Shown: positions 1-64,000, counted from the stretch's first letter. The stretch: DNA of 64,000 bases from Pseudomonadota bacterium (GCA_031419835.1 JANOLP010000191.1:137-64136); one strand, 5' to 3'. Notes: generated by a model not told the origin, from the letters alone. A program made the numbers and translations.

Positions 1-1771
1 ATTGACTTAAGTGGTTATGAATTTTTTCATAAGTACTTTCCATCGGCGCATCGGCTTTGACCCCCGAGCTACTTATTTCGAGCTTCTCAAGGCCGCCCGC
101 CGCGAGCGCCAAAGGCTTGAGCCAAATGCGCTCGCCGTTAACCGCCAAGTGACTACCCATAATGCCTGGTAGTAGAAACACGATTGGCTTATTTGATGCA
201 TCGGCCGCGCCACGCGTTGCGCTTGGGCCACGGTATCCGCGCGACTCAGCTACTTGCCGTGGCACGAAAACTTCAAATCCGTCATTTTCAGTGGGCTGAT
301 GCAAGGCCGAAACCAGCTTCTTCACCGATGTGTCGTTCTTAAAATAACTAAAATGATTGACCTGCGGTCCTTGCGTGAAATACCGCCGCGCGCCGCCGGC
401 ACGTTCGGCGCCGCCATACATGGCAGACGTGTTGACGACTAAATCGTGATCTTCGCGATAAAACAAGTCCGTGAGGAATACGCCGAATCGCTTCCATACG
501 CCCGCGCCCTCGATATCGCCGGCGACGACATGCAAATCGGAACGCGAATTGATATCGCGCTGGTTCAGGAGCCGAATCAGTGGCGCGCTGGGCATCTGCG
601 CTTCAAGGCCGGGTAATTTGTCCGGATTAGTACGGGTTTTAACCAGCGCCGTGGCAAATTCTTCGAATAATTGGAAGAAGGGCGAGGCACTCAGGGTCGA
701 TAGATCACCGAACAAATTCAGTAACATCGACAACCATCGATCAAGGCGTTCGGATGCCAGCGTTGTACCTCGCGCCGGGCAACCAACACGCACGAATCGA
801 GCAACGCGCAAGCGCTTCTGCAGCAAGAGATCGCCCAGTTGCTTGAGTTGCTCTTGGTCGTTTTCTCGCGGATTGCCATCGGCGTCGACGAATAGTCGCT
901 TGATTTCGTCTGGCGTGAACGGATCACGGCCGTCCAATTCGCCGCGGCAAAGCAATTCACCAACGATGCCACCTCGTGAATGGGTAATTAGGTGTAGCGT
1001 GGCGTTTGCGGGCAACTCCCGAACTAACGCGATCGCATTTTGGATTGGGCTTTCTGTTAGGGAGTAATGCTCGAATCCGTAGACCTGCGCGTTATAGGGC
1101 GAAAGTAATTGCTTACGTAGGTCCGCCAGTTGTGTAGACCATAGTTCGCTGAAGCTGCCTAGCGTACTGGATGCGGTGCCGTGGATAAATACCAGTAGCG
1201 GCTTATCTCGCGGACTTAATTTGAAATCCGGCTCAGCGAGTTCAAGCTTGTCGCCCGTCTTAATTTGCCAAATGCGTTGCTCTGCAGGTTTCTTTTGATC
1301 CTCCTTCCACAACTGCTTGCGCTCGTACCATTTGCAAACCTTTTCGCCAGTTAGCTCGGCGGCCGCTTCGATGGGATCAATGCCGAAGATGCGTAATCCT
1401 TCCACGATCCAGTCCGAAACACCCCGAGTCGCTTCGGCGTTCGATAATCCCCCCGATAAAATGATCTCGTCGTCCGCTGCGCCGCGTGCCCGCGAAGCGG
1501 GAAAATCGCCGAGATAGTCGTCAAGCCTGGTGAGCAGGCGCAGGCCGCCTTGAAGCCGTAGATCGACGACGTCGTCGGGTTTATGGTCCTTTAGCTTGAT
1601 TCGCGGCGCCTCGCCTCCACCCCGCGTTGCGGCAAAGCTAATCTCGGTTTTGGTTCGGGCTTGAAACAGGTTATCCACGAATGGCGATTCGGCCGCGTTG
1701 CCAAGCGATAAACGTTTAGTACTCGATTTCTTTTTAATGCCCGTGCTAGTGCGTTTGCTCGAACTTGCCAC
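1..1771 (-). CDS. Large tandem alpha/beta-hydrolase (lipase/esterase-like) protein; only the N-terminal ~590 codons are here, the 3' end lies beyond the window start
   Basis: Absent from the ORF track because there is no stop in the window. My translation of the minus strand from GTG at 1771-1769 (GGAGGA just upstream) stays open to position 1. It reads VASSSKRTSTGIKKK...PLLVFIHGTASSTLGSF...LHLITHSRGGIVGELL...VGCPARGTTLAS (first hydrolase module, nucleophile-elbow-like HSRGG). It then reads ...PIVFLLPGIMGSHLAVNGERIWL, the start of a second LCAT/PGAP1-like lipase module. The start is 84 nt downstream of the caspase stop, on the same strand. Confidence 0.7.
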   Translation of the reverse strand, partial: MASSSKRTSTGIKKKSSTKRLSLGNAAESPFVDNLFQARTKTEISFAATRGGGEAPRIKLKDHKPDDVVDLRLQGGLRLLTRLDDYLGDFPASRARGAADDEIILSGGLSNAEATRGVSDWIVEGLRIFGIDPIEAAAELTGEKVCKWYERKQLWKEDQKKPAEQRIWQIKTGDKLELAEPDFKLSPRDKPLLVFIHGTASSTLGSFSELWSTQLADLRKQLLSPYNAQVYGFEHYSLTESPIQNAIALVRELPANATLHLITHSRGGIVGELLCRGELDGRDPFTPDEIKRLFVDADGNPRENDQEQLKQLGDLLLQKRLRVARFVRVGCPARGTTLASERLDRWLSMLLNLFGDLSTLSASPFFQLFEEFATALVKTRTNPDKLPGLEAQMPSAPLIRLLNQRDINSRSDLHVVAGDIEGAGVWKRFGVFLTDLFYREDHDLVVNTSAMYGGAERAGGARRYFTQGPQVNHFSYFKNDTSVKKLVSALHQPTENDGFEVFVPRQVAESRGYRGPSATRGAADASNKPIVFLLPGIMGSHLAVNGERIWLKPLALAAGGLEKLEISSSGVKADAPMESTYEKIHNHLSQ

Positions 1772-1855
1772 GAGTCCTCCGCCAGATAATCAACTCGAGT
1801 TGGATGCGACGCGAAAATTCAATGGGTCGCAAGGATATTCGTTAGCGGGTATTCT

Positions 1856-2770
1856 TCATTTCACCGTAAACGGCTGCTGCTTCAGAAACCGCGCTGCCCG
1901 GCCGAGCACAAATAAGTTCGGCGTTTGGCTTGCCGGTAACCCTGCTTTAATTTCTGCGTGAAACTTCGCGTAGTTACCCTTATATCCCCCGTGGTTCCAT
2001 ACACGTAATAGCTGTTCGGTGAAGGCGCCGTTGTGGTCGCCATCCATCGATGTTTGATTGTCTTGGCAACCGGAAATCAAAATCACGGCCGCTTTGAATT
2101 TTTTCGCTATTGCGGTCAGGCGCGGGCTTACCGCTAATTGAGCAAGAACGGCGTCCGGATCGGGTTCGGACGATTTATCTGATACGTTTGCTACGTCTTT
2201 TTGGAGCTTGTCATAAAACGCTTGATGTTCGCGGTAAGTTCGCATGCCGACTGCGAGCGGCATCATCTTGGATCGCCCGACGGACGTCATTGCGTTCGCT
2301 TGCGGAGGCGCGGCGCGGGTGACCGTACCGCTGTGACAGCTGTCGGATAGCACCAATACGCGAACGCCAGTGGCGAAGCGACTGAGTTCTAAGTACAACT
2401 CGTCGTCAATGAACTGGCCATCGTAAAGACACCAGGTCTCGTCGTTCTTGTCAGCCTCTTCACCAGAAATATCTGGCACTTGCCCACCATGCCCCGAATA
2501 GGTCAGAAAAAATAGGTCGCCGGCAACAAGTCGCTTGGCCGCAGCCCGAATGGCGGCGAGCGTTTTGCTCCGAGTGCCATTTTTTGTTAACAAGACGGTA
2601 GATTTCATACCGCGGGACGCGGAGATTGTCGCCATGTCATTCGCGTCGAACTCGCATGCATTGAGATCGCCACTCCAACCCCCATAGTGGGCTGGGCTCA
2701 CTGAATTGAGGCCAATATGCAATGACATTGCCTTAGTGTTGTCTGATTTGGAGAGAGATGGCTTTTTCAT
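1856..2770 (-). CDS. Caspase-like cysteine peptidase (peptidase C14, metacaspase/orthocaspase-like), stand-alone
   Basis: 304-aa ORF. It has the caspase His/Cys dyad contexts [10 protein letters not shown] and [21 protein letters not shown] precedes the ATG at 2770. No signal peptide. Confidence 0.85.
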
Positions 2771-3081
2771 AAGTTAATCCTCAGAAAAAAATAACAGGGT
2801 TCAGTGAGTTGCGACAAAACTTCCTTTTGTGCTCATGCACGCGATGCAATAAACTTTCCTCGAATCGCCGTGGATAACCCAATAGAAAAAATGCATGCAA
2901 CGCTACGGGAGAGACGTTTGGTTTTCGTTGATGCTACGCCTGGCAAGGCGTCATGGCAATATCACTTTTGGCTTAGGCCGTTTGGCATATTTCCCATATT
3001 TTGAGGTAATGGGAGGGCCGCAATGGGTGATACTTCACGAAATACGATTAGAATGACGCTCGAATAAAGTCTTAAACTAGG

Positions 3082-3792
3082 GTGCCCATCTTGAACCCCC
3101 ACTATGTGTTGATCGATTACGAAAACGTGCAGGTCAAATCCCTGGCGTTATTGAGGGGCGAACAGTTTCGTGTTCGCGTTTTCCTCGGCAAGTCCAACAC
3201 GAAAATCCACAGCGAACTGGCTATAGCAATACAAAGATTGGGTGACCGAGCGGAGTACATCACATTGGAGTCGTCAGGGGCCAATGCGTTGGACTTTCAC
3301 ATTGCGTACTATCTTGGCGTCTTGGCGACCGCCGACCCCACGGCAAATTTTCACGTTATCTCCAAAGACAAAGGCTTCGATCCCCTGATTCAGCATCTAA
3401 AAACCCGCGCGGTGCATGCGGCTCGCGCGACGTCCATCGAAGCAATGTCCGGAATTGAATCTATCGCTAGACCGTCGGTCAGGGACGAATTGCCGCGATC
3501 GTCGGCAAAGAAAAGTAAGTCTGTAGCGCGGGTCAAAACAACCGCTAAACCGGCGATCGGCAAAATAGCGTTCGCGCAAGAAGAGCAAATCAAGTCTGTG
3601 ATAGAAAACCTAAAAAATAGAAGATCGGCGCGCCCGACCAAGATGGCAACCCTCCTAAACACTATTCACGCCAAGATCGGAAAGGAACGGCCCTTGACGG
3701 AAGCTGAAGCGGTGCGCGATGAGCTGGTCGCTCGCAAACATGTCTTGGTGAGCGGACTGAAGGTCAGCTACAGCCTCCCGGCCGTGGATTAA
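3082..3792 (+). CDS. NYN/PIN-like nuclease-domain protein with a basic helical C-terminal extension
   Basis: 236-aa ORF with a GTG start. The N-terminal pattern YVLIDYENVQ ... FHVISKDKGFDPLIQHL resembles NYN/LabA-type PIN-like domains. The C-terminal ~80 aa are basic and helical, possibly nucleic-acid binding. Family call is from motif memory only. Confidence 0.5.
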   Translation: MPILNPHYVLIDYENVQVKSLALLRGEQFRVRVFLGKSNTKIHSELAIAIQRLGDRAEYITLESSGANALDFHIAYYLGVLATADPTANFHVISKDKGFDPLIQHLKTRAVHAARATSIEAMSGIESIARPSVRDELPRSSAKKSKSVARVKTTAKPAIGKIAFAQEEQIKSVIENLKNRRSARPTKMATLLNTIHAKIGKERPLTEAEAVRDELVARKHVLVSGLKVSYSLPAVD

Positions 3793-3825
3793 CATTGATG
3801 CCCATGCGAGACGCACCGCACTGCG

Positions 3826-4191
3826 ATGTCGAAAGCAAATAGCCGTCTCGATCAAGTGGTCATCGAGGCCCGTCGCAACGCCGAGAAGCGACTGGCCGGC
3901 TATCGAGCGCAGGCGCTCAAGCTCTATCCATGGGTGTGTGGGCGATGCGCGCGTACCTTTGATCACAGCAATCTGCAGCTACTAGAAGTCCACCACAAAA
4001 ACAGTAATCATGATGACAACCCGGCGGACGGTAGCAATTGGGAGTTGCTGTGTACCTATTGCCATGAAAACGAACATTCCAAGCTGAAAGATATGACGGG
4101 GCGCGTCGATGTGGGAAACGCAGCATCATCCGCAACATTCAATCCTTTTGCCGAACTAAAAGCCAAGTTGGAGTCCAAGAAACGCGGTTAG
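3826..4191 (+). CDS. yajD: HNH endonuclease family protein YajD
   Basis: 121-aa ORF colinear with E. coli YajD as I recall it: LKLYPWVCGRC, EVHHKN..HDDNPADGSNWELLCTYCHENEHSK, NPFAELKAKL. Confidence 0.85.
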   Translation: MSKANSRLDQVVIEARRNAEKRLAGYRAQALKLYPWVCGRCARTFDHSNLQLLEVHHKNSNHDDNPADGSNWELLCTYCHENEHSKLKDMTGRVDVGNAASSATFNPFAELKAKLESKKRG

Positions 4192-4193
4192 CG

Positions 4194-4286
4194 GTGATCG
4201 TTGGATCGCTCTTCGGTCAATCGGTGGCGGCCTATCTGTCAGATCAACTCGGGCGCAAGAAAACGTCCATAGTGCTAACCAATTAA
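4194..4286 (+). pseudogene. Possible relic of an MFS transporter gene (motif-A region only)
   Basis: A 30-codon frame reads VIVGSLFGQSVAAYLSDQLGRKKTSIVLTN*. It resembles the TM2-loop motif A (G..L.D..GRK) of MFS transporters, but no N- or C-terminal remainder is present. Confidence 0.3.
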
Positions 4287-4299
4287 AGTCGCCGTAAAC

Positions 4300-5973
4300 T
4301 CATGAGCGTAATACTTTGCCGGCGCGGGCATCCGTAACGTGGCCATCGGCAAATACTGTTTCGCCATTGACGATCGTATGTTGGATACCACGCGAAGGCA
4401 TGACCATACGCTTGCCGCCGCCGGGAAGATCGTAGCGTCGCTCACCACGATTGCCGGAGCCAACGGTTTGTGGATCGAAGATGGTGATGTCGGCGGCAAA
4501 CCCTGGTTTGAGACGTCCACGATCCTTAATGCCATAAAAGTCCGCCGGATCGGAGGTCAATCTGCGAACGCCTTCCTCCAGCGTAAGGACTTGGTGTTCG
4601 CGAACCCATGTTCCGAGCAAATAGGTGGGATAGCCCGAGTCGCAAAGCATATCCACGTGGGCGCCACCATCTCCGAGCCCGATGAGAATATCAGGGTTGG
4701 CGAGGATTTCTTTCATGCGATCGACGCGGTGGTTAAAAGTCGATAACGTAAATTCAATCTCAAGGTCATCTTGTAGAGTCAAGTCGAGAAAAGCGTCGAC
4801 GCCATCCTTGCCTTGTGCCTTGGCGATGTCCGCAATGGTTTGTCCTTCGAACTGTTTCAGAGCCGGTGATCGCACTTCGTGTACCCGCACCCGCGACCAA
4901 TTGCCGAACGTTAATGGACGCTTGAGGTCTTCGCGAAACTGATCGCGAAATGCTCGGTCGGCATAGACGGCTGCCTGTGCCGTTTTCGACTGATCGGCAA
5001 ACACCCGCGCCCAAGACGGAAACGGCGCAAAGGAAAATGGATTGCGCATATTGACCTCGCGCGTGAGTGGCAACGGTGAAGTTTGCGGCCGTGCGCCACG
5101 TTTGATAAGCGGCGCCGCCTTGCGCAAGGTATCGCGAACTGCTTCTGGAATATCATCGCGGTCGAACATGGCAATGAACGTAACGGGTCGATTGCTTTCT
5201 GTAAGCAGTAGGTCGAGCAACTCGTACTGATCGTCTTCCAAAACCGCGATTTGCCGCGTCAGCGCGACCTCTATTGCGCCCTTGTTCTTCTGCTTGAGCA
5301 CATTGGAGTAGGCGCTGTATTCTTCCGCGCTAGCATTGCGGCATCCCAAAGGCTTACCGCCGTATCCCATGTGTTGATTCAGAATAGTGCTGGAAAAACC
5401 AAACGCACCCGCATCCATTGCCTCGGCCAAGAGTAAGCTGATGCGCTGCCTTTCGTCGGGTGTGGCGGCTCGTTCCATCGATGCTTCGCCCATTACGTAG
5501 CGGCGGAATGGCGTAAGTGGCGCCAAGAATCCAAGATTAACCGCTGGACGTCGACGTTCCGCCGCATCCATGAACTCCGGAAAGGTTTCCCATTCCCAGG
5601 TGATGCCGCGATCCAAAACGTCGAATGGAATCGCCTCGACGTTAACGAGATCGCGCATGGCGACCTCACGCTCGAAAGGGCGGCACGGCGCGATACCCAC
5701 GCCGCAATTGCCCATTACCACACTGGTAACGCCATGCCATGGCGAAGGCGTTACCGCGCTATCCCAGCAAATTTGCGCGTCGTAATGGGTGTGTGGATCG
5801 ATGAAGCCAGGTGCCACGACGCAATCGCCGGCGTCAATCACGCGATTGGCGCTGCCATCAAATTTACCGATCGCCACAATCCTTCCGTCGGAAACCGCAA
5901 GGTCAGCGCGTTGCGCCGGTGCGCCTGTGCCGTCGATCACGGTTCCGTTTTTAATTAACAAGTCATACGGCAT
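4300..5973 (-). CDS. N-acyl-D-amino-acid deacylase (D-aminoacylase) family amidohydrolase
   Basis: The ORF spans 4300..6015. Homology starts at MPYDLLIKNGTVIDGTGAP (ATG at 5973). It has the metal-binding motif PGFIDPHTHYD and GNCGVG. Confidence 0.85.
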   Translation of the reverse strand: MPYDLLIKNGTVIDGTGAPAQRADLAVSDGRIVAIGKFDGSANRVIDAGDCVVAPGFIDPHTHYDAQICWDSAVTPSPWHGVTSVVMGNCGVGIAPCRPFEREVAMRDLVNVEAIPFDVLDRGITWEWETFPEFMDAAERRRPAVNLGFLAPLTPFRRYVMGEASMERAATPDERQRISLLLAEAMDAGAFGFSSTILNQHMGYGGKPLGCRNASAEEYSAYSNVLKQKNKGAIEVALTRQIAVLEDDQYELLDLLLTESNRPVTFIAMFDRDDIPEAVRDTLRKAAPLIKRGARPQTSPLPLTREVNMRNPFSFAPFPSWARVFADQSKTAQAAVYADRAFRDQFREDLKRPLTFGNWSRVRVHEVRSPALKQFEGQTIADIAKAQGKDGVDAFLDLTLQDDLEIEFTLSTFNHRVDRMKEILANPDILIGLGDGGAHVDMLCDSGYPTYLLGTWVREHQVLTLEEGVRRLTSDPADFYGIKDRGRLKPGFAADITIFDPQTVGSGNRGERRYDLPGGGKRMVMPSRGIQHTIVNGETVFADGHVTDARAGKVLRS

Positions 5974-6116
5974 AAGGCGATCCAGGTTGTCTGTTGAGAA
6001 AATTAGCCGGCACATCGGGCGGATAATGCCAACTTCGGTAGCGGTTTACCGCCTCACTGTGACAAAGTCAAAGGCATAAAAATTGCAAATCGGACGAGTA
6101 CATTATCTTATTGATT

Positions 6117-6207
6117 TGGTGCCCGGAACCGGAATCGAACCGGTACGGACTGTTTAGAGTCCGACGGATTTTAAGTCCGTTGTGTCTACCAATTTCACCA
6201 CCCGGGC
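6117..6207 (-). tRNA. tRNA-Leu (anticodon UAA), long variable arm, encoded CCA
   Basis: The reverse complement is GCCCGGGTGGTGAAATTGGTAGACACAACGGACTTAAAATCCGTCGGACTCTAAACAGTCCGTACCGGTTCGATTCCGGTTCCGGGCACCA. It folds with a 7-bp acceptor stem, anticodon stem ACGGA/TCCGT with loop CTTAAAA, a long extra arm and a GGTTCGATTCC T-loop. Confidence 0.9.
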
Positions 6208-6445
6208 GAGAAAACCTCGTTGGAACAAAAACTTGAAGCAAAGTGGAACACTATTCTACCAAAACGTCAGGCGTTTTCGCTTAAATGCTTAGGTGGTCGA
6301 AGTTAAAGTCCAAATATAGGGCGCGAAAGTTATGTTATATTGCTTTGAACAACTAGAAAGCGGATGCAATTTTGGGGACGCATCTCAGTTCAACCTCAAT
6401 GGATAAAAGGCTGTACGCCGGGCTGTAGCGCGTATTGATTTCCCC

Positions 6446-7576
6446 ATGTCATTTCTCCCCACACTTTTCCCCGACGATCCGAAGCAGGCAATACGCATGC
6501 GCCGTTTCTACATGGCCGCGTCCACTTCGGGGCTTGTGATGTTTCTCGTTTTCGTCTGCAGTTGGCTTGGGTTTGTCGAAAGCAACATCCTCGTCATTGC
6601 AGGCGGTTTGATCCTGACGATTATGGTTCTTTTCTATGTCATTTTCCGGACCAAACTCAATTTAAAATTTCGCGATCCTAGCTTGACCGCGGCACAAATG
6701 CTGACTTCGAGCCTGACGATGGTTTATGTTATGCATAACGCCGGCGCAGCGCGGGGAATTTTCCTTATCGTGATTTTGATGATTTTTGTCTTCGGCGTGT
6801 TCAGGCTTAGCGCCCGGGAATTCCTTCAAATCGCTGGGCTCGTGTTGATTGCCTATGTTGTGCTCGCTTGGCCCCTTCTTGGCGGCGCGACTCCTTCCAG
6901 CGATAAGAGTCTCGCCGTGCTGTATGGCATCGTCTTGCTCGTTGTTCTTCCATGGTTTGGGATAATGGGCGCCTATATCGGCCGCCTGCGTTTTCGCCTC
7001 GATAAGAGTATTGCCGAATTGGAATCCAGCCAAGCCATTGCGGTACGCGACGATCTCACCGGAGCTTACAATCGGCGTTACTTAATGGGTGCGCTGACCA
7101 AGGAAAAAAGCCGTAGCGACCGCGGTGGCGAGCCATTTTCGGTCTGCATAATCGACATCGACTACTTCAAACGCGTCAACGATACCAAGGGCCATCTGGT
7201 CGGCGATCAGGTATTGAAGCAACTCACCTTGGTGGTGCAGCCCGATGTGCGAACGACGGACTTTTTTGGCCGTTTCGGCGGCGAGGAGTTTCTGTTGATC
7301 TTGTCGGAAACTTCCCTTACCGGCGCTTGCGTCTATGCCGAGCGCGTTCGGCAAATGGTCGAACAACTTCAATTTCCGGAGATCGATCCCGCCCTTCGAA
7401 TTACTGTCTCAATCGGCGTAACGCAATATCGTCCACGCGAGGAAATATCAACGACGCTTAACCGCGCCGATATGGCGCTTTACGATGCCAAGGCCCGTGG
7501 CCGTAATCGCGTCGTGAAAGAAAGAGATCCGCTGCGGGTCTTGACTACGCCAGGCGCAAAAGCAAAATCAGCTTAG
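6446..7576 (+). CDS. Membrane-anchored diguanylate cyclase (GGDEF domain)
   Basis: 376-aa ORF. It has a hydrophobic multi-TM N-terminal half followed by DDLTGAYNRRY and the active-site motif RFGGEEFLL. Confidence 0.85.
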   Translation: MSFLPTLFPDDPKQAIRMRRFYMAASTSGLVMFLVFVCSWLGFVESNILVIAGGLILTIMVLFYVIFRTKLNLKFRDPSLTAAQMLTSSLTMVYVMHNAGAARGIFLIVILMIFVFGVFRLSAREFLQIAGLVLIAYVVLAWPLLGGATPSSDKSLAVLYGIVLLVVLPWFGIMGAYIGRLRFRLDKSIAELESSQAIAVRDDLTGAYNRRYLMGALTKEKSRSDRGGEPFSVCIIDIDYFKRVNDTKGHLVGDQVLKQLTLVVQPDVRTTDFFGRFGGEEFLLILSETSLTGACVYAERVRQMVEQLQFPEIDPALRITVSIGVTQYRPREEISTTLNRADMALYDAKARGRNRVVKERDPLRVLTTPGAKAKSA

Positions 7577-8566
7577 CGGTTGGCGCACGATATTTTTGAG
7601 TGCTGCGCCGGAAGTTAAGGCATCAATGTTTGCAGCGATATCGGTCCAGCGTCGCTCGATCATGCCACGTGTCCAAATCGACGAATGCGGCGTCATCAAT
7701 ACATTCGGCAATGACGCGAAGGGATGTTTCGATGGTGCGATAGTGAGATCTGTCGGAGTTGGATAGCGATACCAGGCATCGATCACCGCGCCGGCGATTT
7801 GTTTGTCCCGCAAGGCCTCGAATAACGCGTCCTCATCAATGATCGCGCCTCGCGCAACGTTCACGACAACGGCAGTTTTTTTCATCCTCGATAATGCGAC
7901 GCGATTGAGGAGCCCGACCGTTTGAGGCGCAAGTGCGATGCACACTGCAACGAAGTCACAGCGGCCTAGAAATTCATGAAGGTCTTGCAGCGGATAGATC
8001 TGATCAACGAAATCCGGTTGTTCGCGCACAGTGCGATTGCATCCCAGCACCGTCGTTCCGAACGCTTTTGCCAGTCGCGCGGCGGCAAGGCCGATTGGAC
8101 CAAGGCCGAGAATACCGATCGTTTTTCCGTATAACTCGTCGTGTAAAGGCGCGCCGGTACGACCGCTCATGTGCCAGCTTCCGGCTTTCATCGACTCGTG
8201 CGTGGCAACGAATTCGTGGCACCACGCCAGCATCGCGAGCAGAACATATTCGCCACCAGCGACGTCGTGGCCGTAGGCATTTCAAATACTCGCCCGTGGC
8301 GGTACGTCGTCAAACTTGATTTGGTCCAGCCCGGCGCCGGGTACTTGCAAAAGACGCAATTTCGGCGCTGCCGGCATATTCGCATACTGCAATGCGATGA
8401 CCACGTCTGCGCGTGACATGTGATCTGCCAAAACCGCCCTTGGCGCGTCTTCCTTCAGACGTTTGATTAACGCTGGCATGGCTAGTTTTCTTTGCAAAGT
8501 CTCGAGTAACTCGTAGACCAAAACGCCATACAGCAGAATATTGATTGGATTGTTATTGTTAGGCAC
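7568..8566 (-). pseudogene. D-isomer-specific 2-hydroxyacid dehydrogenase interrupted by one in-frame TGA
   Basis: ORF-track pieces 8282..8566 and 7568..8233 are in the same frame, split only by TGA at 8282-8284. The junction reads ...LQVPGAGLDQIKFDDVPPRASI*NAYGHDVAGGEYVLLAMLAW... It has the NAD-binding motif IGILGLGPIGLAAARLAKAFG, then NVARG and MTPH. Confidence 0.8.
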
Positions 8567-8613
8567 TATTCACAAACGAACGCGTGACGAGAGTAGCGTT
8601 CGAAAATAAAAAC

Positions 8614-9249
8614 TCAGGTCGATTTGGGTAAAACGATATCGAAGGTTCCCGACAGCTCGTTACCATTTTTTTCAAACGACACGATCAAACTTTCGCGCTC
8701 TGTTTTGTCGCGTACGCCGCTGAGCAAAAAATCTCCGGCATTTTCGCGCGCGCCAGCGATGTACATTTGCGTCACAAATGGCGATCCTTTTTTCCGCGAC
8801 ACGGCAAAATGAATGTGCGGCGCGCGGCCCGGATAGGCGATTGGCTTAATCGTACGAAAGCTATACGCGCCGCTAGCATTCGTCATTACTGCGCCGTAGC
8901 CCTGGAAATTCGGGTCGATCGGTTTGTTCGAATCATCGCCCTCATGGTGATAACGGCCAAAACCATTGACCTGCCAAATCTCGATCATCACGCCTTCGAG
9001 CGCCAGACCCTCAACGTCGGCTACGCGTCCGAAGACCGTGACAATTTCACCAAACGCAACACCGTCACGCCCGGTGACTTTAGTCAAGTCAAAATCTTTA
9101 TCGAGCGGAAACGTTCTTGGATAAAACGGACCACGCATTTGGCTTGGCGTTGTAATCGCCTCGGCGGCGAATCCCTTAAGCGCAAGCGGTCCAAGCACAG
9201 TCGAGCCGACTGAACTTGCTGCCCATCCTAATACGCGCCGCCGTTGCAT
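8614..9249 (-). CDS. Intradiol ring-cleavage dioxygenase family protein with a Tat-type signal
   Basis: 211-aa ORF. It has the twin-arginine leader MQRRRVLGWAASS and the intradiol dioxygenase core IAYPGRAPHIHF. Confidence 0.75.
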   Translation of the reverse strand: MQRRRVLGWAASSVGSTVLGPLALKGFAAEAITTPSQMRGPFYPRTFPLDKDFDLTKVTGRDGVAFGEIVTVFGRVADVEGLALEGVMIEIWQVNGFGRYHHEGDDSNKPIDPNFQGYGAVMTNASGAYSFRTIKPIAYPGRAPHIHFAVSRKKGSPFVTQMYIAGARENAGDFLLSGVRDKTERESLIVSFEKNGNELSGTFDIVLPKST

Positions 9250-9273
9250 CCCAACTCCTTGTACGTCGTTACG

Positions 9274-9747
9274 TCATGCCGCTGAGACCGCCGAACGCCG
9301 ATCTCGCGTCCGAGAGCCACGCCGGTCGATGCTATTTGCACGACGCCGCTCGGCCACCGCGGACAAGCGCACTTCCACATTGTGTCGCCGATCAGTCGAG
9401 CAGCGTCTGTCGCTACGCGCGCGGCGCTCGGGAAAATCGATCACATCGCTCGACGCTAAACAGTGACGGACAAATTGTTCCAAGTCGCGGGACTGATACA
9501 CAACACTACCATGTGAATAAAAAAACGGTATCGTCGGATCGAACTTTCGATCGTTATCAAGCCAAGCGCTGGCCTGCTTTCTCGGCATAAAGCGTTGCAG
9601 CAGGCCGCTTGCCTCGTCGGCACTGACCCAACGAGATGGATTTGTTCGTTCCATATCTTCCGCCTTCCTTGAAGTATCAAACCCGCGGAGACAAACCATT
9701 AAATCGCGTACACTCTTATTATCGAACTTTTCGCTAAAAAAAAGCAA
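9274..9747 (-). CDS. Hypothetical protein with an Arg-rich DRR-repeat C-terminal tail
   Basis: 157-aa ORF. The likely true start is MERTNPSRW (about 9654). The tail reads SDRRCSTDRRHN...ERRRANSIDRRGSRTRDRR. I recognise no family. Confidence 0.4.
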   Translation of the reverse strand: MLFFSEKFDNKSVRDLMVCLRGFDTSRKAEDMERTNPSRWVSADEASGLLQRFMPRKQASAWLDNDRKFDPTIPFFYSHGSVVYQSRDLEQFVRHCLASSDVIDFPERRARSDRRCSTDRRHNVEVRLSAVAERRRANSIDRRGSRTRDRRSAVSAA

Positions 9748-9822
9748 TCGTCAATGACCCAAAATCGCTCGACGTCCGTTAACACTGGTGCCTTACCCAC
9801 ACTCCCCGAAAGGAACGTTGCG

Positions 9823-11343
9823 ATGAAGAGAAAACTATTTGCTGCCCTTTGCCCGAGCCTATTTATGCTACCTTCAACCGAAGTTTTCGCCGATGAAAAC
9901 AACGCAACCGCGCTAACCATCTACAGTTCTGCGCAAGCCGGGGCGATTTCTCCAGAAATCTACCGCGATGGCGGCAACGGCCAAAATGTGCCGGGCTACG
10001 CGCTGATTCGCCAAGAGCGCAAGGTTATCCTCGATAAATCGCGAAGCGTCGTGCGTTTCACCGACGTTGCAGCGCTGATCGATCCGACGACGGTGTCATT
10101 TACGTCCCTGACCGATCCGGAAGGCACGCGCGTGATCGAACAGAATTATCAGTTCGATTTAGTCAGCACCGATAAAGTGCTGCACAAATATATCGACAAT
10201 GAAATCAGCGTCGAGCAGCAGCGTGGCGACAAGACTGAAGTCATCGATGGCGTGCTCACCAGCACCGCCGGAAATTTGATCTTGCGAAAGGAAGATGGCA
10301 GCATTCGCATTGTCAATGGCTATTCGGGCATCAAGTTGCCGAAATTACCCGGCGGTTTGATTACCAAGCCAACGTTGGTCTGGGATATCGCTACCAGCAA
10401 GCCAGGTGAACACCGCACCCGCGTTGCCTATCAAACGACTGGCATCACATGGTGGGCGGATTACAACTTCACCTATTCCGAAGGTAAAGACGCGAATTCT
10501 TGCAAGCTGGACGCCAGCGCCTGGGTCAGCATTTTGAATCAATCCGGGGGCAGTTACCACGATGCAAAACTAAAGCTCATCGCCGGCGATGTCCAGCGCG
10601 CGCAACCCGCGCCCTCGCCGCGGATGCTGATGAAAGGCCGTGTTGCTGAAATGGCGATGGCGGACGCCGCGCCGGCGTTCGAAGAAAAAGCATTCTTCGA
10701 ATATCATCTTTATACCCTGGGTTTTCCAACGACGTTGCCGGACAACTCAACCAAGCAAATTGAATTGTTCCCCGCCGCGCGCGGCGTGCCGTGCGAAAAA
10801 ACTTTGCTTTATGTCGGTCAAGCTGCGCCTTACTACAACTATGGCAGCCCGATGTTCGATCGCAATTTTGGCGTGGAATCGAATAAGAAAGTCGATGTGT
10901 TTATTTCATTCAAAAACACCAAAGAAAATAAGTTAGGTATGCCCTTGCCCGCCGGACGTATCCGCGTAAGCAAGCTCGATACCGCTGACAATAGCTTGGA
11001 ATTTATCGGCGAAGACCGGATTGATCACACGCCGAAAAACGAAAAAGTGTTACTAAAATTGGGCAGCGCGTTTGACGTTGTCGGTGAGCGCCGTCAGGTA
11101 GATTTTCGCGTCGACACGAACGCGAAGTGGATGGAAGAAGATATCGAAATTAAAATTCGCAATCAAAAAGATGAACCGGTTACCGTGATTGCGAAGGAAA
11201 GTTTGTATCGCTGGAGCAATTGGAAAATCAGCAAAAATTCCATGCCCTTTGATAAGCAAGATGCGCATACGGTACATTTTCCGGTGAAGCTCGCTAAGGG
11301 CGCTGAGGCCGTAGTACGCTACACAGTGCGTTATACCTGGTAA
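9823..11343 (+). CDS. Secreted DUF4139-like protein
   Basis: The ORF spans 9754..11343. The signal-peptide-like MKRKLFAALCPSLFMLPSTEVFA begins at 9823. The motifs TGITWWADYNF and KLKLIAGDVQRA resemble DUF4139 proteins (from memory). Confidence 0.65.
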   Translation: MKRKLFAALCPSLFMLPSTEVFADENNATALTIYSSAQAGAISPEIYRDGGNGQNVPGYALIRQERKVILDKSRSVVRFTDVAALIDPTTVSFTSLTDPEGTRVIEQNYQFDLVSTDKVLHKYIDNEISVEQQRGDKTEVIDGVLTSTAGNLILRKEDGSIRIVNGYSGIKLPKLPGGLITKPTLVWDIATSKPGEHRTRVAYQTTGITWWADYNFTYSEGKDANSCKLDASAWVSILNQSGGSYHDAKLKLIAGDVQRAQPAPSPRMLMKGRVAEMAMADAAPAFEEKAFFEYHLYTLGFPTTLPDNSTKQIELFPAARGVPCEKTLLYVGQAAPYYNYGSPMFDRNFGVESNKKVDVFISFKNTKENKLGMPLPAGRIRVSKLDTADNSLEFIGEDRIDHTPKNEKVLLKLGSAFDVVGERRQVDFRVDTNAKWMEEDIEIKIRNQKDEPVTVIAKESLYRWSNWKISKNSMPFDKQDAHTVHFPVKLAKGAEAVVRYTVRYTW

Positions 11344-11551
11344 ATCCCATCGATCTAGCGGGTTCGGCCGTCGACGCTGGCACGACGTGTGACGATTGGC
11401 GTGGCGTGGTTTTCATGGTTCAGCTTTATCTTTGTTCAAGCGTCGCAAAAACATTAAACATGTTGCCCTGGGAGGCAATATCCATGCGGCTCGCAGGCCA
11501 TGTATCGCCAGGCGGCACGCAGGAAGGGGCTCGTGGCGTGGCATCGGTAGA

Positions 11552-11619
11552 GTGCGCAATGCGCACGCGGACTGATTCACCGCATCGGTTGATCAACAAT
11601 CCGCGTGCGCGGTGCGCAC
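11552..11619. repeat. Pair of GTGCGCA-N-TGCGCAC palindromes forming a ~19-bp inverted repeat
   Basis: GTGCGCAATGCGCACGCGG (11552-11570) and CCGCGTGCGCGGTGCGCAC (11601-11619) are reverse complements with 2 mismatches, separated by 30 nt. They lie in the intergenic region upstream of the 11727 gene. Confidence 0.55.
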
Positions 11620-11726
11620 CCTACGTCTGCTAAATCGTGCGTTATACTTGGCAATGTCATCGCGCCAGGAGTCGCATGGATACTGGTTCTCAAGGCATGT
11701 AACAACAACTAATTTTTGGAGGAGCA

Positions 11727-12617
11727 ATGATGAAACAACGTATCGGTTTTATCGGCGTTGGATTGATGGGCCACGGTATGGCGAAAAATCTGGTTGAAAA
11801 AGGTTTCCCGTTGACCGTGTTGGGCCACAAGAAACGAGCGCCGGTGGAGGACCTTAAAAAGCGCGGCGCGAAGGAAGCGAAATCAGTCAAAGCGTTAGTT
11901 GAAGCATCGGACGTGGTTATTTTGTGCGTGACCGGCACGCCGCAAGTAGAAGATATGATCTATCGCGCTGACGGCATTCGCGCCGCGGCACGTAAGGGTT
12001 TGACCGTGATCGATTGCTCTACCAGTGAGCCGCCGTCGACTGCAAAAATCTATGCTGAAATGAAAAAGCTCGGCGTCACCTTCGTTGACGCACCGCTCAC
12101 GCGCACACCGATCGAAGCCGAGCAAGGACGATTGAATACCTTAGTCGGCGCCGAAGCAAAAGTTCTAAAAGCGATTCGTCCGATTCTCGAAGCGTTTTGC
12201 GAAAATATTTTTCACATCGGCGGGCCGGTCAGCGGGCATCAAATCAAACTCATCAACAATTTTTTCGCCATTGGCCAAGGCGTGCTGATTTCGGAAATGT
12301 TTAGCGCGCTGGGAAAGGTCGGCATCGATCCGAGAAAATTAGTTGAACTCGTCAGCAAAGGTGCGGCGAACTCAGGGTTGTTTCAACTGATTGCCGGCGG
12401 TGCGGCCGAGGGCGATTACGCGCGGATGAAATTTGCGATCGCGAATGCATCGAAAGACGTGACTTACTACAACCGCATGCTTGATAGCCTCGGATTGATG
12501 GGGCCAATTGCGGCCGCGTTGCAGCAATCATTGAAGCACGCGGTCGCGCTCGGCTACGGCGACAAGATGGTGCCGTCGCTGGTGGAAGCTCAGCGCGAAA
12601 TTAACCGGCTGAAATGA
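11727..12617 (+). CDS. NAD(P)-dependent oxidoreductase, 3-hydroxyisobutyrate / 6-phosphogluconate dehydrogenase-like family
   Basis: 296-aa ORF with the Rossmann motif IGFIGVGLMGHGMAKNL. A GGAGGA RBS lies upstream. Confidence 0.85.
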   Translation: MMKQRIGFIGVGLMGHGMAKNLVEKGFPLTVLGHKKRAPVEDLKKRGAKEAKSVKALVEASDVVILCVTGTPQVEDMIYRADGIRAAARKGLTVIDCSTSEPPSTAKIYAEMKKLGVTFVDAPLTRTPIEAEQGRLNTLVGAEAKVLKAIRPILEAFCENIFHIGGPVSGHQIKLINNFFAIGQGVLISEMFSALGKVGIDPRKLVELVSKGAANSGLFQLIAGGAAEGDYARMKFAIANASKDVTYYNRMLDSLGLMGPIAAALQQSLKHAVALGYGDKMVPSLVEAQREINRLK

Positions 12618-12618
12618 A

Positions 12619-13056
12619 CTACTGAAGTTTGTCTGGAAGAATGGGGAATTGCGGCAGCGGTAAGACGTCGATGCCCTCGTCGCTTAGTTCCGCTACTTCT
12701 TGCTGCGAGGCGCTGCCGCGAATGCTGCGCGCCTCGGTTTCGCCGTAATGAATCTTGCGGGCTTCTTCGGGGAACTCGCGACCGACGTCCTCGGTATGAT
12801 TGCGTAAATACGTCATCATTTTTCGCCACATGACTTCGGGCGACATGTTGTGCGACATCGCCACAGCCGTGCGCGTCGGCGCCGAATGTTTTGCCACATT
12901 TAACCGCGGCGCAGCGAGTTGGCGAAGAATGGTCGTCGAAGCGCACATTGGGCACGATACATTGCCGTTCGCCTGCTGAGCTTCGAAACCCTCAAGCGAA
13001 TCAAACCAACCTTCGAATGCATGGCCTTGCTCGCACTTTAAGTCGTATACAACCAT
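12619..13056 (-). CDS. DUF1178 family zinc-ribbon protein
   Basis: 145-aa ORF beginning MVVYDLKCEQGHAFEGWF...CPMC, which is typical of DUF1178. Confidence 0.75.
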   Translation of the reverse strand: MVVYDLKCEQGHAFEGWFDSLEGFEAQQANGNVSCPMCASTTILRQLAAPRLNVAKHSAPTRTAVAMSHNMSPEVMWRKMMTYLRNHTEDVGREFPEEARKIHYGETEARSIRGSASQQEVAELSDEGIDVLPLPQFPILPDKLQ

Positions 13057-13085
13057 AGCGATCGTGGGTTTAGCTCATGGATGAG

Positions 13086-13517
13086 CTATTTCGCCACTTG
13101 CCTCTCGCGCATTTCTTCCAGCGTTTTACAATCGATACAAAGGGTTGCCGTTGGCCGTGCCAACAGACGCTTTAGGCCAATTTCAATGCCGCAAGCGTCG
13201 CAATATCCGTATTCGCTCGCATCGATTTTCGCGATCATCTCGTCGATTTTCTTGATCATCTTGCGTTCGCGATCGCGATTGCGCAATTCCAGCGCCATGT
13301 CGGATTCCTGCGTCGCGCGATCATTTGGGTCGGCGAATATCGTTGCTTCGTCTTGCATCGTATGCACGGTGCGATCAATGTCCACACCTAGGTCGGCTTT
13401 CCACTCATCCAGCAGCTTGCGGAAATGACCAAGCTGACGCTTGCTCATATAGGCCTCGCCCTTCTTTTCAACATATGGGGCGAATTGCTTAGTTGTTACT
13501 TCACGCATGGATCCCAT
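13086..13517 (-). CDS. dksA: RNA polymerase-binding transcription factor DksA
   Basis: 143-aa ORF with a coiled-coil region containing the acidic tip motif. It has the C4 zinc finger CDACGIEIGLKRLLARPTATLCIDC. Confidence 0.9.
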   Translation of the reverse strand: MGSMREVTTKQFAPYVEKKGEAYMSKRQLGHFRKLLDEWKADLGVDIDRTVHTMQDEATIFADPNDRATQESDMALELRNRDRERKMIKKIDEMIAKIDASEYGYCDACGIEIGLKRLLARPTATLCIDCKTLEEMRERQVAK

Positions 13518-13709
13518 TAATCATTACCCATTCTTAAAATAAGGAGCAGAAAATCAAAATAAACTGGCCGAACTAAATGGTAAATAATAGCATAGAACAG
13601 TTACGCGATCGAAGTACCCTTACGCTTAAAATTCTATTTGCCGCCAATGCAGTTCAAATCGTCTAATCGGTTAAACTCGTAATATTCTCAACGATTTGGA
13701 GGGGCGGTC

Positions 13710-14243
13710 GTGAATCGTCTAGCACAACAAAAATATACTAACGTCGCCATTTGGTTGCATTGGATCATCGGCATCGCGCTTTTGGTACAGATCGCACTCG
13801 GGTTGTTCATGGTGGATATTCCGAAAGAAACGCCGGATCGCGCGTGGTATTTCAATTTGCACAAGTCCATCGGCGTGACCCTCGCAGTGTTCATTTTGCT
13901 GAGAATCGGGTGGCGTCTTGGTCATCGCCCGCCGCCGCTTGACCGCATCATCCCCGCTTGGCAAGTCGCCGCGTCAAAAATCAGCCACTGGGCGCTTTAT
14001 TTGGGCATGGTCGCGATGCCGGTTACCGGTATCATCATGTCTTCGTACAGTAAGTATGGGATAAAGGCCTGGGGCATTAAATTGCTCGCCGGGAGCGACG
14101 ATGAAGGCGCTCGCGAGTTTTGGCTAGAACTGCATGAGATTTCGGCGGATATTTTGATGGTCTTAATCGCAGTTCATATCGTCGCCGCCCTGAAGCACTT
14201 AATCGTCGAAAAGAATGGCGTGTTTCAGCGCATCCTTCCTTAG
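13710..14243 (+). CDS. Cytochrome b561 (CybB) family protein
   Basis: 177-aa ORF with four TM helices. Conserved His residues include VAIWLHWIIG and HISADILMVLIAVHIVAALKH. Confidence 0.8.
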   Translation: MNRLAQQKYTNVAIWLHWIIGIALLVQIALGLFMVDIPKETPDRAWYFNLHKSIGVTLAVFILLRIGWRLGHRPPPLDRIIPAWQVAASKISHWALYLGMVAMPVTGIIMSSYSKYGIKAWGIKLLAGSDDEGAREFWLELHEISADILMVLIAVHIVAALKHLIVEKNGVFQRILP

Positions 14244-14918
14244 CTAATCGCGCGCACCGGCATTCTCCAATAACGCCACTACGTCGGCGTTTTTGGCCTC
14301 GCGGGCAATGACAAGCGCCGTTTTGCCGCGATTATCCTTGAGGTTCCGATCAGCCTTGGCTTCGAGTAACACCTTGACGCTTTCAGGATCGCCGTGACCC
14401 GCAGCCCACATCAGCGCCGTGAGGTCGTTGTGGTAGCGAGCGTCAACGGCAACGCCATGCTCCAAAAAGGTTTTAAGAACTTGAGCCTGTCCATTGCCCG
14501 CCGCCAACACCATCGCTGTTTTCTGCGATTGATCCTGTAGGTGAATGTCGGCGCCCTGTCCTAATAATAATTTTGCGATCAACTCGTGGCCTTGGAATGC
14601 GGCGCTCATTAGCGGCGTAATTTTTTCTAAATTCGTCTGATTTACGTTACTGCCCGCGCCGAGTAATATTTTAACCATCTCGACATTGCCGTTACGTGCC
14701 GCAAGGTTCAGAGGCGTATCGCCGGCGCGGTTGCGTGAATTCGGCCTGGCGCCGGCGTTCAGCGCCCGGGTAAGCAAATCAATTTGATTGCGCTTTGCCG
14801 CTGAGATCAGTTGTGCGTTAATGTTCATGGACTGAGAGGATTCTTGCGCGTTGACGGACGGAATAACTAGCAGAATCAGAGCCAACATTTTGGTGATGCG
14901 TAGCAACATTTTTTCCAA
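14244..14918 (-). CDS. Secreted ankyrin-repeat protein
   Basis: It has a signal peptide (MLALILLVIPSVNA) and at least five repeats of the TPLxxAAxxGxxxxVxxLLxxGA type. Confidence 0.85.
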   Translation of the reverse strand: MEKMLLRITKMLALILLVIPSVNAQESSQSMNINAQLISAAKRNQIDLLTRALNAGARPNSRNRAGDTPLNLAARNGNVEMVKILLGAGSNVNQTNLEKITPLMSAAFQGHELIAKLLLGQGADIHLQDQSQKTAMVLAAGNGQAQVLKTFLEHGVAVDARYHNDLTALMWAAGHGDPESVKVLLEAKADRNLKDNRGKTALVIAREAKNADVVALLENAGARD

Positions 14919-15031
14919 CCTTTAACTGTGTAATAATAGCGCCGCGATATTGTATCGGAGACGTAATGACTTCCCCGCATTCAATTTACCTAAAACGTTA
15001 AATTTGTTCGCAATACAACATTGGAGGCCAC

Positions 15032-16756
15032 ATGAAATTTATTGAGTCAAAACTCGCGCTAGGATTAGCGACAAGCCTTTTGATTTCGTCCGCTGCATTT
15101 GCAGCAGAGGAAATTCAAGGCGGTGCAGTTATCGCTGCTAAGCCCATGTCTAGCAGTCTTGTCCCAGTTACCCAAGCGATGCTTAGCGCATCCGAGGGCG
15201 ATGGCAAGCATTGGCTGCACTCGAATGGCAACTACGCGCAAACGCGTTACTATCCCGCATCGCAAATTCACACCGGCAACGTCGGCAAACTAAAGCCGGC
15301 ATTTGTGTTCCAAACCGCCGTGTTGGAATCGATGGAAACCGCACCGCTGGTCGTTAATGGCGTGATGTTCCTCACGACATCGTACAACCACATCTATGCC
15401 ATTGACGCGGTAACCGGCGAAGAGTTTTGGCATTACAAACATAAAATGGGCGCCGTCACGACATTCTGCTGTGGCCCAAACAACCGTGGTGTGGCAGCGC
15501 TCGACGGTAAGCTCTTTATGGGCACGTTGGACGCAAAGCTCGTCGCCCTTGATGCTAAATCCGGCAAAGTACTGTGGGAAACCGAAATTGCCGATCCTGA
15601 GCTCGGCTATTCCGAAACCATGGCGCCCGCTGCAGTGGACGGCAAAGTGTTGATCGGCACCAACGGTGGCGAATACGGCATCCGCGGTTTCGTCAAAGCC
15701 TATGACGCGAACGACGGCAAATTGCTGTGGACCTTTCACACCATTCCGGAAAAAGGTCACGAAGGTATTTGGAACCCGAACGACGCAACCAATCGTGACA
15801 TGAAGCGCGACATCGCAGCGGAAAAAGCAGCCCTCGCTAAAAACGGCGGCGACTTTTACAAAACCCTGGGCGGTGGCGTGTGGATGACCCCGGCGGTGGA
15901 TACGGATAGCAAAACCGCATTCTTCGTCGTCGGCAATCCTTCCCCTGACCTGTATGGCGCAGAACGTCCTGGTGACAACCTCTACACCGACTCGATCGTT
16001 GCTGTGGACCTGAACACCGGCGCGTACAAATGGCACTATCAGTATGTCGCGCACGATGTGTGGGATCTGGACGCAGTCAGCCCACCTATCCTAACTGACG
16101 CCGCCGGCAAAGACGGCAAAATGCGCAAAGTGGTGATTCATGGCGGCAAGACCGGCCATATCTATGTGCATGACCGCGTAACCGGCGAATTGATCCGCTT
16201 TTCCGATGCAATGGTGCCGCAAGATGGTTTGTGGACATTACCCACCAAAGAAGGCGCGCGTATGAATCTTGGCGCCAACGGCGGTGTGGAGTGGAGCCCA
16301 ATGGCTGTGAATCCAAAGACCCGCATGGCCTACGCCGCAAATCTGATCCAGCCGATGACCTATCACGTCGAAGCTGCTGCCTATCCGGGTGGTAAGCTGT
16401 GGTTGGGTGGTGCGTTCAAGACCATCCCCGGCGTTGCTCAGACCGGTCGTATCAGTGCAGTTAACATGGACACCGGTAAGATCGCTTGGGAAGTCAACAC
16501 GCCGCAGCCGCTGATGGGTGGCCTGTTGGCGACCGCCGGCGGCTTGGTGTTCAACCGCGAATGCAAAGGTTGGTTCAAATCGTTTTACGCCAAGAACGGC
16601 AAAGAGCTGTGGAAGTTCAACTGTGGCGCCGGTGCAAATGCCCCGGCCGTTTCTTACACCGTCAACGGTAAGCAATACATCGCCGTTGCGGCAGGTGGGA
16701 ACACCCAATTGGACTTTAAACGCGGCAACAGCGTATTTGTTTTCGCGCTGCCGTAA
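15032..16756 (+). CDS. PQQ-dependent alcohol dehydrogenase, methanol/ethanol family, with lanthanide-type extra Asp
   Basis: 574-aa ORF with a signal peptide and the vicinal-Cys ring [10 protein letters not shown]. It shows an eight-bladed-propeller W-motif pattern. The active-site stretch HDVWDLD places D-x-D at 16064-16072. Confidence 0.9.
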
Positions 16757-16785
16757 ACTTAGAAGTTAATTGTATGTCATAGAAG

Positions 16786-16812
16786 GGCCGCTCCCATGGA
16801 GCGGCCTTTTTT
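16786..16812 (+). terminator. Rho-independent terminator after the PQQ dehydrogenase gene
   Basis: The GGCCGCTCC / GGAGCGGCC stem (16786-16794 and 16798-16806) is followed by TTTTTT (16807-16812). Confidence 0.75.
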
Positions 16813-16835
16813 GCAACTAAGGACTGTGCGTTCAC

Positions 16836-17408
16836 ATGAGAAACGTATTGATTGTATTATGGTTATTGGCGATTGGCGCCACTGCGCTTGCTGATGACGC
16901 GCCAGCCAAAGTCAACACACCTGAAGCCTGTGGCGTGTGCCACGGAATCGATGGCAATTCTCCCGCCGGCGCTTTCCCCAATCTTTCTGGGCAAAACGCG
17001 CGTTATTTGTATTTGCAGCTTAAAGATTTTAAAGAAGGGCGTCGTAACGACCCGTTGATGAGCCCGATTGCGAAGCAATTAGAGAAAAAAGAAATGCAGG
17101 CATTAGCAAAGCACTTTTCGGAACAAAAACCCAAACCAGTGAGCTTCAAAGCCGACAACGCTCGCGCAGCCGCCGGCAAAAAAATCGCTGACGATGCGCT
17201 ATGCCCGATGTGTCACCTCGGCGGATTTGTCGGTCAGAATGAAATTCCGAAAGTTGCCGGCCAACATCCGGAATACGTTCGTAAGCAATTGACCGATTTT
17301 CGCGCTAGAAATCGCACCAACGACGCTGGCAATATGACCGCCTATTCGTCGAACTTAAGCGATGACGACATCGAAAATTTGGTGCACTATATCGGTACAT
17401 TGGATTAG
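16836..17408 (+). CDS. Dihaem c-type cytochrome (c4-like), probable electron acceptor of the PQQ dehydrogenase
   Basis: 190-aa ORF with a signal peptide and two CxxCH motifs (CGVCHG, CPMCHL). Confidence 0.8.
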   Translation: MRNVLIVLWLLAIGATALADDAPAKVNTPEACGVCHGIDGNSPAGAFPNLSGQNARYLYLQLKDFKEGRRNDPLMSPIAKQLEKKEMQALAKHFSEQKPKPVSFKADNARAAAGKKIADDALCPMCHLGGFVGQNEIPKVAGQHPEYVRKQLTDFRARNRTNDAGNMTAYSSNLSDDDIENLVHYIGTLD

Positions 17409-17458
17409 CCTTAATCCGTTGTAATCATTTACTCGATAACTATTTTGGGCGCTGCGCG

Positions 17459-17824
17459 GTGAATAAACTTGCTATCTTTGTTGTTGTTCTATTGGCGATT
17501 GGCGCGTATTTTTATCGCGACCAGATTGTCCCCGCTCAAATCAGTAGTAAAGCACCGCAAAAAATTTATTCTTGGAAAGACAAGGACGGAAGAACGCATT
17601 ACAGTAGCGACAAGTCCGTAGCCCCGGCGGGCGTGAAAACGGCCGATCTACCAGAAATTAGTATCATCGAAACCGATAAAGCCGAGCTAGAAAAGCAAGC
17701 AAAACGGCTGAAGGAAAAAGAAACGCCGGTCGAATCCAGCGAGTTTGAGAAACCCAAGCTGCCTCAGGTTCGAAATTTGGCGTTGGAACGGATGGAAAAA
17801 GCGGCGGAAAATCTAAAAAAATAG
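17459..17824 (+). CDS. DUF4124 domain protein
   Basis: It has an N-terminal TM/signal segment, then YSWKDKDGRTHYSS (DUF4124 signature), then a Lys/Glu-rich tail. Confidence 0.6.
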   Translation: MNKLAIFVVVLLAIGAYFYRDQIVPAQISSKAPQKIYSWKDKDGRTHYSSDKSVAPAGVKTADLPEISIIETDKAELEKQAKRLKEKETPVESSEFEKPKLPQVRNLALERMEKAAENLKK

Positions 17825-18064
17825 AGTCCAATCAGGAAAAGCCGCACCCCGCTTACATTCCCAGGCCATATGCCTGCAAAGGCAATAAGGGCGTGCCGTT
17901 CCGGGCGGCTCAATTCTCAATTAAGCGCGTTTTTTCGCCGAAAAAAATAACTTGTGCTGGGCACGGGCGAATCGCGTTATAATTCACGGCGAACAAAAGA
18001 CCAAAAAATGGCTCGGAAATTGGGGCTAGTAGTAATTGAAGTACGCTGCTGCAAGGAGTAGTAC

Positions 18065-19228
18065 ATGAGTAATGCGCAATCGCATCTAGGTCCGCACGAC
18101 CAACACCTTATCGCGAGCGTCATGCTGGCAGAAATTGCTGGCTATGAGGATCGCCCCGTATTCGAACAGATCGATCTTACCACTCGCACGCGCCAATTAT
18201 TTGAGCGGGCAGTCGCCGAGTCTGGCACCTGCGATGTGCAGATTATTGATCGCGAAGACAGCATCGTATTGCTTTTCCCCGGCGACCCGCGCGATTGTCT
18301 AGGGCTCGCGACTCGGTTAGCGTTAACCTTGGAATCCGAGGATGGCTATTCGAATTTGCCGCTTCGGATAGGCGTAAATTTAGGCCCGATCACGCTTGGT
18401 CGCAACGAACTTGGCGAATTGCGAGTTAGTGGCGCAGGAATTGATGATGCGGAACGGGTCGCCAGAGCCGGCGCGCTGCGCGAAATTCTGATGTCGCGTT
18501 CGTTCTATAGCGTGTTGTCGCGCGCGTCGATGGACGATCGGTTGCTACGCCACAAAACGTTTATTTCGGACGAGCGTGATCAATCGATTGCCGTCTATCA
18601 GTTGGCGCGGCCCGAATCCGCTTTCCCAACGCTTGAAACGCCAAGCGATCGTCCCTCAAAGCCATTGCCGCGCGCGTTTCAACGCGCGGGCCGGAGCGCA
18701 ATCGCCGCTGCAGCGTTGCTTGCGACCGCCGGTATTGCGATTTATCAGGCACAGCCTCCAAGCAATACACCGCTAGTCCAGATGCCCCAAACCGCCCCTA
18801 CACCAAGAGTGACCGTTGCGGCGAAAGTTATGCCCACGGCAACGAATGCCGCCATTGTTGTCACTGAGCCCGATTCACCACTCGTGATAACACCAGAAAC
18901 CGTCGCCAGGGCTGGCGATTCGATCGAAATACCAATTTTCACGCAAGAAACGTCCGCAGCCGTGCCTAATGTCATGGCCGATGCGCGCGACACGCCTCGC
19001 AAAGCGCTACCCGTTCGACCGGTTACGGTGCAACTTGCGATAAAGCCGTGGGGCGAGGTTTTTGTTGACGGAAAGAAAGTCGGCGTCACACCGCCGCTGC
19101 ATAAAATCGCCATTTCGCCCGGCAAGCGTCAGATCGTAGTTCGCAATTCCGATTTTTTACCGTTCGAAACGACTCTTGATATTCAGCCTGAGTCTTTACT
19201 ACAAATTTCTCACCGATTCGATAAGTAA
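18065..19228 (+). CDS. Membrane protein with an N-terminal cyclase-homology-like (probably degenerate) domain and a C-terminal PEGA domain
   Basis: 387-aa ORF. The N-terminal ~170 aa resemble the class III cyclase fold (VMLAEIAGYED ... LLFPGDP ... IGVNLGPI), but the first metal Asp position is Glu. It has a central TM (AIAAAALLATAGIAIY). The C-terminal VFVDGKKVGVTP...PGKRQIVVRN is PEGA-like. Confidence 0.5.
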   Translation: MSNAQSHLGPHDQHLIASVMLAEIAGYEDRPVFEQIDLTTRTRQLFERAVAESGTCDVQIIDREDSIVLLFPGDPRDCLGLATRLALTLESEDGYSNLPLRIGVNLGPITLGRNELGELRVSGAGIDDAERVARAGALREILMSRSFYSVLSRASMDDRLLRHKTFISDERDQSIAVYQLARPESAFPTLETPSDRPSKPLPRAFQRAGRSAIAAAALLATAGIAIYQAQPPSNTPLVQMPQTAPTPRVTVAAKVMPTATNAAIVVTEPDSPLVITPETVARAGDSIEIPIFTQETSAAVPNVMADARDTPRKALPVRPVTVQLAIKPWGEVFVDGKKVGVTPPLHKIAISPGKRQIVVRNSDFLPFETTLDIQPESLLQISHRFDK

Positions 19229-19240
19229 TTTCTCATAGCG

Positions 19241-19666
19241 GTGTGCACGAGACCCTATTTACTCTTTGCATTCGTCGTAACAACACTGGCTGCGGCCTGC
19301 ACGCTCACACAACCAAAACCAGCGCCGATAGTTGACGCCGGTTCGCGCCAATCTCAAGCTAGTCGTAACGGCGATCAGTATTTGGAAGTCGGCTTAATGC
19401 AATATGATCAAGGGCACTATAAGCGAGCGACGTCCACGTTACTGCAGTCGCTAGAAGCTGGCCTGTCGCCCGCAAAACAAATCATTGCTCACAAACATCT
19501 CGCCTTTATTTATTGTACGTCGAATAAAGTCAGCCTTTGCCGCGACGAATTTAACAAGGCGCTCGCGGTTGACCCGCGATTCGAACTTGCCCCGGCGGAA
19601 GCCGGTCACCCGCAATGGGGCCCGGTGTTTCGTAGCGTCAAGTCACGGCAGCCTACGACCTCTTAA
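19241..19666 (+). CDS. TPR-like lipoprotein
   Basis: 141-aa ORF with the lipobox LAAAC. It has TPR-like helices (YLEVGLMQYDQGHYKRA...FNKALAVDPRF). Confidence 0.55.
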   Translation: MCTRPYLLFAFVVTTLAAACTLTQPKPAPIVDAGSRQSQASRNGDQYLEVGLMQYDQGHYKRATSTLLQSLEAGLSPAKQIIAHKHLAFIYCTSNKVSLCRDEFNKALAVDPRFELAPAEAGHPQWGPVFRSVKSRQPTTS

Positions 19667-19896
19667 TATTTCGGCAAACTACGAAATGCGCTTACGTTTT
19701 TCCGTAAGACGCACCTGCTCCAGCCAATCCCAAAGCGTTGCCAAAAATTTGCCATGTTCGACGCCAAATGGCGTTATGCTCTTTCGCGCAGATGCTAATT
19801 TATATAAACTAATATATTAACTATACATAACAAGTTATTGTTATATAAATGCTATATAAATATCACATAGAGATTAGAATTTAAAACGAAAGCGAT

Positions 19897-21084
19897 ATGT
19901 TAACGACAAGTGTATGCATTTTGGGGGCTGGACCTGCCGGTCTTGCACTTGGGAATATGCTCCAAAATCACGGCGTAGCCTGTGTGGTCGTGGACGCCTA
20001 TAGTCGGGAGGAAATTTTTGCGCGAGGCCGCGCTGGGCTCCTAGAATCCACCACGGTCGCATTGCTGAATAAATTTAATCTCGCAACGACAATATTCAAG
20101 AACGGCACTGCCCACGCTCAGTGTGAATTTCGTTCACCTGAATTTAATTATTTGCTCGAATACGGCAAAATCGCTGGGGGCGAGACCCACCACACCTATC
20201 CACAAAATGATTTGGTTGACGACCTTGCGCAATTTTATTTGGACGGTGGCGGACGGATTCTCTACTCAACTCCCGCGGAAAAGATTGACCTATTCGAAAA
20301 TAAAGTCGCCGTTGGTTGTCGCGAGAAAAACACGGGCGCGAGCATAGAAATCCGAGCGGATTTTGTAGTTGGATGCGACGGTTATCATGGCATATCGCGC
20401 GAAGCCATCCCAAGCGACGCGGTCAAAATTTACGACAAACAACACGACTATAGCTGGCTCGCGGTATTGGCTCACGCGCCACCCTCAAGCGAACATATTA
20501 TTTATGCACTACATCCGGACGGCTTCGCAGGCCACATGCTGCGCAATAGCAAAATATCGCGTTTCTATATACAAGTTGCATTCGGTGATGAGATAGAAAA
20601 TTGGAGCGACGAGCGGATTTGGACGGCCCTTGATCGTCGATTAGCGAAGCCCGGCTGGACATTGACCCATGGTGAAATTTTCGAGAAACGAATCTTGGCG
20701 ATGCGCAGTTATGTGATGGAGCCAATGCGCTTCGGTCGATTATTCCTCGTTGGCGACGCCGCGCACATCATTACCCCATGCGGCGGAAAAGGCATGAATC
20801 TCGCCATTCAAGATGCAGGCGTATTGGCCGAAACACTAGCAACCTACTACCGCGACCCGCAGAACCTTGGTTGCCTTGATCGCTATTCGGAAATTCGCTT
20901 ACCGTTTATTTGGCGCGCGCAAGAATTTTCACTCGCGATGTTGCACATGTTACATAAGCCTGAAGGTCACGATGAAAGCAATATCGCGTTCATGCAAAAA
21001 GTAAATGAATCCAAGCTCACACAACTAATGACATCGCCAACCTTCGCTCGGGATTTTTCGCGAAACTATGTTGGTATTATTTGA
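19897..21084 (+). CDS. pobA: 4-hydroxybenzoate 3-monooxygenase
   Basis: 395-aa ORF colinear with PobA. It has the FAD motif ILGAGPAGLALG, then GCDGYHGISR and FLVGDAAHIITPCGGKGMNLA. Confidence 0.85.
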   Translation: MLTTSVCILGAGPAGLALGNMLQNHGVACVVVDAYSREEIFARGRAGLLESTTVALLNKFNLATTIFKNGTAHAQCEFRSPEFNYLLEYGKIAGGETHHTYPQNDLVDDLAQFYLDGGGRILYSTPAEKIDLFENKVAVGCREKNTGASIEIRADFVVGCDGYHGISREAIPSDAVKIYDKQHDYSWLAVLAHAPPSSEHIIYALHPDGFAGHMLRNSKISRFYIQVAFGDEIENWSDERIWTALDRRLAKPGWTLTHGEIFEKRILAMRSYVMEPMRFGRLFLVGDAAHIITPCGGKGMNLAIQDAGVLAETLATYYRDPQNLGCLDRYSEIRLPFIWRAQEFSLAMLHMLHKPEGHDESNIAFMQKVNESKLTQLMTSPTFARDFSRNYVGII

Positions 21085-21412
21085 TCCGCTGCGACACCAA
21101 ACCGGTAGAACGATTCCAACATGGAAAATAGGCTATCCCCTGGTTGTTGTAGGGTATAGATAATCATAGAATAGTGAACGTTGAATGGCGGGTTCGAGTT
21201 TAATTGGATTAACCCCGCCACGCAAAAGGTGCAGGACAAATCCGGTGACATCGAGCGCGTTGGCGACATAATCGTAAGCTGCGGAATTTACAAAGCGGCC
21301 TCGAAATACGCATCAAGCTCGAGTCCAATTTTTCGGACTCTTGGAGCCGAACATCGTCAAGTCGTGCTTTAATTCGACATTCATAGAAATCTCTACGTTT
21401 AACTAATCCTAA

Positions 21413-24400
21413 ATGAACGCAATCCGAAGTATTCTCGTCGCAAATCGAAGCGAAATTTCCATCCGCGTCATGCGCGCCGCCGCCGAAATGGGCATCCGCA
21501 CCGTCGCGATTTATTCCAACGAAGATCGCTTTGCGTTGCATCGCTTCAAGGCGGACGAAAGTTATCTGGTCGGCGCAGGTAAAAAGCCAATCCAAGCGTA
21601 TTTGGATATTGACGACATCATCCGCATTGCCAAGGAAGCCGAGGTTGACGCCATCCATCCGGGCTATGGATTTTTGTCGGAGAATCCGGACTTTGCCGAC
21701 GCCTGTGCCAAAAACGGAATTAACTTTATAGGCCCACAGCCAAGCGTGATGCGCCTGTTGGGCAATAAAGTCGCTGCGCGTGAATTAGCTGAACAGGCCG
21801 GCATCGCCGTTGTGCCAGCGACCCGCGCGTTGCCGCAGGAACTAGCAAAAGTAAAAAAACTCGCTGACAAGGTTGGCTATCCTTTAATGCTAAAAGCGAG
21901 CTGGGGTGGCGGCGGGCGAGGTATGCGTGTGATCGAGTCGGCAAAAGACCTGACCGAACTCTTGGACGTTGCGCGACGAGAGGCAAAAGCCGCGTTTGGC
22001 AACGATGAAATGTATCTGGAAAAGCTGGTGCGCCGTGCGCGTCACGTTGAAGTGCAAATCCTTGGCGATACGCACGGCAACTTGATTCATCTTTACGAAC
22101 GCGATTGCTCGGTGCAACGGCGAAATCAGAAGGTCGTCGAACGCGCGCCCGCTCCCTACTTGAGCGATGCGCAACGCAGTGCGCTTTGCGCATCGGCGCT
22201 GAAACTCGCCCGCGCTGCAAACTATACCCATGCCGGCACCGTAGAATTTTTGATGGATACGGATAGCGGGGAATTTTATTTCATCGAAGTGAATCCGCGC
22301 ATTCAGGTCGAGCACACGGTCACCGAGGAAGTCACCGGCGTCGACATCGTCAAATCGCAAATTCGCGTCAGTGAAGGTGCGAAAATCGGCGCAATCAATT
22401 CGCATTTGCCTGCACAGAAAGATCTGCGCCTAAATGGCCACGCGCTGCAGTGTCGCGTAACGACAGAAGACCCCGAGAATAGTTTTACGCCCGACTACGG
22501 CCGCATCCTCGCCTACCGCAGCGCCGCGGGCTTTGGCGTTCGTCTGGATGGCGGAACGGCCTACGGCGGAGCGGTGATTACGCCTTTTTATGATTCGCTG
22601 TTGGTGAAAGTCACTGCATGGGGCGATAGCAGCGATGAGGCCATCGCGCGTATGGATCGAGCGCTACGAGAGTTTCGTATCCGTGGTGTGGCGAGTAATT
22701 TACAGTTTTTAGAAAACGTCATCCGCCATCCGCAGTTCATCGCCGGCACTTGCATTACGCGTTTCATCGATGACACGCCCGAGTTGTTTCGCATCACACC
22801 GCGGCGTGACCGCGCGACGAAGTTGCTGCGTTTCCTCGGTAACGTCGTCGTAAACGGCAATCCGGAAATGAAAGGCCGTAAGACGCCCGAGGGTATTTTT
22901 TCGGCTGCGCCGTTACCCGCAGTCGATCTCACACAGCCAATTCCGAAAGGCTCGCGCGACAAGTTAAAAGAGTTAGGGCCTGCCGGCTTTGCGCGATGGA
23001 TGAAAAAAGAAAAGCGCGTTCTGTTGACCGACACAACGATGCGCGATGCTCATCAATCGCTTTTCGCAACGCGCATGCGCAGCCGTGACATGCTGCCGAT
23101 CGCGCCCTATTACGCACGGCTCGCGCCGGAATTACTTTCGCTTGAGTGTTGGGGGGGCGCTACGTTCGACGTTGCGATGCGTTTCCTCAAAGAAGATCCC
23201 TGGGAACGGCTCAGTCAATTACGGACGGCAATTCCGAATATCGCATTTCAGATGTTGCTGCGCGCGTCGAACGCCGTCGGCTACACCAACTATCCCGACA
23301 ATGTCGTGCGCTATTTTGTGCAACAAGCAGCGCGCGAAGGCATCGACATTTTTAGAGTTTTCGATTCGCTTAACTGGGTCGAGAACATGCGCGTGGCGAT
23401 GGATGCGGTGATCGAAAGTGGTGCCGTTTGTGAAGCTGCGATTTGCTACACCGGCGACTTATTCGATGAAGCACGCTCGAAATACAACTTGAAATACTAC
23501 GTCGATATGGCGAAGGCACTGGAAAAGGCCGGCGCCCACGTGCTGGGCATTAAAGACATGGCGGGCGTATGCCGGCCACGTGCCGCCCACGCGTTGGTGA
23601 AAGCACTGAAAGACGAAATCGGTCTGCCGATCCACTTTCACACTCACGACACCAGCGGCATCAGCGCAGCAAGCGTATTGGCGGCAATCGATGCAGGTGT
23701 TGACGCCGTCGATGGGGCGATGGACGCGATGAGCGGGCTCACCTCACAACCGAATTTGGGCTCCATGATCGCGGCACTCGCGGGGAGCAAGCGTGATGCA
23801 AAAGTCAGCCTCAGCGCGTTCAAATCCTTGTCGAACTATTGGGAAGGCGTGCGGCGCTACTATGCGCCATTCGAGGCGGACATGCGTGCCGGCACGTCGG
23901 ATATTTATTTACATGAAATGCCCGGTGGCCAGTATACGAATTTACGCGAACAAGCCCGCGCGACGGGCTTGGAACATCGCTGGCCCGAAGTCGCACGCGC
24001 TTACGCGGAAGTTAACTTGCTGTTCGGTGATATCGTTAAAGTGACGCCCACCTCGAAGGTCGTCGGCGATATGGCGCTTTTCATGGTGGCGAACGATTTA
24101 TCTGGTGCAGCGATACTCGATCCGGAACGCGAAGTGGCATTCCCAGAGTCGGTTGTGTCAATGTTTAAAGGCGAACTCGGCTTTCCGCCCGATGGTTTTC
24201 CAAAGGCATTAACGCAAAAAATTTTAAATGGCGCAAAACCACTCAAGGGTCGAGCGGGGAAATTCATGCCTGCAGCGGATCTTGAACTTATGCGCGCCGA
24301 AGCAGAAAAAATCGTTGGCCGAAAAATTAGCGATCGCGATTTGGCCTCGTATTTGATGTATCCGAAAATTTATTGCGATTTCGCAGCGCATCTACGCGAC

Positions 24401-24865
24401 TACGATGACGTGTCGGTATTGCCGACGGGTGCATTTTTTTACGGGTTGAAGGATCGCGAGGAAATTGCTGTCGACATTGCGCGCGGCAAAACCTTAGTGA
24501 TCCGTTTGCAGGGCAATGCTGAAATCGATGACGACGGTTACGCGCGCCTATTCTTCGAGCTAAACGGTCAGTCGAGGGTTGTCCGAGTGCCTAAAGCGGG
24601 CATGGCTGTAAACATAAAGCAAAAACCGAAAGCCGATCCGAGCAACGTGAATCATGTCGGCGCGCCGATGCCCGGTAGCATTGTGACGGTCTCGATCAAG
24701 GTCGGCCAATCGGTGAAGAAAGGCGATCCATTGGTGTCGATCGAAGCAATGAAAATGGAAAGTATGTTGCGAGCAGAGCGAGATGCGGTGATCAAAACCA
24801 TACACGTTAAACCCGGCGATCCGGTGGCTGCAAAGGATTTGTTATTGGAATTCGGACTAAATTAG
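21413..24865 (+). CDS. pyc: Pyruvate carboxylase
   Basis: 1150-aa ORF. It has a biotin carboxylase N-terminus, a carboxyltransferase domain (HFHTHDTSG) and the C-terminal biotinylation motif EAMKME. Confidence 0.95.
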   Translation: MNAIRSILVANRSEISIRVMRAAAEMGIRTVAIYSNEDRFALHRFKADESYLVGAGKKPIQAYLDIDDIIRIAKEAEVDAIHPGYGFLSENPDFADACAKNGINFIGPQPSVMRLLGNKVAARELAEQAGIAVVPATRALPQELAKVKKLADKVGYPLMLKASWGGGGRGMRVIESAKDLTELLDVARREAKAAFGNDEMYLEKLVRRARHVEVQILGDTHGNLIHLYERDCSVQRRNQKVVERAPAPYLSDAQRSALCASALKLARAANYTHAGTVEFLMDTDSGEFYFIEVNPRIQVEHTVTEEVTGVDIVKSQIRVSEGAKIGAINSHLPAQKDLRLNGHALQCRVTTEDPENSFTPDYGRILAYRSAAGFGVRLDGGTAYGGAVITPFYDSLLVKVTAWGDSSDEAIARMDRALREFRIRGVASNLQFLENVIRHPQFIAGTCITRFIDDTPELFRITPRRDRATKLLRFLGNVVVNGNPEMKGRKTPEGIFSAAPLPAVDLTQPIPKGSRDKLKELGPAGFARWMKKEKRVLLTDTTMRDAHQSLFATRMRSRDMLPIAPYYARLAPELLSLECWGGATFDVAMRFLKEDPWERLSQLRTAIPNIAFQMLLRASNAVGYTNYPDNVVRYFVQQAAREGIDIFRVFDSLNWVENMRVAMDAVIESGAVCEAAICYTGDLFDEARSKYNLKYYVDMAKALEKAGAHVLGIKDMAGVCRPRAAHALVKALKDEIGLPIHFHTHDTSGISAASVLAAIDAGVDAVDGAMDAMSGLTSQPNLGSMIAALAGSKRDAKVSLSAFKSLSNYWEGVRRYYAPFEADMRAGTSDIYLHEMPGGQYTNLREQARATGLEHRWPEVARAYAEVNLLFGDIVKVTPTSKVVGDMALFMVANDLSGAAILDPEREVAFPESVVSMFKGELGFPPDGFPKALTQKILNGAKPLKGRAGKFMPAADLELMRAEAEKIVGRKISDRDLASYLMYPKIYCDFAAHLRDYDDVSVLPTGAFFYGLKDREEIAVDIARGKTLVIRLQGNAEIDDDGYARLFFELNGQSRVVRVPKAGMAVNIKQKPKADPSNVNHVGAPMPGSIVTVSIKVGQSVKKGDPLVSIEAMKMESMLRAERDAVIKTIHVKPGDPVAAKDLLLEFGLN

Positions 24866-25574
24866 TTTCTCGTTAGTCATCCAAGGACCGCACTTTATCG
24901 GAAGCTAGAGGCAAGACTGACGTTAACAGTCTAAATGCGGAGCAGGGCGCCGCCCAAAAATTTCGAGCTCGAATTTGGTGCCGATTAGGAGCAATGGCAT
25001 CGACAATGTCAGTGCCATCACTAGTCGAGCGTTCCAAGTTCATGGCCAGACTTAACGTTGACTAAAAAATTCATTAGCAACGTTATATTTTTGGAAAATA
25101 TCTAATAATTAGTTATATACTAGTTATTTCTTAGGTTAATTCTAGAGAATTGCTCGCCCGGCATGTATTGAAAGTTTCACGACATACCCGCCCGGCTCTT
25201 TCGAATAAATAAACCGTTCGGTGGAAATTCGTTTTCCGTCGCCGATTGCAGTAGATGTCGTTGATATCGGTGCAATCATTTTCTACCGACTGTGGTCGCT
25301 TGATTCAAATGATTTATCGAACATCAATGGATTCATTGGTGATCAAAAACATTCGACCGGCGCTTGCAATCCTCCAAGGCTGAAACATTCTTCGAGTCAC
25401 GGTTTCATTTATTCAAAGTGTTAACCTGACCCGATGCGATGTCACGCGTTCAAGCAACGAAATTTTGTAAATCAGAATGGAATTGAATCGTTCAATAACA
25501 AAGCTAAGTCTATAGGAGTCGCCTAATTTGAGTCTGACATTTAATGGTTTGCTAACGTTTGTTCAAGAAGTCGC

Positions 25575-27455
25575 ATGCATCCAATCCTAACGAAATCTTA
25601 TGTCCGACTGCGAGATGCATCAGGGTGGCGTGCTGTCGCAGTTTGGCATTTCATTGCATTAAAGGCTGCCAAAATCTGGCGCAAGATGCTTTCCAAGCCT
25701 ACTTTTATCGCCGTCACGGGAAGCGCCGGTAAATCTACCGCAAAAGAACTATTGCAGGGCATGCTATCAGCAAAATTGCGCGGTAAGTTCAACCCAAGCA
25801 GCTTCAATCAGCTATTTGATGTCGGGCGAACGATCCTCGGCACTCGTCCGAAGGACGATTTTTGCATAATGGAAATGAGCGCGAACTGGCCTGGTTACCT
25901 TGACAAGCCGTTGGCGCTTTTTCAACCGACCATTAGCATTGTCACTGTCGTCGCGGATGATGGTCTGACCGCTTTTCGATCACGTGAAGCTGTCGCAAAA
26001 GAAAAGGTAAAGTTAATTGAAGCATTGCCCGATAACGGCATCGCGATACTTAATGTCGATGATGCTCTTGTCGCTGCGATGGCTTCGAAATGTAAAGGGC
26101 GGGTAATTACCTTTGGACTTAGCGAGGGTGCCGAGATTCGGGCAGAAGAGATTAGCGCTGTTTGGCCTGACCGCCTATCGATCACAATCGTTCGAGGAAA
26201 TGAGAGAGTTTTGATTCGCACACAGTTGTGCGGAACGCATTGGGTCCCCTCCGTGCTCGCGGCAATCGCAGCAGCGACGGCTATGGGTTTGTCGTTGCAA
26301 GAGTGCGCGGATGGAATCGCCAAAGTTGAACCGTTTGTCGCTCGAATGCAGCCGGTGACCACAACTGACAATGTGACCTTCATTCGAGACGATTGGAAAG
26401 CACCGGTCTGGACCTTAAACGCCTGTTTTGAATTTATGCAGGCAGCGCGCGCGAAACGTAAAATTCTGGTCATTGGGACGTTGGCCGACTATCCTGGGTC
26501 CGCTACCAAGGAATACGCAAGAGTGGCGCGCCAAGTAGTTGATCTTGCCGATCACGTAATTTTTGTCGGTCAATGGGCCGCTGCTGCGCTGCGAGTTCAA
26601 GCACCGAGGCAGCGTGCGACGCTGCGTGCGTTTAGCCGCGTACGCGATGCAAGTGACTACGTTAATTCGATTCTGCTACCGGGAGATTTGGTGCTGCTAA
26701 AGGGCACTACCAAGCAAGATCACCTGCTGCGTATCATTCTTGCTCGGTCAGCACCCTTTCTATGCTGGAAAGATGACTGCAAAATCAACATCTACTTCTG
26801 CGATGAGTGCCCGCAGCGAAATGTGGCATCGGGCGCAGCACCAGTCGCGGTAACAAAAAAGACGATCCCTGAGTTGTCGATCGGAGAAAGTAACGACAAT
26901 TCCGGCGCAATAGTACGTCAGTGGCAAACGATAATTGGGCTTGGCAATCCCGATGCTGCATTCGCCAGCACGCCACACAACGTCGGATATCGATCGGTGG
27001 AGTCGATAGCGGATACGCTCAATCTAAAATGGGAGTCAAGCGACGCGGCGATGATCGCCGTAGGGCAATGGAGCGACAGAGATATTTGTTTGATCAAACT
27101 AAGGTCGCCTATGAACCTGAGCGGCGCTGCGCTCATGTCGGTGCACGAAAGATATCCAGTCGATCCAATAAATTCCATTTTGGTCTTTGACGATCTAGAT
27201 TTGCCCCTGGGTACAGTACGCACCCGTTTGCGAGGCAGCGCGGGGGGGCATCGTGGTGTAGCCTCAATTCTCGACGCATTTCAAACTGATACCTTTCGGC
27301 GCGTCAAGATTGGGGTCGGACGTCCGGGCGAAAACGTCGATACGTCCGAATACGTCCTTACGCCCTTTCCCGAGACGGATCGTAATGCCGTAGATAAAGC
27401 GATTGAAAGCGCCCGCGAGCGAGCATTGGCACTTGCGTCGGGACAACGCGTCTAG
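25575..27455 (+). CDS. Fusion protein: divergent MurF-like Mur ligase (central + C-terminal domains), Cys-rich linker, peptidyl-tRNA hydrolase domain
   Basis: 626-aa single ORF. It has the P-loop FIAVTGSAGKSTAKELL and MurF-like colinearity (MEMSA, NVDD, LLKGTTKQ). The linker is CWKDDCKINIYFCDECPQRN. From about 26931 there is a full Pth domain: IIGLGNPDAAFASTPHNVGY, MNLSG, FDDLDLPLG, GGHRG, VKIGVGRP. Confidence 0.75.
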   Translation: MHPILTKSYVRLRDASGWRAVAVWHFIALKAAKIWRKMLSKPTFIAVTGSAGKSTAKELLQGMLSAKLRGKFNPSSFNQLFDVGRTILGTRPKDDFCIMEMSANWPGYLDKPLALFQPTISIVTVVADDGLTAFRSREAVAKEKVKLIEALPDNGIAILNVDDALVAAMASKCKGRVITFGLSEGAEIRAEEISAVWPDRLSITIVRGNERVLIRTQLCGTHWVPSVLAAIAAATAMGLSLQECADGIAKVEPFVARMQPVTTTDNVTFIRDDWKAPVWTLNACFEFMQAARAKRKILVIGTLADYPGSATKEYARVARQVVDLADHVIFVGQWAAAALRVQAPRQRATLRAFSRVRDASDYVNSILLPGDLVLLKGTTKQDHLLRIILARSAPFLCWKDDCKINIYFCDECPQRNVASGAAPVAVTKKTIPELSIGESNDNSGAIVRQWQTIIGLGNPDAAFASTPHNVGYRSVESIADTLNLKWESSDAAMIAVGQWSDRDICLIKLRSPMNLSGAALMSVHERYPVDPINSILVFDDLDLPLGTVRTRLRGSAGGHRGVASILDAFQTDTFRRVKIGVGRPGENVDTSEYVLTPFPETDRNAVDKAIESARERALALASGQRV

Positions 27456-27533
27456 CCTTTTCTAAATCAAGAGGTAGTTCGGAGTGCCTACCGCCGCGCT
27501 GACACTTGAGAATCGGATTAAATCAGAACTTCG

Positions 27534-30281
27534 CTAACTTAGTTTACCGTGGCACTGCTTATACTTTTTCCCGCTGCCACAGGGACACGGATCGTTACGG
27601 CCGATTTTCTGGCCCTGACGCACGAAGGGTTGCACCGCGGTATCGTCATTCGACTTCGCCGTTTCCAAGGCTTCGTCGTAGTCGGCATGGTGATACTGAA
27701 CGTTCTTCGGCTCAGGCAAATGCTCGACCTGTTCGGCCGCTTGCTCGACTTCCTGCTCGGTTTGGACGCGAACCAACATCAGTTTCTGCGTTACTTCACG
27801 TTTCACAATATCGAGCAAGCTCGAAAATAATTCGAACGCTTCGCGCTTATATTCCTGCTTCGGATTTTTCTGTGCGTAACCGCGAAGATGAATTCCTTGG
27901 CGCAAATGATCGAGCGCGGCCAGATGCTCGCGCCAATGGTTATCCAAAGTTTGCAGCATCACGCCGCGCTCGAATTGGCGAACATATTCCTTATGTTCGA
28001 CCATCGCGAATTTTTCTTCGTATTCGCGTGCTGCATTCTCAAGAATTCGCGCCTTGATTTTTTCTTCCTCAAGGTTCGGTTCTTGTTTTATCCAGTCAGC
28101 AATTGACGCTTTGAAATTAAATTCGCCCAGCAAGGATTTTTCCAAGCCCGGCGCGTCCCATTGCTCTTCTACGCTTTCGGCCGGAATGAACTGGTTCGCT
28201 TCAGCGGTCAACACGTCATTACGCATTGCCGTAATGGTCTCGGTGATATCGGTTGATTCGAGCAATTCGTTGCGCTGTTGGTAAATCACTTTGCGCTGAT
28301 CATTGGAAACGTCGTCGTATTCCAACAACTGTTTGCGAATGTCGAAGTTGCGCGCCTCCACTTTGCGCTGCGCATTTTCGATGGCGCGTGTAACCCAGCT
28401 ATGCTCGATCGCTTCGCCTTCCGGCATTTTCAAACGCTGCATAATCGCGGCGACGCGGTCGCTGGCGAAAATTTTCAGTAGCGGATCTTCCAGCGCCAAA
28501 TAGAAGCGGCTCGAACCTGGATCGCCCTGGCGACCGGAACGGCCACGCAATTGATTGTCGACGCGCCGTGATTCATGACGCTCGGAGCCAATGATATGCA
28601 AGCCACCTTCTTTAATCACATGATCGTGACGCTGCTGCCATTCGCTGCGAATCGCTTCGATCTTGCGATCCTTTTCGCTGACGCTTAGCGTGTCGTCGTT
28701 CTTAATTGCTTGAATTTCCGGATCGGGATTGCCGCCGAGCACGATGTCCGTTCCGCGGCCCGCCATGTTGGTCGCAATGGTGATCATCTTCGGTCGGCCC
28801 GCTTGCACGACGATGCCAGCCTCTTTCGCGTGCTGCTTCGCGTTCAAGACTTGATGCGGTAACTTTTCTTTTTCCAGCAAACTCGACAGCAATTCTGAAT
28901 TTTCGATCGAGGTCGTGCCGAGCAATAGAGGCTGACCACGCTCGTAACAATCCTTAATGTCGGTGACCATTGCCTGATGTTTTTCGCGCGCGGTCTGATA
29001 AACCTGATCCATGCGATCGTCGCGAATCATTTTCTTGTGGGTCGGGATGATTACCGTTTCCAGGTTGTAGATGTGCTGGAATTCGTAAGCTTCCGTGTCC
29101 GCAGTACCGGTCATACCCGAGAGTTTTTTGTAGAGGCGGAAATAGTTTTGGAAGGTGATCGACGCCAGCGTCTGCGATTCGCTTTGAATCTTTACACCTT
29201 CCTTCGCTTCGACTGCTTGATGCAAACCCTCAGACCAACGCCGACCCGTCATCATGCGGCCGGTGAATTCATCGACGATCACGATCTCGCCATCATTTAC
29301 AACATACTGCTGATCTTTGTGGTACAGCGCATGAGCGCGCAGCGCCGCGTACAGATGATGCACAAGCAAAATATTTGAGGGATCGTACAGGCTCGCACCC
29401 GCTTGCAATAAGCCTGCATCGGCCAATAATTGCTCTGCTTTTTCGTGGCCTGCTTCCGTCATCGTGACGGTATGGGCTTTAAGGTCAACACTAAAATCGC
29501 CGGGTCCATTTTCTTCTTCTTGCTTGGTCAGGCGTGGGGCAAGGCGATTGATTTGTTGGTAGAGCTCAGCGTTATCGTCTGCCTGCCCAGAGATGATCAA
29601 AGGTGTGCGCGCTTCGTCGATCAAAATCGAGTCCACTTCATCGACGATGGCGAAATGCTGCCCGCGCATTACGCGTTCCGAAGGCTGCTGCACCATGTTG
29701 TCGCGCAGATAATCGAAACCGAATTCGTTGTTCGTACCGTAGGTAATGTCCGCCGCGAACGCCGCCTGCTTTTCGTCATGAGGCATTTGCGACAGGTTAC
29801 AACCGACCGTCAATCCGAGAAACTTGTAAACCCGCCCCATCCATTCCGCATCGCGACTGGCGAGATAATCATTCACCGTCACCACATGCACGCCGTTGCC
29901 GGTCAGCGCATTGAGGTAAGCGGGCAGCGTAGCCATTAATGTCTTGCCCTCACCCGTTCGCATTTCCGCAATTTTGCCCTGGTGCAACACCATGCCACCG
30001 ATCAACTGCACATCGAAATGGCGCATACCCAAAACACGCTGTGATGCCTCGCGTACTACGGCGAAGGCTTCCGGAAGAATTTCATCCAATGGGGTGGCGT
30101 TTTTTACTCGTTCCTTAAACTGCGCAGTCTTGGCTTTCAGCTCGTCATCAGAAAGCTTTTTCAGATCCGCTTCGAGGCTATTGATGTGAATAACCGACTT
30201 ACGGAATTGCTTTAACAGCCGTTCATTACGGCTGCCAAAAATTTTCTTGAGCAGATTTGCGATCATAAGTGGGTGGCGCAC
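27534..30281 (-). CDS. secA: Preprotein translocase ATPase SecA
   Basis: 915-aa ORF with the motor motifs MRTGEGKTL and [18 protein letters not shown]. It has the C-terminal zinc finger [14 protein letters not shown]. Confidence 0.97.
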
Positions 30282-30570
30282 GAGGGCAATGTAGGGTTAG
30301 CTCCTAACATGGCGCCAAATCGGCACAATAAAAGGGGTTAAGAATACCATAGGCAGGCGTAGGACGCATTTTGCAACCGAGCGACAATCGCGTCACAAGC
30401 ACCGTGGATACTGGCTTAAGGACGCCTATGCTGTCTCAATGCCTAATCTTCCAATTTGATTGCGTTTCGTTTCGGCCTTCCCCTAACAAATGATTTGGGT
30501 TTTGTTTTTAACATTTCGGCACTTTGACCTGTCTAGATAGAGAAAGTCCATTTGATCGTACGAAGTTGCG

Positions 30571-31377
30571 TTAGAACGGGTCATTGCCACCAAACTTTGC
30601 GGCCCGTTTCTCACGCAACGACGCAATTCCCTCCTGTACGTCGGGGCCGGCGAAGCCCATGAACTCTAACGCGAGGGATGCATCGAAGCTGGGTCCGGCC
30701 AGCCGCAGCCAGTTGTTCAATGCGTATTTCGTCCATTTGATCGCCGATTGCGAACCGTGGCTCAGTTTCTCAGCGACTTCGAACGCTTTTCCGATTAATT
30801 CTGACTCGTCTACCGCTAAAGAAACTAGGCCAATACGTTCGGCCTCTTCCCCGCTCACCGCTTCGCACAACAACAAATAATATTTCGCCTTCGCCATACC
30901 GCACAGCAGTGGCCAAACGATTGCCGCGTGATCACCGGCAGCGACGCCCAAGCGTGTGTGGCCGTCGATGATGCGCGCCGATCTCGCTGCGATGGAAATA
31001 TCGGCAAGTAAACCAGCGACCAAGCCTGCGCCGACGGCAGGCCCATGCATGGCCGAAACCACTGGTTTGCTGCAATTTATGATGTTGTAAACCAGGTCTT
31101 TCGCTTCGCGCCAAACTCGGCTTCGGACGTTGAAATCGCTCGCCATTTCTTCAACGAGTTTTAGATCGCCGCCGCCGGAAAATCCCTTGCCTTCGCCACG
31201 CAAAATCGCGACTTTCATATCTGGATCGCTATCGAACGTGCGCCAAATTTCGGCGAGTTCATGATGCATACGGTGATCCGCGGTGGAGAGCTTTCCCGGC
31301 TCGCCCATGACGATTTCGAGAATGCCGTTGGGATGTTTTTCGAATTTGAGGGCAGTGTAGGCTTCGTAGCGGTTCAT
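30571..31377 (-). CDS. Enoyl-CoA hydratase/isomerase (crotonase) family protein
   Basis: The ORF spans 30571..31608, but homology begins at [24 protein letters not shown] (ATG at 31377). It has the motifs GKGFSGGGD and [10 protein letters not shown]. Confidence 0.85.
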
Positions 31378-31461
31378 GGTTTCTCTCGTTGATATTTGGC
31401 GGGCTGCGCTGCGGCGAATGTTAAAATGCAGGACATCAGCAATTCGGAAAATAATCCAACT

Positions 31462-32007
31462 ATGGCAACTCCCCATCCCGGAACTGCGTCGCGTAGCGTC
31501 ATCGCCAGCATTATATTCTTCAGCCGCTGGTTGCAAGCGCCGCTTTACTTTGGCCTGATCGTCGCGCAAGGTGTTTACGTTTATCACTTCATGATCGAGC
31601 TGTGGCATCTCATCGGTCGCGCAACGACGATTAGCGAAAACGAGTTGATGTTAGTGGTATTAGCGTTGATCGATGTGGTGATGATTGCGAATTTACTCAT
31701 CATGGTCATCGTCGGTGGTTACGAAACTTTCGTCTCGCGGCTGAATTTAAAAGATCATCCAGACGAACCCGAATGGTTGTCCCACGTCAACGCCGGCGTG
31801 CTAAAAGTGAAGCTCGCAACGGCACTGATCGGCATTTCTTCAATTCATTTGCTGCAGACCTTTATTAACGCCAGCAATTTGCCCGAGAATGTGATGAAGT
31901 GGCAAGTGATTATCCATCTTACGTTTGTCTTATCGGCGGTCGTTATGGCGTGGACCGATAAAATTTCCTCGTCACACGGGGCGCACTTGACCGATGCGCC
32001 GCACTAA
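31462..32007 (+). CDS. yqhA: UPF0114 (YqhA) family membrane protein
   Basis: The ORF spans 31396..32007 and the likely start is MATPHPG. It has the motif [15 protein letters not shown] and several TM helices. Confidence 0.75.
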
Positions 32008-32022
32008 TATTCGGATATCGAT

Positions 32023-33546
32023 ATGACTACCATCAAGCAGGACGACCTCATTCAGAGCATCGCCAACGCGTTGCAATTTATTTCCTATTACCATCCGGCG
32101 GACTACATTCAGCACCTCGCCCGCGCCTACGAGGCCGAGCAAAGCCCGGCGGCGAAAGATGCGATAGCGCAAATTTTGACCAATAGCCGCATGAGCGCGG
32201 AAGGGAAGCGGCCCGTCTGCCAGGACACCGGTATCGTCAACGTGTTCCTCAAAATCGGCATGGAGGTGAAATGGGAAGGCTTCAGCGGATCGATCCACGA
32301 TGCGATTAACGAAGGCGTACGACGCGGTTACAACGATCCGGATAATAAACTGCGCGCGTCGATCGTCGCCGATCCCCAGTTCGAGCGCAAAAATACCAAG
32401 GACAACACGCCGGCGGTGATTCAAATGGATGTCGTGCCTGGCAATACCGTCGACGTGCAAGTCGCCGCCAAGGGCGGCGGCTCGGAAAATAAGTCCAAAT
32501 TCATCATGCTTAACCCGTCCGATTCGCTGGTGGATTGGGTGCTGAAAACCGTGCCGACCATGGGCGCGGGCTGGTGTCCGCCGGGCATGCTCGGCATCGG
32601 CATCGGCGGTACGGCGGAAAAAGCCATGTTGATGGCGAAAGAATCGTTGATGGAAGACATCGACATGTATGAGTTAAAAAAACGCGGGCCGAAAGACAAA
32701 ACCGAAGAGCTGCGCATCGAGTTACACGACAAAGTTAACGCGCTTGGCATCGGCGCGCAGGGACTCGGGGGATTAACCACCGTGCTCGACGTGAAAATCA
32801 AAATGTATCCGACCCACGCGGCGAGTAAACCTGTCGCGATTATTCCGAACTGCGCCGCGACGCGGCATGTGCATTTTGTTCTCGACGGTTCCGGGCCGGC
32901 GTATTTGGAGCCGCCGTCGCTGGATCTGTGGCCCGATGTGCATTGGCAGCCGGACTACAATAAGAGCACGCGCGTCGATATGGATACCTTGACCAAAGAA
33001 CAAGTCGCGGCGTGGAAGCCCGGCCAGACGCTGCTGCTTTCCGGCAAGATGCTGACCGGCCGCGACGCAGCGCATAAGCGCATACAAGACATGCTGGCGA
33101 AAGGCGAAAAGCTGCCGGTCGAATTTAAAAATCGCGTCATCTACTACGTTGGCCCAGTCGATCCGGTGCGCGACGAAGTGGTTGGCCCGGCCGGTCCGAC
33201 GACGGCGACGCGCATGGATAAATTCACCGAAATGATGCTGGCGCAAACCGGTCTGATCGCGATGATCGGCAAAGCAGAGCGCGGCCCGACGGGTATCGAC
33301 GCGATCAAGAAACACAAAGCAGCTTACTTGATGGCGGTCGGCGGTGCGGCTTATCTCGTCGCCAAGGCGATTAAAGAAGCCAAAGTCGTCGGCTTAGCCG
33401 ATCTGGGCATGGAAGCGATTTAAGAATTAAACGTGTAGGACCTGGCCGTAACGGGCGCGGTCGATTATAGCGGCACATCGGTGCATCAGACCGGCCCGCG
33501 CGAGTGGCAGGCGAAGATCGGCAAGATTCCCGTCGCGGTAATTTGA
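32023..33546 (+). pseudogene. fumA: Class I (Fe-S) fumarate hydratase with two in-frame stop codons near the 3' end
   Basis: The 466-aa ORF ends ...DLGMEAI at TAA 33421-33423. The same frame continues ELNV, then TAG (33436-33438), then DLAVTGAVDYSGTSVHQTGPREWQAKIGKIPVAVI*, with the stop at 33544-33546. That continuation matches the conserved class I fumarase C-terminus. The restored length of about 507 aa fits the family. Confidence 0.85.
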
Positions 33547-34340
33547 ATCTCGCCGCGCCGATCGGCGTATTCGATTCCGGCGTCGGCGGATTGTCCGTTT
33601 TGCGCGCCGCGCGCGCGGAATTACCGCAGGAAAATTTCATTTACTTCGCCGATTCCGGCTTCGCACCCTATGGCGACAAACCCGATTCCTACGTGATCGA
33701 GCGTAGCGAACGCATCGGCACGTGGTTTGTTGCGCAAGGCGCGAGGGCTATCGTTGTTGCTTGTAATACGGCGACGGCAATCGCCGTCCAAACCCTGCGC
33801 CGCAATTTCAATTTGCCCATTGTCGGCGTCGAACCGGGCCTTAAGCCCGCGATTGCGGCCACGCGAACCGGGAAAGTCGGCGTGTTGGCAACTGCCGCGA
33901 CGTTGGCAAGCCGCCGCTATGCCGAATTATTGGCGCGGGTTCAGGCAGATTCGCCGCAGACTGACTTCATTGCGAAAGTGGGTGCCGATTGGGTGGAATT
34001 GGTTGAGCGCGGCGAATTAGCATCGACCATGACGCAAAGCGCAGTCGCCAAGGTCGTCGAACCGCTAATTAAGCAAGGATGCGATACGCTGGTATTGGGC
34101 TGCACACATTATCCGTTTCTCACCACCGCGATCCGGCGCGTGGCGCCACAGGCGATGATTATTGATACGGCGCCGGCCATTGCGCGCGAATTATCGCGGC
34201 GCGTTGCGTTGCGATTGAGTGCCGCGACTAGTGGCGTGCGATTCGTCACGTCGGGTGATGCCGAACGTAGTGCCGCAGTGGTGTCCGCGATGCTCGGACA
34301 AACAAACGAGATTTGGACAATGCAATCCGCCTTACCTTAG
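33543..34340 (+). CDS. murI: Glutamate racemase
   Basis: It has the motifs GVFDSGVGGLSVL, VVACNTATA and LGCTHYPF. The ORF track starts at GTG 33504. I prefer TTG 33543, which overlaps the ancestral fumarase stop as TTGA. Confidence 0.9.
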   Translation: MNLAAPIGVFDSGVGGLSVLRAARAELPQENFIYFADSGFAPYGDKPDSYVIERSERIGTWFVAQGARAIVVACNTATAIAVQTLRRNFNLPIVGVEPGLKPAIAATRTGKVGVLATAATLASRRYAELLARVQADSPQTDFIAKVGADWVELVERGELASTMTQSAVAKVVEPLIKQGCDTLVLGCTHYPFLTTAIRRVAPQAMIIDTAPAIARELSRRVALRLSAATSGVRFVTSGDAERSAAVVSAMLGQTNEIWTMQSALP

Positions 34341-34534
34341 GCCGATGGCTGAAGAGGCGCATGGGGCTTGCGGCTTAGCAGCACATGCTTCGAGATGCCC
34401 ATGGATATTGCCTGCTGGCGCGGCAGTTGTTCGGTATAATTCTCAAAATTAACCTCAAATTTACGCGAAAATATCTATCCAAACATTTGATTTTGCGTTT
34501 TAATTAGGTTTTACATCCATCGACCCGGGCTGAG

Positions 34535-36964
34535 TTGATCGGTACATTGGAAAAACTCGGGCAACCTGCGGATTTGCTGCGCTTTGTTGCCATTGCGTTA
34601 ATTGCGCTACTCACCGCCTATGCGGTGACGCGGACCGACTTTTTCCAAAATCTTGACGCGCAGCTGCATGACATTCAGGCACGTCTGCTGGCGCAGGATG
34701 TCGATTTCAGCGATATCATTTTCGTCGACGTATCCGAAGAAACCATCAAATCCCTTGAGCCGGAAATTGGCGCGTGGCCGTATAGCCGATCGGTTTATGC
34801 CAAGGTCACCGAATTTTTGCGCGATGCCGGCGCTCGCTCGATGACTTTCGATATTGTTTTTTCCGAAGGGCGTTCCGGCGACGACGATCTCGCTGAGGTT
34901 TTGCGTGTAACGCCTGGCGCAACGCTCGCGGTCTTGGCCAAGGACTATACCGTGACGTCGGGTGCCGACACGGAAACCTTGCTCGAACATATCTCTTGGC
35001 GCAAACCCGCCAGCGCGCCTGCAGTTCAATGGCAACAATTTATTTTGCCGCGCGAACTGTTCATATGGAACGCTAAACCCGTTGCGGACGTCGGCGTCAT
35101 CGCCGTCGTTCCTGAGAAAGATGGTGTGTTGCGACGGGTCCCGGTGTTGCATCAAGTGGGTGACAAAGTGCTATTAGGTTTGTCGGCGGCAACCATTTTT
35201 TCTGGCAAGCCTCGTCCGCAGATTCAATTCGACACCATGACCCGCGAACTTCGGATTGGCGATTATGTTTGGCCCGTCGGCGAAGACGGTTCCGTGCGTT
35301 TGCGCTTCCCTAGCAATCACAAATCGATGGAAGGCTTTCACTTTTCTGATGTGTTTTATGCGGCGATGAGCATGCGCCCGGCCGAGGGGATCGCCGAAAA
35401 AATCAAAGGCCGCAAGGTGTTTATTGGTAGTACGGCGGAATCAATCAACGATTATCAGAACACCTTGTTCGGCCGAACGGCTGGATTACATTTACTTGGC
35501 CAGGTGAGTCAATTGCTTGCGAAAGGCGAAGTGTTGGCGCCGCCAAAATTGCGCTGGGATTTAGTGTTGCTGGCACTGGCGTTGTTTATCCCGATTGCCA
35601 GTTTCCGCGAACGCGAGAATCGCAGTCCGCTGAACTATGCGGTCGGGTTTATTTTGCTACCGCTTTCAATTGGTGGCGTTTCGTCTTGGTTGTATTTGCA
35701 GAAACAATCGACGGCATTGGGATTTCCACTGCTGGCCGGCTTTTTGTGTTTTGTATTTTTTTTGGTTCGACGGCTATGGCGGCTCTACAACGAACGCCAG
35801 CGCCTGTTCTATGAAAAACTTGCCGCCGAGGAATCTTACAAACTCAAAAGCCAATTCATTTCACATATGACCCACGAACTGCGCACGCCGCTCGCTGCAA
35901 TCATGGGGTTCAATCGCTTAATGGGTGAAAGCGAGCAGAGCGAAAAAAGCCAGGGGCAATATACCAAAGTCATCGAGAAAAATAGCCATCACCTCATGAC
36001 CCTCATCAATAACATGCTTGATCAGGGCAAAATCGAGGCCGGGCAAATGAAGATTTCGAAATCGCCGGCCCGTATTCGCGAGGTGGTCGACGATGTCGTC
36101 GCAACGCTGTCGAACATGGCTTCGGAAAAGACATTGGAGCTAATGGCGGTATTCGATCCAAGCCTACCGGCGACGCTCGATTTCGACGGATTCCGGTTGC
36201 GGCAAGTGCTACTCAATCTAATCGGCAATGCAATTAAATTTACCGAGCGCGGTTTCGTTCACGTGACGCTAAGTTGGCGTCGCAACCAATTGAGCATCGT
36301 TGTGGCCGACTCTGGCGCCGGTATGTCGCAAGAAGTCCAAGAGCGTATCTTTATTCCGTTTAAGCAAGGCGCAGATAACACGCAACATGCCTATGGCGGC
36401 ACGGGTCTTGGTTTGGCCATTAGCCGAAATCTGTGCGAGTTAATGGGCGGCTCGCTAACCGTCGCCTCACAATTGGGCGAAGGCAGCGCGTTCACTGTTC
36501 AAATACCCGCTTCGATTTGTGAAGACATCGTTGTTCCCGCTGCGCAATTGGTACCGACGCTTGGCGCGCAGCGTTTGCATGGGCGAATTCTTCTGGCCGA
36601 CGACAATAACGATATTCGCGATTTGGTCACGCGGCTGCTGAAGAAACAAGGTCTCACCGTCATTCCCGTCGTTGATGGCCGCCAGGCGGTAGAGAAAGCG
36701 TTGAGCGAAATGCCCGATCTAGTATTAATGGATATGGAAATGCCGGTGATGGATGGACTAACCGCCACTAAGCAATTGCGCAACAGCGGATTCGCAAAAC
36801 CGATATTTGCGATGACTGCGCACCCCGAAGGCCCGGAAGTCGAGCGGGCTTTGAAAGAGGGTTTTGACGGCTATTTGGAAAAGCCTGTGAATCGTGACCG
36901 TCTGAATGGCATTCTTGCTGCATTTTTAGCGCCGAATGCCGAGCCTGTTGCCGTAACTCGTTAA
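34535..36964 (+). CDS. CHASE2-sensor hybrid histidine kinase (HisKA-HATPase-REC)
   Basis: 809-aa ORF. It has an N-terminal TM, a ~330-aa CHASE2-like extracytoplasmic region and three TMs. It has the H-box SHMTHELRTPL, the HATPase motif GGTGLGLAISR and a receiver domain (ILLADDNNDIR...LVLMDMEMPVMDG). Confidence 0.85.
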   Translation: MIGTLEKLGQPADLLRFVAIALIALLTAYAVTRTDFFQNLDAQLHDIQARLLAQDVDFSDIIFVDVSEETIKSLEPEIGAWPYSRSVYAKVTEFLRDAGARSMTFDIVFSEGRSGDDDLAEVLRVTPGATLAVLAKDYTVTSGADTETLLEHISWRKPASAPAVQWQQFILPRELFIWNAKPVADVGVIAVVPEKDGVLRRVPVLHQVGDKVLLGLSAATIFSGKPRPQIQFDTMTRELRIGDYVWPVGEDGSVRLRFPSNHKSMEGFHFSDVFYAAMSMRPAEGIAEKIKGRKVFIGSTAESINDYQNTLFGRTAGLHLLGQVSQLLAKGEVLAPPKLRWDLVLLALALFIPIASFRERENRSPLNYAVGFILLPLSIGGVSSWLYLQKQSTALGFPLLAGFLCFVFFLVRRLWRLYNERQRLFYEKLAAEESYKLKSQFISHMTHELRTPLAAIMGFNRLMGESEQSEKSQGQYTKVIEKNSHHLMTLINNMLDQGKIEAGQMKISKSPARIREVVDDVVATLSNMASEKTLELMAVFDPSLPATLDFDGFRLRQVLLNLIGNAIKFTERGFVHVTLSWRRNQLSIVVADSGAGMSQEVQERIFIPFKQGADNTQHAYGGTGLGLAISRNLCELMGGSLTVASQLGEGSAFTVQIPASICEDIVVPAAQLVPTLGAQRLHGRILLADDNNDIRDLVTRLLKKQGLTVIPVVDGRQAVEKALSEMPDLVLMDMEMPVMDGLTATKQLRNSGFAKPIFAMTAHPEGPEVERALKEGFDGYLEKPVNRDRLNGILAAFLAPNAEPVAVTR

Positions 36965-36970
36965 ACCGAA

Positions 36971-37288
36971 TTGGAACATACCATGACACATAAAGTTGTT
37001 GTTGAAGTCGACGCTGACCTGGCGGATTTAGTTCCAAATTTTTTGGCGAATCGACAAAAAGATCTTCAGCAAATTACGGCGGCTTTAGAACGCGCGGACA
37101 ATGATGCGCTGCTCATCATTGGCCACAATATGAAGGGAGTCGGCGGTGGCTATGGATTCGGTGACATTACCGAATTCGGTAAACATCTCGAAGTCGCTGC
37201 AAGAGATGGTGATCAAGCGGCGGCTCGAAAATTATTAGATCAGTATCGGCAATATCTTGCAAACATCGAAGTGCGCTATGTCACGTGA
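36971..37288 (+). CDS. Hpt (histidine phosphotransfer) domain protein
   Basis: 105-aa four-helix-type ORF with HNMKGVGGGYGF. Confidence 0.75.
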   Translation: MEHTMTHKVVVEVDADLADLVPNFLANRQKDLQQITAALERADNDALLIIGHNMKGVGGGYGFGDITEFGKHLEVAARDGDQAAARKLLDQYRQYLANIEVRYVT

Positions 37289-38492
37289 CGAAAAAGTGCC
37301 AGATCCCGGCAAGTTAGATCTGTCGGAGATCGTTACGCGCTCTTATACGAGCCGGCCACCGTCTTCGTTGGTTGGCGCGAAAGGGCGCGGACATGTCCTC
37401 GTAGTCGACGATCAGGATGACAATCGGGCGCTGATCGTGCGCTATTTGAGTCAAGCGGGTCACCAAGTTCGACAGGCAAGCAATGGCGAAGAAGGTCTCG
37501 AGTCCATTGCGTTTGCGAAGCCCGACGTCATTTTGATGGACGTCATAATGCCCGGGGCGAGCGGCTTTGAAATTTGCCGGCGGCTGAAGGCGGATCCCGA
37601 GACACTGGACATTCCGTTGGTGCTGATCACCGGGTTGCAAAGTAAGGAAGATCGTGTTGCCGGCATCGAGGCGGGTGCCGATGATTTTCTTTCCAAGCCC
37701 GTGTACCCAGAAGAATTGGTGGCTCGCGTGCGTTCGCTGATGCGGCTCTCGGAAGCGCGACATGCGCTCGAAGAGGCGCGCCTGGCGCGGGAGATAGAGC
37801 AGCGGCAATGGATTCATCGCATGTTCGAGCGTTATGTTTCGCCGAAGCTGGTCAAAGAAATATTGGATCAAGGCGATGAACGGGAAAATCCGCTTGATCG
37901 CATGTCGCGTTTGGAAGTGGTTGCTCTGTTCGCAGACATGCGCGGATTTACCGCCATCGCTGAAAAACTCGAACCGAGTAAAGTAGTGGAGTTGCTGAAC
38001 GTTTTTTTTACGCTAATTACCTCGGTCGCGTACGAGCACGAAGGTACGGTTTTTAATATGGCCGGCGATAGTTTGTTAGTGGGATTTGGCGTGCCATTGC
38101 CGCAATTCGATAGCGCGGAACGGGCGGTGAAAGCGGCCAGCGACATGATTAAACGTTTCCAGATTCATGTGGCGAACTGGCACGAAGAGTACGCGATCCA
38201 AGTTGGGTTAGGCGTTGGCATTTGCCGAGGCGAAGCAGTTGCGGGAAACGTGGGTTCGCCAACCTATATGAACTACACGATTATCGGCGACGCGGTCAAT
38301 GTCGCGGCGCGGCTAATGCAAAACGCGAAAGCCAATGAAATTCTCATTTCTGAATCGGTATACGCAAGACTCGACACCATGGTTGAAAGCTTGCGGCCCG
38401 AATCGCTTCCACCAATGACGTTCAAGGGTAAGTCCGGGCCATTGCCGGTTTATTGCATTCGTGTTGGACGCGATGCTTACTCAGCAACGTAG
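37278..38492 (+). CDS. Response regulator receiver fused to a class III adenylate/guanylate cyclase domain
   Basis: It has a REC domain (VLVVDDQDDNR...VILMDVIMPGASG...SKP). The cyclase motifs are LFADMRGFT, MAGDSLLVGFG and IIGDAVNVAARL. The start MSRDEK overlaps the Hpt stop by 11 nt. Confidence 0.85.
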   Translation: MSRDEKVPDPGKLDLSEIVTRSYTSRPPSSLVGAKGRGHVLVVDDQDDNRALIVRYLSQAGHQVRQASNGEEGLESIAFAKPDVILMDVIMPGASGFEICRRLKADPETLDIPLVLITGLQSKEDRVAGIEAGADDFLSKPVYPEELVARVRSLMRLSEARHALEEARLAREIEQRQWIHRMFERYVSPKLVKEILDQGDERENPLDRMSRLEVVALFADMRGFTAIAEKLEPSKVVELLNVFFTLITSVAYEHEGTVFNMAGDSLLVGFGVPLPQFDSAERAVKAASDMIKRFQIHVANWHEEYAIQVGLGVGICRGEAVAGNVGSPTYMNYTIIGDAVNVAARLMQNAKANEILISESVYARLDTMVESLRPESLPPMTFKGKSGPLPVYCIRVGRDAYSAT

Positions 38493-38497
38493 AAAAA

Positions 38498-39832
38498 ATG
38501 CGCATGAGTAAAAGTGAGACTATTCCACCGCCGTCAATTCTGATTATTGACGATTCGCAGGACATGCGGCTTTTGGTTAGGCACTACATTTTGGTGGAGT
38601 GGCCGGGCGCGAAAATCGAAGAATGGGATCCGGTCGCGCGCGGAAAGCCGAGCGCTGATTTTTCCTGGCGTGCCTACGATGCCGTTTTGCTCGATTACAT
38701 GCTCGGAACGGATGACGGCTTGGTGTGGCTGAAGGAATTTCGCCGTCAAGCGGATTGCCCGCCGATTATTTTTATGACGGGTCAAGGCAGCGAAGAAGTC
38801 GCAGTCAAAGCGCTAAAAGCGGGCGCTCACGATTACTTGCGCAAACATGATTTGTCTCAAGGCCGGCTGGTCGGCTCGCTACGAGACGCAATCGCCGAAA
38901 ACGAGATTGTGCCACTACCGCTCGCGTTCGACCTGCCGGATTTGCCGGTGTCCGAGGACGCCGCCAAGGTGCAAAATCAACCACAGTCGATTCGCGATGC
39001 GATTATGGCGGAGGATGGGCGGGCAGGGCGATCACCGCGCCTGGAAATTTCTGGATATACGGTCCAAGGCAAAATCGGTGCGGGCGGCATGTCATCTGTT
39101 TACCTTGCGGAACGCCAATCGGACAGCATGCTTACAGTGCTGAAATTGTTGAACGCGGATTTGTCGCGTGAGAATGAATTTTTGCGCCGCTTCATACGTG
39201 AGTACGGAATTCTATCGAAGATTTCGAATCCGAACATCGTGAAAATTTTTGATCAGGGTTACTCCGATCAACATGTTTACATCGCGATGGAATATTTTGG
39301 CGGTGGCGACCTTAAAGACCGAATCGATCGCGGCATGACACCCGATGAGGCGGTCAGTTTGATGCTGGAAATGGCCAAGGGCTTACAAGCCATTCACGCT
39401 GCGGACGTCATCCATCGTGATTTAAAGCCGCAAAACATTATGTTTCGCGATGATGGATCCCTCGGTATTCTGGATTTTGGCATCGCTAAAATTGCCTCAG
39501 AAGAAACGCAACTGACCGAGCATGGCCAAGTATTCGGCACACCGTACTATATGAGTCCCGAACAGGGAACTGGCAAGATCTTGGACGCGCGCAGTGATTT
39601 ATATAGCCTTGGTGTAATTTTTTATGAAATGCTAACGAGCCGGCGCATGTATAACGCGGAAAACGCCGTAGCACTCGTTTACAAGCATCTAAACGACCCC
39701 ATTCCGTTGTTGCCTGCAAATCTTGCCCGCTATCAGGCCTTACTCGATCGTGCAGTTGCGAAGGTGCCGGGTGATCGCTTCAATTCGGCCGCGAGCTTGA
39801 TCGCGTACATCGAGAAAACACTTAATAGCTAA
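38498..39832 (+). CDS. Response regulator receiver fused to a Hanks-type Ser/Thr protein kinase
   Basis: It has a REC domain (ILIIDDSQD...VLLDYMLG...MTGQG...K). The kinase motifs are GAGGMSSVYLA, HRDLKPQN, DFGIAK and YMSPEQ. Confidence 0.85.
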   Translation: MRMSKSETIPPPSILIIDDSQDMRLLVRHYILVEWPGAKIEEWDPVARGKPSADFSWRAYDAVLLDYMLGTDDGLVWLKEFRRQADCPPIIFMTGQGSEEVAVKALKAGAHDYLRKHDLSQGRLVGSLRDAIAENEIVPLPLAFDLPDLPVSEDAAKVQNQPQSIRDAIMAEDGRAGRSPRLEISGYTVQGKIGAGGMSSVYLAERQSDSMLTVLKLLNADLSRENEFLRRFIREYGILSKISNPNIVKIFDQGYSDQHVYIAMEYFGGGDLKDRIDRGMTPDEAVSLMLEMAKGLQAIHAADVIHRDLKPQNIMFRDDGSLGILDFGIAKIASEETQLTEHGQVFGTPYYMSPEQGTGKILDARSDLYSLGVIFYEMLTSRRMYNAENAVALVYKHLNDPIPLLPANLARYQALLDRAVAKVPGDRFNSAASLIAYIEKTLNS

Positions 39833-39904
39833 GTTGCTTCGAAGTTTGCATCGGCATGTGCCGTGATTTCAATGATGGCGATGGACGTATAATGCGCCCT
39901 CGTT

Positions 39905-42900
39905 ATGAATACGCCAGATTTTCGCTTTCGCGCTTCGACCCACCACCAAGATTTGCCGCCGCTGTCGGGCTCCGCTGATGCGCTAGTGCTCGCGAGTCTC
40001 GCCACACAGCGTCGGCCGCTGGTGGTCATTACCGAGAGCGCATGGCAGGCGCAGAGGTTGCGCGCTGAGTTAAGTTGGTTCGCGCCGACAAAGTCAATCC
40101 ATTTGCTCCCCGATTGGGAAACTTTACCCTACGACCAAATTTCTCCGCATCAGGATTTGGTTTCTGAGCGGCTTTCGACGCTATATCAATTTTCGCGCAA
40201 TGCCTGCGATATCGTGCTTGTACCGATTACCACCGCGTTGTACCGCTTGCCGCCGGAAGCATTCCTAGCGGCCCATACATTTTTTTTGCGGCAAGGCGAG
40301 CGCTTGGATTTGCCGGCGTTACGTTCGCAACTAACCGTCGCAGGGTATGCAAATGTAAGCCAAGTTTTGCGCCCAGGCGAGTATGCCATGCGTGGCGGCT
40401 TGATCGATCTTTTCCCAATGGGTAGCGCGGTACCTTACCGCGTCGATTTACTTGATTCGGACATCGAAACTATCCGTACCTTCGACGTCGATACGCAACG
40501 TAGTATTTATCCCGTCAAGGAAATTCGCTTGTTGCCGGCGCGCGAGTTTCCTTTCGACGAAGCGGGTCGAAGCACATTTCGTCAAAATTTTCGCGAGAAA
40601 TTCGAAGGAGACCCTTCAAAAAGCGCTCTGTATAAGGATGTCAGCAACGGCATTGCCCCGGCGGGGATCGAATACTATTTACCGCTATTTTTTGAAAGCA
40701 CAGCAACGCTATTCGAATATCTTCCAACCGATGCGACTGTGTGCATTCATCGCGATGTAACCAGTGCAATCGACCAGTTTTGGCGCGACGTGAAATCGCG
40801 CCACGAGTTGCTCGGTGGCGATCGAACTCGGCCGATCATGAAACCGGCGGACTTATTTTTGCGAGCGGAAGATTTTTTCGTTGCGCTCAAACCGTTCGCG
40901 CGCGTTGATCTTCCCGCGTTGAGTGCAACATCGACGCATGTCTTTGGCGACGATAAGCAGTTGGAGACGTCCGTCTTGCCCGCGCTGGATGTTGATCGTC
41001 GCGCCAACAACCCCATCGAAAAGTTAGCCACATTTGTCAATGGTTTCCTGGGCCGAGTATTGCTCGTGGCGGAAAGCCTGGGACGACGTGAGACCTTGCT
41101 TGAATTGTTTGGCCGTCACGGACTCAAGCCGGTGACCTGCGACGACTATGCGGCATTTGTCGCCAGCGATGAACGGATAATGCTAAGCGTCGCACCGCTC
41201 GCTACCGGGTTCATTTTGACGCAGCCACACTGGGCTGTAATCACCGAGAATGAGCTTTACGCGGCCCAAGTCAAACAAACGCGACGACGCGATGCGCGCA
41301 AAGCTACGTCCGAGGGCATGCTGCGGGATTTGTCGGAAGTTCGCGTTGGCGATCCGGTCGTACATGCGCAGCACGGCATCGGCCGATATCTTGGTTTGGT
41401 CAACTTAGATCTCGGCGAAGGCGAAACCGAATTTTTGCATCTGGAATATGGTGGTAGCGATAAACTCTATATTCCGGTTGCCCAGTTGCATCAAATCAGC
41501 CGATATAGTGGCGCGAGTCCCGACGTCGCGCCGTTACATCGGCTCGGTAGCGGTCAGTGGGAAAAGGCAAAGCGAAAAGCGGCCGAACAGGTCCGTGATA
41601 CGGCGGCGGAGCTGCTCAATCTTTACGCTCAGCGGGCGGCGCGCGAGGGATTCGCGTTCGAGTTTCATCCAGCGGACTATGATAATTTCGTCGCAGGATT
41701 TCAGTTCGAAGAAACGCCCGACCAGGCTTCCGCAATATCGGCAGTGATTGAGGACATGAAATCGGGCAAGCCGATGGACCGTTTGGTCTGTGGCGATGTT
41801 GGTTTTGGCAAAACGGAGGTTGCGATGCGTGCCGCGTTCGTGGCCGTATCGGGCGGTAAACAAGTCGCGATCCTCGTGCCCACTACGTTGCTTGCGGAAC
41901 AACATTTCGAAAACTTTTCCGATCGCTTTGCCGAATGGCCGGTAAAAATCGCGGAGATTTCGCGCTTTCGCTCAGCGAAAGAGCAGGCCGCCACGCTCGC
42001 CGGAATGGCAGACGGCACCATTGACATCGTGATCGGCACGCATCGATTGATTCAAAAGGACGTTAAGTTCAAGCGCCTCGGTTTGACCATTATCGACGAA
42101 GAGCATCGGTTTGGTGTGCGCCAAAAAGAGCAATTGAAATCGATGCGAGCCGAGGTGGATGTGTTGACGCTCACCGCGACGCCGATTCCGCGGACGCTTG
42201 CGATGTCGATGGAGGGACTGCGAGATTTTTCTGTAATCGCAACTGCGCCGCAAAAACGCCTCTCGATCAAAACCTTTGTATATCCATACAGCGTCGGCAT
42301 AATTCGCGAAGCGGTTCTGCGCGAATTGAAGCGCGGTGGGCAGGTATATTTTTTGCACAACGATGTCGATACGATTCAGTTGGCCTACGAGAAACTCGCC
42401 GGTCTGCTGCCCGAGGCACGGATCGCGATTGCCCATGGCCAATTGCGCGAACGCGAACTTGAACATGTCATGCGTGATTTTTATCAGCAGCATTTCAATG
42501 TGTTGCTCTGCTCGACTATCATCGAGACCGGCATTGACGTGCCAACGGCCAATACCATTCTCATTGAGCGCGCTGATAAATTCGGCTTGGCGCAACTGCA
42601 TCAATTGCGCGGCCGGGTTGGGCGTTCCCACCATCAGGCCTATGCTTATCTGCTAACACCGCCGGAGGAATCTCTGACTGCACAAGCGAAAAAGCGGCTC
42701 GAAGCGATCCAGATGATGGAAGACCTGGGTTCGGGATTTTTCTTGGCGATGCACGATTTGGAAATTCGCGGTGCCGGCGAAATCCTCGGTGATTCGCAAA
42801 GTGGCGAGATGCAGGAAATCGGCTTTAATTTGTATGTTGAAATGCTCGACTCCGCCGTGCGTGCGCTGAGGCAAGGCAAAGTGTGGGATGTTGGGGCACC

Positions 42901-43339
42901 GCTGGATTTCACCACGGAGATTAATCTGCATGTGCCCGCATTGTTGCCGAATGACTATTGCGGCGATGTCCACGAACGATTGGTTTTGTACAAGCGCCTG
43001 GCGAGTTGTCAAAATTTAGACGAGCTTAGCGAACTGCAGGAAGAAATGATCGATCGTTTTGGGCTGCCGACCACGCCGGTCAAGGCTTTGATCGAAAGCC
43101 ATCGTCTTCGGGTCTTGGCGAAAGAAGTGGGTGTGGCGAAGATCGATGCGAGCCTTGATGCGATCCAAATTCAATTCATTCCGAATCCGCCGATCGATGC
43201 GGCACGTGTTATTCAACTCATACAGAAAAATCGACAATACAAATTGGCCGGGCCGGACAAACTGAAAGTGATTGAGGCGATTCCCGATCTGGAAAAACGA
43301 GTGGGGCGTGTTCGTGCATTGCTGGGTGAGTTTCAATGA
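39905..43339 (+). CDS. mfd: Transcription-repair coupling factor Mfd
   Basis: 1144-aa ORF with a CarD-like RNAP-interaction region. It has the helicase motifs GDVGFGKTEVA and DEEHRFGV, plus a TRCF C-terminal domain. Confidence 0.95.
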   Translation: MNTPDFRFRASTHHQDLPPLSGSADALVLASLATQRRPLVVITESAWQAQRLRAELSWFAPTKSIHLLPDWETLPYDQISPHQDLVSERLSTLYQFSRNACDIVLVPITTALYRLPPEAFLAAHTFFLRQGERLDLPALRSQLTVAGYANVSQVLRPGEYAMRGGLIDLFPMGSAVPYRVDLLDSDIETIRTFDVDTQRSIYPVKEIRLLPAREFPFDEAGRSTFRQNFREKFEGDPSKSALYKDVSNGIAPAGIEYYLPLFFESTATLFEYLPTDATVCIHRDVTSAIDQFWRDVKSRHELLGGDRTRPIMKPADLFLRAEDFFVALKPFARVDLPALSATSTHVFGDDKQLETSVLPALDVDRRANNPIEKLATFVNGFLGRVLLVAESLGRRETLLELFGRHGLKPVTCDDYAAFVASDERIMLSVAPLATGFILTQPHWAVITENELYAAQVKQTRRRDARKATSEGMLRDLSEVRVGDPVVHAQHGIGRYLGLVNLDLGEGETEFLHLEYGGSDKLYIPVAQLHQISRYSGASPDVAPLHRLGSGQWEKAKRKAAEQVRDTAAELLNLYAQRAAREGFAFEFHPADYDNFVAGFQFEETPDQASAISAVIEDMKSGKPMDRLVCGDVGFGKTEVAMRAAFVAVSGGKQVAILVPTTLLAEQHFENFSDRFAEWPVKIAEISRFRSAKEQAATLAGMADGTIDIVIGTHRLIQKDVKFKRLGLTIIDEEHRFGVRQKEQLKSMRAEVDVLTLTATPIPRTLAMSMEGLRDFSVIATAPQKRLSIKTFVYPYSVGIIREAVLRELKRGGQVYFLHNDVDTIQLAYEKLAGLLPEARIAIAHGQLRERELEHVMRDFYQQHFNVLLCSTIIETGIDVPTANTILIERADKFGLAQLHQLRGRVGRSHHQAYAYLLTPPEESLTAQAKKRLEAIQMMEDLGSGFFLAMHDLEIRGAGEILGDSQSGEMQEIGFNLYVEMLDSAVRALRQGKVWDVGAPLDFTTEINLHVPALLPNDYCGDVHERLVLYKRLASCQNLDELSELQEEMIDRFGLPTTPVKALIESHRLRVLAKEVGVAKIDASLDAIQIQFIPNPPIDAARVIQLIQKNRQYKLAGPDKLKVIEAIPDLEKRVGRVRALLGEFQ

Positions 43340-44208
43340 TTTTTAATCCGAGCATTGTCGGCGAGCACGCCGATACCTATTTGGTCTTGCAAGGTAATGC
43401 CGTAGCGCAAAGCGATGTCGAGGGGGTCGCAAAATTGACCAGCGCTAAACGCATCGATTCCTCAGCGCCAAATGTATTTAAATTGCTCAACGCGAAGCCC
43501 CACGCCGATCTCCAAGTGTTATGCAAGGATTTAAGTTTAGATTTTGCCTTCGTGCCGACGTCCCTGAAGTTATCCTATTTCAAGCTGGTCGCGATGGATA
43601 TGGACTCAACGCTGATCAATATCGAATCTTTGGATGAGGTCGCCGACTACGTTGGACTTAAACAAGAGATCGCCACGATTACCGAACAATCGATGAACGG
43701 CACGGTGGATTTTACTGAGAGTTTAATGAAACGCGTTTCGTTGCTGAAAGGATTGAACACGGCCGCGCTCCAGCGTGTTTACGAAGATCGCGTCGCGCTT
43801 AATCCGGGTGCTGAGAAATTGATTGCGACGCTCAAAGCGCAAGGAATTAAGACGATGCTGGTTTCCGGTGGATTTACGTTTTTTACTGAGCGCCTAAAGC
43901 GGCGCCTGGGTTTGGATTTTGCATTCGCCAACGAGTTAGAAATTGTGAACGGAAAACTCACTGGCGCGATGATAGGCTCGATTCTCGATCCGGCTGCCAA
44001 AGCGGCGAAAATTCGAGAAGTGAGTCAGGCTTTGGGATTCGTACAAGCCAATCGCGTGATCGCAATTGGCGATGGTGCCAATGATCGACAGATGTTTGAT
44101 GCAGTGGGTACGGCCATTGGCTATCGTCCCAAAGCGGTATTGCGGCCGCACGCGCGGTATTGTCTCGATTTTGTCGGTTTAGACGGCGTCGCGAATTTGT
44201 TTTCATAG
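43336..44208 (+). CDS. serB: Phosphoserine phosphatase SerB
   Basis: 290-aa ORF with the HAD motifs DMDSTLI, VSGGF and GDGANDRQM. Its start overlaps the mfd stop (ATGA). Confidence 0.85.
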   Translation: MIFNPSIVGEHADTYLVLQGNAVAQSDVEGVAKLTSAKRIDSSAPNVFKLLNAKPHADLQVLCKDLSLDFAFVPTSLKLSYFKLVAMDMDSTLINIESLDEVADYVGLKQEIATITEQSMNGTVDFTESLMKRVSLLKGLNTAALQRVYEDRVALNPGAEKLIATLKAQGIKTMLVSGGFTFFTERLKRRLGLDFAFANELEIVNGKLTGAMIGSILDPAAKAAKIREVSQALGFVQANRVIAIGDGANDRQMFDAVGTAIGYRPKAVLRPHARYCLDFVGLDGVANLFS

Positions 44209-44306
44209 TTGGCGAAGGCGAGTATGCTAAACGCTAGCCTTATCGGGTTTTGTTACAAAACTATAGATGAATCAAGTGCATAGAAAAAAACAAAAGGAAA
44301 AAGCGT

Positions 44307-45104
44307 ATGGGTGGTTTAAAAATTCGGATCATTATTGCGTTGGTAATCGCCGCGTTTTCGGTGATTTCCTACTTTAGTTCGACTAGCCACAACCCCATTA
44401 CGGGTGAAAAGCAACACATCAGTATGAGCGAAGAGGAAGAAGTTGCCATGGGTCTGCAATCGGCGCCAGAGATGGCGAATCAATTCGGCGGCTTATCTCG
44501 TAATGGGGACGCGACCAACCTAGTCAAGCAGATTGGTAATGAGGTTGTACAACAGTCGGTGGCGAAAACGTCGAAATATAAGTTTGATTTCCATTTGTTG
44601 GCCGATCAGCAAACCGTTAATGCCTTTGCGTTGCCGGGCGGGCAAATTTTTATTACCGAGGCGCTGCTTGGCCGACTCAAATCAAAGGGGCAATTGGCCG
44701 GGGTGTTAGGCCATGAAGTCGGCCATGTGTTGGCACGCCATTCCGCCGAACATATTGCAAAACAGAAGCTTACATCGGGACTCACGACCGCGGCGGTAAT
44801 CGGTGTTGACCCAACCGGCGGTGGTGCGCAAATGGCGCAAATGGTCGCGGGACTGATCAACATGAAGTATGGCCGGGCCGATGAGCTAGAATCCGATAAG
44901 TTGGGCCTGCGCCTGATGGCTGAAGCGGGTTACGATCCGCGTTCGCTGGTTGGGGTAATGGAGATATTGGCCCAAGCCTCGGGCGGCAGCCGCCAGCCAG
45001 AATTTGCGAGCAGTCACCCCAGTCCGGAAAATCGGGTGCAAAAAATCGAGCAAGAGTTGGGAGCGTTGTTTCCAAGTGGAGTGCCGGCGGGACTTAAGCC
45101 ATAG
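44307..45104 (+). CDS. M48 family zinc metallopeptidase
   Basis: 265-aa ORF with an N-terminal TM and the zinc motif HEVGHVLARH, followed by a downstream E. Confidence 0.8.
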   Translation: MGGLKIRIIIALVIAAFSVISYFSSTSHNPITGEKQHISMSEEEEVAMGLQSAPEMANQFGGLSRNGDATNLVKQIGNEVVQQSVAKTSKYKFDFHLLADQQTVNAFALPGGQIFITEALLGRLKSKGQLAGVLGHEVGHVLARHSAEHIAKQKLTSGLTTAAVIGVDPTGGGAQMAQMVAGLINMKYGRADELESDKLGLRLMAEAGYDPRSLVGVMEILAQASGGSRQPEFASSHPSPENRVQKIEQELGALFPSGVPAGLKP

Positions 45105-45112
45105 CAAATACG

Positions 45113-45478
45113 ATGCAGAAAATTCTAAAGATTATCGCTGCGTTGGCGGCGGCCGCATGGTTTGACGCGGCCGTGGCAGCCGATAAGCGGGTCGAACCGC
45201 CGCCTGAAGTTCAGGAATTGGAATCCATTACCGTCGAGGGCGTGCGCCCAGAAGACGATCGGCCAAAGAAGATTGACCCAGCGCAACGCCTCAAGGACGA
45301 GTTGGCGAAAGACAAAAAAGTGATCGAAGAAATCAAAAACGCCAACGGGTCTGGGCGCGTGAAAGTCACGTCACCCATCATTACCTATTGCTTGGATTAC
45401 CACCAAAATCCACTGACGCAAAACAGCGTTGGCAATACGCTTATCGTCCCGACCTATTGCGGCCCAGGCGTTCGCTAG
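45113..45478 (+). CDS. Hypothetical secreted protein
   Basis: 121-aa ORF with a signal peptide (MQKILKIIAALAAAAWFDAAVA). I recognise no family. Confidence 0.4.
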   Translation: MQKILKIIAALAAAAWFDAAVAADKRVEPPPEVQELESITVEGVRPEDDRPKKIDPAQRLKDELAKDKKVIEEIKNANGSGRVKVTSPIITYCLDYHQNPLTQNSVGNTLIVPTYCGPGVR

Positions 45479-45658
45479 GCAGGACCTGAATGCCGCATGA
45501 ATTCTACCTCGTAGAGCATATCTTTTGTGATGTCGCGCAGCAGACGGCACCAGTTAGCAGGTGATTCGGGCCGCTAACGCAAGGTTATCTAGCAACGCAA
45601 TAACTTAAATCAGGTATAATCATTGATTTTTTGAATCGCAGGTTTCGAAAGGAGTTTC

Positions 45659-45871
45659 ATGCCGACCGTACGTGTAAAAGAAAATGAGCCGTTTGATGTT
45701 GCTCTGCGCCGCTTCAAGCGCGCCGTTGAAAAGACTGGATTGTTGACCGAACTTCGTGCTCGCGAATTCTATGAAAAACCTACCACCGAACGTAAACGCA
45801 AACTCGCTGCCGCCGTGAAGCGCCGCTACAAGCGCCTGCGCAGCCAGATGTTGCCGCCGAAGTTGTATTGA
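45659..45871 (+). CDS. rpsU: 30S ribosomal protein S21
   Basis: 70-aa ORF reading [28 protein letters not shown]..., with an AAGGAG RBS. Confidence 0.95.
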
Positions 45872-45924
45872 TTTTGCGTTGTCGGGAGTGGCTAGTGCGC
45901 TGCTACTAGTCCCCGCTCTTAAAA

Positions 45925-46371
45925 GTGTCGCTTAAAGATCAAATCACCGAAGACATGAAGTCCGCGATGCGCGCCAAGGACAGTGAACGACTGTCCGCGA
46001 TCCGCATGCTGCTCGCGGCGCTGAAGCAGCGCGAGGTGGATGAGCGCATCACCTTGACCGACACGGACGTAATCGCCGTGACGGAAAAATTGATCAAACA
46101 GCGGCGCGATTCCATCGCGCAATACGAAGCGGCAAATCGCCAAGATTTAGCCGACAAAGAAAAAGCCGAACTCGCGATTTATCAAGCCTATATGCCGCAA
46201 GCCTTCAGTGATGCGGATGTCGAGGCGGCAGTTACCGCAGCCATTGTCAGCAGCGGCGCGGCAGGCATTAAAGATATGGCCAAAGTCATGGCCGAACTAA
46301 AACCAAAACTCGCTGGCCGTGCCGACATGGGCAAAGTTTCCGGTATCGTTAAATCCAAACTATCCTTTTAG
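45925..46371 (+). CDS. GatB/YqeY domain protein
   Basis: 148-aa ORF reading LKDQITEDMKSAMRAKD...AELAIYQAYMP. It sits directly after rpsU, as is typical. Confidence 0.85.
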   Translation: MSLKDQITEDMKSAMRAKDSERLSAIRMLLAALKQREVDERITLTDTDVIAVTEKLIKQRRDSIAQYEAANRQDLADKEKAELAIYQAYMPQAFSDADVEAAVTAAIVSSGAAGIKDMAKVMAELKPKLAGRADMGKVSGIVKSKLSF

Positions 46372-46609
46372 GCCATCCGCCTAACTTGGCACTTTGTCTT
46401 TTTTGAGCCATTGCTTCTAGCAAAAGTTTTCATTGCTGACCCCGTTGGTGCGATGCAAGTGCGAGAAAGCAGCTAGACAAAATGCGCCCGAAACCGCGGG
46501 TGTGGCGACCTGATTAACCCCTCGTTTTGGTATCACCTAACGGTGCGTCAACTTGCTCGCCCTGAATATCGGGCCGTGCTCGGTAATATTTCATGGGTGA
46601 ATCTTAAAA

Positions 46610-47758
46610 TCAGAGTGAGCGCGCGATCACTTCCTTCATAATCTCGCTGGTGCCGCCGTAGATCCGCTGGATGCGCGCATCGGCGTACATTCGAGCGACT
46701 AAGTATTCATTCATATAGCCGTAACCGCCATGTAATTGCAGGCACTCGTCGATAACTTTTCCTTGTTGCTCCGACGTCCATAATTTCACCATTGAGGCGG
46801 TCGCCGTATCGAGTTTGCCGGCGACTAAATCCAGCACGCATTGATCAACGAAGGTACGCGCGACTTTAATGGTAGTGGCAATCTCAGCGAGTTTGAATTT
46901 GGTGTTCTGGAATTCTGCGATCGGTTTACCGAACGCCGCGCGTTGGCGCACATAATCCAAGGTCACTTGGTAAGCGCCTTCCATCGCAGCAACGGCGATG
47001 ACGCCGATCATCAAGCGCTCGTAGGGCAAGTCTGACATGAGCTGATAAAAACCTTGACCCTCGACTCCGCCGAGCAAGTTGTCGGCTGGAATTTCGACAT
47101 TATCGAAAAACAATTCCGCGGTGTCCTGGGCTTTTAAACCGATCTTGTCGAGCACGCGGCCAACAGAAAAGCCCTTCGCGTGACTGGTTTCGACGATGAA
47201 AGTCGACATGCCGCGTGCGCGCGCCGCCGGGTCCGTTTTGGCCACGACCAACACAACGCCCGCCAAGTAGCCGTTAGTAATAAAAGTTTTAGAACCGTTG
47301 AGTAGATAGTGATCGCCGTGCCGCTCGGCACGAGTGCGTACGCCCTGTAAATCGGAACCAGTACCGGGCTCCGTCATCGCAATGGCGCCGACCAACTCGC
47401 CTCGGGCCATGCGCGGCAAAAAGCGTTGTCTTTGTTCTTCCGTGCCGTGATTGAGAAAATAATGGGCAACGATACTGTGTACAGACGGGCTCATGCCGGA
47501 TAATCCGCGCCGCGACATCGCTTCGTATAGCAGTGCTTCATGGCGAAAATCGCCACCACCACCACCGTATTGTTCAGGAATATCGGCGCACAGTACGCCT
47601 AATTCTCCGGCACGCCGCCAGAGCTCATGGCCAACATGGCCGCGCTTACGAGCCGCTTCATCTTCGGGTAGCATTTCGGTTTCGACGAAACGCTCAACGG
47701 TATTGCGATAAATGGCTAAGTCCGCGTCGAGCCAGGAAGGACTGAGGTTTAGAGACAT
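46610..47758 (-). CDS. Acyl-CoA dehydrogenase
   Basis: 382-aa ORF with ACAD motifs (MTEPGTGSD, KTFITNG, QIHGGYGY-like QLHGGYGYM, RIYGGTSEIMKE). Confidence 0.9.
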   Translation of the reverse strand: MSLNLSPSWLDADLAIYRNTVERFVETEMLPEDEAARKRGHVGHELWRRAGELGVLCADIPEQYGGGGGDFRHEALLYEAMSRRGLSGMSPSVHSIVAHYFLNHGTEEQRQRFLPRMARGELVGAIAMTEPGTGSDLQGVRTRAERHGDHYLLNGSKTFITNGYLAGVVLVVAKTDPAARARGMSTFIVETSHAKGFSVGRVLDKIGLKAQDTAELFFDNVEIPADNLLGGVEGQGFYQLMSDLPYERLMIGVIAVAAMEGAYQVTLDYVRQRAAFGKPIAEFQNTKFKLAEIATTIKVARTFVDQCVLDLVAGKLDTATASMVKLWTSEQQGKVIDECLQLHGGYGYMNEYLVARMYADARIQRIYGGTSEIMKEVIARSL

Positions 47759-47879
47759 GTTTAGTAGCGTTTTAAAGTGGTGCTATTTCTACGGAAGCAC
47801 TGATTTAATTCGATTTCGTCGCAATTCTGCGTTACTCGCGTCTTGTTGTGCTTGGAACTCGAAATAAGTTAGATCTTGC

Positions 47880-48347
47880 CTAAATCGACTTCAGCTCCAG
47901 CTCAGTACCGCCCTTGCCGTGTAGAAATACAAACATCGCCTTACCCTGATCGTGCCAATACTCTGTCGCGGATTGAAAGATTTCGACGACGGTCTCGAGT
48001 TGGCTTTCATGATGATCAGCGAACGGTTCGAAGTGATCGAAAAGGATCACATAGCCGTTTTCCGCTTTCCCTTCTTCGATCCAAGATAGGTCGGTTAGAC
48101 AATCTTCTAACGCATCCCAGTTGTTGCCGAAGTGATCTGGAAAATGCATGGCTAACGCGGCGTGATTTAAGAATTGCTCTTTCTTCTCGATTTTCTTTCC
48201 TTCCAGATGAAAGAACAAAAAGCCTTTTGTCCTGGCTTGTTTCTCTAAATCCTTGACCGGCGGCATGGTTTTTAGCAGGTAAACTCCGGGTTTGGTGCGG
48301 TCCTCCAACAACGTGCTGAATGATTTCATGATCAGAGATTCCCTCAT
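47880..48347 (-). CDS. Barstar-family ribonuclease inhibitor
   Basis: 155-aa ORF with FGNNWDALEDCLTDL, a barstar-type motif. Its start overlaps the RNase stop (ATGA). Confidence 0.75.
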   Translation of the reverse strand: MRESLIMKSFSTLLEDRTKPGVYLLKTMPPVKDLEKQARTKGFLFFHLEGKKIEKKEQFLNHAALAMHFPDHFGNNWDALEDCLTDLSWIEEGKAENGYVILFDHFEPFADHHESQLETVVEIFQSATEYWHDQGKAMFVFLHGKGGTELELKSI

Positions 48348-48730
48348 TCCACGATGCGTTGAAAGGTGTTGTAGTGATCGCCGGTGTAATAGTATTCGCC
48401 GACCTCGCCAGAGACAATTCTACGCGCGCCACGATTGTTAGCGCCTGGCGTTTTGACGGTATATTCCTTGTAGTAGCCGCGCGCTTGACGCGGTAGATTT
48501 CTTTCGCGATTGCCGAAAATGGAACCGTCTTTACGATAGGGATACGGCCCCCCTTTTTTGATGAGCTGCAGTGTGGCCTGGCCCTCGGGCGGAAGATTCG
48601 CCACAGCGATGCTCGGGAATGAAGCTTTCGCGGACTCATGTCCCGCATCGCGCGCGCCAGCGAAATCGGCGGCGATGACCAAGAATGCTCCAATCACGCA
48701 GCATAACAACGCACCAGCAAATTTTTGCAT
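48344..48730 (-). CDS. Secreted guanyl-specific ribonuclease (RNase Sa / barnase, N1/T1 superfamily)
   Basis: The ORF spans 48344..48895 and the likely start is MQKFAGALLCCV (48730, signal peptide). YKEYTVKTPGANNRGARRIVSGEVGEYYYTGDHYNTFQRI closely parallels the RNase Sa catalytic C-terminus. Confidence 0.78.
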   Translation of the reverse strand: MQKFAGALLCCVIGAFLVIAADFAGARDAGHESAKASFPSIAVANLPPEGQATLQLIKKGGPYPYRKDGSIFGNRERNLPRQARGYYKEYTVKTPGANNRGARRIVSGEVGEYYYTGDHYNTFQRIVE

Positions 48731-48735
48731 TGCGA

Positions 48736-49173
48736 TCACGGCATGGTTTTGTACGGGCAGCCGGTCTTTATGCAATCGGCGTACAAATGCAACGAATGAT
48801 CGTGAATTTCGAAACCGCGTTCCTTTGCTATTTTCCTTTGCCGTTTTTCGATTTCTTCGTCGATGAACTCTTCGACGCGGCCACATTGCAAACAAACCAA
48901 ATGATCGTGATGGCCGCCTTGGTTTAATTCGTAAACCGCTTTGCCACTTTCAAAATGATGGCGCACCAACAAACCCGCTTGCTCAAATTGTGTCAGCACG
49001 CGATAGATGGTCGCCAGGCCGATATCCATGCCTTCCTTCATTAGCAGGCGATAAACATCCTCGGCGGTCAGGTGACGCACATCAGTGTTTTCGAATAGAT
49101 CGAGAATTCGCAGGCGAGGCAACGTCGCCTTCAGTCCCATATCTTTTAAATCTTTGGGCTCGCTCATGATCAT
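48736..49173 (-). CDS. fur: Ferric uptake regulator Fur
   Basis: 145-aa ORF with a winged-helix N-terminus, [16 protein letters not shown] and a C-terminal CxxxxC. Confidence 0.92.
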
Positions 49174-49227
49174 CGCTTCCGAGAGTTTTCACCATTATAA
49201 TGCGCTATCCGTCATCTTTGCTCGCCA

Positions 49228-50444
<1,217 letters not shown>

Positions 50445-50488
50445 CAAAACCGCCAAGGCCAGTGGATAATCTATGGCTTTGATAACGT

Positions 50489-50565
<77 letters not shown>

Positions 50566-50601
50566 CCCATTCCCATCGCAGATATCGGATTCGCGCTCAC
50601 G

Positions 50602-50934
50602 TTGATAGACCTTAAGCTCCGTTCAGGCGTGCGTACATTCATATTTTCTATTTTGCTAAGCCTACTCTTGGTTGGACACGCCTATTCGCGTGATTTCCCG
50701 CCTCTGTCTAAGCGCGGCACTCTAAATGGATTTGAGCGGCCGTTCGTCAAGATAGGTTCACAGACCTATCGGTTAGCACCCGGTGCCCTCATTCGTGATC
50801 AGAGCAATAGCATCATTTTGCCGGCAATACTCCCAGCCGGCGCAAAAGTCGTATACAAACTCGAGGCTCAGACCGGATTTCTCCACGAGTTGTGGCTACT
50901 CGCGCCTGGCGAAGTTGTGACGATTCAAAAGTAG
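50602..50934 (+). CDS. Hypothetical small secreted protein
   Basis: 110-aa ORF with a TTG start and a signal-like FIFSILLSLLLVGHAYS. I recognise no family. Confidence 0.35.
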   Translation: MIDLKLRSGVRTFIFSILLSLLLVGHAYSRDFPPLSKRGTLNGFERPFVKIGSQTYRLAPGALIRDQSNSIILPAILPAGAKVVYKLEAQTGFLHELWLLAPGEVVTIQK

Positions 50935-50937
50935 TCC

Positions 50938-52269
50938 GTGGCCAAAAAGCTTTACATCAAAACCTTCGGTTGCCAAATGAACGAGTACGACTCGGACAAA
51001 ATGGCCGACGTGTTGCACGCCTCTGAAGGTTTGGAAAAAACCAATTCGCCGGAAGATGCCGACGTGATTTTGTTTAACACTTGCTCGGTGCGTGAGAAGG
51101 CGCAGGAAAAAGTGTTCAGCGATTTGGGTACCGTGCGGCATTTGAAGCAACTTAATCCCAATTTGATTATCGGCGTCGGCGGTTGTGTCGCCAGTCAAGA
51201 AGGCGCTGCGATTGTCAGGCGTGCGCCCTATGTGGATTTGGTATTCGGGCCGCAGACTTTGCATCGCTTGCCGGATTTGATCGCCAAACGTCGCCAATCG
51301 GGCCGCGCGCAAGTTGACATCTCGTTTCCCGAAATCGAAAAATTTGATCACCTGCCGCCGGCACGAATCCAAGGCCCGACTGCGTTCGTTTCCATCATGG
51401 AAGGCTGTAGCAAATATTGTAGCTTTTGCGTCGTGCCCTACACGCGTGGCGAAGAAGTCTCGCGTGGCTTCGAAGATGTGTTGACCGAAGTGGCGGACCT
51501 TGCCGATCGCGGCGTAAAAGAAGTTACCTTGCTCGGTCAAAACGTGAATGCTTATCGCGGCAAAATGGAAAATGGCGAGATCGCCGATTTTGCACACTTG
51601 TTGGATTACGTCGCCGCAATGCCCGGTATCGAGCGCATTCGTTACACCAGCTCACATCCGCGTGAATTTTCTCAGCGGTTGATTGATGCCTACGAAAAAA
51701 TTCCACAGCTCGTCAGTCAAGTGCACTTGCCGGTGCAATCGGGTTCCGATTCGATTCTTGCGGCGATGAAGCGTAGTTATACGGCACTGGAATACAAATC
51801 CATCATCCGAAAACTGCGTGTCGCGCGGCCTGACGTTTCGATTTCGTCTGATTTCATCATCGGTTTTCCGGGCGAGACAGAAAAAGATTTTGAAGCGACG
51901 CTGAAATTGGTCGACGATGTTAGCTTTGATGGCAGCTATAGCTTTATATACAGCCCGCGGCCAGGTACGCCGGCTGCGGATCTTGAGGATGCTGTGCCGC
52001 GCGAATTAAAGCTCGAACGCTTGCAACGTTTGCAAAGCAAAATCGAAGCACTGTCAAAATCGTACAGCGACAAAATGGTCGGCTCAGTCCAGCGCCTATT
52101 GATCGAAGGCCCGGCGAAAAAAAATCCCGACGAACTTTTCGGTCGAGCCGACAACAATCGTGTTGTTAATTTGCCTGGCCAACCGCGACTGATTGGCCAA
52201 TTTGTCGAAGCAAAGATCATTTCAGCCATGCCGCATTCTCTGCGTGGTGAATTGGTGTTGCGGCACTAG
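50938..52269 (+). CDS. miaB: tRNA-i6A37 methylthiotransferase MiaB
   Basis: 443-aa ORF with [12 protein letters not shown], the radical-SAM motif [15 protein letters not shown] and a TRAM C-terminus. Confidence 0.93.
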
Positions 52270-52272
52270 TCG

Positions 52273-53247
52273 TTGAAAGCCGCGGTTCAAACTTTCCCGA
52301 TCGATCTGAGCTTCGCGCCCGTCGATAATCAACGACTCGCGAATTTGTGCGGCTCGCTTGATACCCATTTGCGCCAGATCGAGGCGTCGCTCAAGGTAAC
52401 GATTTCTCGCCGCAGCGAAAACTTTCACATTGAAGGATCGACAGAGAGTGCGATCAACGCGGAAAAAGTTCTGCGAGCGTTGTACGAATCGGCAACGCGC
52501 GAGCTACACGTCGAAGATGTTCAATTACATTTGATTGAAGTGTCTGCGGCGCGGCCCGAGGGCGCTGAAAAATTGCAAGCGCCCATCCTGCTCACGCGTC
52601 GAAGTGATTTGCGCGGACGTACGCCGCGGCAAATCGAGTACCTCAACAGTATTCAAGCCCACGACATTACGTTTGGTGTGGGCCCAGCCGGGACCGGCAA
52701 AACTTACCTTGCCGTCGCCTGCGCAGTCGATGCGTTACAACGAGATAAAGTAAAGCGTTTGGTGTTAGTTCGTCCCGCCGTTGAGGCCGGTGAAAAACTC
52801 GGGTTTTTGCCGGGCGATCTCGCACAAAAAGTCGATCCCTATTTGCGGCCGCTATACGACGCGCTGTACGATTTGATGGGCTTCGAGAAAGTCGACAAAT
52901 TGTTCGAGCGCGGCACCATCGAAATCGCGCCACTTGCTTACATGCGCGGGCGCACGCTGAATCATTCCTTCATCATTCTTGATGAAGCACAAAACACGAC
53001 GCCGGAGCAAATGAAGATGTTTTTGACGCGCATCGGCTTCGGTACTAAGGCCGTTATCACCGGCGACGTTACGCAGATTGATTTAGCACGCGGCCAGAAG
53101 AGCGGGCTGATCGATGCGCGTACTGTCCTGCAAGATATCGAGGCGATCGCCTTTACGATTTTCCAATCGGAAGACGTGGTACGCCACCCCATCGTGCAAG
53201 CGATTGTCAACGCCTATGAGCGCCATGCCAAGGGCAGTCAAGCCTAA
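52273..53247 (+). CDS. ybeZ: PhoH-like ATPase
   Basis: 324-aa ORF with the Walker A motif GPAGTGKTYLAVA and ILDEAQNTT. Confidence 0.9.
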   Translation: MKAAVQTFPIDLSFAPVDNQRLANLCGSLDTHLRQIEASLKVTISRRSENFHIEGSTESAINAEKVLRALYESATRELHVEDVQLHLIEVSAARPEGAEKLQAPILLTRRSDLRGRTPRQIEYLNSIQAHDITFGVGPAGTGKTYLAVACAVDALQRDKVKRLVLVRPAVEAGEKLGFLPGDLAQKVDPYLRPLYDALYDLMGFEKVDKLFERGTIEIAPLAYMRGRTLNHSFIILDEAQNTTPEQMKMFLTRIGFGTKAVITGDVTQIDLARGQKSGLIDARTVLQDIEAIAFTIFQSEDVVRHPIVQAIVNAYERHAKGSQA

Positions 53248-53698
53248 GGTTCAACAAGCCCCTAAGCTTTCCCTCGCCGTTCAGTTTGCCACTGAGGATT
53301 TGCGCGTTCCATCGCGCTCCCAGTTGCGTCGTTGGATTTGCGCCGCGTTAGAGCGCGATGCGACGATCACTTTACGTATCGTCGGCGCGAAAGAAGGGCG
53401 TGAACTGAATCGAACCTACCGCAACAAAGACTATGCCACCAACGTTCTGACCTTCGTTTATGATCAGTCGTTAAGCGGCGTCCTATTCGGCGATATCGTG
53501 CTATGCGCATCGGTAGTTGCTAAAGAAGCGAACCAGCAGCGCAAGGAGTTGAAAGCGCATTACACGCATTTGGTTATTCACGGCAGCTTGCACTTACAAG
53601 GCTACGATCATGAAACGAACGCGGATGCCAAAATCATGGAGCGACGCGAAGTGGCATTGCTTGCGCGCATGAGAATCGCAAACCCCTACAGCGCTTGA
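53216..53698 (+). CDS. ybeY: rRNA maturation endoribonuclease YbeY
   Basis: It has the zinc motif HGSLHLQGYDHE. The start is chosen at MSAMPRA, overlapping the ybeZ end. Confidence 0.88.
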   Translation: MSAMPRAVKPKVQQAPKLSLAVQFATEDLRVPSRSQLRRWICAALERDATITLRIVGAKEGRELNRTYRNKDYATNVLTFVYDQSLSGVLFGDIVLCASVVAKEANQQRKELKAHYTHLVIHGSLHLQGYDHETNADAKIMERREVALLARMRIANPYSA

Positions 53699-53708
53699 AG
53701 GAAATAAT

Positions 53709-54235
53709 TTGAGTACGCATCGTACTTCATCATCGACTCGCTATTGGATTTCTCGGTCTATCCTAGAAGCAGGCTGGGTGCCGATCGCCGTCTTCTGCTT
53801 GCATGTTGTGATGTCGCGGGTATTCGATGCCTACCGAATTTTTCCGGGGATCGACATTCCGATGCATTTTTTGGGCGGGATGGTGATTGCGTTTTTCTTT
53901 CATCGCGCGTCGATCAATGGTTCGCGACTCAAGCTGCTGGGCGCCTTTCATCCGTTCACCCATGTTCTGCTGGTATTTTTCGCGACGTGTGCCGCAACGG
54001 TGTTTTGGGAATTCGCAGAGTTTATCAATGATCGTTATTTCGGCGGCCATTCCCAGGGGGCTTGTTCGATACGATGAAAGACATGTTGGTGGGCATTCTC
54101 GGCGGGATAATGCTGATCATTGGAATGATTCCGCGCGTTGCGCGATTCACCTCAAAAGATCCCGAAATAGCCGGCAGATCGCAGCCTTCCGGACTATTAC
54201 GCCAGCGCCCTTATTCTGCGCGGGTCGTGGCATAG
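53709..54235 (+). pseudogene. Integral membrane protein, frameshifted near a G5 run
   Basis: The frame from 53709 ends ...FAEFINDRYFGGHSQGACSIR* at 54077. The +1 frame from 54062 continues LFDTMKDMLVGILGGIMLIIGMIPRV... to TAG 54233-54235. This reads as a natural TM continuation. The shift lies around CAGGGGGC (54050-54061). Confidence 0.5.
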
Positions 54236-54400
54236 CATGGCCTGCGAGCCAGTATTCATCGCCTCTCTGGCTTGCCCGAACGCGCCTATCGAATTTGAAT
54301 AATGTATACTCCATTCACGCTCGGCGCTTCGGTACCGTTGGAACCGTTCGGTACCATAGAGCTTGGCGTAATAAACCCAACCGCAAATAGGAGGAATAGT

Positions 54401-55018
54401 ATGAACCCATCATTAGCAAAGCCCAAGGCGCAATCAGTGTTCGCCCGCTGGGGGCTCGCTCTTTTGTTCGCAGGATATGCGAACGCTGCTGACAATCCCG
54501 GCCAGATCAAAGTCGACGACAATTCATTTAAGTGCATTACCGAGATGACGGCGGTGAAACATTTTTACGTCGATAATTTACTCGGCGATATCGCCGCGAC
54601 AGTAAAGGTCGCAAACGCCGGAACGGGTGATTATCCGCCCGGATCGGTGCTGCAAATCATGCCGAATGAAGTGATGGTCAAGCACAACAAGGACTTTAGC
54701 CCGGCGACGAAAGATTGGGAATTTTTCTGGATCGATATTACCAAGGAAGGTCAGAAAATTTTCACGCGTGGTTTCGCCGAGGTCAACAACCGCTTCGGCC
54801 TGAATTGTTTTGCGTGTCACGTCAAAGCTAAACCGGAATTCGATTTCGTTTGCGAGAACGATCGTGGCTGCGACCCGATTGCGGTGACGCGTGAAATGTT
54901 TGGCGCGCTGCAACGCACTGACGCGCGCTGCAAAGGATCTGAGAATGTTAGTGCTGCAGATCAGGAGCAGTTGAAGCAGTTGGGTGAAATTGTAAAAGCA
55001 CTAACCGAAAAGAAATAG
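54401..55018 (+). CDS. Periplasmic mono-haem protein, cytochrome P460-like
   Basis: The ORF spans 54302..55018 and the signal peptide starts at MNPSLAKPK...GYANA. The pattern DWEFFWID...NCFACHVKAKPEFDFV resembles the P460-family C-terminal CxxCH context. Family call is from memory. Confidence 0.5.
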   Translation: MNPSLAKPKAQSVFARWGLALLFAGYANAADNPGQIKVDDNSFKCITEMTAVKHFYVDNLLGDIAATVKVANAGTGDYPPGSVLQIMPNEVMVKHNKDFSPATKDWEFFWIDITKEGQKIFTRGFAEVNNRFGLNCFACHVKAKPEFDFVCENDRGCDPIAVTREMFGALQRTDARCKGSENVSAADQEQLKQLGEIVKALTEKK

Positions 55019-55195
55019 ACGTTTAATTTTCGGATCTCACCTTTGTGTACTAATGGCGCAATTGAAAATTAGGACGCAAAGGTGAGGATCTGGTGATGAA
55101 TTCACGTGATTCCGCACCAACGCGACAATCTCTTTACGGCGATTCGCTGCAACATCAGATACGCCCGCCGAAAATCAGCGCGACGGGGTTTTTGA

Positions 55196-56458
55196 TTAAG
55201 GATCGCTGCTGATCACTTCCTCCAGCAACACAGCAAGTTCGCGAGTACGGGATCGGCGCGAATGAAGATTCGCGATTTCCGGTTGAACACCTTTGGCGCG
55301 GCCTGCGCGAAGCCTTTCAAGAAAACTCCGTAATCCGGTGGTAATATCCGCGGCGTCAGCGATGTTGACGATATCCAACGCGTCGGCACTACGCAGCGAT
55401 TCGGCTGTATTTCCGACCGGGTCGGTCAGTGTGAAAATGGGACGGCCCGCCCGCAGATATTCATAGAGTTTAGCGGGAATTTGATGATTACATATTCTCG
55501 CTTGGAAAAGCAGCAAACCGTCAGCGCACATCATTTCCCTCAGTGCCTCGCGATAGCTGACGGTCGGTGCTAATTTTACGATATCGGAAATACCGATCTC
55601 GCTTATCAACTGGCGGTACAGATGGTCACTGCCGGTTGCACGTAACACAACTTGCAAACGGTCACCGGAAATTTCCCCGGTGTCCTTGAGGGCCCGTAAT
55701 GCAGCGAAAAATGGTTTGGGATCACGCTCTTCGGGATAAAGTACGCCGCTGTGAATGAGTGTGATTTGATCGACTTGGCCGAGCGATTTTTTCTCAAATC
55801 CTGATTCGGCATTGCGAAAGTTCTCTTCGTCAAAGCCATTCTCAATCACCGACCAATGGGACGCGGGCTTTTCTGGATAACGTACTGCGTACATTTCACG
55901 CGTACCTTGTGTCGTCAACACAACCCGAGCGCAGCGTCGAATAGCGGATTCTTCGATACGCCGATAAATACGCCAGGTCAGTGGGTCCCGAGGATAAGTC
56001 GCTTCGGTCATTGAGTCGCGAAAATCGGCAACCCATGGCAATCCGCTCAGGCGTTGCAAGCACAGACCGATCAGATGCGCAGTAGCGATCGGATAGGTCG
56101 ACATTATTACTGAAGGTCGATGGCGCCTGATCATGGACATACCGCGCCAGACCGCACCTGGCCACCAACTCACCCATCGATCCGGTAGTGCCAACCATCT
56201 AAAGTAGCGCTTGCCAATCGCAAGATGCCGCGCGGTATCCAGACCAAATGCGCGTTCGACCACCATGCCGTCGGGTATCTCCGCCATTTGATCGTCGCTG
56301 ATTTGCTCATACGCGCGTGGCGAAATGGTCAGTACCATCGGTTCCCAGCCATTTTCTCGCAAATAGGCGGAGAATTTCAGCGTACGCTGAACACCGCTAC
56401 TCCCCTTTACTGGCGGGTAATGAAACGCAATTAATAATACTCGACGATTTTTCTTCAT
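55196..56458 (-). CDS. Family 4-type glycosyltransferase of the exosortase-A/PEP-CTERM-associated kind
   Basis: 420-aa ORF. The N-terminus VLLIAFHYPPVKGSSGVQRTLKF is typical of EPS-locus GT4 enzymes. It is adjacent to the exosortase-A hydrolase pair. Confidence 0.75.
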   Translation of the reverse strand: MKKNRRVLLIAFHYPPVKGSSGVQRTLKFSAYLRENGWEPMVLTISPRAYEQISDDQMAEIPDGMVVERAFGLDTARHLAIGKRYFRWLALPDRWVSWWPGAVWRGMSMIRRHRPSVIMSTYPIATAHLIGLCLQRLSGLPWVADFRDSMTEATYPRDPLTWRIYRRIEESAIRRCARVVLTTQGTREMYAVRYPEKPASHWSVIENGFDEENFRNAESGFEKKSLGQVDQITLIHSGVLYPEERDPKPFFAALRALKDTGEISGDRLQVVLRATGSDHLYRQLISEIGISDIVKLAPTVSYREALREMMCADGLLLFQARICNHQIPAKLYEYLRAGRPIFTLTDPVGNTAESLRSADALDIVNIADAADITTGLRSFLERLRAGRAKGVQPEIANLHSRRSRTRELAVLLEEVISSDP

Positions 56459-56533
56459 ATGTCCCGCTCGCGTCCCAACTCCCTTAGCTATTGAGCCAAA
56501 GGCCCACTCCCTCGACCGACGAAAACTTTTGAT

Positions 56534-57379
56534 TCACAACCCTAGTATCCAATTGGCCGTAGTATTCGCCACTTCATCGCGCCACTCTTCTCGGGAAAAC
56601 GTGTGATTGGCGGATGGCATGGTGTGTTTGGTTACGCGCGGACCATCAAACAGTTCGCGCCATGGTGAAGAAGCCTTAACCATGTTCGAAAATTCCTGGG
56701 CGGTAAGGTCTTCACCGGAAAGCAGAACTAACACATCACCCTTGAAATTTGCCCAGGAGGCATACATTCTTTCTCGAAGTGGCAATTCGCGGTCTCCGCT
56801 TTCAGGCGCGGTCGTGCGCATGGCTTTTCGAATCGTCTCAAAAAATGGCCTCACAGAGCCAAAAAAATCGTACTGACCGCGCAATATTTTTTTCCAAAAC
56901 GCTACGTCCAAAAATCGAGCACGATAATAGTGATTCAAGTAGGCCTGAGCCTCGCCGACGTCGGTTCGCACCCATGGATTTGCGAGAACTAATCCGGCAA
57001 TTCTCGCGTCTTTATGGGCATAAAACAAAGAAGCTGACGCCGCGTCGCATAGCCCCCACAGAATTATTCGCTCGAGTTTAGGATTGGCATTTTGGAGGGC
57101 ATCTACGGCCACTCGAATATCCTCATCAATCGCAGTAAAGTCGCGAAGATCACCGCTACTATCGCCCATTCCGCGATAGTCAAATCGGAGCGTCGTGATG
57201 CCGCGCTGACCCAGTGATCGCGCAAGCAAAACAAACTGCCGATGGCTGCCAATTCGAAATTGCGGACCGCCCACGACTATGACAACGCCATACTTGGTCG
57301 GCTTTACCGGCGTGGTCACTATTCCAATAAGTTGCTCCCCTGCACAACTAAACGACACAACTGATTCTGAATAACTCAC
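56534..57379 (-). CDS. Alpha/beta hydrolase, exosortase A system-associated hydrolase 1 type
   Basis: VVIVVGGPQFRIGSHRQFVLLARSLGQRGITTLRFDYRGMGDSSG matches the hydr1_PEP family signature as I recall it. Confidence 0.8.
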   Translation of the reverse strand: MSYSESVVSFSCAGEQLIGIVTTPVKPTKYGVVIVVGGPQFRIGSHRQFVLLARSLGQRGITTLRFDYRGMGDSSGDLRDFTAIDEDIRVAVDALQNANPKLERIILWGLCDAASASLFYAHKDARIAGLVLANPWVRTDVGEAQAYLNHYYRARFLDVAFWKKILRGQYDFFGSVRPFFETIRKAMRTTAPESGDRELPLRERMYASWANFKGDVLVLLSGEDLTAQEFSNMVKASSPWRELFDGPRVTKHTMPSANHTFSREEWRDEVANTTANWILGL

Positions 57380-58212
57380 GTGCGTGTCTGGGCAAAGATT
57401 TTAGTTGTTTGCTCAACAAGCGCCGCACAATCCGTGATTTCCTGCGTAGCCCAAAAAGGAGAGCCGCCAACCGTATTACACTCGACCGCGACTTGGGCAT
57501 CCTGCCATAGCTTAATGGTTTGTGCGGCCGCCGGCGAAACGCCTTGGTTGGCGTCAGCAACAATTTCGATCCAGTTAACCCGGGATGATTTGGGGAGAAT
57601 CTTGTTGACCCTTAACGAATCAACATAGTTCGTAATCTCAGGATTTAGCCGATAGCCAGCGACCTCGATGGATTCGCCGCTTCGCAACGATTCTCTGAGC
57701 ATACGAACGCCGCCACCATTTGCGCCGTCCAACATCTCACTAGCAACACGAAGCCGCAAGAACTGAGCCATAAATGTTTCACCGTTGAGTACCGGTTGCC
57801 ATAGGAGGAATTCCTCAGGCCATCGATTTCTTTTCTGGGCAAAATCCAGCGCCAGCGTTGCGCCGAGGCGCAATCCCCACAGGACAATAGAGTCGTGCGA
57901 ACGCCTGTGGAGCCAATCCCAAGCTAACTCGATGTCATCCAACCAATTCTGCGGTGTTACCTTGTCGAAATCACTACTTGAATCACCGCAACCATTTAGA
58001 TCAATCCGCAGAACCGCGTAACCTTTTGCGGCAAGCGCTTGAGATTGGAGGTTTGCCATGCGTCTGGACTTGTTCATTTCCTCCGCGAAAGGATGAATGT
58101 ACAGAAACGCCCTGCTCGCTGCTTTCCCCTTCGGCGGATGATAGACGCAGAAACGCTGACCATTCAAAACTGGCAAAAAAAACGCTTCGGGTGCAGCCGG
58201 ATTGGTCATCAA
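57376..58212 (-). CDS. Alpha/beta hydrolase, exosortase A system-associated hydrolase 2 type
   Basis: FLYIHPFAEEMNKSRRMANLQSQALAAKGYAVLRIDLNGCGDSSSDF matches the hydr2_PEP signature. It overlaps hydrolase 1 by 4 nt. Confidence 0.8.
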   Translation of the reverse strand: MMTNPAAPEAFFLPVLNGQRFCVYHPPKGKAASRAFLYIHPFAEEMNKSRRMANLQSQALAAKGYAVLRIDLNGCGDSSSDFDKVTPQNWLDDIELAWDWLHRRSHDSIVLWGLRLGATLALDFAQKRNRWPEEFLLWQPVLNGETFMAQFLRLRVASEMLDGANGGGVRMLRESLRSGESIEVAGYRLNPEITNYVDSLRVNKILPKSSRVNWIEIVADANQGVSPAAAQTIKLWQDAQVAVECNTVGGSPFWATQEITDCAALVEQTTKIFAQTRT

Positions 58213-58435
58213 TCGCGTTCTCGATTTTCCGCGAAAATAAATATTGCGGCACTCATTTATTCTATGTTGTTGCGCGTGATTTTCGAAATGTCACTGGGTT
58301 CGCTGAATAGGCGCGTCGATTTGCGTTAGATACGCTACCGATACAAAGTAAACACTGATCAGAAATGGCGAACGTTGAATGGCGCGGCCGCTTTGTTACG
58401 AATACTTCTTCACTACGGGGCGGGATTTTGTAACG

Positions 58436-58687
58436 TCAGTTCAGCATTTTGGTATTGACGAAGTCCACCAGGCTCCCTAGTGTTGCAAACGTGTCGGCGC
58501 TGATTTCATCGTCGTCGACCGTGATACCGAACCGATCCTCCATCGCCGTGATGACGTTCACGACCGCCATCGAATCGAGTTCAGGAATGCTGCCGAGTAA
58601 CGGCGTTGATTCAGTCAATTGAGATTTGCGTGCGCCTAGGCTTAGGACATCAGCCAGCATGTTCTTAATTTCTTCTACAACGTTCAT
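58436..58687 (-). CDS. Acyl carrier protein
   Basis: 83-aa ORF with the phosphopantetheine site LGSIPELDSMAVVNV (DSM). Confidence 0.8.
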   Translation of the reverse strand: MNVVEEIKNMLADVLSLGARKSQLTESTPLLGSIPELDSMAVVNVITAMEDRFGITVDDDEISADTFATLGSLVDFVNTKMLN

Positions 58688-58984
58688 AGGTAAGGTGTTA
58701 ATTTCGAATATGTGGTTTATAGCATAACTTTCTCCCTACGGTTACGTTTTGGTGGCAGATTGCCTGGTCGGCGAGGCAATGCAGACGCGGTGCTCCAGGC
58801 GCCACATGCCAGACGGCGCGCGGAATAAGGCTCCCAGCCCGGTATCCAATCAACCAACCTGTCGGAAAACCGACCTTTCAGGGCAACGCAGCATCCCATA
58901 GTTCATTATTTACCGTCCCAAAGCTTTGGTATACTTCAGTCTTTGGCGGCAATCATTCGATTGGCCGCCGATTTGTTTTTGGGG

Positions 58985-60163
58985 ATGACGATGTCGTATG
59001 TGATGAATACCTATGCCCGCCAGCCGATTGGTTTCGTGAAAGGCGAAGGCTCGTGGTTAATTGACGACCAAGGCAAACGCTATTTGGACGCCGTGTCCGG
59101 CGTGGCGGTGACGAGTGTCGGTCACGCCCACCCGAAAGTGGTCGCGGCGATTTGCGAGCAAGCAAAAAATACGATTCATACCTCGAATCTCTATCAAATT
59201 TTCCGCCAGGAAGAATTGGCCGAACGCATCGCCAAACTCTCCGGCATGGACGAAGTATTCTTCTGCAATTCCGGCGCGGAAGCGAACGAAGCGGCGATCA
59301 AAGTCGCGCGCCTGTACGGCCACAAAAACGGTGTCGAGAATCCCCACATCATCGTCATGGAAAAAGCCTGGCACGGCCGCACGTTAGCCACGCTCTCGGC
59401 GACCGGCAGCCGCAAAGCGCAAGCCGGGTTCGAGCCACTGATGGATGGGTTTATCCGCGTGCCGTACAACGACGCAATCGCCGTACAGCAAATCGCGAAA
59501 AACCAATCGAATGTCGTCGCCGTTCTTGTCGAAGTGTTGCAGGGCGAAGCCGGCGTAATCATGGCGGACCTAGAATATATCCGCACCCTGCGCACCATTT
59601 GCGACAAGCAAGAATGGTTGCTGATGATCGATGAAGTGCAATGCGGCATCGGCCGCACCGGTAAATGGTTCGGCTTTCAGCACGCCGGCGTGAAGCCCGA
59701 CGTGATTACTTTGGCGAAAGGTCTTGGCTCCGGTGTGCCGATCGGCGCGTGTGTCAACGCGGGCCGCGCGACCGGCGTATTCGGCCCCGGTAATCACGGC
59801 TCGACATTCGGCGGCGGGCCGCTGGTGTGTGCCGCGTCACTTGCGACTTTGCAAGCGATCGAAGAAGAAGGTCTGCTTGAAAAATCCACCCAAACCGGCG
59901 AATGGATTCGCGCGCAATTGCGCGAGCGGCTCGCGGGCGTGGCGGGCATCAAAGAAATTCGTGGCCTGGGCATGATGATGGGCATTGAGCTCGACCGCCC
60001 CTGTGGCGATATCGTTCGCCGTGCGCGCGAGCAAGGCTTGCTGGCGAACGTCACCAACGACAAAGTCGTGCGCCTGTTGCCGCCGCTGAATTTTTCGCAA
60101 GCGGAAGCGGAGCAATTGGTCAGCACTTTAGCGCCGATCATCAAGGATTTTCTCGCGGCATAA
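58985..60163 (+). CDS. argD: Acetylornithine aminotransferase
   Basis: The ORF starts at 58943 and the likely start is MTMSYVMNTYARQPI. It is a class III aminotransferase (FCNSGAEANEAAIK, DEVQCGIGRTG, PLP-Lys in TLAKGLGSG). Confidence 0.88.
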   Translation: MTMSYVMNTYARQPIGFVKGEGSWLIDDQGKRYLDAVSGVAVTSVGHAHPKVVAAICEQAKNTIHTSNLYQIFRQEELAERIAKLSGMDEVFFCNSGAEANEAAIKVARLYGHKNGVENPHIIVMEKAWHGRTLATLSATGSRKAQAGFEPLMDGFIRVPYNDAIAVQQIAKNQSNVVAVLVEVLQGEAGVIMADLEYIRTLRTICDKQEWLLMIDEVQCGIGRTGKWFGFQHAGVKPDVITLAKGLGSGVPIGACVNAGRATGVFGPGNHGSTFGGGPLVCAASLATLQAIEEEGLLEKSTQTGEWIRAQLRERLAGVAGIKEIRGLGMMMGIELDRPCGDIVRRAREQGLLANVTNDKVVRLLPPLNFSQAEAEQLVSTLAPIIKDFLAA

Positions 60164-60168
60164 TCATC

Positions 60169-61089
<921 letters not shown>

Positions 61090-61144
61090 TGAATTTATTG
61101 GTGTGGTGACTGCCTAGGTTATTGTAGCAAATTTAATGCGACTT

Positions 61145-61240
61145 CCCTCCCCTTCAAGGGGAGGGTTAGGGTGGGGATGGGTTCTTGGCGGAACGAAATA
61201 AACCCATCCCCATCCCGCCTTCCCCTTCAAGGGGAAGGAG
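61145..61240. repeat. Nested palindromic REP-like element (three hairpins arranged symmetrically)
   Basis: The element reads CCCTCCCCTTCAAGGGGAGGG, TTA, GGGTGGGGATGGGTT, an 18-nt centre, AACCCATCCCCATCCC, G, CCTTCCCCTTCAAGGGGAAGG. It lies in the intergenic region between argF and the MORN gene. Confidence 0.7.
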
Positions 61241-61333
61241 TTTTCCGCAGCACTAAAGTAAACAATTCGTTTCGCTCGCCGTATAACCGCTTACAATCGT
61301 GACTAATCGTTCGATTGAATCTTAGGAGATCAC

Positions 61334-61831
61334 ATGAACCGCTTATCGATTTTTTCCGCATCTATACTCGCCACGTTATTGAGTTTGCTTTCGGTTAACG
61401 CATTCGCCGAAGAAGGCGATTGGATCAAAGATCAAAAAGACTGCAAACATTTCAATCCACACCCGCAGCCCGACGAAAAATTAACCTGGACCGGCGAATG
61501 CAAAGACGGCTACGCCGACGGCAAAGGCCAAATTAAGTGGGATGTAAAAGGCAAACTCGCTGAAGAATACGACGGCGATTACGTTCGCGGTCGGCCGCAC
61601 GGCAAGGGCAGCATGACCTCCCACGAAAACGGCCAAGTCTATGCCGGCGATTGGGTTGACGGCGTGCCAACGGGCGATGGCAAATTGGTGTTGCCGGACG
61701 GCACAATCTACATCGGTCAATTTTTGAATTGGCGCTTCGAGGGCATCGGCGAACTCACCAGCCCCGACGGCAAGTCGGTTTACGGCGAATGGGTCAACGG
61801 CGAGTTGATTACACGGCTCGAAAGAAATTAA
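61334..61831 (+). CDS. Secreted MORN-repeat protein
   Basis: It has a signal peptide and repeated YxGxxxxGxxxGxG units (YDGDYVRGRPHGKG, YAGDWVDGVPTGDG, YIGQFLNWRFEGIG, YGEWVNGE). Confidence 0.8.
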   Translation: MNRLSIFSASILATLLSLLSVNAFAEEGDWIKDQKDCKHFNPHPQPDEKLTWTGECKDGYADGKGQIKWDVKGKLAEEYDGDYVRGRPHGKGSMTSHENGQVYAGDWVDGVPTGDGKLVLPDGTIYIGQFLNWRFEGIGELTSPDGKSVYGEWVNGELITRLERN

Positions 61832-61852
61832 TTTTTAACTTAGTTAACTAAC

Positions 61853-63073
61853 ATGTCATCAATCAAAAAAGTTGTACTCGCTTATTCCGGCGGGTTGGAT
61901 ACCTCGGTCATTCTAAAATGGCTGCAAGACGTTTATCACTGCGAAGTCGTCACCTTCACCGCCGACATCGGCCAAGGCGAAGAGCTTGAACCGGCGCGCC
62001 AGAAAGCGGAAAAATTCGGCATTAAAGAAATTTTCGTCGACGATTTGCGCGAAGAATTCGTGCGCGATTTCGTGTTCCCAATGTTCCGCGCCAACGCCGT
62101 TTACGAAGGCGAATATCTGCTCGGCACCTCGATCGCACGGCCGCTGATCGCCAAACGCCAAGTGGAGATTGCGCGAAAAGTGAAGGCCGATGCGGTTTCT
62201 CACGGCGCAACCGGCAAGGGCAACGATCAAGTTCGCTTCGAGTTAGGCTACTACGCGCTGGAACCGAACATCCGCGTCATCGCGCCGTGGCGAGAATGGG
62301 ATCTAACCTCGCGCGAAAAATTATTGAAGTACGCCGAGAAAGCCGGCATCGCCGTCGACTACAAAAAGAAAAAAGGCGGTGGCGCACCCTATTCGATGGA
62401 CGCGAACTTGCTGCACATTTCCTACGAAGGAGGCGTGCTCGAAGACCCGAATTTCGAGCCGGAAGATTCCATGTGGCGCATCACCGTGTCGCCAGAGAAG
62501 GCGCCGGCGAAACCGGAATACGTCGAACTGGAATATAAGACCGGTGACATCGTCGCAGTCAACGGTAAAAAGATGACGCCCGCGCAGGTGTTAACCGAAC
62601 TCAATCGCCTCGGCGGCAAACACGGCGTCGGCCGCTTAGATGTCGTGGAAAATCGCTACGTCGGTATGAAATCCCGCGGCTGCTACGAAACCCCCGGCGG
62701 CACCATCATGCTGCGCGCCCATCGCGCGATGGAATCGATCACGCTCGATCGCGAAGTATTAGCGCTAAAAGACGACCTCATGCCCCGCTACGCACGCATG
62801 GTCTACAACGGTTATTGGTGGAGCCCCGAGCGCAAGTTACTGCAAAGCTTAATCGACCTCTCACAAGCCCCAGTCAACGGCACGGTGCGCGTCAAGCTTT
62901 ACAAAGGCACCGTCACCACCGTCGGCCGCTCATCGAAAAAAGATTCACTTTTCGATCCGGCGATTTCGACATTCGAAGAGGATAAAGGCGCTTACAACCA
63001 AGCCGACGCAGCGGGATTTATTAAGCTGAATGCGTTGCGGATGCGGATTGCGGCGAAGTTAAATCGCAAATGA
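61853..63073 (+). CDS. argG: Argininosuccinate synthase
   Basis: 406-aa ORF with AYSGGLDTS and [15 protein letters not shown]. Confidence 0.95.
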
Positions 63074-63096
63074 TGTGATTTTCTGCAAACGCTCAT

Positions 63097-63408
63097 ATGA
63101 GTTCCGGCATTTCGTATGACTTTGAATAGGATTTAGCGAGAGCGATTTCAAACTTCGCGAAACACGGCGTTACTTTTGAGCAAGCGGCAACGGTGTTTCT
63201 TGACCCGCTCGCAATCACTGTTTTCGATAACGCGCATAGCCAAATTGAGGACCGTTAGTTCACCGTTGGACTTGAGGCTGGCGGTGGATTACTCGTTGTA
63301 GTCCATACATTCCAAGATCAAAACCCGAACATCGCTCGGGTTCGAATAATTTCTGCGCGAACAGCCACGAAGCAAGAGCGCCACGTGTATGAAGACGAAC
63401 CGCGCTAG
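63097..63408 (+). pseudogene. brnT: BrnT-family (DUF497) toxin gene with two in-frame amber codons
   Basis: The frame from ATG 63097 reads MSSGISYDFE*DLARAISNFAKHGVTFEQAATVFLDPLAITVFDNAHSQIEDR*FTVGLEAGGGLLVVVHTFQDQNPNIARVRIISARTATKQERHVYEDEPR*. The TAG codons are at 63127-63129 and 63256-63258. The first falls where the family has the FEWD tryptophan. Confidence 0.7.
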
Positions 63409-63441
63409 AATAACGCAATAGCAACTGACGAGTACACATAG

Positions 63442-63666
63442 ATGACTGCGAATCTCAATGACGACATGCCAGATGAGATTGATTTCTCGTCCGGTACGCG
63501 TGGTAAATTCTACCGCTCTGACGCGAAGTTGAACTTACCGGTATACCTTGATGCCGAGGTGCTCGCGTACTTGTCCGCGATTGCTTCGAGAAAAGGTGTT
63601 CAGTTGTCGGCGTTGGCAAATGATCTCTTGAAAAAAGAAATTGCTATCCTTGAGTCAGTGAAATAA
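63442..63666 (+). CDS. Putative cognate antitoxin (BrnA-like/RHH-type)
   Basis: 74-aa intact ORF immediately downstream of brnT. GKFYR...LPVYLDAEVLAYLSAIASRKGVQLSALANDLLKKEI is typical of small antitoxins encoded after DUF497 toxins. Confidence 0.55.
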   Translation: MTANLNDDMPDEIDFSSGTRGKFYRSDAKLNLPVYLDAEVLAYLSAIASRKGVQLSALANDLLKKEIAILESVK

Positions 63667-63851
63667 TCGGCCGCTTCGACGCCTAAAACATTTATGCGAT
63701 AGCTTGAAGAGTCGCATGGCCCTAGGCCAGTGGCTAGCCTCGGGCTACCCCGTGGATTTTGGTTCTCAGGTCATGCGCTGCCGCGAGGCAAGTAGTATGC
63801 GGCTCGTGGCGATGATCGGGGAGCGTGTACCCTGAACGGAGCTGGCGTAGG

Positions 63852-64000
63852 GTGCGCGGCATGGGCAAGTACTAGTCATCTGAAAGGAGATGACCGGAAG
63901 GCGTGAGGCCAACCGTAGAGAACCCCAAGGTGGACGCTGTGAGGCCAAGCTGAAGGAAGGGGGTATCAAAGACACGACCGTACGAACAGGAACAAGCAGC
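63852..64000 (+). mobile_element. Possible 5' end (domain I) of a group II intron or related retroelement RNA, truncated by the window edge
   Basis: GTGCG occurs at 63852. It is followed by purine-rich, non-coding sequence with a GAAAGG-capped hairpin (GTCATCT-GAAAGG-AGATGAC) and GGAAGGCGTGAGGCC / GCTGTGAGGCCAAGC-type motifs reminiscent of bacterial group II intron domain I. There is no credible ORF. This is pattern memory only. Confidence 0.3.

What the first reader, a model, noticed from the sequence alone, without database searches (positions are those of the whole stretch)
25575..27455. Single ORF fusing a divergent MurF-like Mur ligase to a complete peptidyl-tRNA hydrolase domain
Seen in the sequence: one uninterrupted 626-aa frame contains three parts. 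First, a Mur-ligase ATP-binding core (VTGSAGKST) and C-terminal domain, colinear with MurF but lacking its N-terminal domain. Family signatures are altered: VVADDGL where MurF has NIG.AHL, and IRDDWKAPVWTL where MurF has DDSYNANP. Second, a Cys-rich linker, CWKDDCKINIYFCDECP. Third, a Pth domain that keeps the catalytic His context (TPHNVGY), MNLSG and DDLDLPLG. Established knowledge: Pth hydrolyses peptidyl-tRNA, and Mur ligases add amino acids or peptides to carboxylates via acyl-phosphates. Inference: the fusion may couple release of a peptide or amino acid from tRNA to ATP-dependent ligation, or it may be a tRNA-directed conflict enzyme. I know of no characterised Mur-ligase/Pth fusion. 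The gene sits alone behind a long AT-rich spacer and converges on secA. That is not the usual pth context (rplY-pth-ychF), so it is probably an extra copy.
Basis: partly seen in the sequence, partly recalled or inferred. Interest (0 to 1): 0.68.

Follow-up and report, generated by a model that had tools for sequence, protein, structure and literature searches.

The report
Mur-ligase/Pth fusion from polysaccharide loci
This is a real, intact gene that joins a cell-wall-type amide ligase to a peptidyl-tRNA hydrolase; it belongs to a large, unstudied protein family that normally sits in exopolysaccharide gene clusters, which hints that tRNA-bound amino acids are used to decorate polysaccharides, although this copy is a stray one that has lost a key ligase residue.

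Summary
Window 25575..27455 (+) is one 626-aa ORF containing Mur_ligase_M, Mur_ligase_C, a conserved Cys4 motif and a complete Pth domain. The identical protein occurs in several independent metagenome assemblies.

The architecture is common but uncharacterised. There are more than 120 clusters at 90% identity and about 100 representatives at 50%, spread over at least eight phyla, and I found no literature on it. In most genomes the gene lies in exopolysaccharide loci, often of the exosortase-A/PEP-CTERM type, in 1-4 tandem copies directly next to ATPgrasp_ST ligase genes. Pth-Mur (reversed order) and Mur-Mur-Pth variants also exist, which argues for real functional coupling of the two halves.

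The Pth half is canonical: it scores above the curated pth cut-off and keeps all catalytic and tRNA-binding residues. The Mur half is MurF-like but is not MurF.

The window copy is atypical in two ways. It is an orphan between pyruvate carboxylase and secA, and its clade alone has replaced the otherwise invariant Mg-binding His of the ligase with Gly130. Both halves are nevertheless under purifying selection (dN/dS about 0.12-0.19).

The best mechanism is inferred, not shown. It is a PEARL-like ligase in which the Mur half activates a carboxylate, the amine of an aminoacyl-tRNA attacks it, and the Pth half releases the tRNA. There is no support for a conflict role.

The parts
25575..27455 (+). 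Complete gene for the 626-aa Mur-ligase/Cys4/Pth fusion protein
   Evidence: ORF list. Identical protein on independent contigs. Pfam and NCBIfam matches. AF2 model with pLDDT 89 and pTM 0.86.
25575..25691 (+). N-terminal basic helix (about residues 1-39) that replaces the UDP-binding N-domain of MurF. It is the most variable segment among tandem paralogs.
   Evidence: AF2 helix at residues 3-38. The TIGR01143 match begins at profile position 63. Identity among paralogs is 0.35-0.40.
25713..26276 (+). Mur_ligase_M (ATP-binding central domain, residues 47-234), with P-loop G49-S-A-G-K53-S, E100 and E143
   Evidence: Pfam E 9e-28. Alignments to MurF structures. Invariant columns. Foldseek best match is MurF 4qf5.
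25962..25964 (+). Codon for Gly130, the position of the invariant Mg-binding His of Mur ligases. It is His in all other family members examined.
   Evidence: 116/116 His in other 90% clusters. His in all other fusion ORFs from genomes that cover this position. 47/48 His in the Mur-only sister group. Gly only in the window, P0001-P0004 and L010.
26343..26705 (+). Mur_ligase_C (residues 257-377), with R257 and the family motif R271-D-D-W-K275-A-P in place of MurF's DDSYNANP
   Evidence: Pfam E 5e-11. Alignment. Conservation.
26763..26810 (+). Conserved Cys4 motif (C397, C402, C409, C412), probably zinc-binding
   Evidence: Invariant columns in 75 sequences. Kept in nearly all fusion ORFs and in 43/48 Mur-only relatives. 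Metal binding is inferred.
26847..26912 (+). Variable, predicted-disordered linker (residues 425-446)
   Evidence: pLDDT below 50 in the AF2 model. Unconserved in the alignment.
26931..27431 (+). Peptidyl-tRNA hydrolase (Pth1) domain, residues 453-619. N458, H468, N514 and D540 correspond to E. coli N10, H20, N68 and D93. R560 is at the N114 position.
   Evidence: Pfam 1e-41. TIGR00447 scores 139.5 bits against a cut-off of 100. PDB alignments. Site table. Foldseek TM 0.90 to M. tuberculosis Pth.
24866..25574 (.). 709-nt upstream spacer at 41.6% GC. No recognisable RNA element. Partly conserved in the syntenic MAG.
   Evidence: blastn to L010.
55196..58687 (-). Dispersed fragment of an exosortase-A-type EPS system in the same genome: GT4 glycosyltransferase (55196-56458), hydr1_PEP (56534-57379), hydr2_PEP (57376-58212) and an acyl carrier protein (58445-58687)
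   Evidence: TIGR03100 scores 333.8 bits (cut-off 168) and TIGR03101 scores 293.2 bits (cut-off 203). tblastn to S. lacus locus genes. Pfam GT4 and PP-binding.

Best explanation
Shown.
The gene encodes one polypeptide with four parts: a MurF-like ATP-dependent amide ligase that lacks the UDP-binding N-domain, a Cys4 motif, a flexible linker and a fully canonical bacterial peptidyl-tRNA hydrolase. It belongs to a large, uncharacterised family. In most genomes that family lies inside exopolysaccharide biosynthesis loci, often of the exosortase-A/PEP-CTERM type, in 1-4 tandem copies, directly adjacent to ATPgrasp_ST amide-ligase genes.

Inferred mechanism for the family.
1. The Mur half uses ATP to convert a carboxylate on a polysaccharide precursor, or on an amino acid already attached to it, into an acyl phosphate.
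2. The free alpha-amine of an aminoacyl-tRNA attacks the acyl phosphate, giving an N-acyl-aminoacyl-tRNA.
3. That product is exactly the substrate class of Pth. The fused Pth half cuts the ester, releasing tRNA and exposing a new carboxylate for the next paralog.
This is the chemistry established for PEARL enzymes, carried out here by unrelated folds.

The window copy.
It is an orphan paralog, separated from the rest of the dispersed exosortase-A system. Its clade has replaced the invariant Mg-binding His of the ligase with Gly130. Its ligase half is therefore probably impaired or re-purposed as a binding scaffold, while the Pth half looks fully active. Both halves remain under purifying selection.

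Confidence.
About 0.9 for identity, family and polysaccharide association. About 0.35-0.4 for the PEARL-like mechanism. The single figure given below refers to the mechanism.
For: Domains and residues.
- Domain calls.
- The Pth half scores above the curated equivalog cut-off.
- N10, H20, N21, N68, D93 and H113 are 100% conserved. The basic residues 103, 105 and 133, known in E. coli Pth (from established knowledge) to clamp the tRNA 5'-phosphate, are R/K in 71-74 of 74 fused domains. A tRNA-linked ester is therefore the likely substrate.
- The Mur half keeps the P-loop Lys, E100, R257 and D272, and family-wide His130. The family is therefore likely an active acyl-phosphate-forming ligase.

Coupling of the two halves.
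- The same pair of modules occurs as Mur-Pth, as Pth-Mur (P0224) and as Mur-Mur-Pth (P0121, P0122).
- The AF2 pTM is 0.86 despite a disordered linker, which suggests a defined inter-domain arrangement.
- Both halves co-diverge among tandem paralogs.

Context.
- ATPgrasp_ST lies within the flanks in 30 of 49 genome loci, mostly directly adjacent, either operonic or overlapping.
- Neighbours include FemAB-like aa-tRNA-type transferases, an AMP-ligase, ACP, a decarboxylase, Asn-synthase, glycosyltransferases and PEP-CTERM proteins.
- Mur-only relatives also sit in polysaccharide clusters.
- Stand-alone Mur+Cys4 relatives without Pth exist. That fits a product that any cellular Pth could process.

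Precedent.
The PEARL mechanism is documented in PMC11962472 and PMC12945691.

Window copy.
- H130G.
- dN/dS of 0.12 for the Mur half and 0.19 for the Pth half against L010.
- hydr1_PEP, hydr2_PEP, ACP and GT4 lie 29 kb away.
Against: - No biochemical data exist, and the mechanism rests on domain logic.
- Classical Mur ligases use free amino acids or peptides, not aa-tRNA.
- No dedicated tRNA genes are found in the loci.
- The two Asn residues of the Mur 'GxHNxxN' motif are replaced family-wide by W/L and S/A, so nucleotide handling may differ from that of known Mur ligases.
- The carboxylate acceptor is unknown.
- FemAB-like genes are present in only about a third of loci, so tRNA use by the pathway is not independently established everywhere.
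- For the window copy, loss of His130 means the ligation step may not occur at all.
- No ATPgrasp_ST or other partner lies within 64 kb, apart from the hydr1/hydr2/ACP/GT4 group.
Confidence: 0.38

Rival explanations
1. Pth acts first, then Mur. A partner enzyme (ATP-grasp or FemAB-like) builds a peptidyl- or N-acyl-aminoacyl-tRNA. The Pth half releases the peptide or N-acyl amino acid. The MurF-like half then ligates that product onto the polysaccharide precursor, as MurF adds the Ddl-made D-Ala-D-Ala. This is essentially the first reader's suggestion.
For: The Mur half is closest to MurF, the dipeptide-adding enzyme whose substrate is made by an ATP-grasp ligase. ATPgrasp_ST genes are the tightest neighbours, even for the reversed-order fusion. 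Pth products carry the free carboxylate that Mur ligases activate.
Against: No enzyme in these loci is known to make peptidyl-tRNA. FemAB-type enzymes consume the ester bond rather than producing N-blocked aa-tRNA. Many loci lack FemAB. The route uses tRNA merely as a carrier, for no obvious gain.
Confidence: 0.2
2. The two activities are independent. The Mur half uses free amino acids, as classical Mur ligases do. The fused Pth is a local 'tRNA rescue' module that recycles N-blocked aminoacyl-tRNA by-products generated by aa-tRNA-dependent transferases of the EPS pathway.
For: FemAB-like (Acetyltransf_6) genes are frequent neighbours. The Pth half is indistinguishable from housekeeping Pth at its functional residues. 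Mur-only relatives work without a fused Pth.
Against: The fusion recurs in both domain orders and as Mur-Mur-Pth. The Pth half co-diverges with the Mur half in tandem paralogs, and each of up to four tandem copies keeps its own Pth. That is unnecessary for a generic recycling function, and the housekeeping Pth could do the job.
Confidence: 0.18
3. In the window clade the protein is essentially a second Pth with a catalytically dead Mur scaffold. It would be a pseudo-ligase that only binds a substrate or partner, possibly working with the His-containing paralog found in the same MAG (L011).
For: H130G is unique to this clade, against an otherwise invariant His. None of the 14 clade-specific substitutions adds a compensating metal ligand. 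The context is orphan. The closest MAG carries a second, His-containing copy. Purifying selection on the Mur half (omega 0.12) indicates a retained, non-vestigial role.
Against: Every other ligase residue, including the P-loop, is intact. Asp128 and Asp129 next to Gly130 might still hold the metal. No assay exists. This reading concerns the window copy only and is compatible with any of the family-level mechanisms.
Confidence: 0.15
4. The Pth domain hydrolyses or transfers a non-tRNA ester, for example an aminoacyl or peptidyl ester on a sugar or nucleotide hydroxyl of the polysaccharide precursor. It would stand in for the missing nucleotide-binding N-domain of the Mur ligase.
For: The Mur N-domain, which binds UDP, is missing. 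E. coli F66, next to the active site, is replaced by A/P in most fused domains.
Against: The basic residues that hold the tRNA 5'-phosphate are conserved. The domain scores as an equivalog-level Pth.
Confidence: 0.06
5. The protein is a tRNA-directed conflict or toxin enzyme.
For: Only the orphan position and the AT-rich upstream spacer in this window.
Against: PADLOC gives no match. Relatives lie in biosynthetic EPS loci, not defence islands. No antitoxin-like partner is present. The gene is stably syntenic between two genomes with omega 0.14. Plasmid records carry no copy of the fusion; phage records were not searched.
Confidence: 0.03

Closest known systems
MurF (UDP-MurNAc-tripeptide:D-Ala-D-Ala ligase) and the Mur ligase superfamily
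   Same: Shares the central ATP-binding and C-terminal domains. MurF gives the best sequence and structure matches (4qf5/4qdi, E about 1e-29, TM 0.72). The P-loop, Glu, Arg and Asp are conserved. Like MurF with Ddl, it is partnered with ATP-grasp ligases.
   Different: It has no N-terminal UDP-binding domain. It scores below the TIGR01143 cut-off. The 'HNxxN' Asn pair is replaced, and DDSYNANP becomes RDDWKAP. It has an extra Cys4 motif. It lies outside the dcw cluster. The window copy lacks the Mg-binding His.
Bacterial peptidyl-tRNA hydrolase Pth1 (E. coli Pth, M. tuberculosis Pth)
   Same: Scores above the equivalog cut-off. All catalytic residues and the tRNA-phosphate-binding residues are present. 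TM is 0.9 to solved Pth structures.
   Different: It is fused to a ligase and lies outside the rplY-pth-ychF context. It is present in up to four copies per locus. It has Arg/Lys at the N114 position, which also occurs in housekeeping Pth of Kiritimatiellia and Sumerlaeota. F66 is replaced.
PEARLs (peptide aminoacyl-tRNA ligases such as TglB and BhaB; PMC11962472, PMC12945691)
   Same: The proposed chemistry is the same: ATP phosphorylates a carboxylate, the amine of an aa-tRNA forms the amide, and the tRNA ester is then hydrolysed. Both occur as several paralogs per cluster, each adding one residue.
   Different: There is no homology: PEARLs are LanB-like with an ATP-grasp-like site. PEARLs act on ribosomal scaffold peptides in natural-product clusters and have no Pth domain. 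For the fusion, tRNA dependence is only inferred.
Cyanophycin synthetase CphA1 (ATP-grasp plus Mur-ligase-like domains)
   Same: An ATP-grasp ligase and a Mur-type ligase cooperate in non-ribosomal amide formation. NCBIfam cyanophycin synthetase models hit the Mur half (E 3e-17).
   Different: In CphA1 the two ligases are fused to each other, use free Asp and Arg, and involve neither tRNA nor Pth. The product is a storage polymer, not a polysaccharide decoration.
Fem/MurM-type aminoacyl-tRNA transferases, including the PEP-CTERM-associated FemAB family
   Same: They use aa-tRNA outside translation to add amino acids to cell-envelope glycans. FemAB-like genes are frequent neighbours of the fusion.
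   Different: They have a GNAT fold. They use the ester carbonyl of aa-tRNA as the electrophile, need no ATP and release free tRNA directly. No Pth is needed.
MurT/GatD
   Same: A Mur-ligase-like protein that has a Cys4 zinc site, is paired with a hydrolytic partner and modifies a glycan-linked peptide.
   Different: The partner is a glutaminase that supplies ammonia. The Cys4 site lies in the central domain. No tRNA is involved.

Membership tests
MurF (TIGR01143) | Whole-protein score at or above the curated cut-off | tested here: not met
   188.9 bits against a cut-off of 288.6.
MurF (TIGR01143) | N-terminal domain that binds the UDP-MurNAc-peptide | tested here: not met
   The profile match starts at position 63 of 418. 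PDB alignments start at about MurF residue 93-118. AF2 shows a single helix at residues 3-38.
Mur ligase superfamily | Mur_ligase_M and Mur_ligase_C domains with P-loop GxxGK(T/S) | tested here: met
   Pfam E 9e-28 and 5e-11. G49, G52 and K53 are invariant.
Mur ligase superfamily | Invariant Mg-binding His (MurD H183 / MurC H199; 'NIGxAH' in MurF) | tested here: not met
   Gly130 in the window clade. His in every other fusion and Mur-only relative that covers the position.
Mur ligase superfamily | Asn pair of the 'GxHNxxN' motif (MurD N268 and N271) | tested here: not met
   H222-W223-x-x-S226. The replacement is family-wide: W/L/F and S/A/P.
Mur ligase superfamily | Conserved Glu, Arg and Asp (MurD E157, R302 and D317 equivalents) | tested here: met
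   E100, R257 and D272 are invariant.
Bacterial Pth1 (TIGR00447 equivalog) | Whole-protein score at or above the curated cut-off | tested here: met
   139.5 bits against a cut-off of 100.
Bacterial Pth1 | Catalytic residues N10, H20 and D93, plus N68 (E. coli numbering) | tested here: met
   N458, H468, D540 and N514. They are present in every fused domain that covers them (73-74 of 74).
Bacterial Pth1 | Basic residues that bind the tRNA 5'-phosphate (K103, K105, R133) | tested here: met
   R/K in 71, 73 and 74 of 74 fused domains.
Bacterial Pth1 | Asn114 | tested here: not met
   The window has Arg560. Fused domains have R/K in 67 of 74. Housekeeping pth genes of Kiritimatiellia and Sumerlaeota (rplY-pth context) also carry R/K, so this residue is not essential for membership.
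Bacterial Pth1 | Peptidyl-tRNA hydrolase activity and housekeeping role | not testable with these tools
   Needs an enzyme assay or pth(ts) complementation. Whether a canonical rplY-pth-ychF copy exists in this genome could not be checked. None lies in the window.
Mur-Cys4-Pth fusion family (uncharacterised, defined here) | Three-domain architecture plus the Cys4 motif at 48% or more full-length identity to many members | tested here: met
   The top 120 homolog clusters all carry PF08245, PF02875 and PF01195. Cys4 is invariant.
Mur-Cys4-Pth fusion family (uncharacterised, defined here) | Location in an EPS locus adjacent to ATPgrasp_ST | tested here: not met
   tblastn finds no ATPgrasp_ST, FemAB, AMP-ligase or decarboxylase hit in 64 kb. 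30 of 49 other genome loci have ATPgrasp_ST in their flanks.
Exosortase-A/PEP-CTERM EPS system | Marker genes hydr1_PEP and hydr2_PEP present in the same genome | tested here: met
   TIGR03100 scores 333.8 bits and TIGR03101 scores 293.2 bits, both above their cut-offs, at 56.5-58.2 kb, with ACP and GT4 alongside.
PEARL (peptide aminoacyl-tRNA ligase) | LanB-like fold or homology | tested here: not met
   Pfam finds only the Mur and Pth domains. Foldseek matches are Mur ligases and Pth.
PEARL (peptide aminoacyl-tRNA ligase) | ATP- and aa-tRNA-dependent amide formation | not testable with these tools
   A biochemical assay is required.
Anti-phage defence / conflict systems | Match to a known defence protein model, or a defence-island context | tested here: not met
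   PADLOC gives 0 hits. Neighbours are housekeeping genes here and EPS genes in relatives.

The most novel reading that the evidence does not exclude
The Mur-Cys4-Pth family is a previously unrecognised class of aminoacyl-tRNA-dependent amide ligases. It would be a Mur-fold functional analogue of PEARLs with a built-in peptidyl-tRNA hydrolase. It would add amino acids from tRNA, one per tandem paralog, to acidic exopolysaccharide precursors. This would link the translation substrate pool directly to biofilm and floc matrix chemistry in environmentally important bacteria such as Propionivibrio, Dechloromonas, Rhodoferax and Nitrosomonas.
Probability: 0.3. Interest if true: 0.85.

Novelty: new variant of a known kind. 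Interest (0 to 1): 0.62.

Why it matters
If the family uses aminoacyl-tRNA, it would be a new enzymatic route for non-ribosomal use of tRNA-bound amino acids. It would also be the first such route tied to exopolysaccharide decoration.

It would explain an unannotated core component of exosortase-A/PEP-CTERM-type EPS loci. Those loci underlie floc and granule formation in wastewater and environmental Betaproteobacteria.

There is a practical point too. Annotation pipelines currently name these proteins 'aminoacyl-tRNA hydrolase' or 'MurF', and both names are misleading.

Finally, the window clade carries a natural His-to-Gly variant of the ligase site that is still under purifying selection. 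That makes it a ready-made test case for pseudo-enzyme versus enzyme function.

Tried and rejected
1. Arg at Pth position 114 as a sign of a new, anionic acyl substrate. Rejected: bona fide housekeeping pth genes of Kiritimatiellia and Sumerlaeota (prs-rplY-pth-rpsF context) also have R/K there.
2. Dedicated tRNA genes in the loci. None above background were found: 4 tRNA genes in 47 loci.
3. A leader RNA, riboswitch or T-box in the 709-nt spacer. No credible Rfam hit (best E 0.93), and promoter and terminator scans did not exceed shuffled controls.
4. A defence or conflict role. PADLOC gave nothing.
5. Plasmid carriage. No full-length match in PLSDB, only MurF, pth and one Mur-only relative.
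6. Literature. Eight full-text searches under various names found no description of the fusion. The Iyer et al. 2009 amidoligase paper that defined ATPgrasp_ST is not held.
7. The afdb50 fold library was unavailable. Model coordinates are not exposed, so I could not measure the distance between the two active sites.
8. The dN/dS values for the enoyl-CoA hydratase and murI neighbours came out near 1 with saturated dS. I discard them as alignment artefacts.
9. Monophyly of the fused Pth domains. The NJ tree separates 24 ordinary Pth sequences from all fused-type ones. Truncated ORFs and the R114-type housekeeping Pths blur the boundary, so I do not claim a single origin.
Full report
**1. The observation**

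Window 25575..27455 (+) is a single uninterrupted 626-aa ORF that starts at the first ATG after an upstream stop.

- Pfam finds Mur_ligase_M (residues 47-234, E 9e-28), Mur_ligase_C (257-377, 5e-11) and Pept_tRNA_hydro (453-619, 1e-41).
- NCBIfam places the N-terminal two thirds closest to MurF but below its curated cut-off (TIGR01143, 188.9 against 288.6 bits). That match starts at profile position 63, so the MurF N-domain is absent.
- The C-terminal third exceeds the curated pth equivalog cut-off (TIGR00447, 139.5 against 100 bits).
- Solved MurF and Pth structures are the best PDB matches by sequence and by fold.
- The AF2 model is confident (pLDDT 89.1, pTM 0.86). Only the linker at residues 425-446 is disordered.
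- The exact protein is called on five independent metagenome contigs in the same context. A 90%-identical ortholog sits in a MAG contig that is syntenic over 22 kb. The frame is therefore not an assembly artefact.
- The upstream spacer is 709 nt at 41.6% GC. The gene converges on secA with 78 nt between the two stop codons.

**2. The architecture is common but unstudied**

- A word-indexed search of 5.8 billion proteins returned 976 hits. The best 120 clusters (48-99% identity, about 590-650 aa) all carry the same three Pfam domains. Their source names are only 'aminoacyl-tRNA hydrolase', 'UDP-N-acetylmuramoyl-tripeptide--D-alanyl-D-alanine ligase' or 'hypothetical protein'.
- An exhaustive HMMER scan of 1.84 billion 50%-identity representatives gave 1040 hits at E <= 1e-30. 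These include about 100 full-length fusion representatives and a sister group of stand-alone 'Mur + Cys4' proteins of about 415 aa.
- In GTDB species genomes the fusion occurs in Beta- and Gammaproteobacteria (Rhodoferax, Propionivibrio, Dechloromonas, Aquabacterium, Sulfuricella, Nitrosomonas eutropha, Aromatoleum, Inhella, Marinobacter, Porticoccaceae). It also occurs in Acidobacteriota, Methylomirabilota, Nitrospira, Gemmatimonadota, Syntrophales and an actinobacterial MAG.
- No NCBIfam model is specific for the fusion. Eight full-text searches, and a 2026 review of aa-tRNA-dependent enzymes, gave no description of it.

**3. Genomic context of the family**

- In relatives the gene lies inside exopolysaccharide loci. 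In Sulfurimicrobium lacus it is flanked on one side by the exosortase-A set: hydrolases 1 and 2, ACP, DegT aminotransferase, a FemAB-like protein, an AMP-ligase and a PLP decarboxylase. On the other side lie two ATPgrasp_ST genes, a polysaccharide deacetylase, an epimerase, FeeM-like acyltransferases and PEP-CTERM proteins.
- A Rhodoferax MAG has four tandem fusion genes followed by two ATPgrasp_ST genes, a flippase, a GT4, an Asn-synthase and a UDP-sugar dehydrogenase.
- Across 49 independent genome loci, 30 have ATPgrasp_ST within the flanks. In most of these it is directly adjacent, either upstream and co-directional with gaps or overlaps of a few nucleotides, or downstream and convergent with a 7-nt overlap. 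About 15 loci carry 2-4 tandem fusion copies.
- A Mur-only relative on a Gemmobacter plasmid also sits among glycosyltransferases and a pyruvyl transferase.

**4. Evidence that the two halves are functionally coupled**

- Other architectures exist: P0224 is Pth-Mur (reversed order), P0121 and P0122 are Mur-Mur-Pth, and P0124 is Mur-Mur. The Mur module is also fused to HD or GNAT domains in some proteins.
- The reversed fusion again follows an ATP-grasp gene.
- Among tandem paralogs both halves diverge to a similar extent: Mur_M 0.63-0.71, Mur_C 0.64-0.68 and Pth 0.59-0.65 identity. The N-terminal helix is the most variable at about 0.38.
- The high pTM despite a disordered linker suggests a defined inter-domain packing. 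This is indirect evidence.

**5. Residue-level anatomy**

Pth half, in E. coli numbering. My E. coli sequence is from memory and was cross-checked against the M. tuberculosis alignment.

- N10, H20, N21, N68, D93 and H113 are present in every fused domain that covers them (73-74 of 74).
- The basic residues 103, 105 and 133, which hold the tRNA 5'-phosphate, are R/K in 71, 73 and 74 of 74.
- N114 is Arg or Lys in 67 of 74. The housekeeping pth genes of Kiritimatiellia and Sumerlaeota, which lie in prs-rplY-pth-rpsF contexts, also carry R/K there. The change is therefore compatible with normal Pth function.

Mur half.

- The P-loop (G49, G52, K53), E100, E143, R257, D272 and K275 are invariant.
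- The 'GxHNxxN' Asn pair is replaced family-wide (H222-W223..S226). MurF's DDSYNANP becomes RDDWKAP.
- A Cys4 motif (C397, C402, C409, C412) is invariant. It is shared with the Mur-only sister group.

**6. What is special about the window copy**

- The Mg-binding His (MurD H183 / MurC H199 position; family motif VVGDDHL) is His in 116 of 116 other 90% clusters. It is also His in all other fusion ORFs from genomes that cover the position, and in 47 of 48 Mur-only representatives.
- It is Gly130 in the window protein, in its near-identical metagenome copies, in P0001-P0004 and in L010.
- Of 183 highly conserved family columns, the window deviates at 14. All of those changes except H130G are conservative, and none supplies a new metal ligand.
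- The gene is not decaying. Against L010, dN/dS is 0.12 for the Mur half, 0.12 for the Cys4/linker region and 0.19 for the Pth half. The neighbours pyc, secA, fumarase and a pobA-like gene give 0.03-0.08.
- The clade is also an orphan. No ATPgrasp_ST, FemAB, AMP-ligase, decarboxylase, DegT, Asn-synthase, FeeM, deacetylase or PEP-CTERM homolog occurs in the 64-kb window.
- The window does contain a GT4 / hydr1_PEP / hydr2_PEP / ACP group at 55.2-58.7 kb, above the curated cut-offs. The genome therefore owns a dispersed exosortase-A-type system.
- The closest MAG carries a second orphan paralog (L011, 56% identity) that retains His130.

**7. Mechanism**

The following points are shown:

- a MurF-like ligase module;
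- an intact Pth module that looks tRNA-competent;
- recurrent fusion in several arrangements;
- a polysaccharide-locus context with ATP-grasp amide ligases.

The rest is inferred.

- The most economical reason for a carboxylate-activating ligase to carry its own Pth is that its product is an N-blocked aminoacyl-tRNA. That would be the case if the nucleophile is the alpha-amine of an aa-tRNA.
- This is the reaction sequence documented for PEARLs: ATP phosphorylates a carboxylate, the aa-tRNA amine attacks, and the peptidyl-tRNA ester is hydrolysed. PEARLs are unrelated in fold.
- Tandem paralogs would add successive residues, as MurC-F or multiple PEARLs do.
- Stand-alone Mur+Cys4 relatives could rely on the cellular Pth.

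Rival explanations:

- Pth first, then Mur: release of a tRNA-borne peptide followed by MurF-like ligation.
- Independent activities, with Pth as a local tRNA-rescue module.
- A non-tRNA ester as the Pth substrate.
- For the window clade, a pseudo-ligase whose only catalytic activity is Pth.
- A conflict role, which is disfavoured (and the contexts above).

Neutral or negative points for the preferred model are the lack of dedicated tRNA genes, the unknown acceptor, the altered adenine-side Asn pair, and the absence of any biochemistry.

**8. Comparison and novelty**

- The protein is not MurF. It scores below the cut-off, lacks the N-domain, misses signature residues and lies outside the dcw context.
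- Its C-terminal domain is a bona fide Pth1 by every sequence criterion I could test.
- The closest analogies by proposed mode of action are PEARLs, cyanophycin synthetase (ATP-grasp plus Mur-like), MurT/GatD and Fem transferases. It is a member of none of them.
- I rate it a new variant of a known kind: known domains and known chemistry types in an uncharacterised, widespread combination and pathway context. If the tRNA-dependent ligation is confirmed, it would be a new enzyme class.

**9. Limits**

- I could not check whether a canonical pth exists in this genome.
- I could not measure the inter-domain geometry, because model coordinates are not exposed and AFDB was unavailable.
- I could not read the paper that defined ATPgrasp_ST.

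Noticed in passing
window 55196-58687 (-): A small isolated group of exosortase-A-system genes (GT4 glycosyltransferase, hydr1_PEP, hydr2_PEP, acyl carrier protein) sits between housekeeping genes (a P460-like ORF on one side, argD/argF/argG on the other). The EPS system of this genome appears to be scattered rather than clustered.
   Followed up: partly
L011 (MAG MFD04651.bin.2.91, contig CAWJAF010000002.1) 10001-11833: The closest genome carries a second orphan Mur-Pth paralog (56% identity, His130 retained). It lies next to a DUF2201/vWA-like gene and a GDSL lipase, with TIR and patatin genes a few kb downstream. The window's own genome may hold the same second copy.
   Followed up: partly
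L062 2903-3457; L065 1987-2589; L066 1184-1786: Housekeeping pth genes of Sumerlaeota and Kiritimatiellia (rplY-pth context) naturally carry Arg/Lys instead of the 'invariant' Asn114. In an NJ tree they group with the fused-type Pth domains, which may point to the origin of the fused domain.
   Followed up: partly
window 47880-48895 (-): A barnase-type secreted ribonuclease gene (PF00545, 48344-48895) is immediately followed by a barstar inhibitor gene (PF01337, 47880-48347), forming a classic toxin/immunity pair.
   Followed up: no
window 34535-39832 (+): A signalling cluster: a hybrid sensor histidine kinase (809 aa), then a receiver-adenylate/guanylate cyclase fusion (37257-38492), then a receiver-Ser/Thr protein kinase fusion (38453-39832).
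   Followed up: no
window 18065-19228 (+): A 387-aa ORF with no Pfam or NCBIfam match. It is conserved in the syntenic MAG (81% aa identity, dN/dS about 0.29) and is called as a gene in metagenome contigs.
   Followed up: no
window 33504-34340 (+): Glutamate racemase (murI), the D-Glu supplier, lies 6 kb downstream of the Mur-like gene. This is probably housekeeping and coincidental, but I note it because Mur-type ligases often use D-amino acids.
   Followed up: no
window 1856-2770 (-) and 6446-7576 (+): A caspase-domain (Peptidase_C14) protein and a GGDEF diguanylate cyclase lie near the start of the window.
   Followed up: no
L048, L036, L060, L021, L055 (various coordinates): Several loci contain truncated or split Mur-Pth copies next to intact ones: Mur-only fragments of 86-376 aa and separate Pth fragments. 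This suggests frequent duplication and decay, or assembly frameshifts, within tandem arrays.
   Followed up: no
P0211, P0237 (protein representatives): The same Mur module, here without the Cys4 motif, is fused N-terminally to an HD_4/DUF6817 phosphohydrolase domain or to a GNAT acetyltransferase domain in other proteins. These alternative partners might inform on the substrate.
   Followed up: partly
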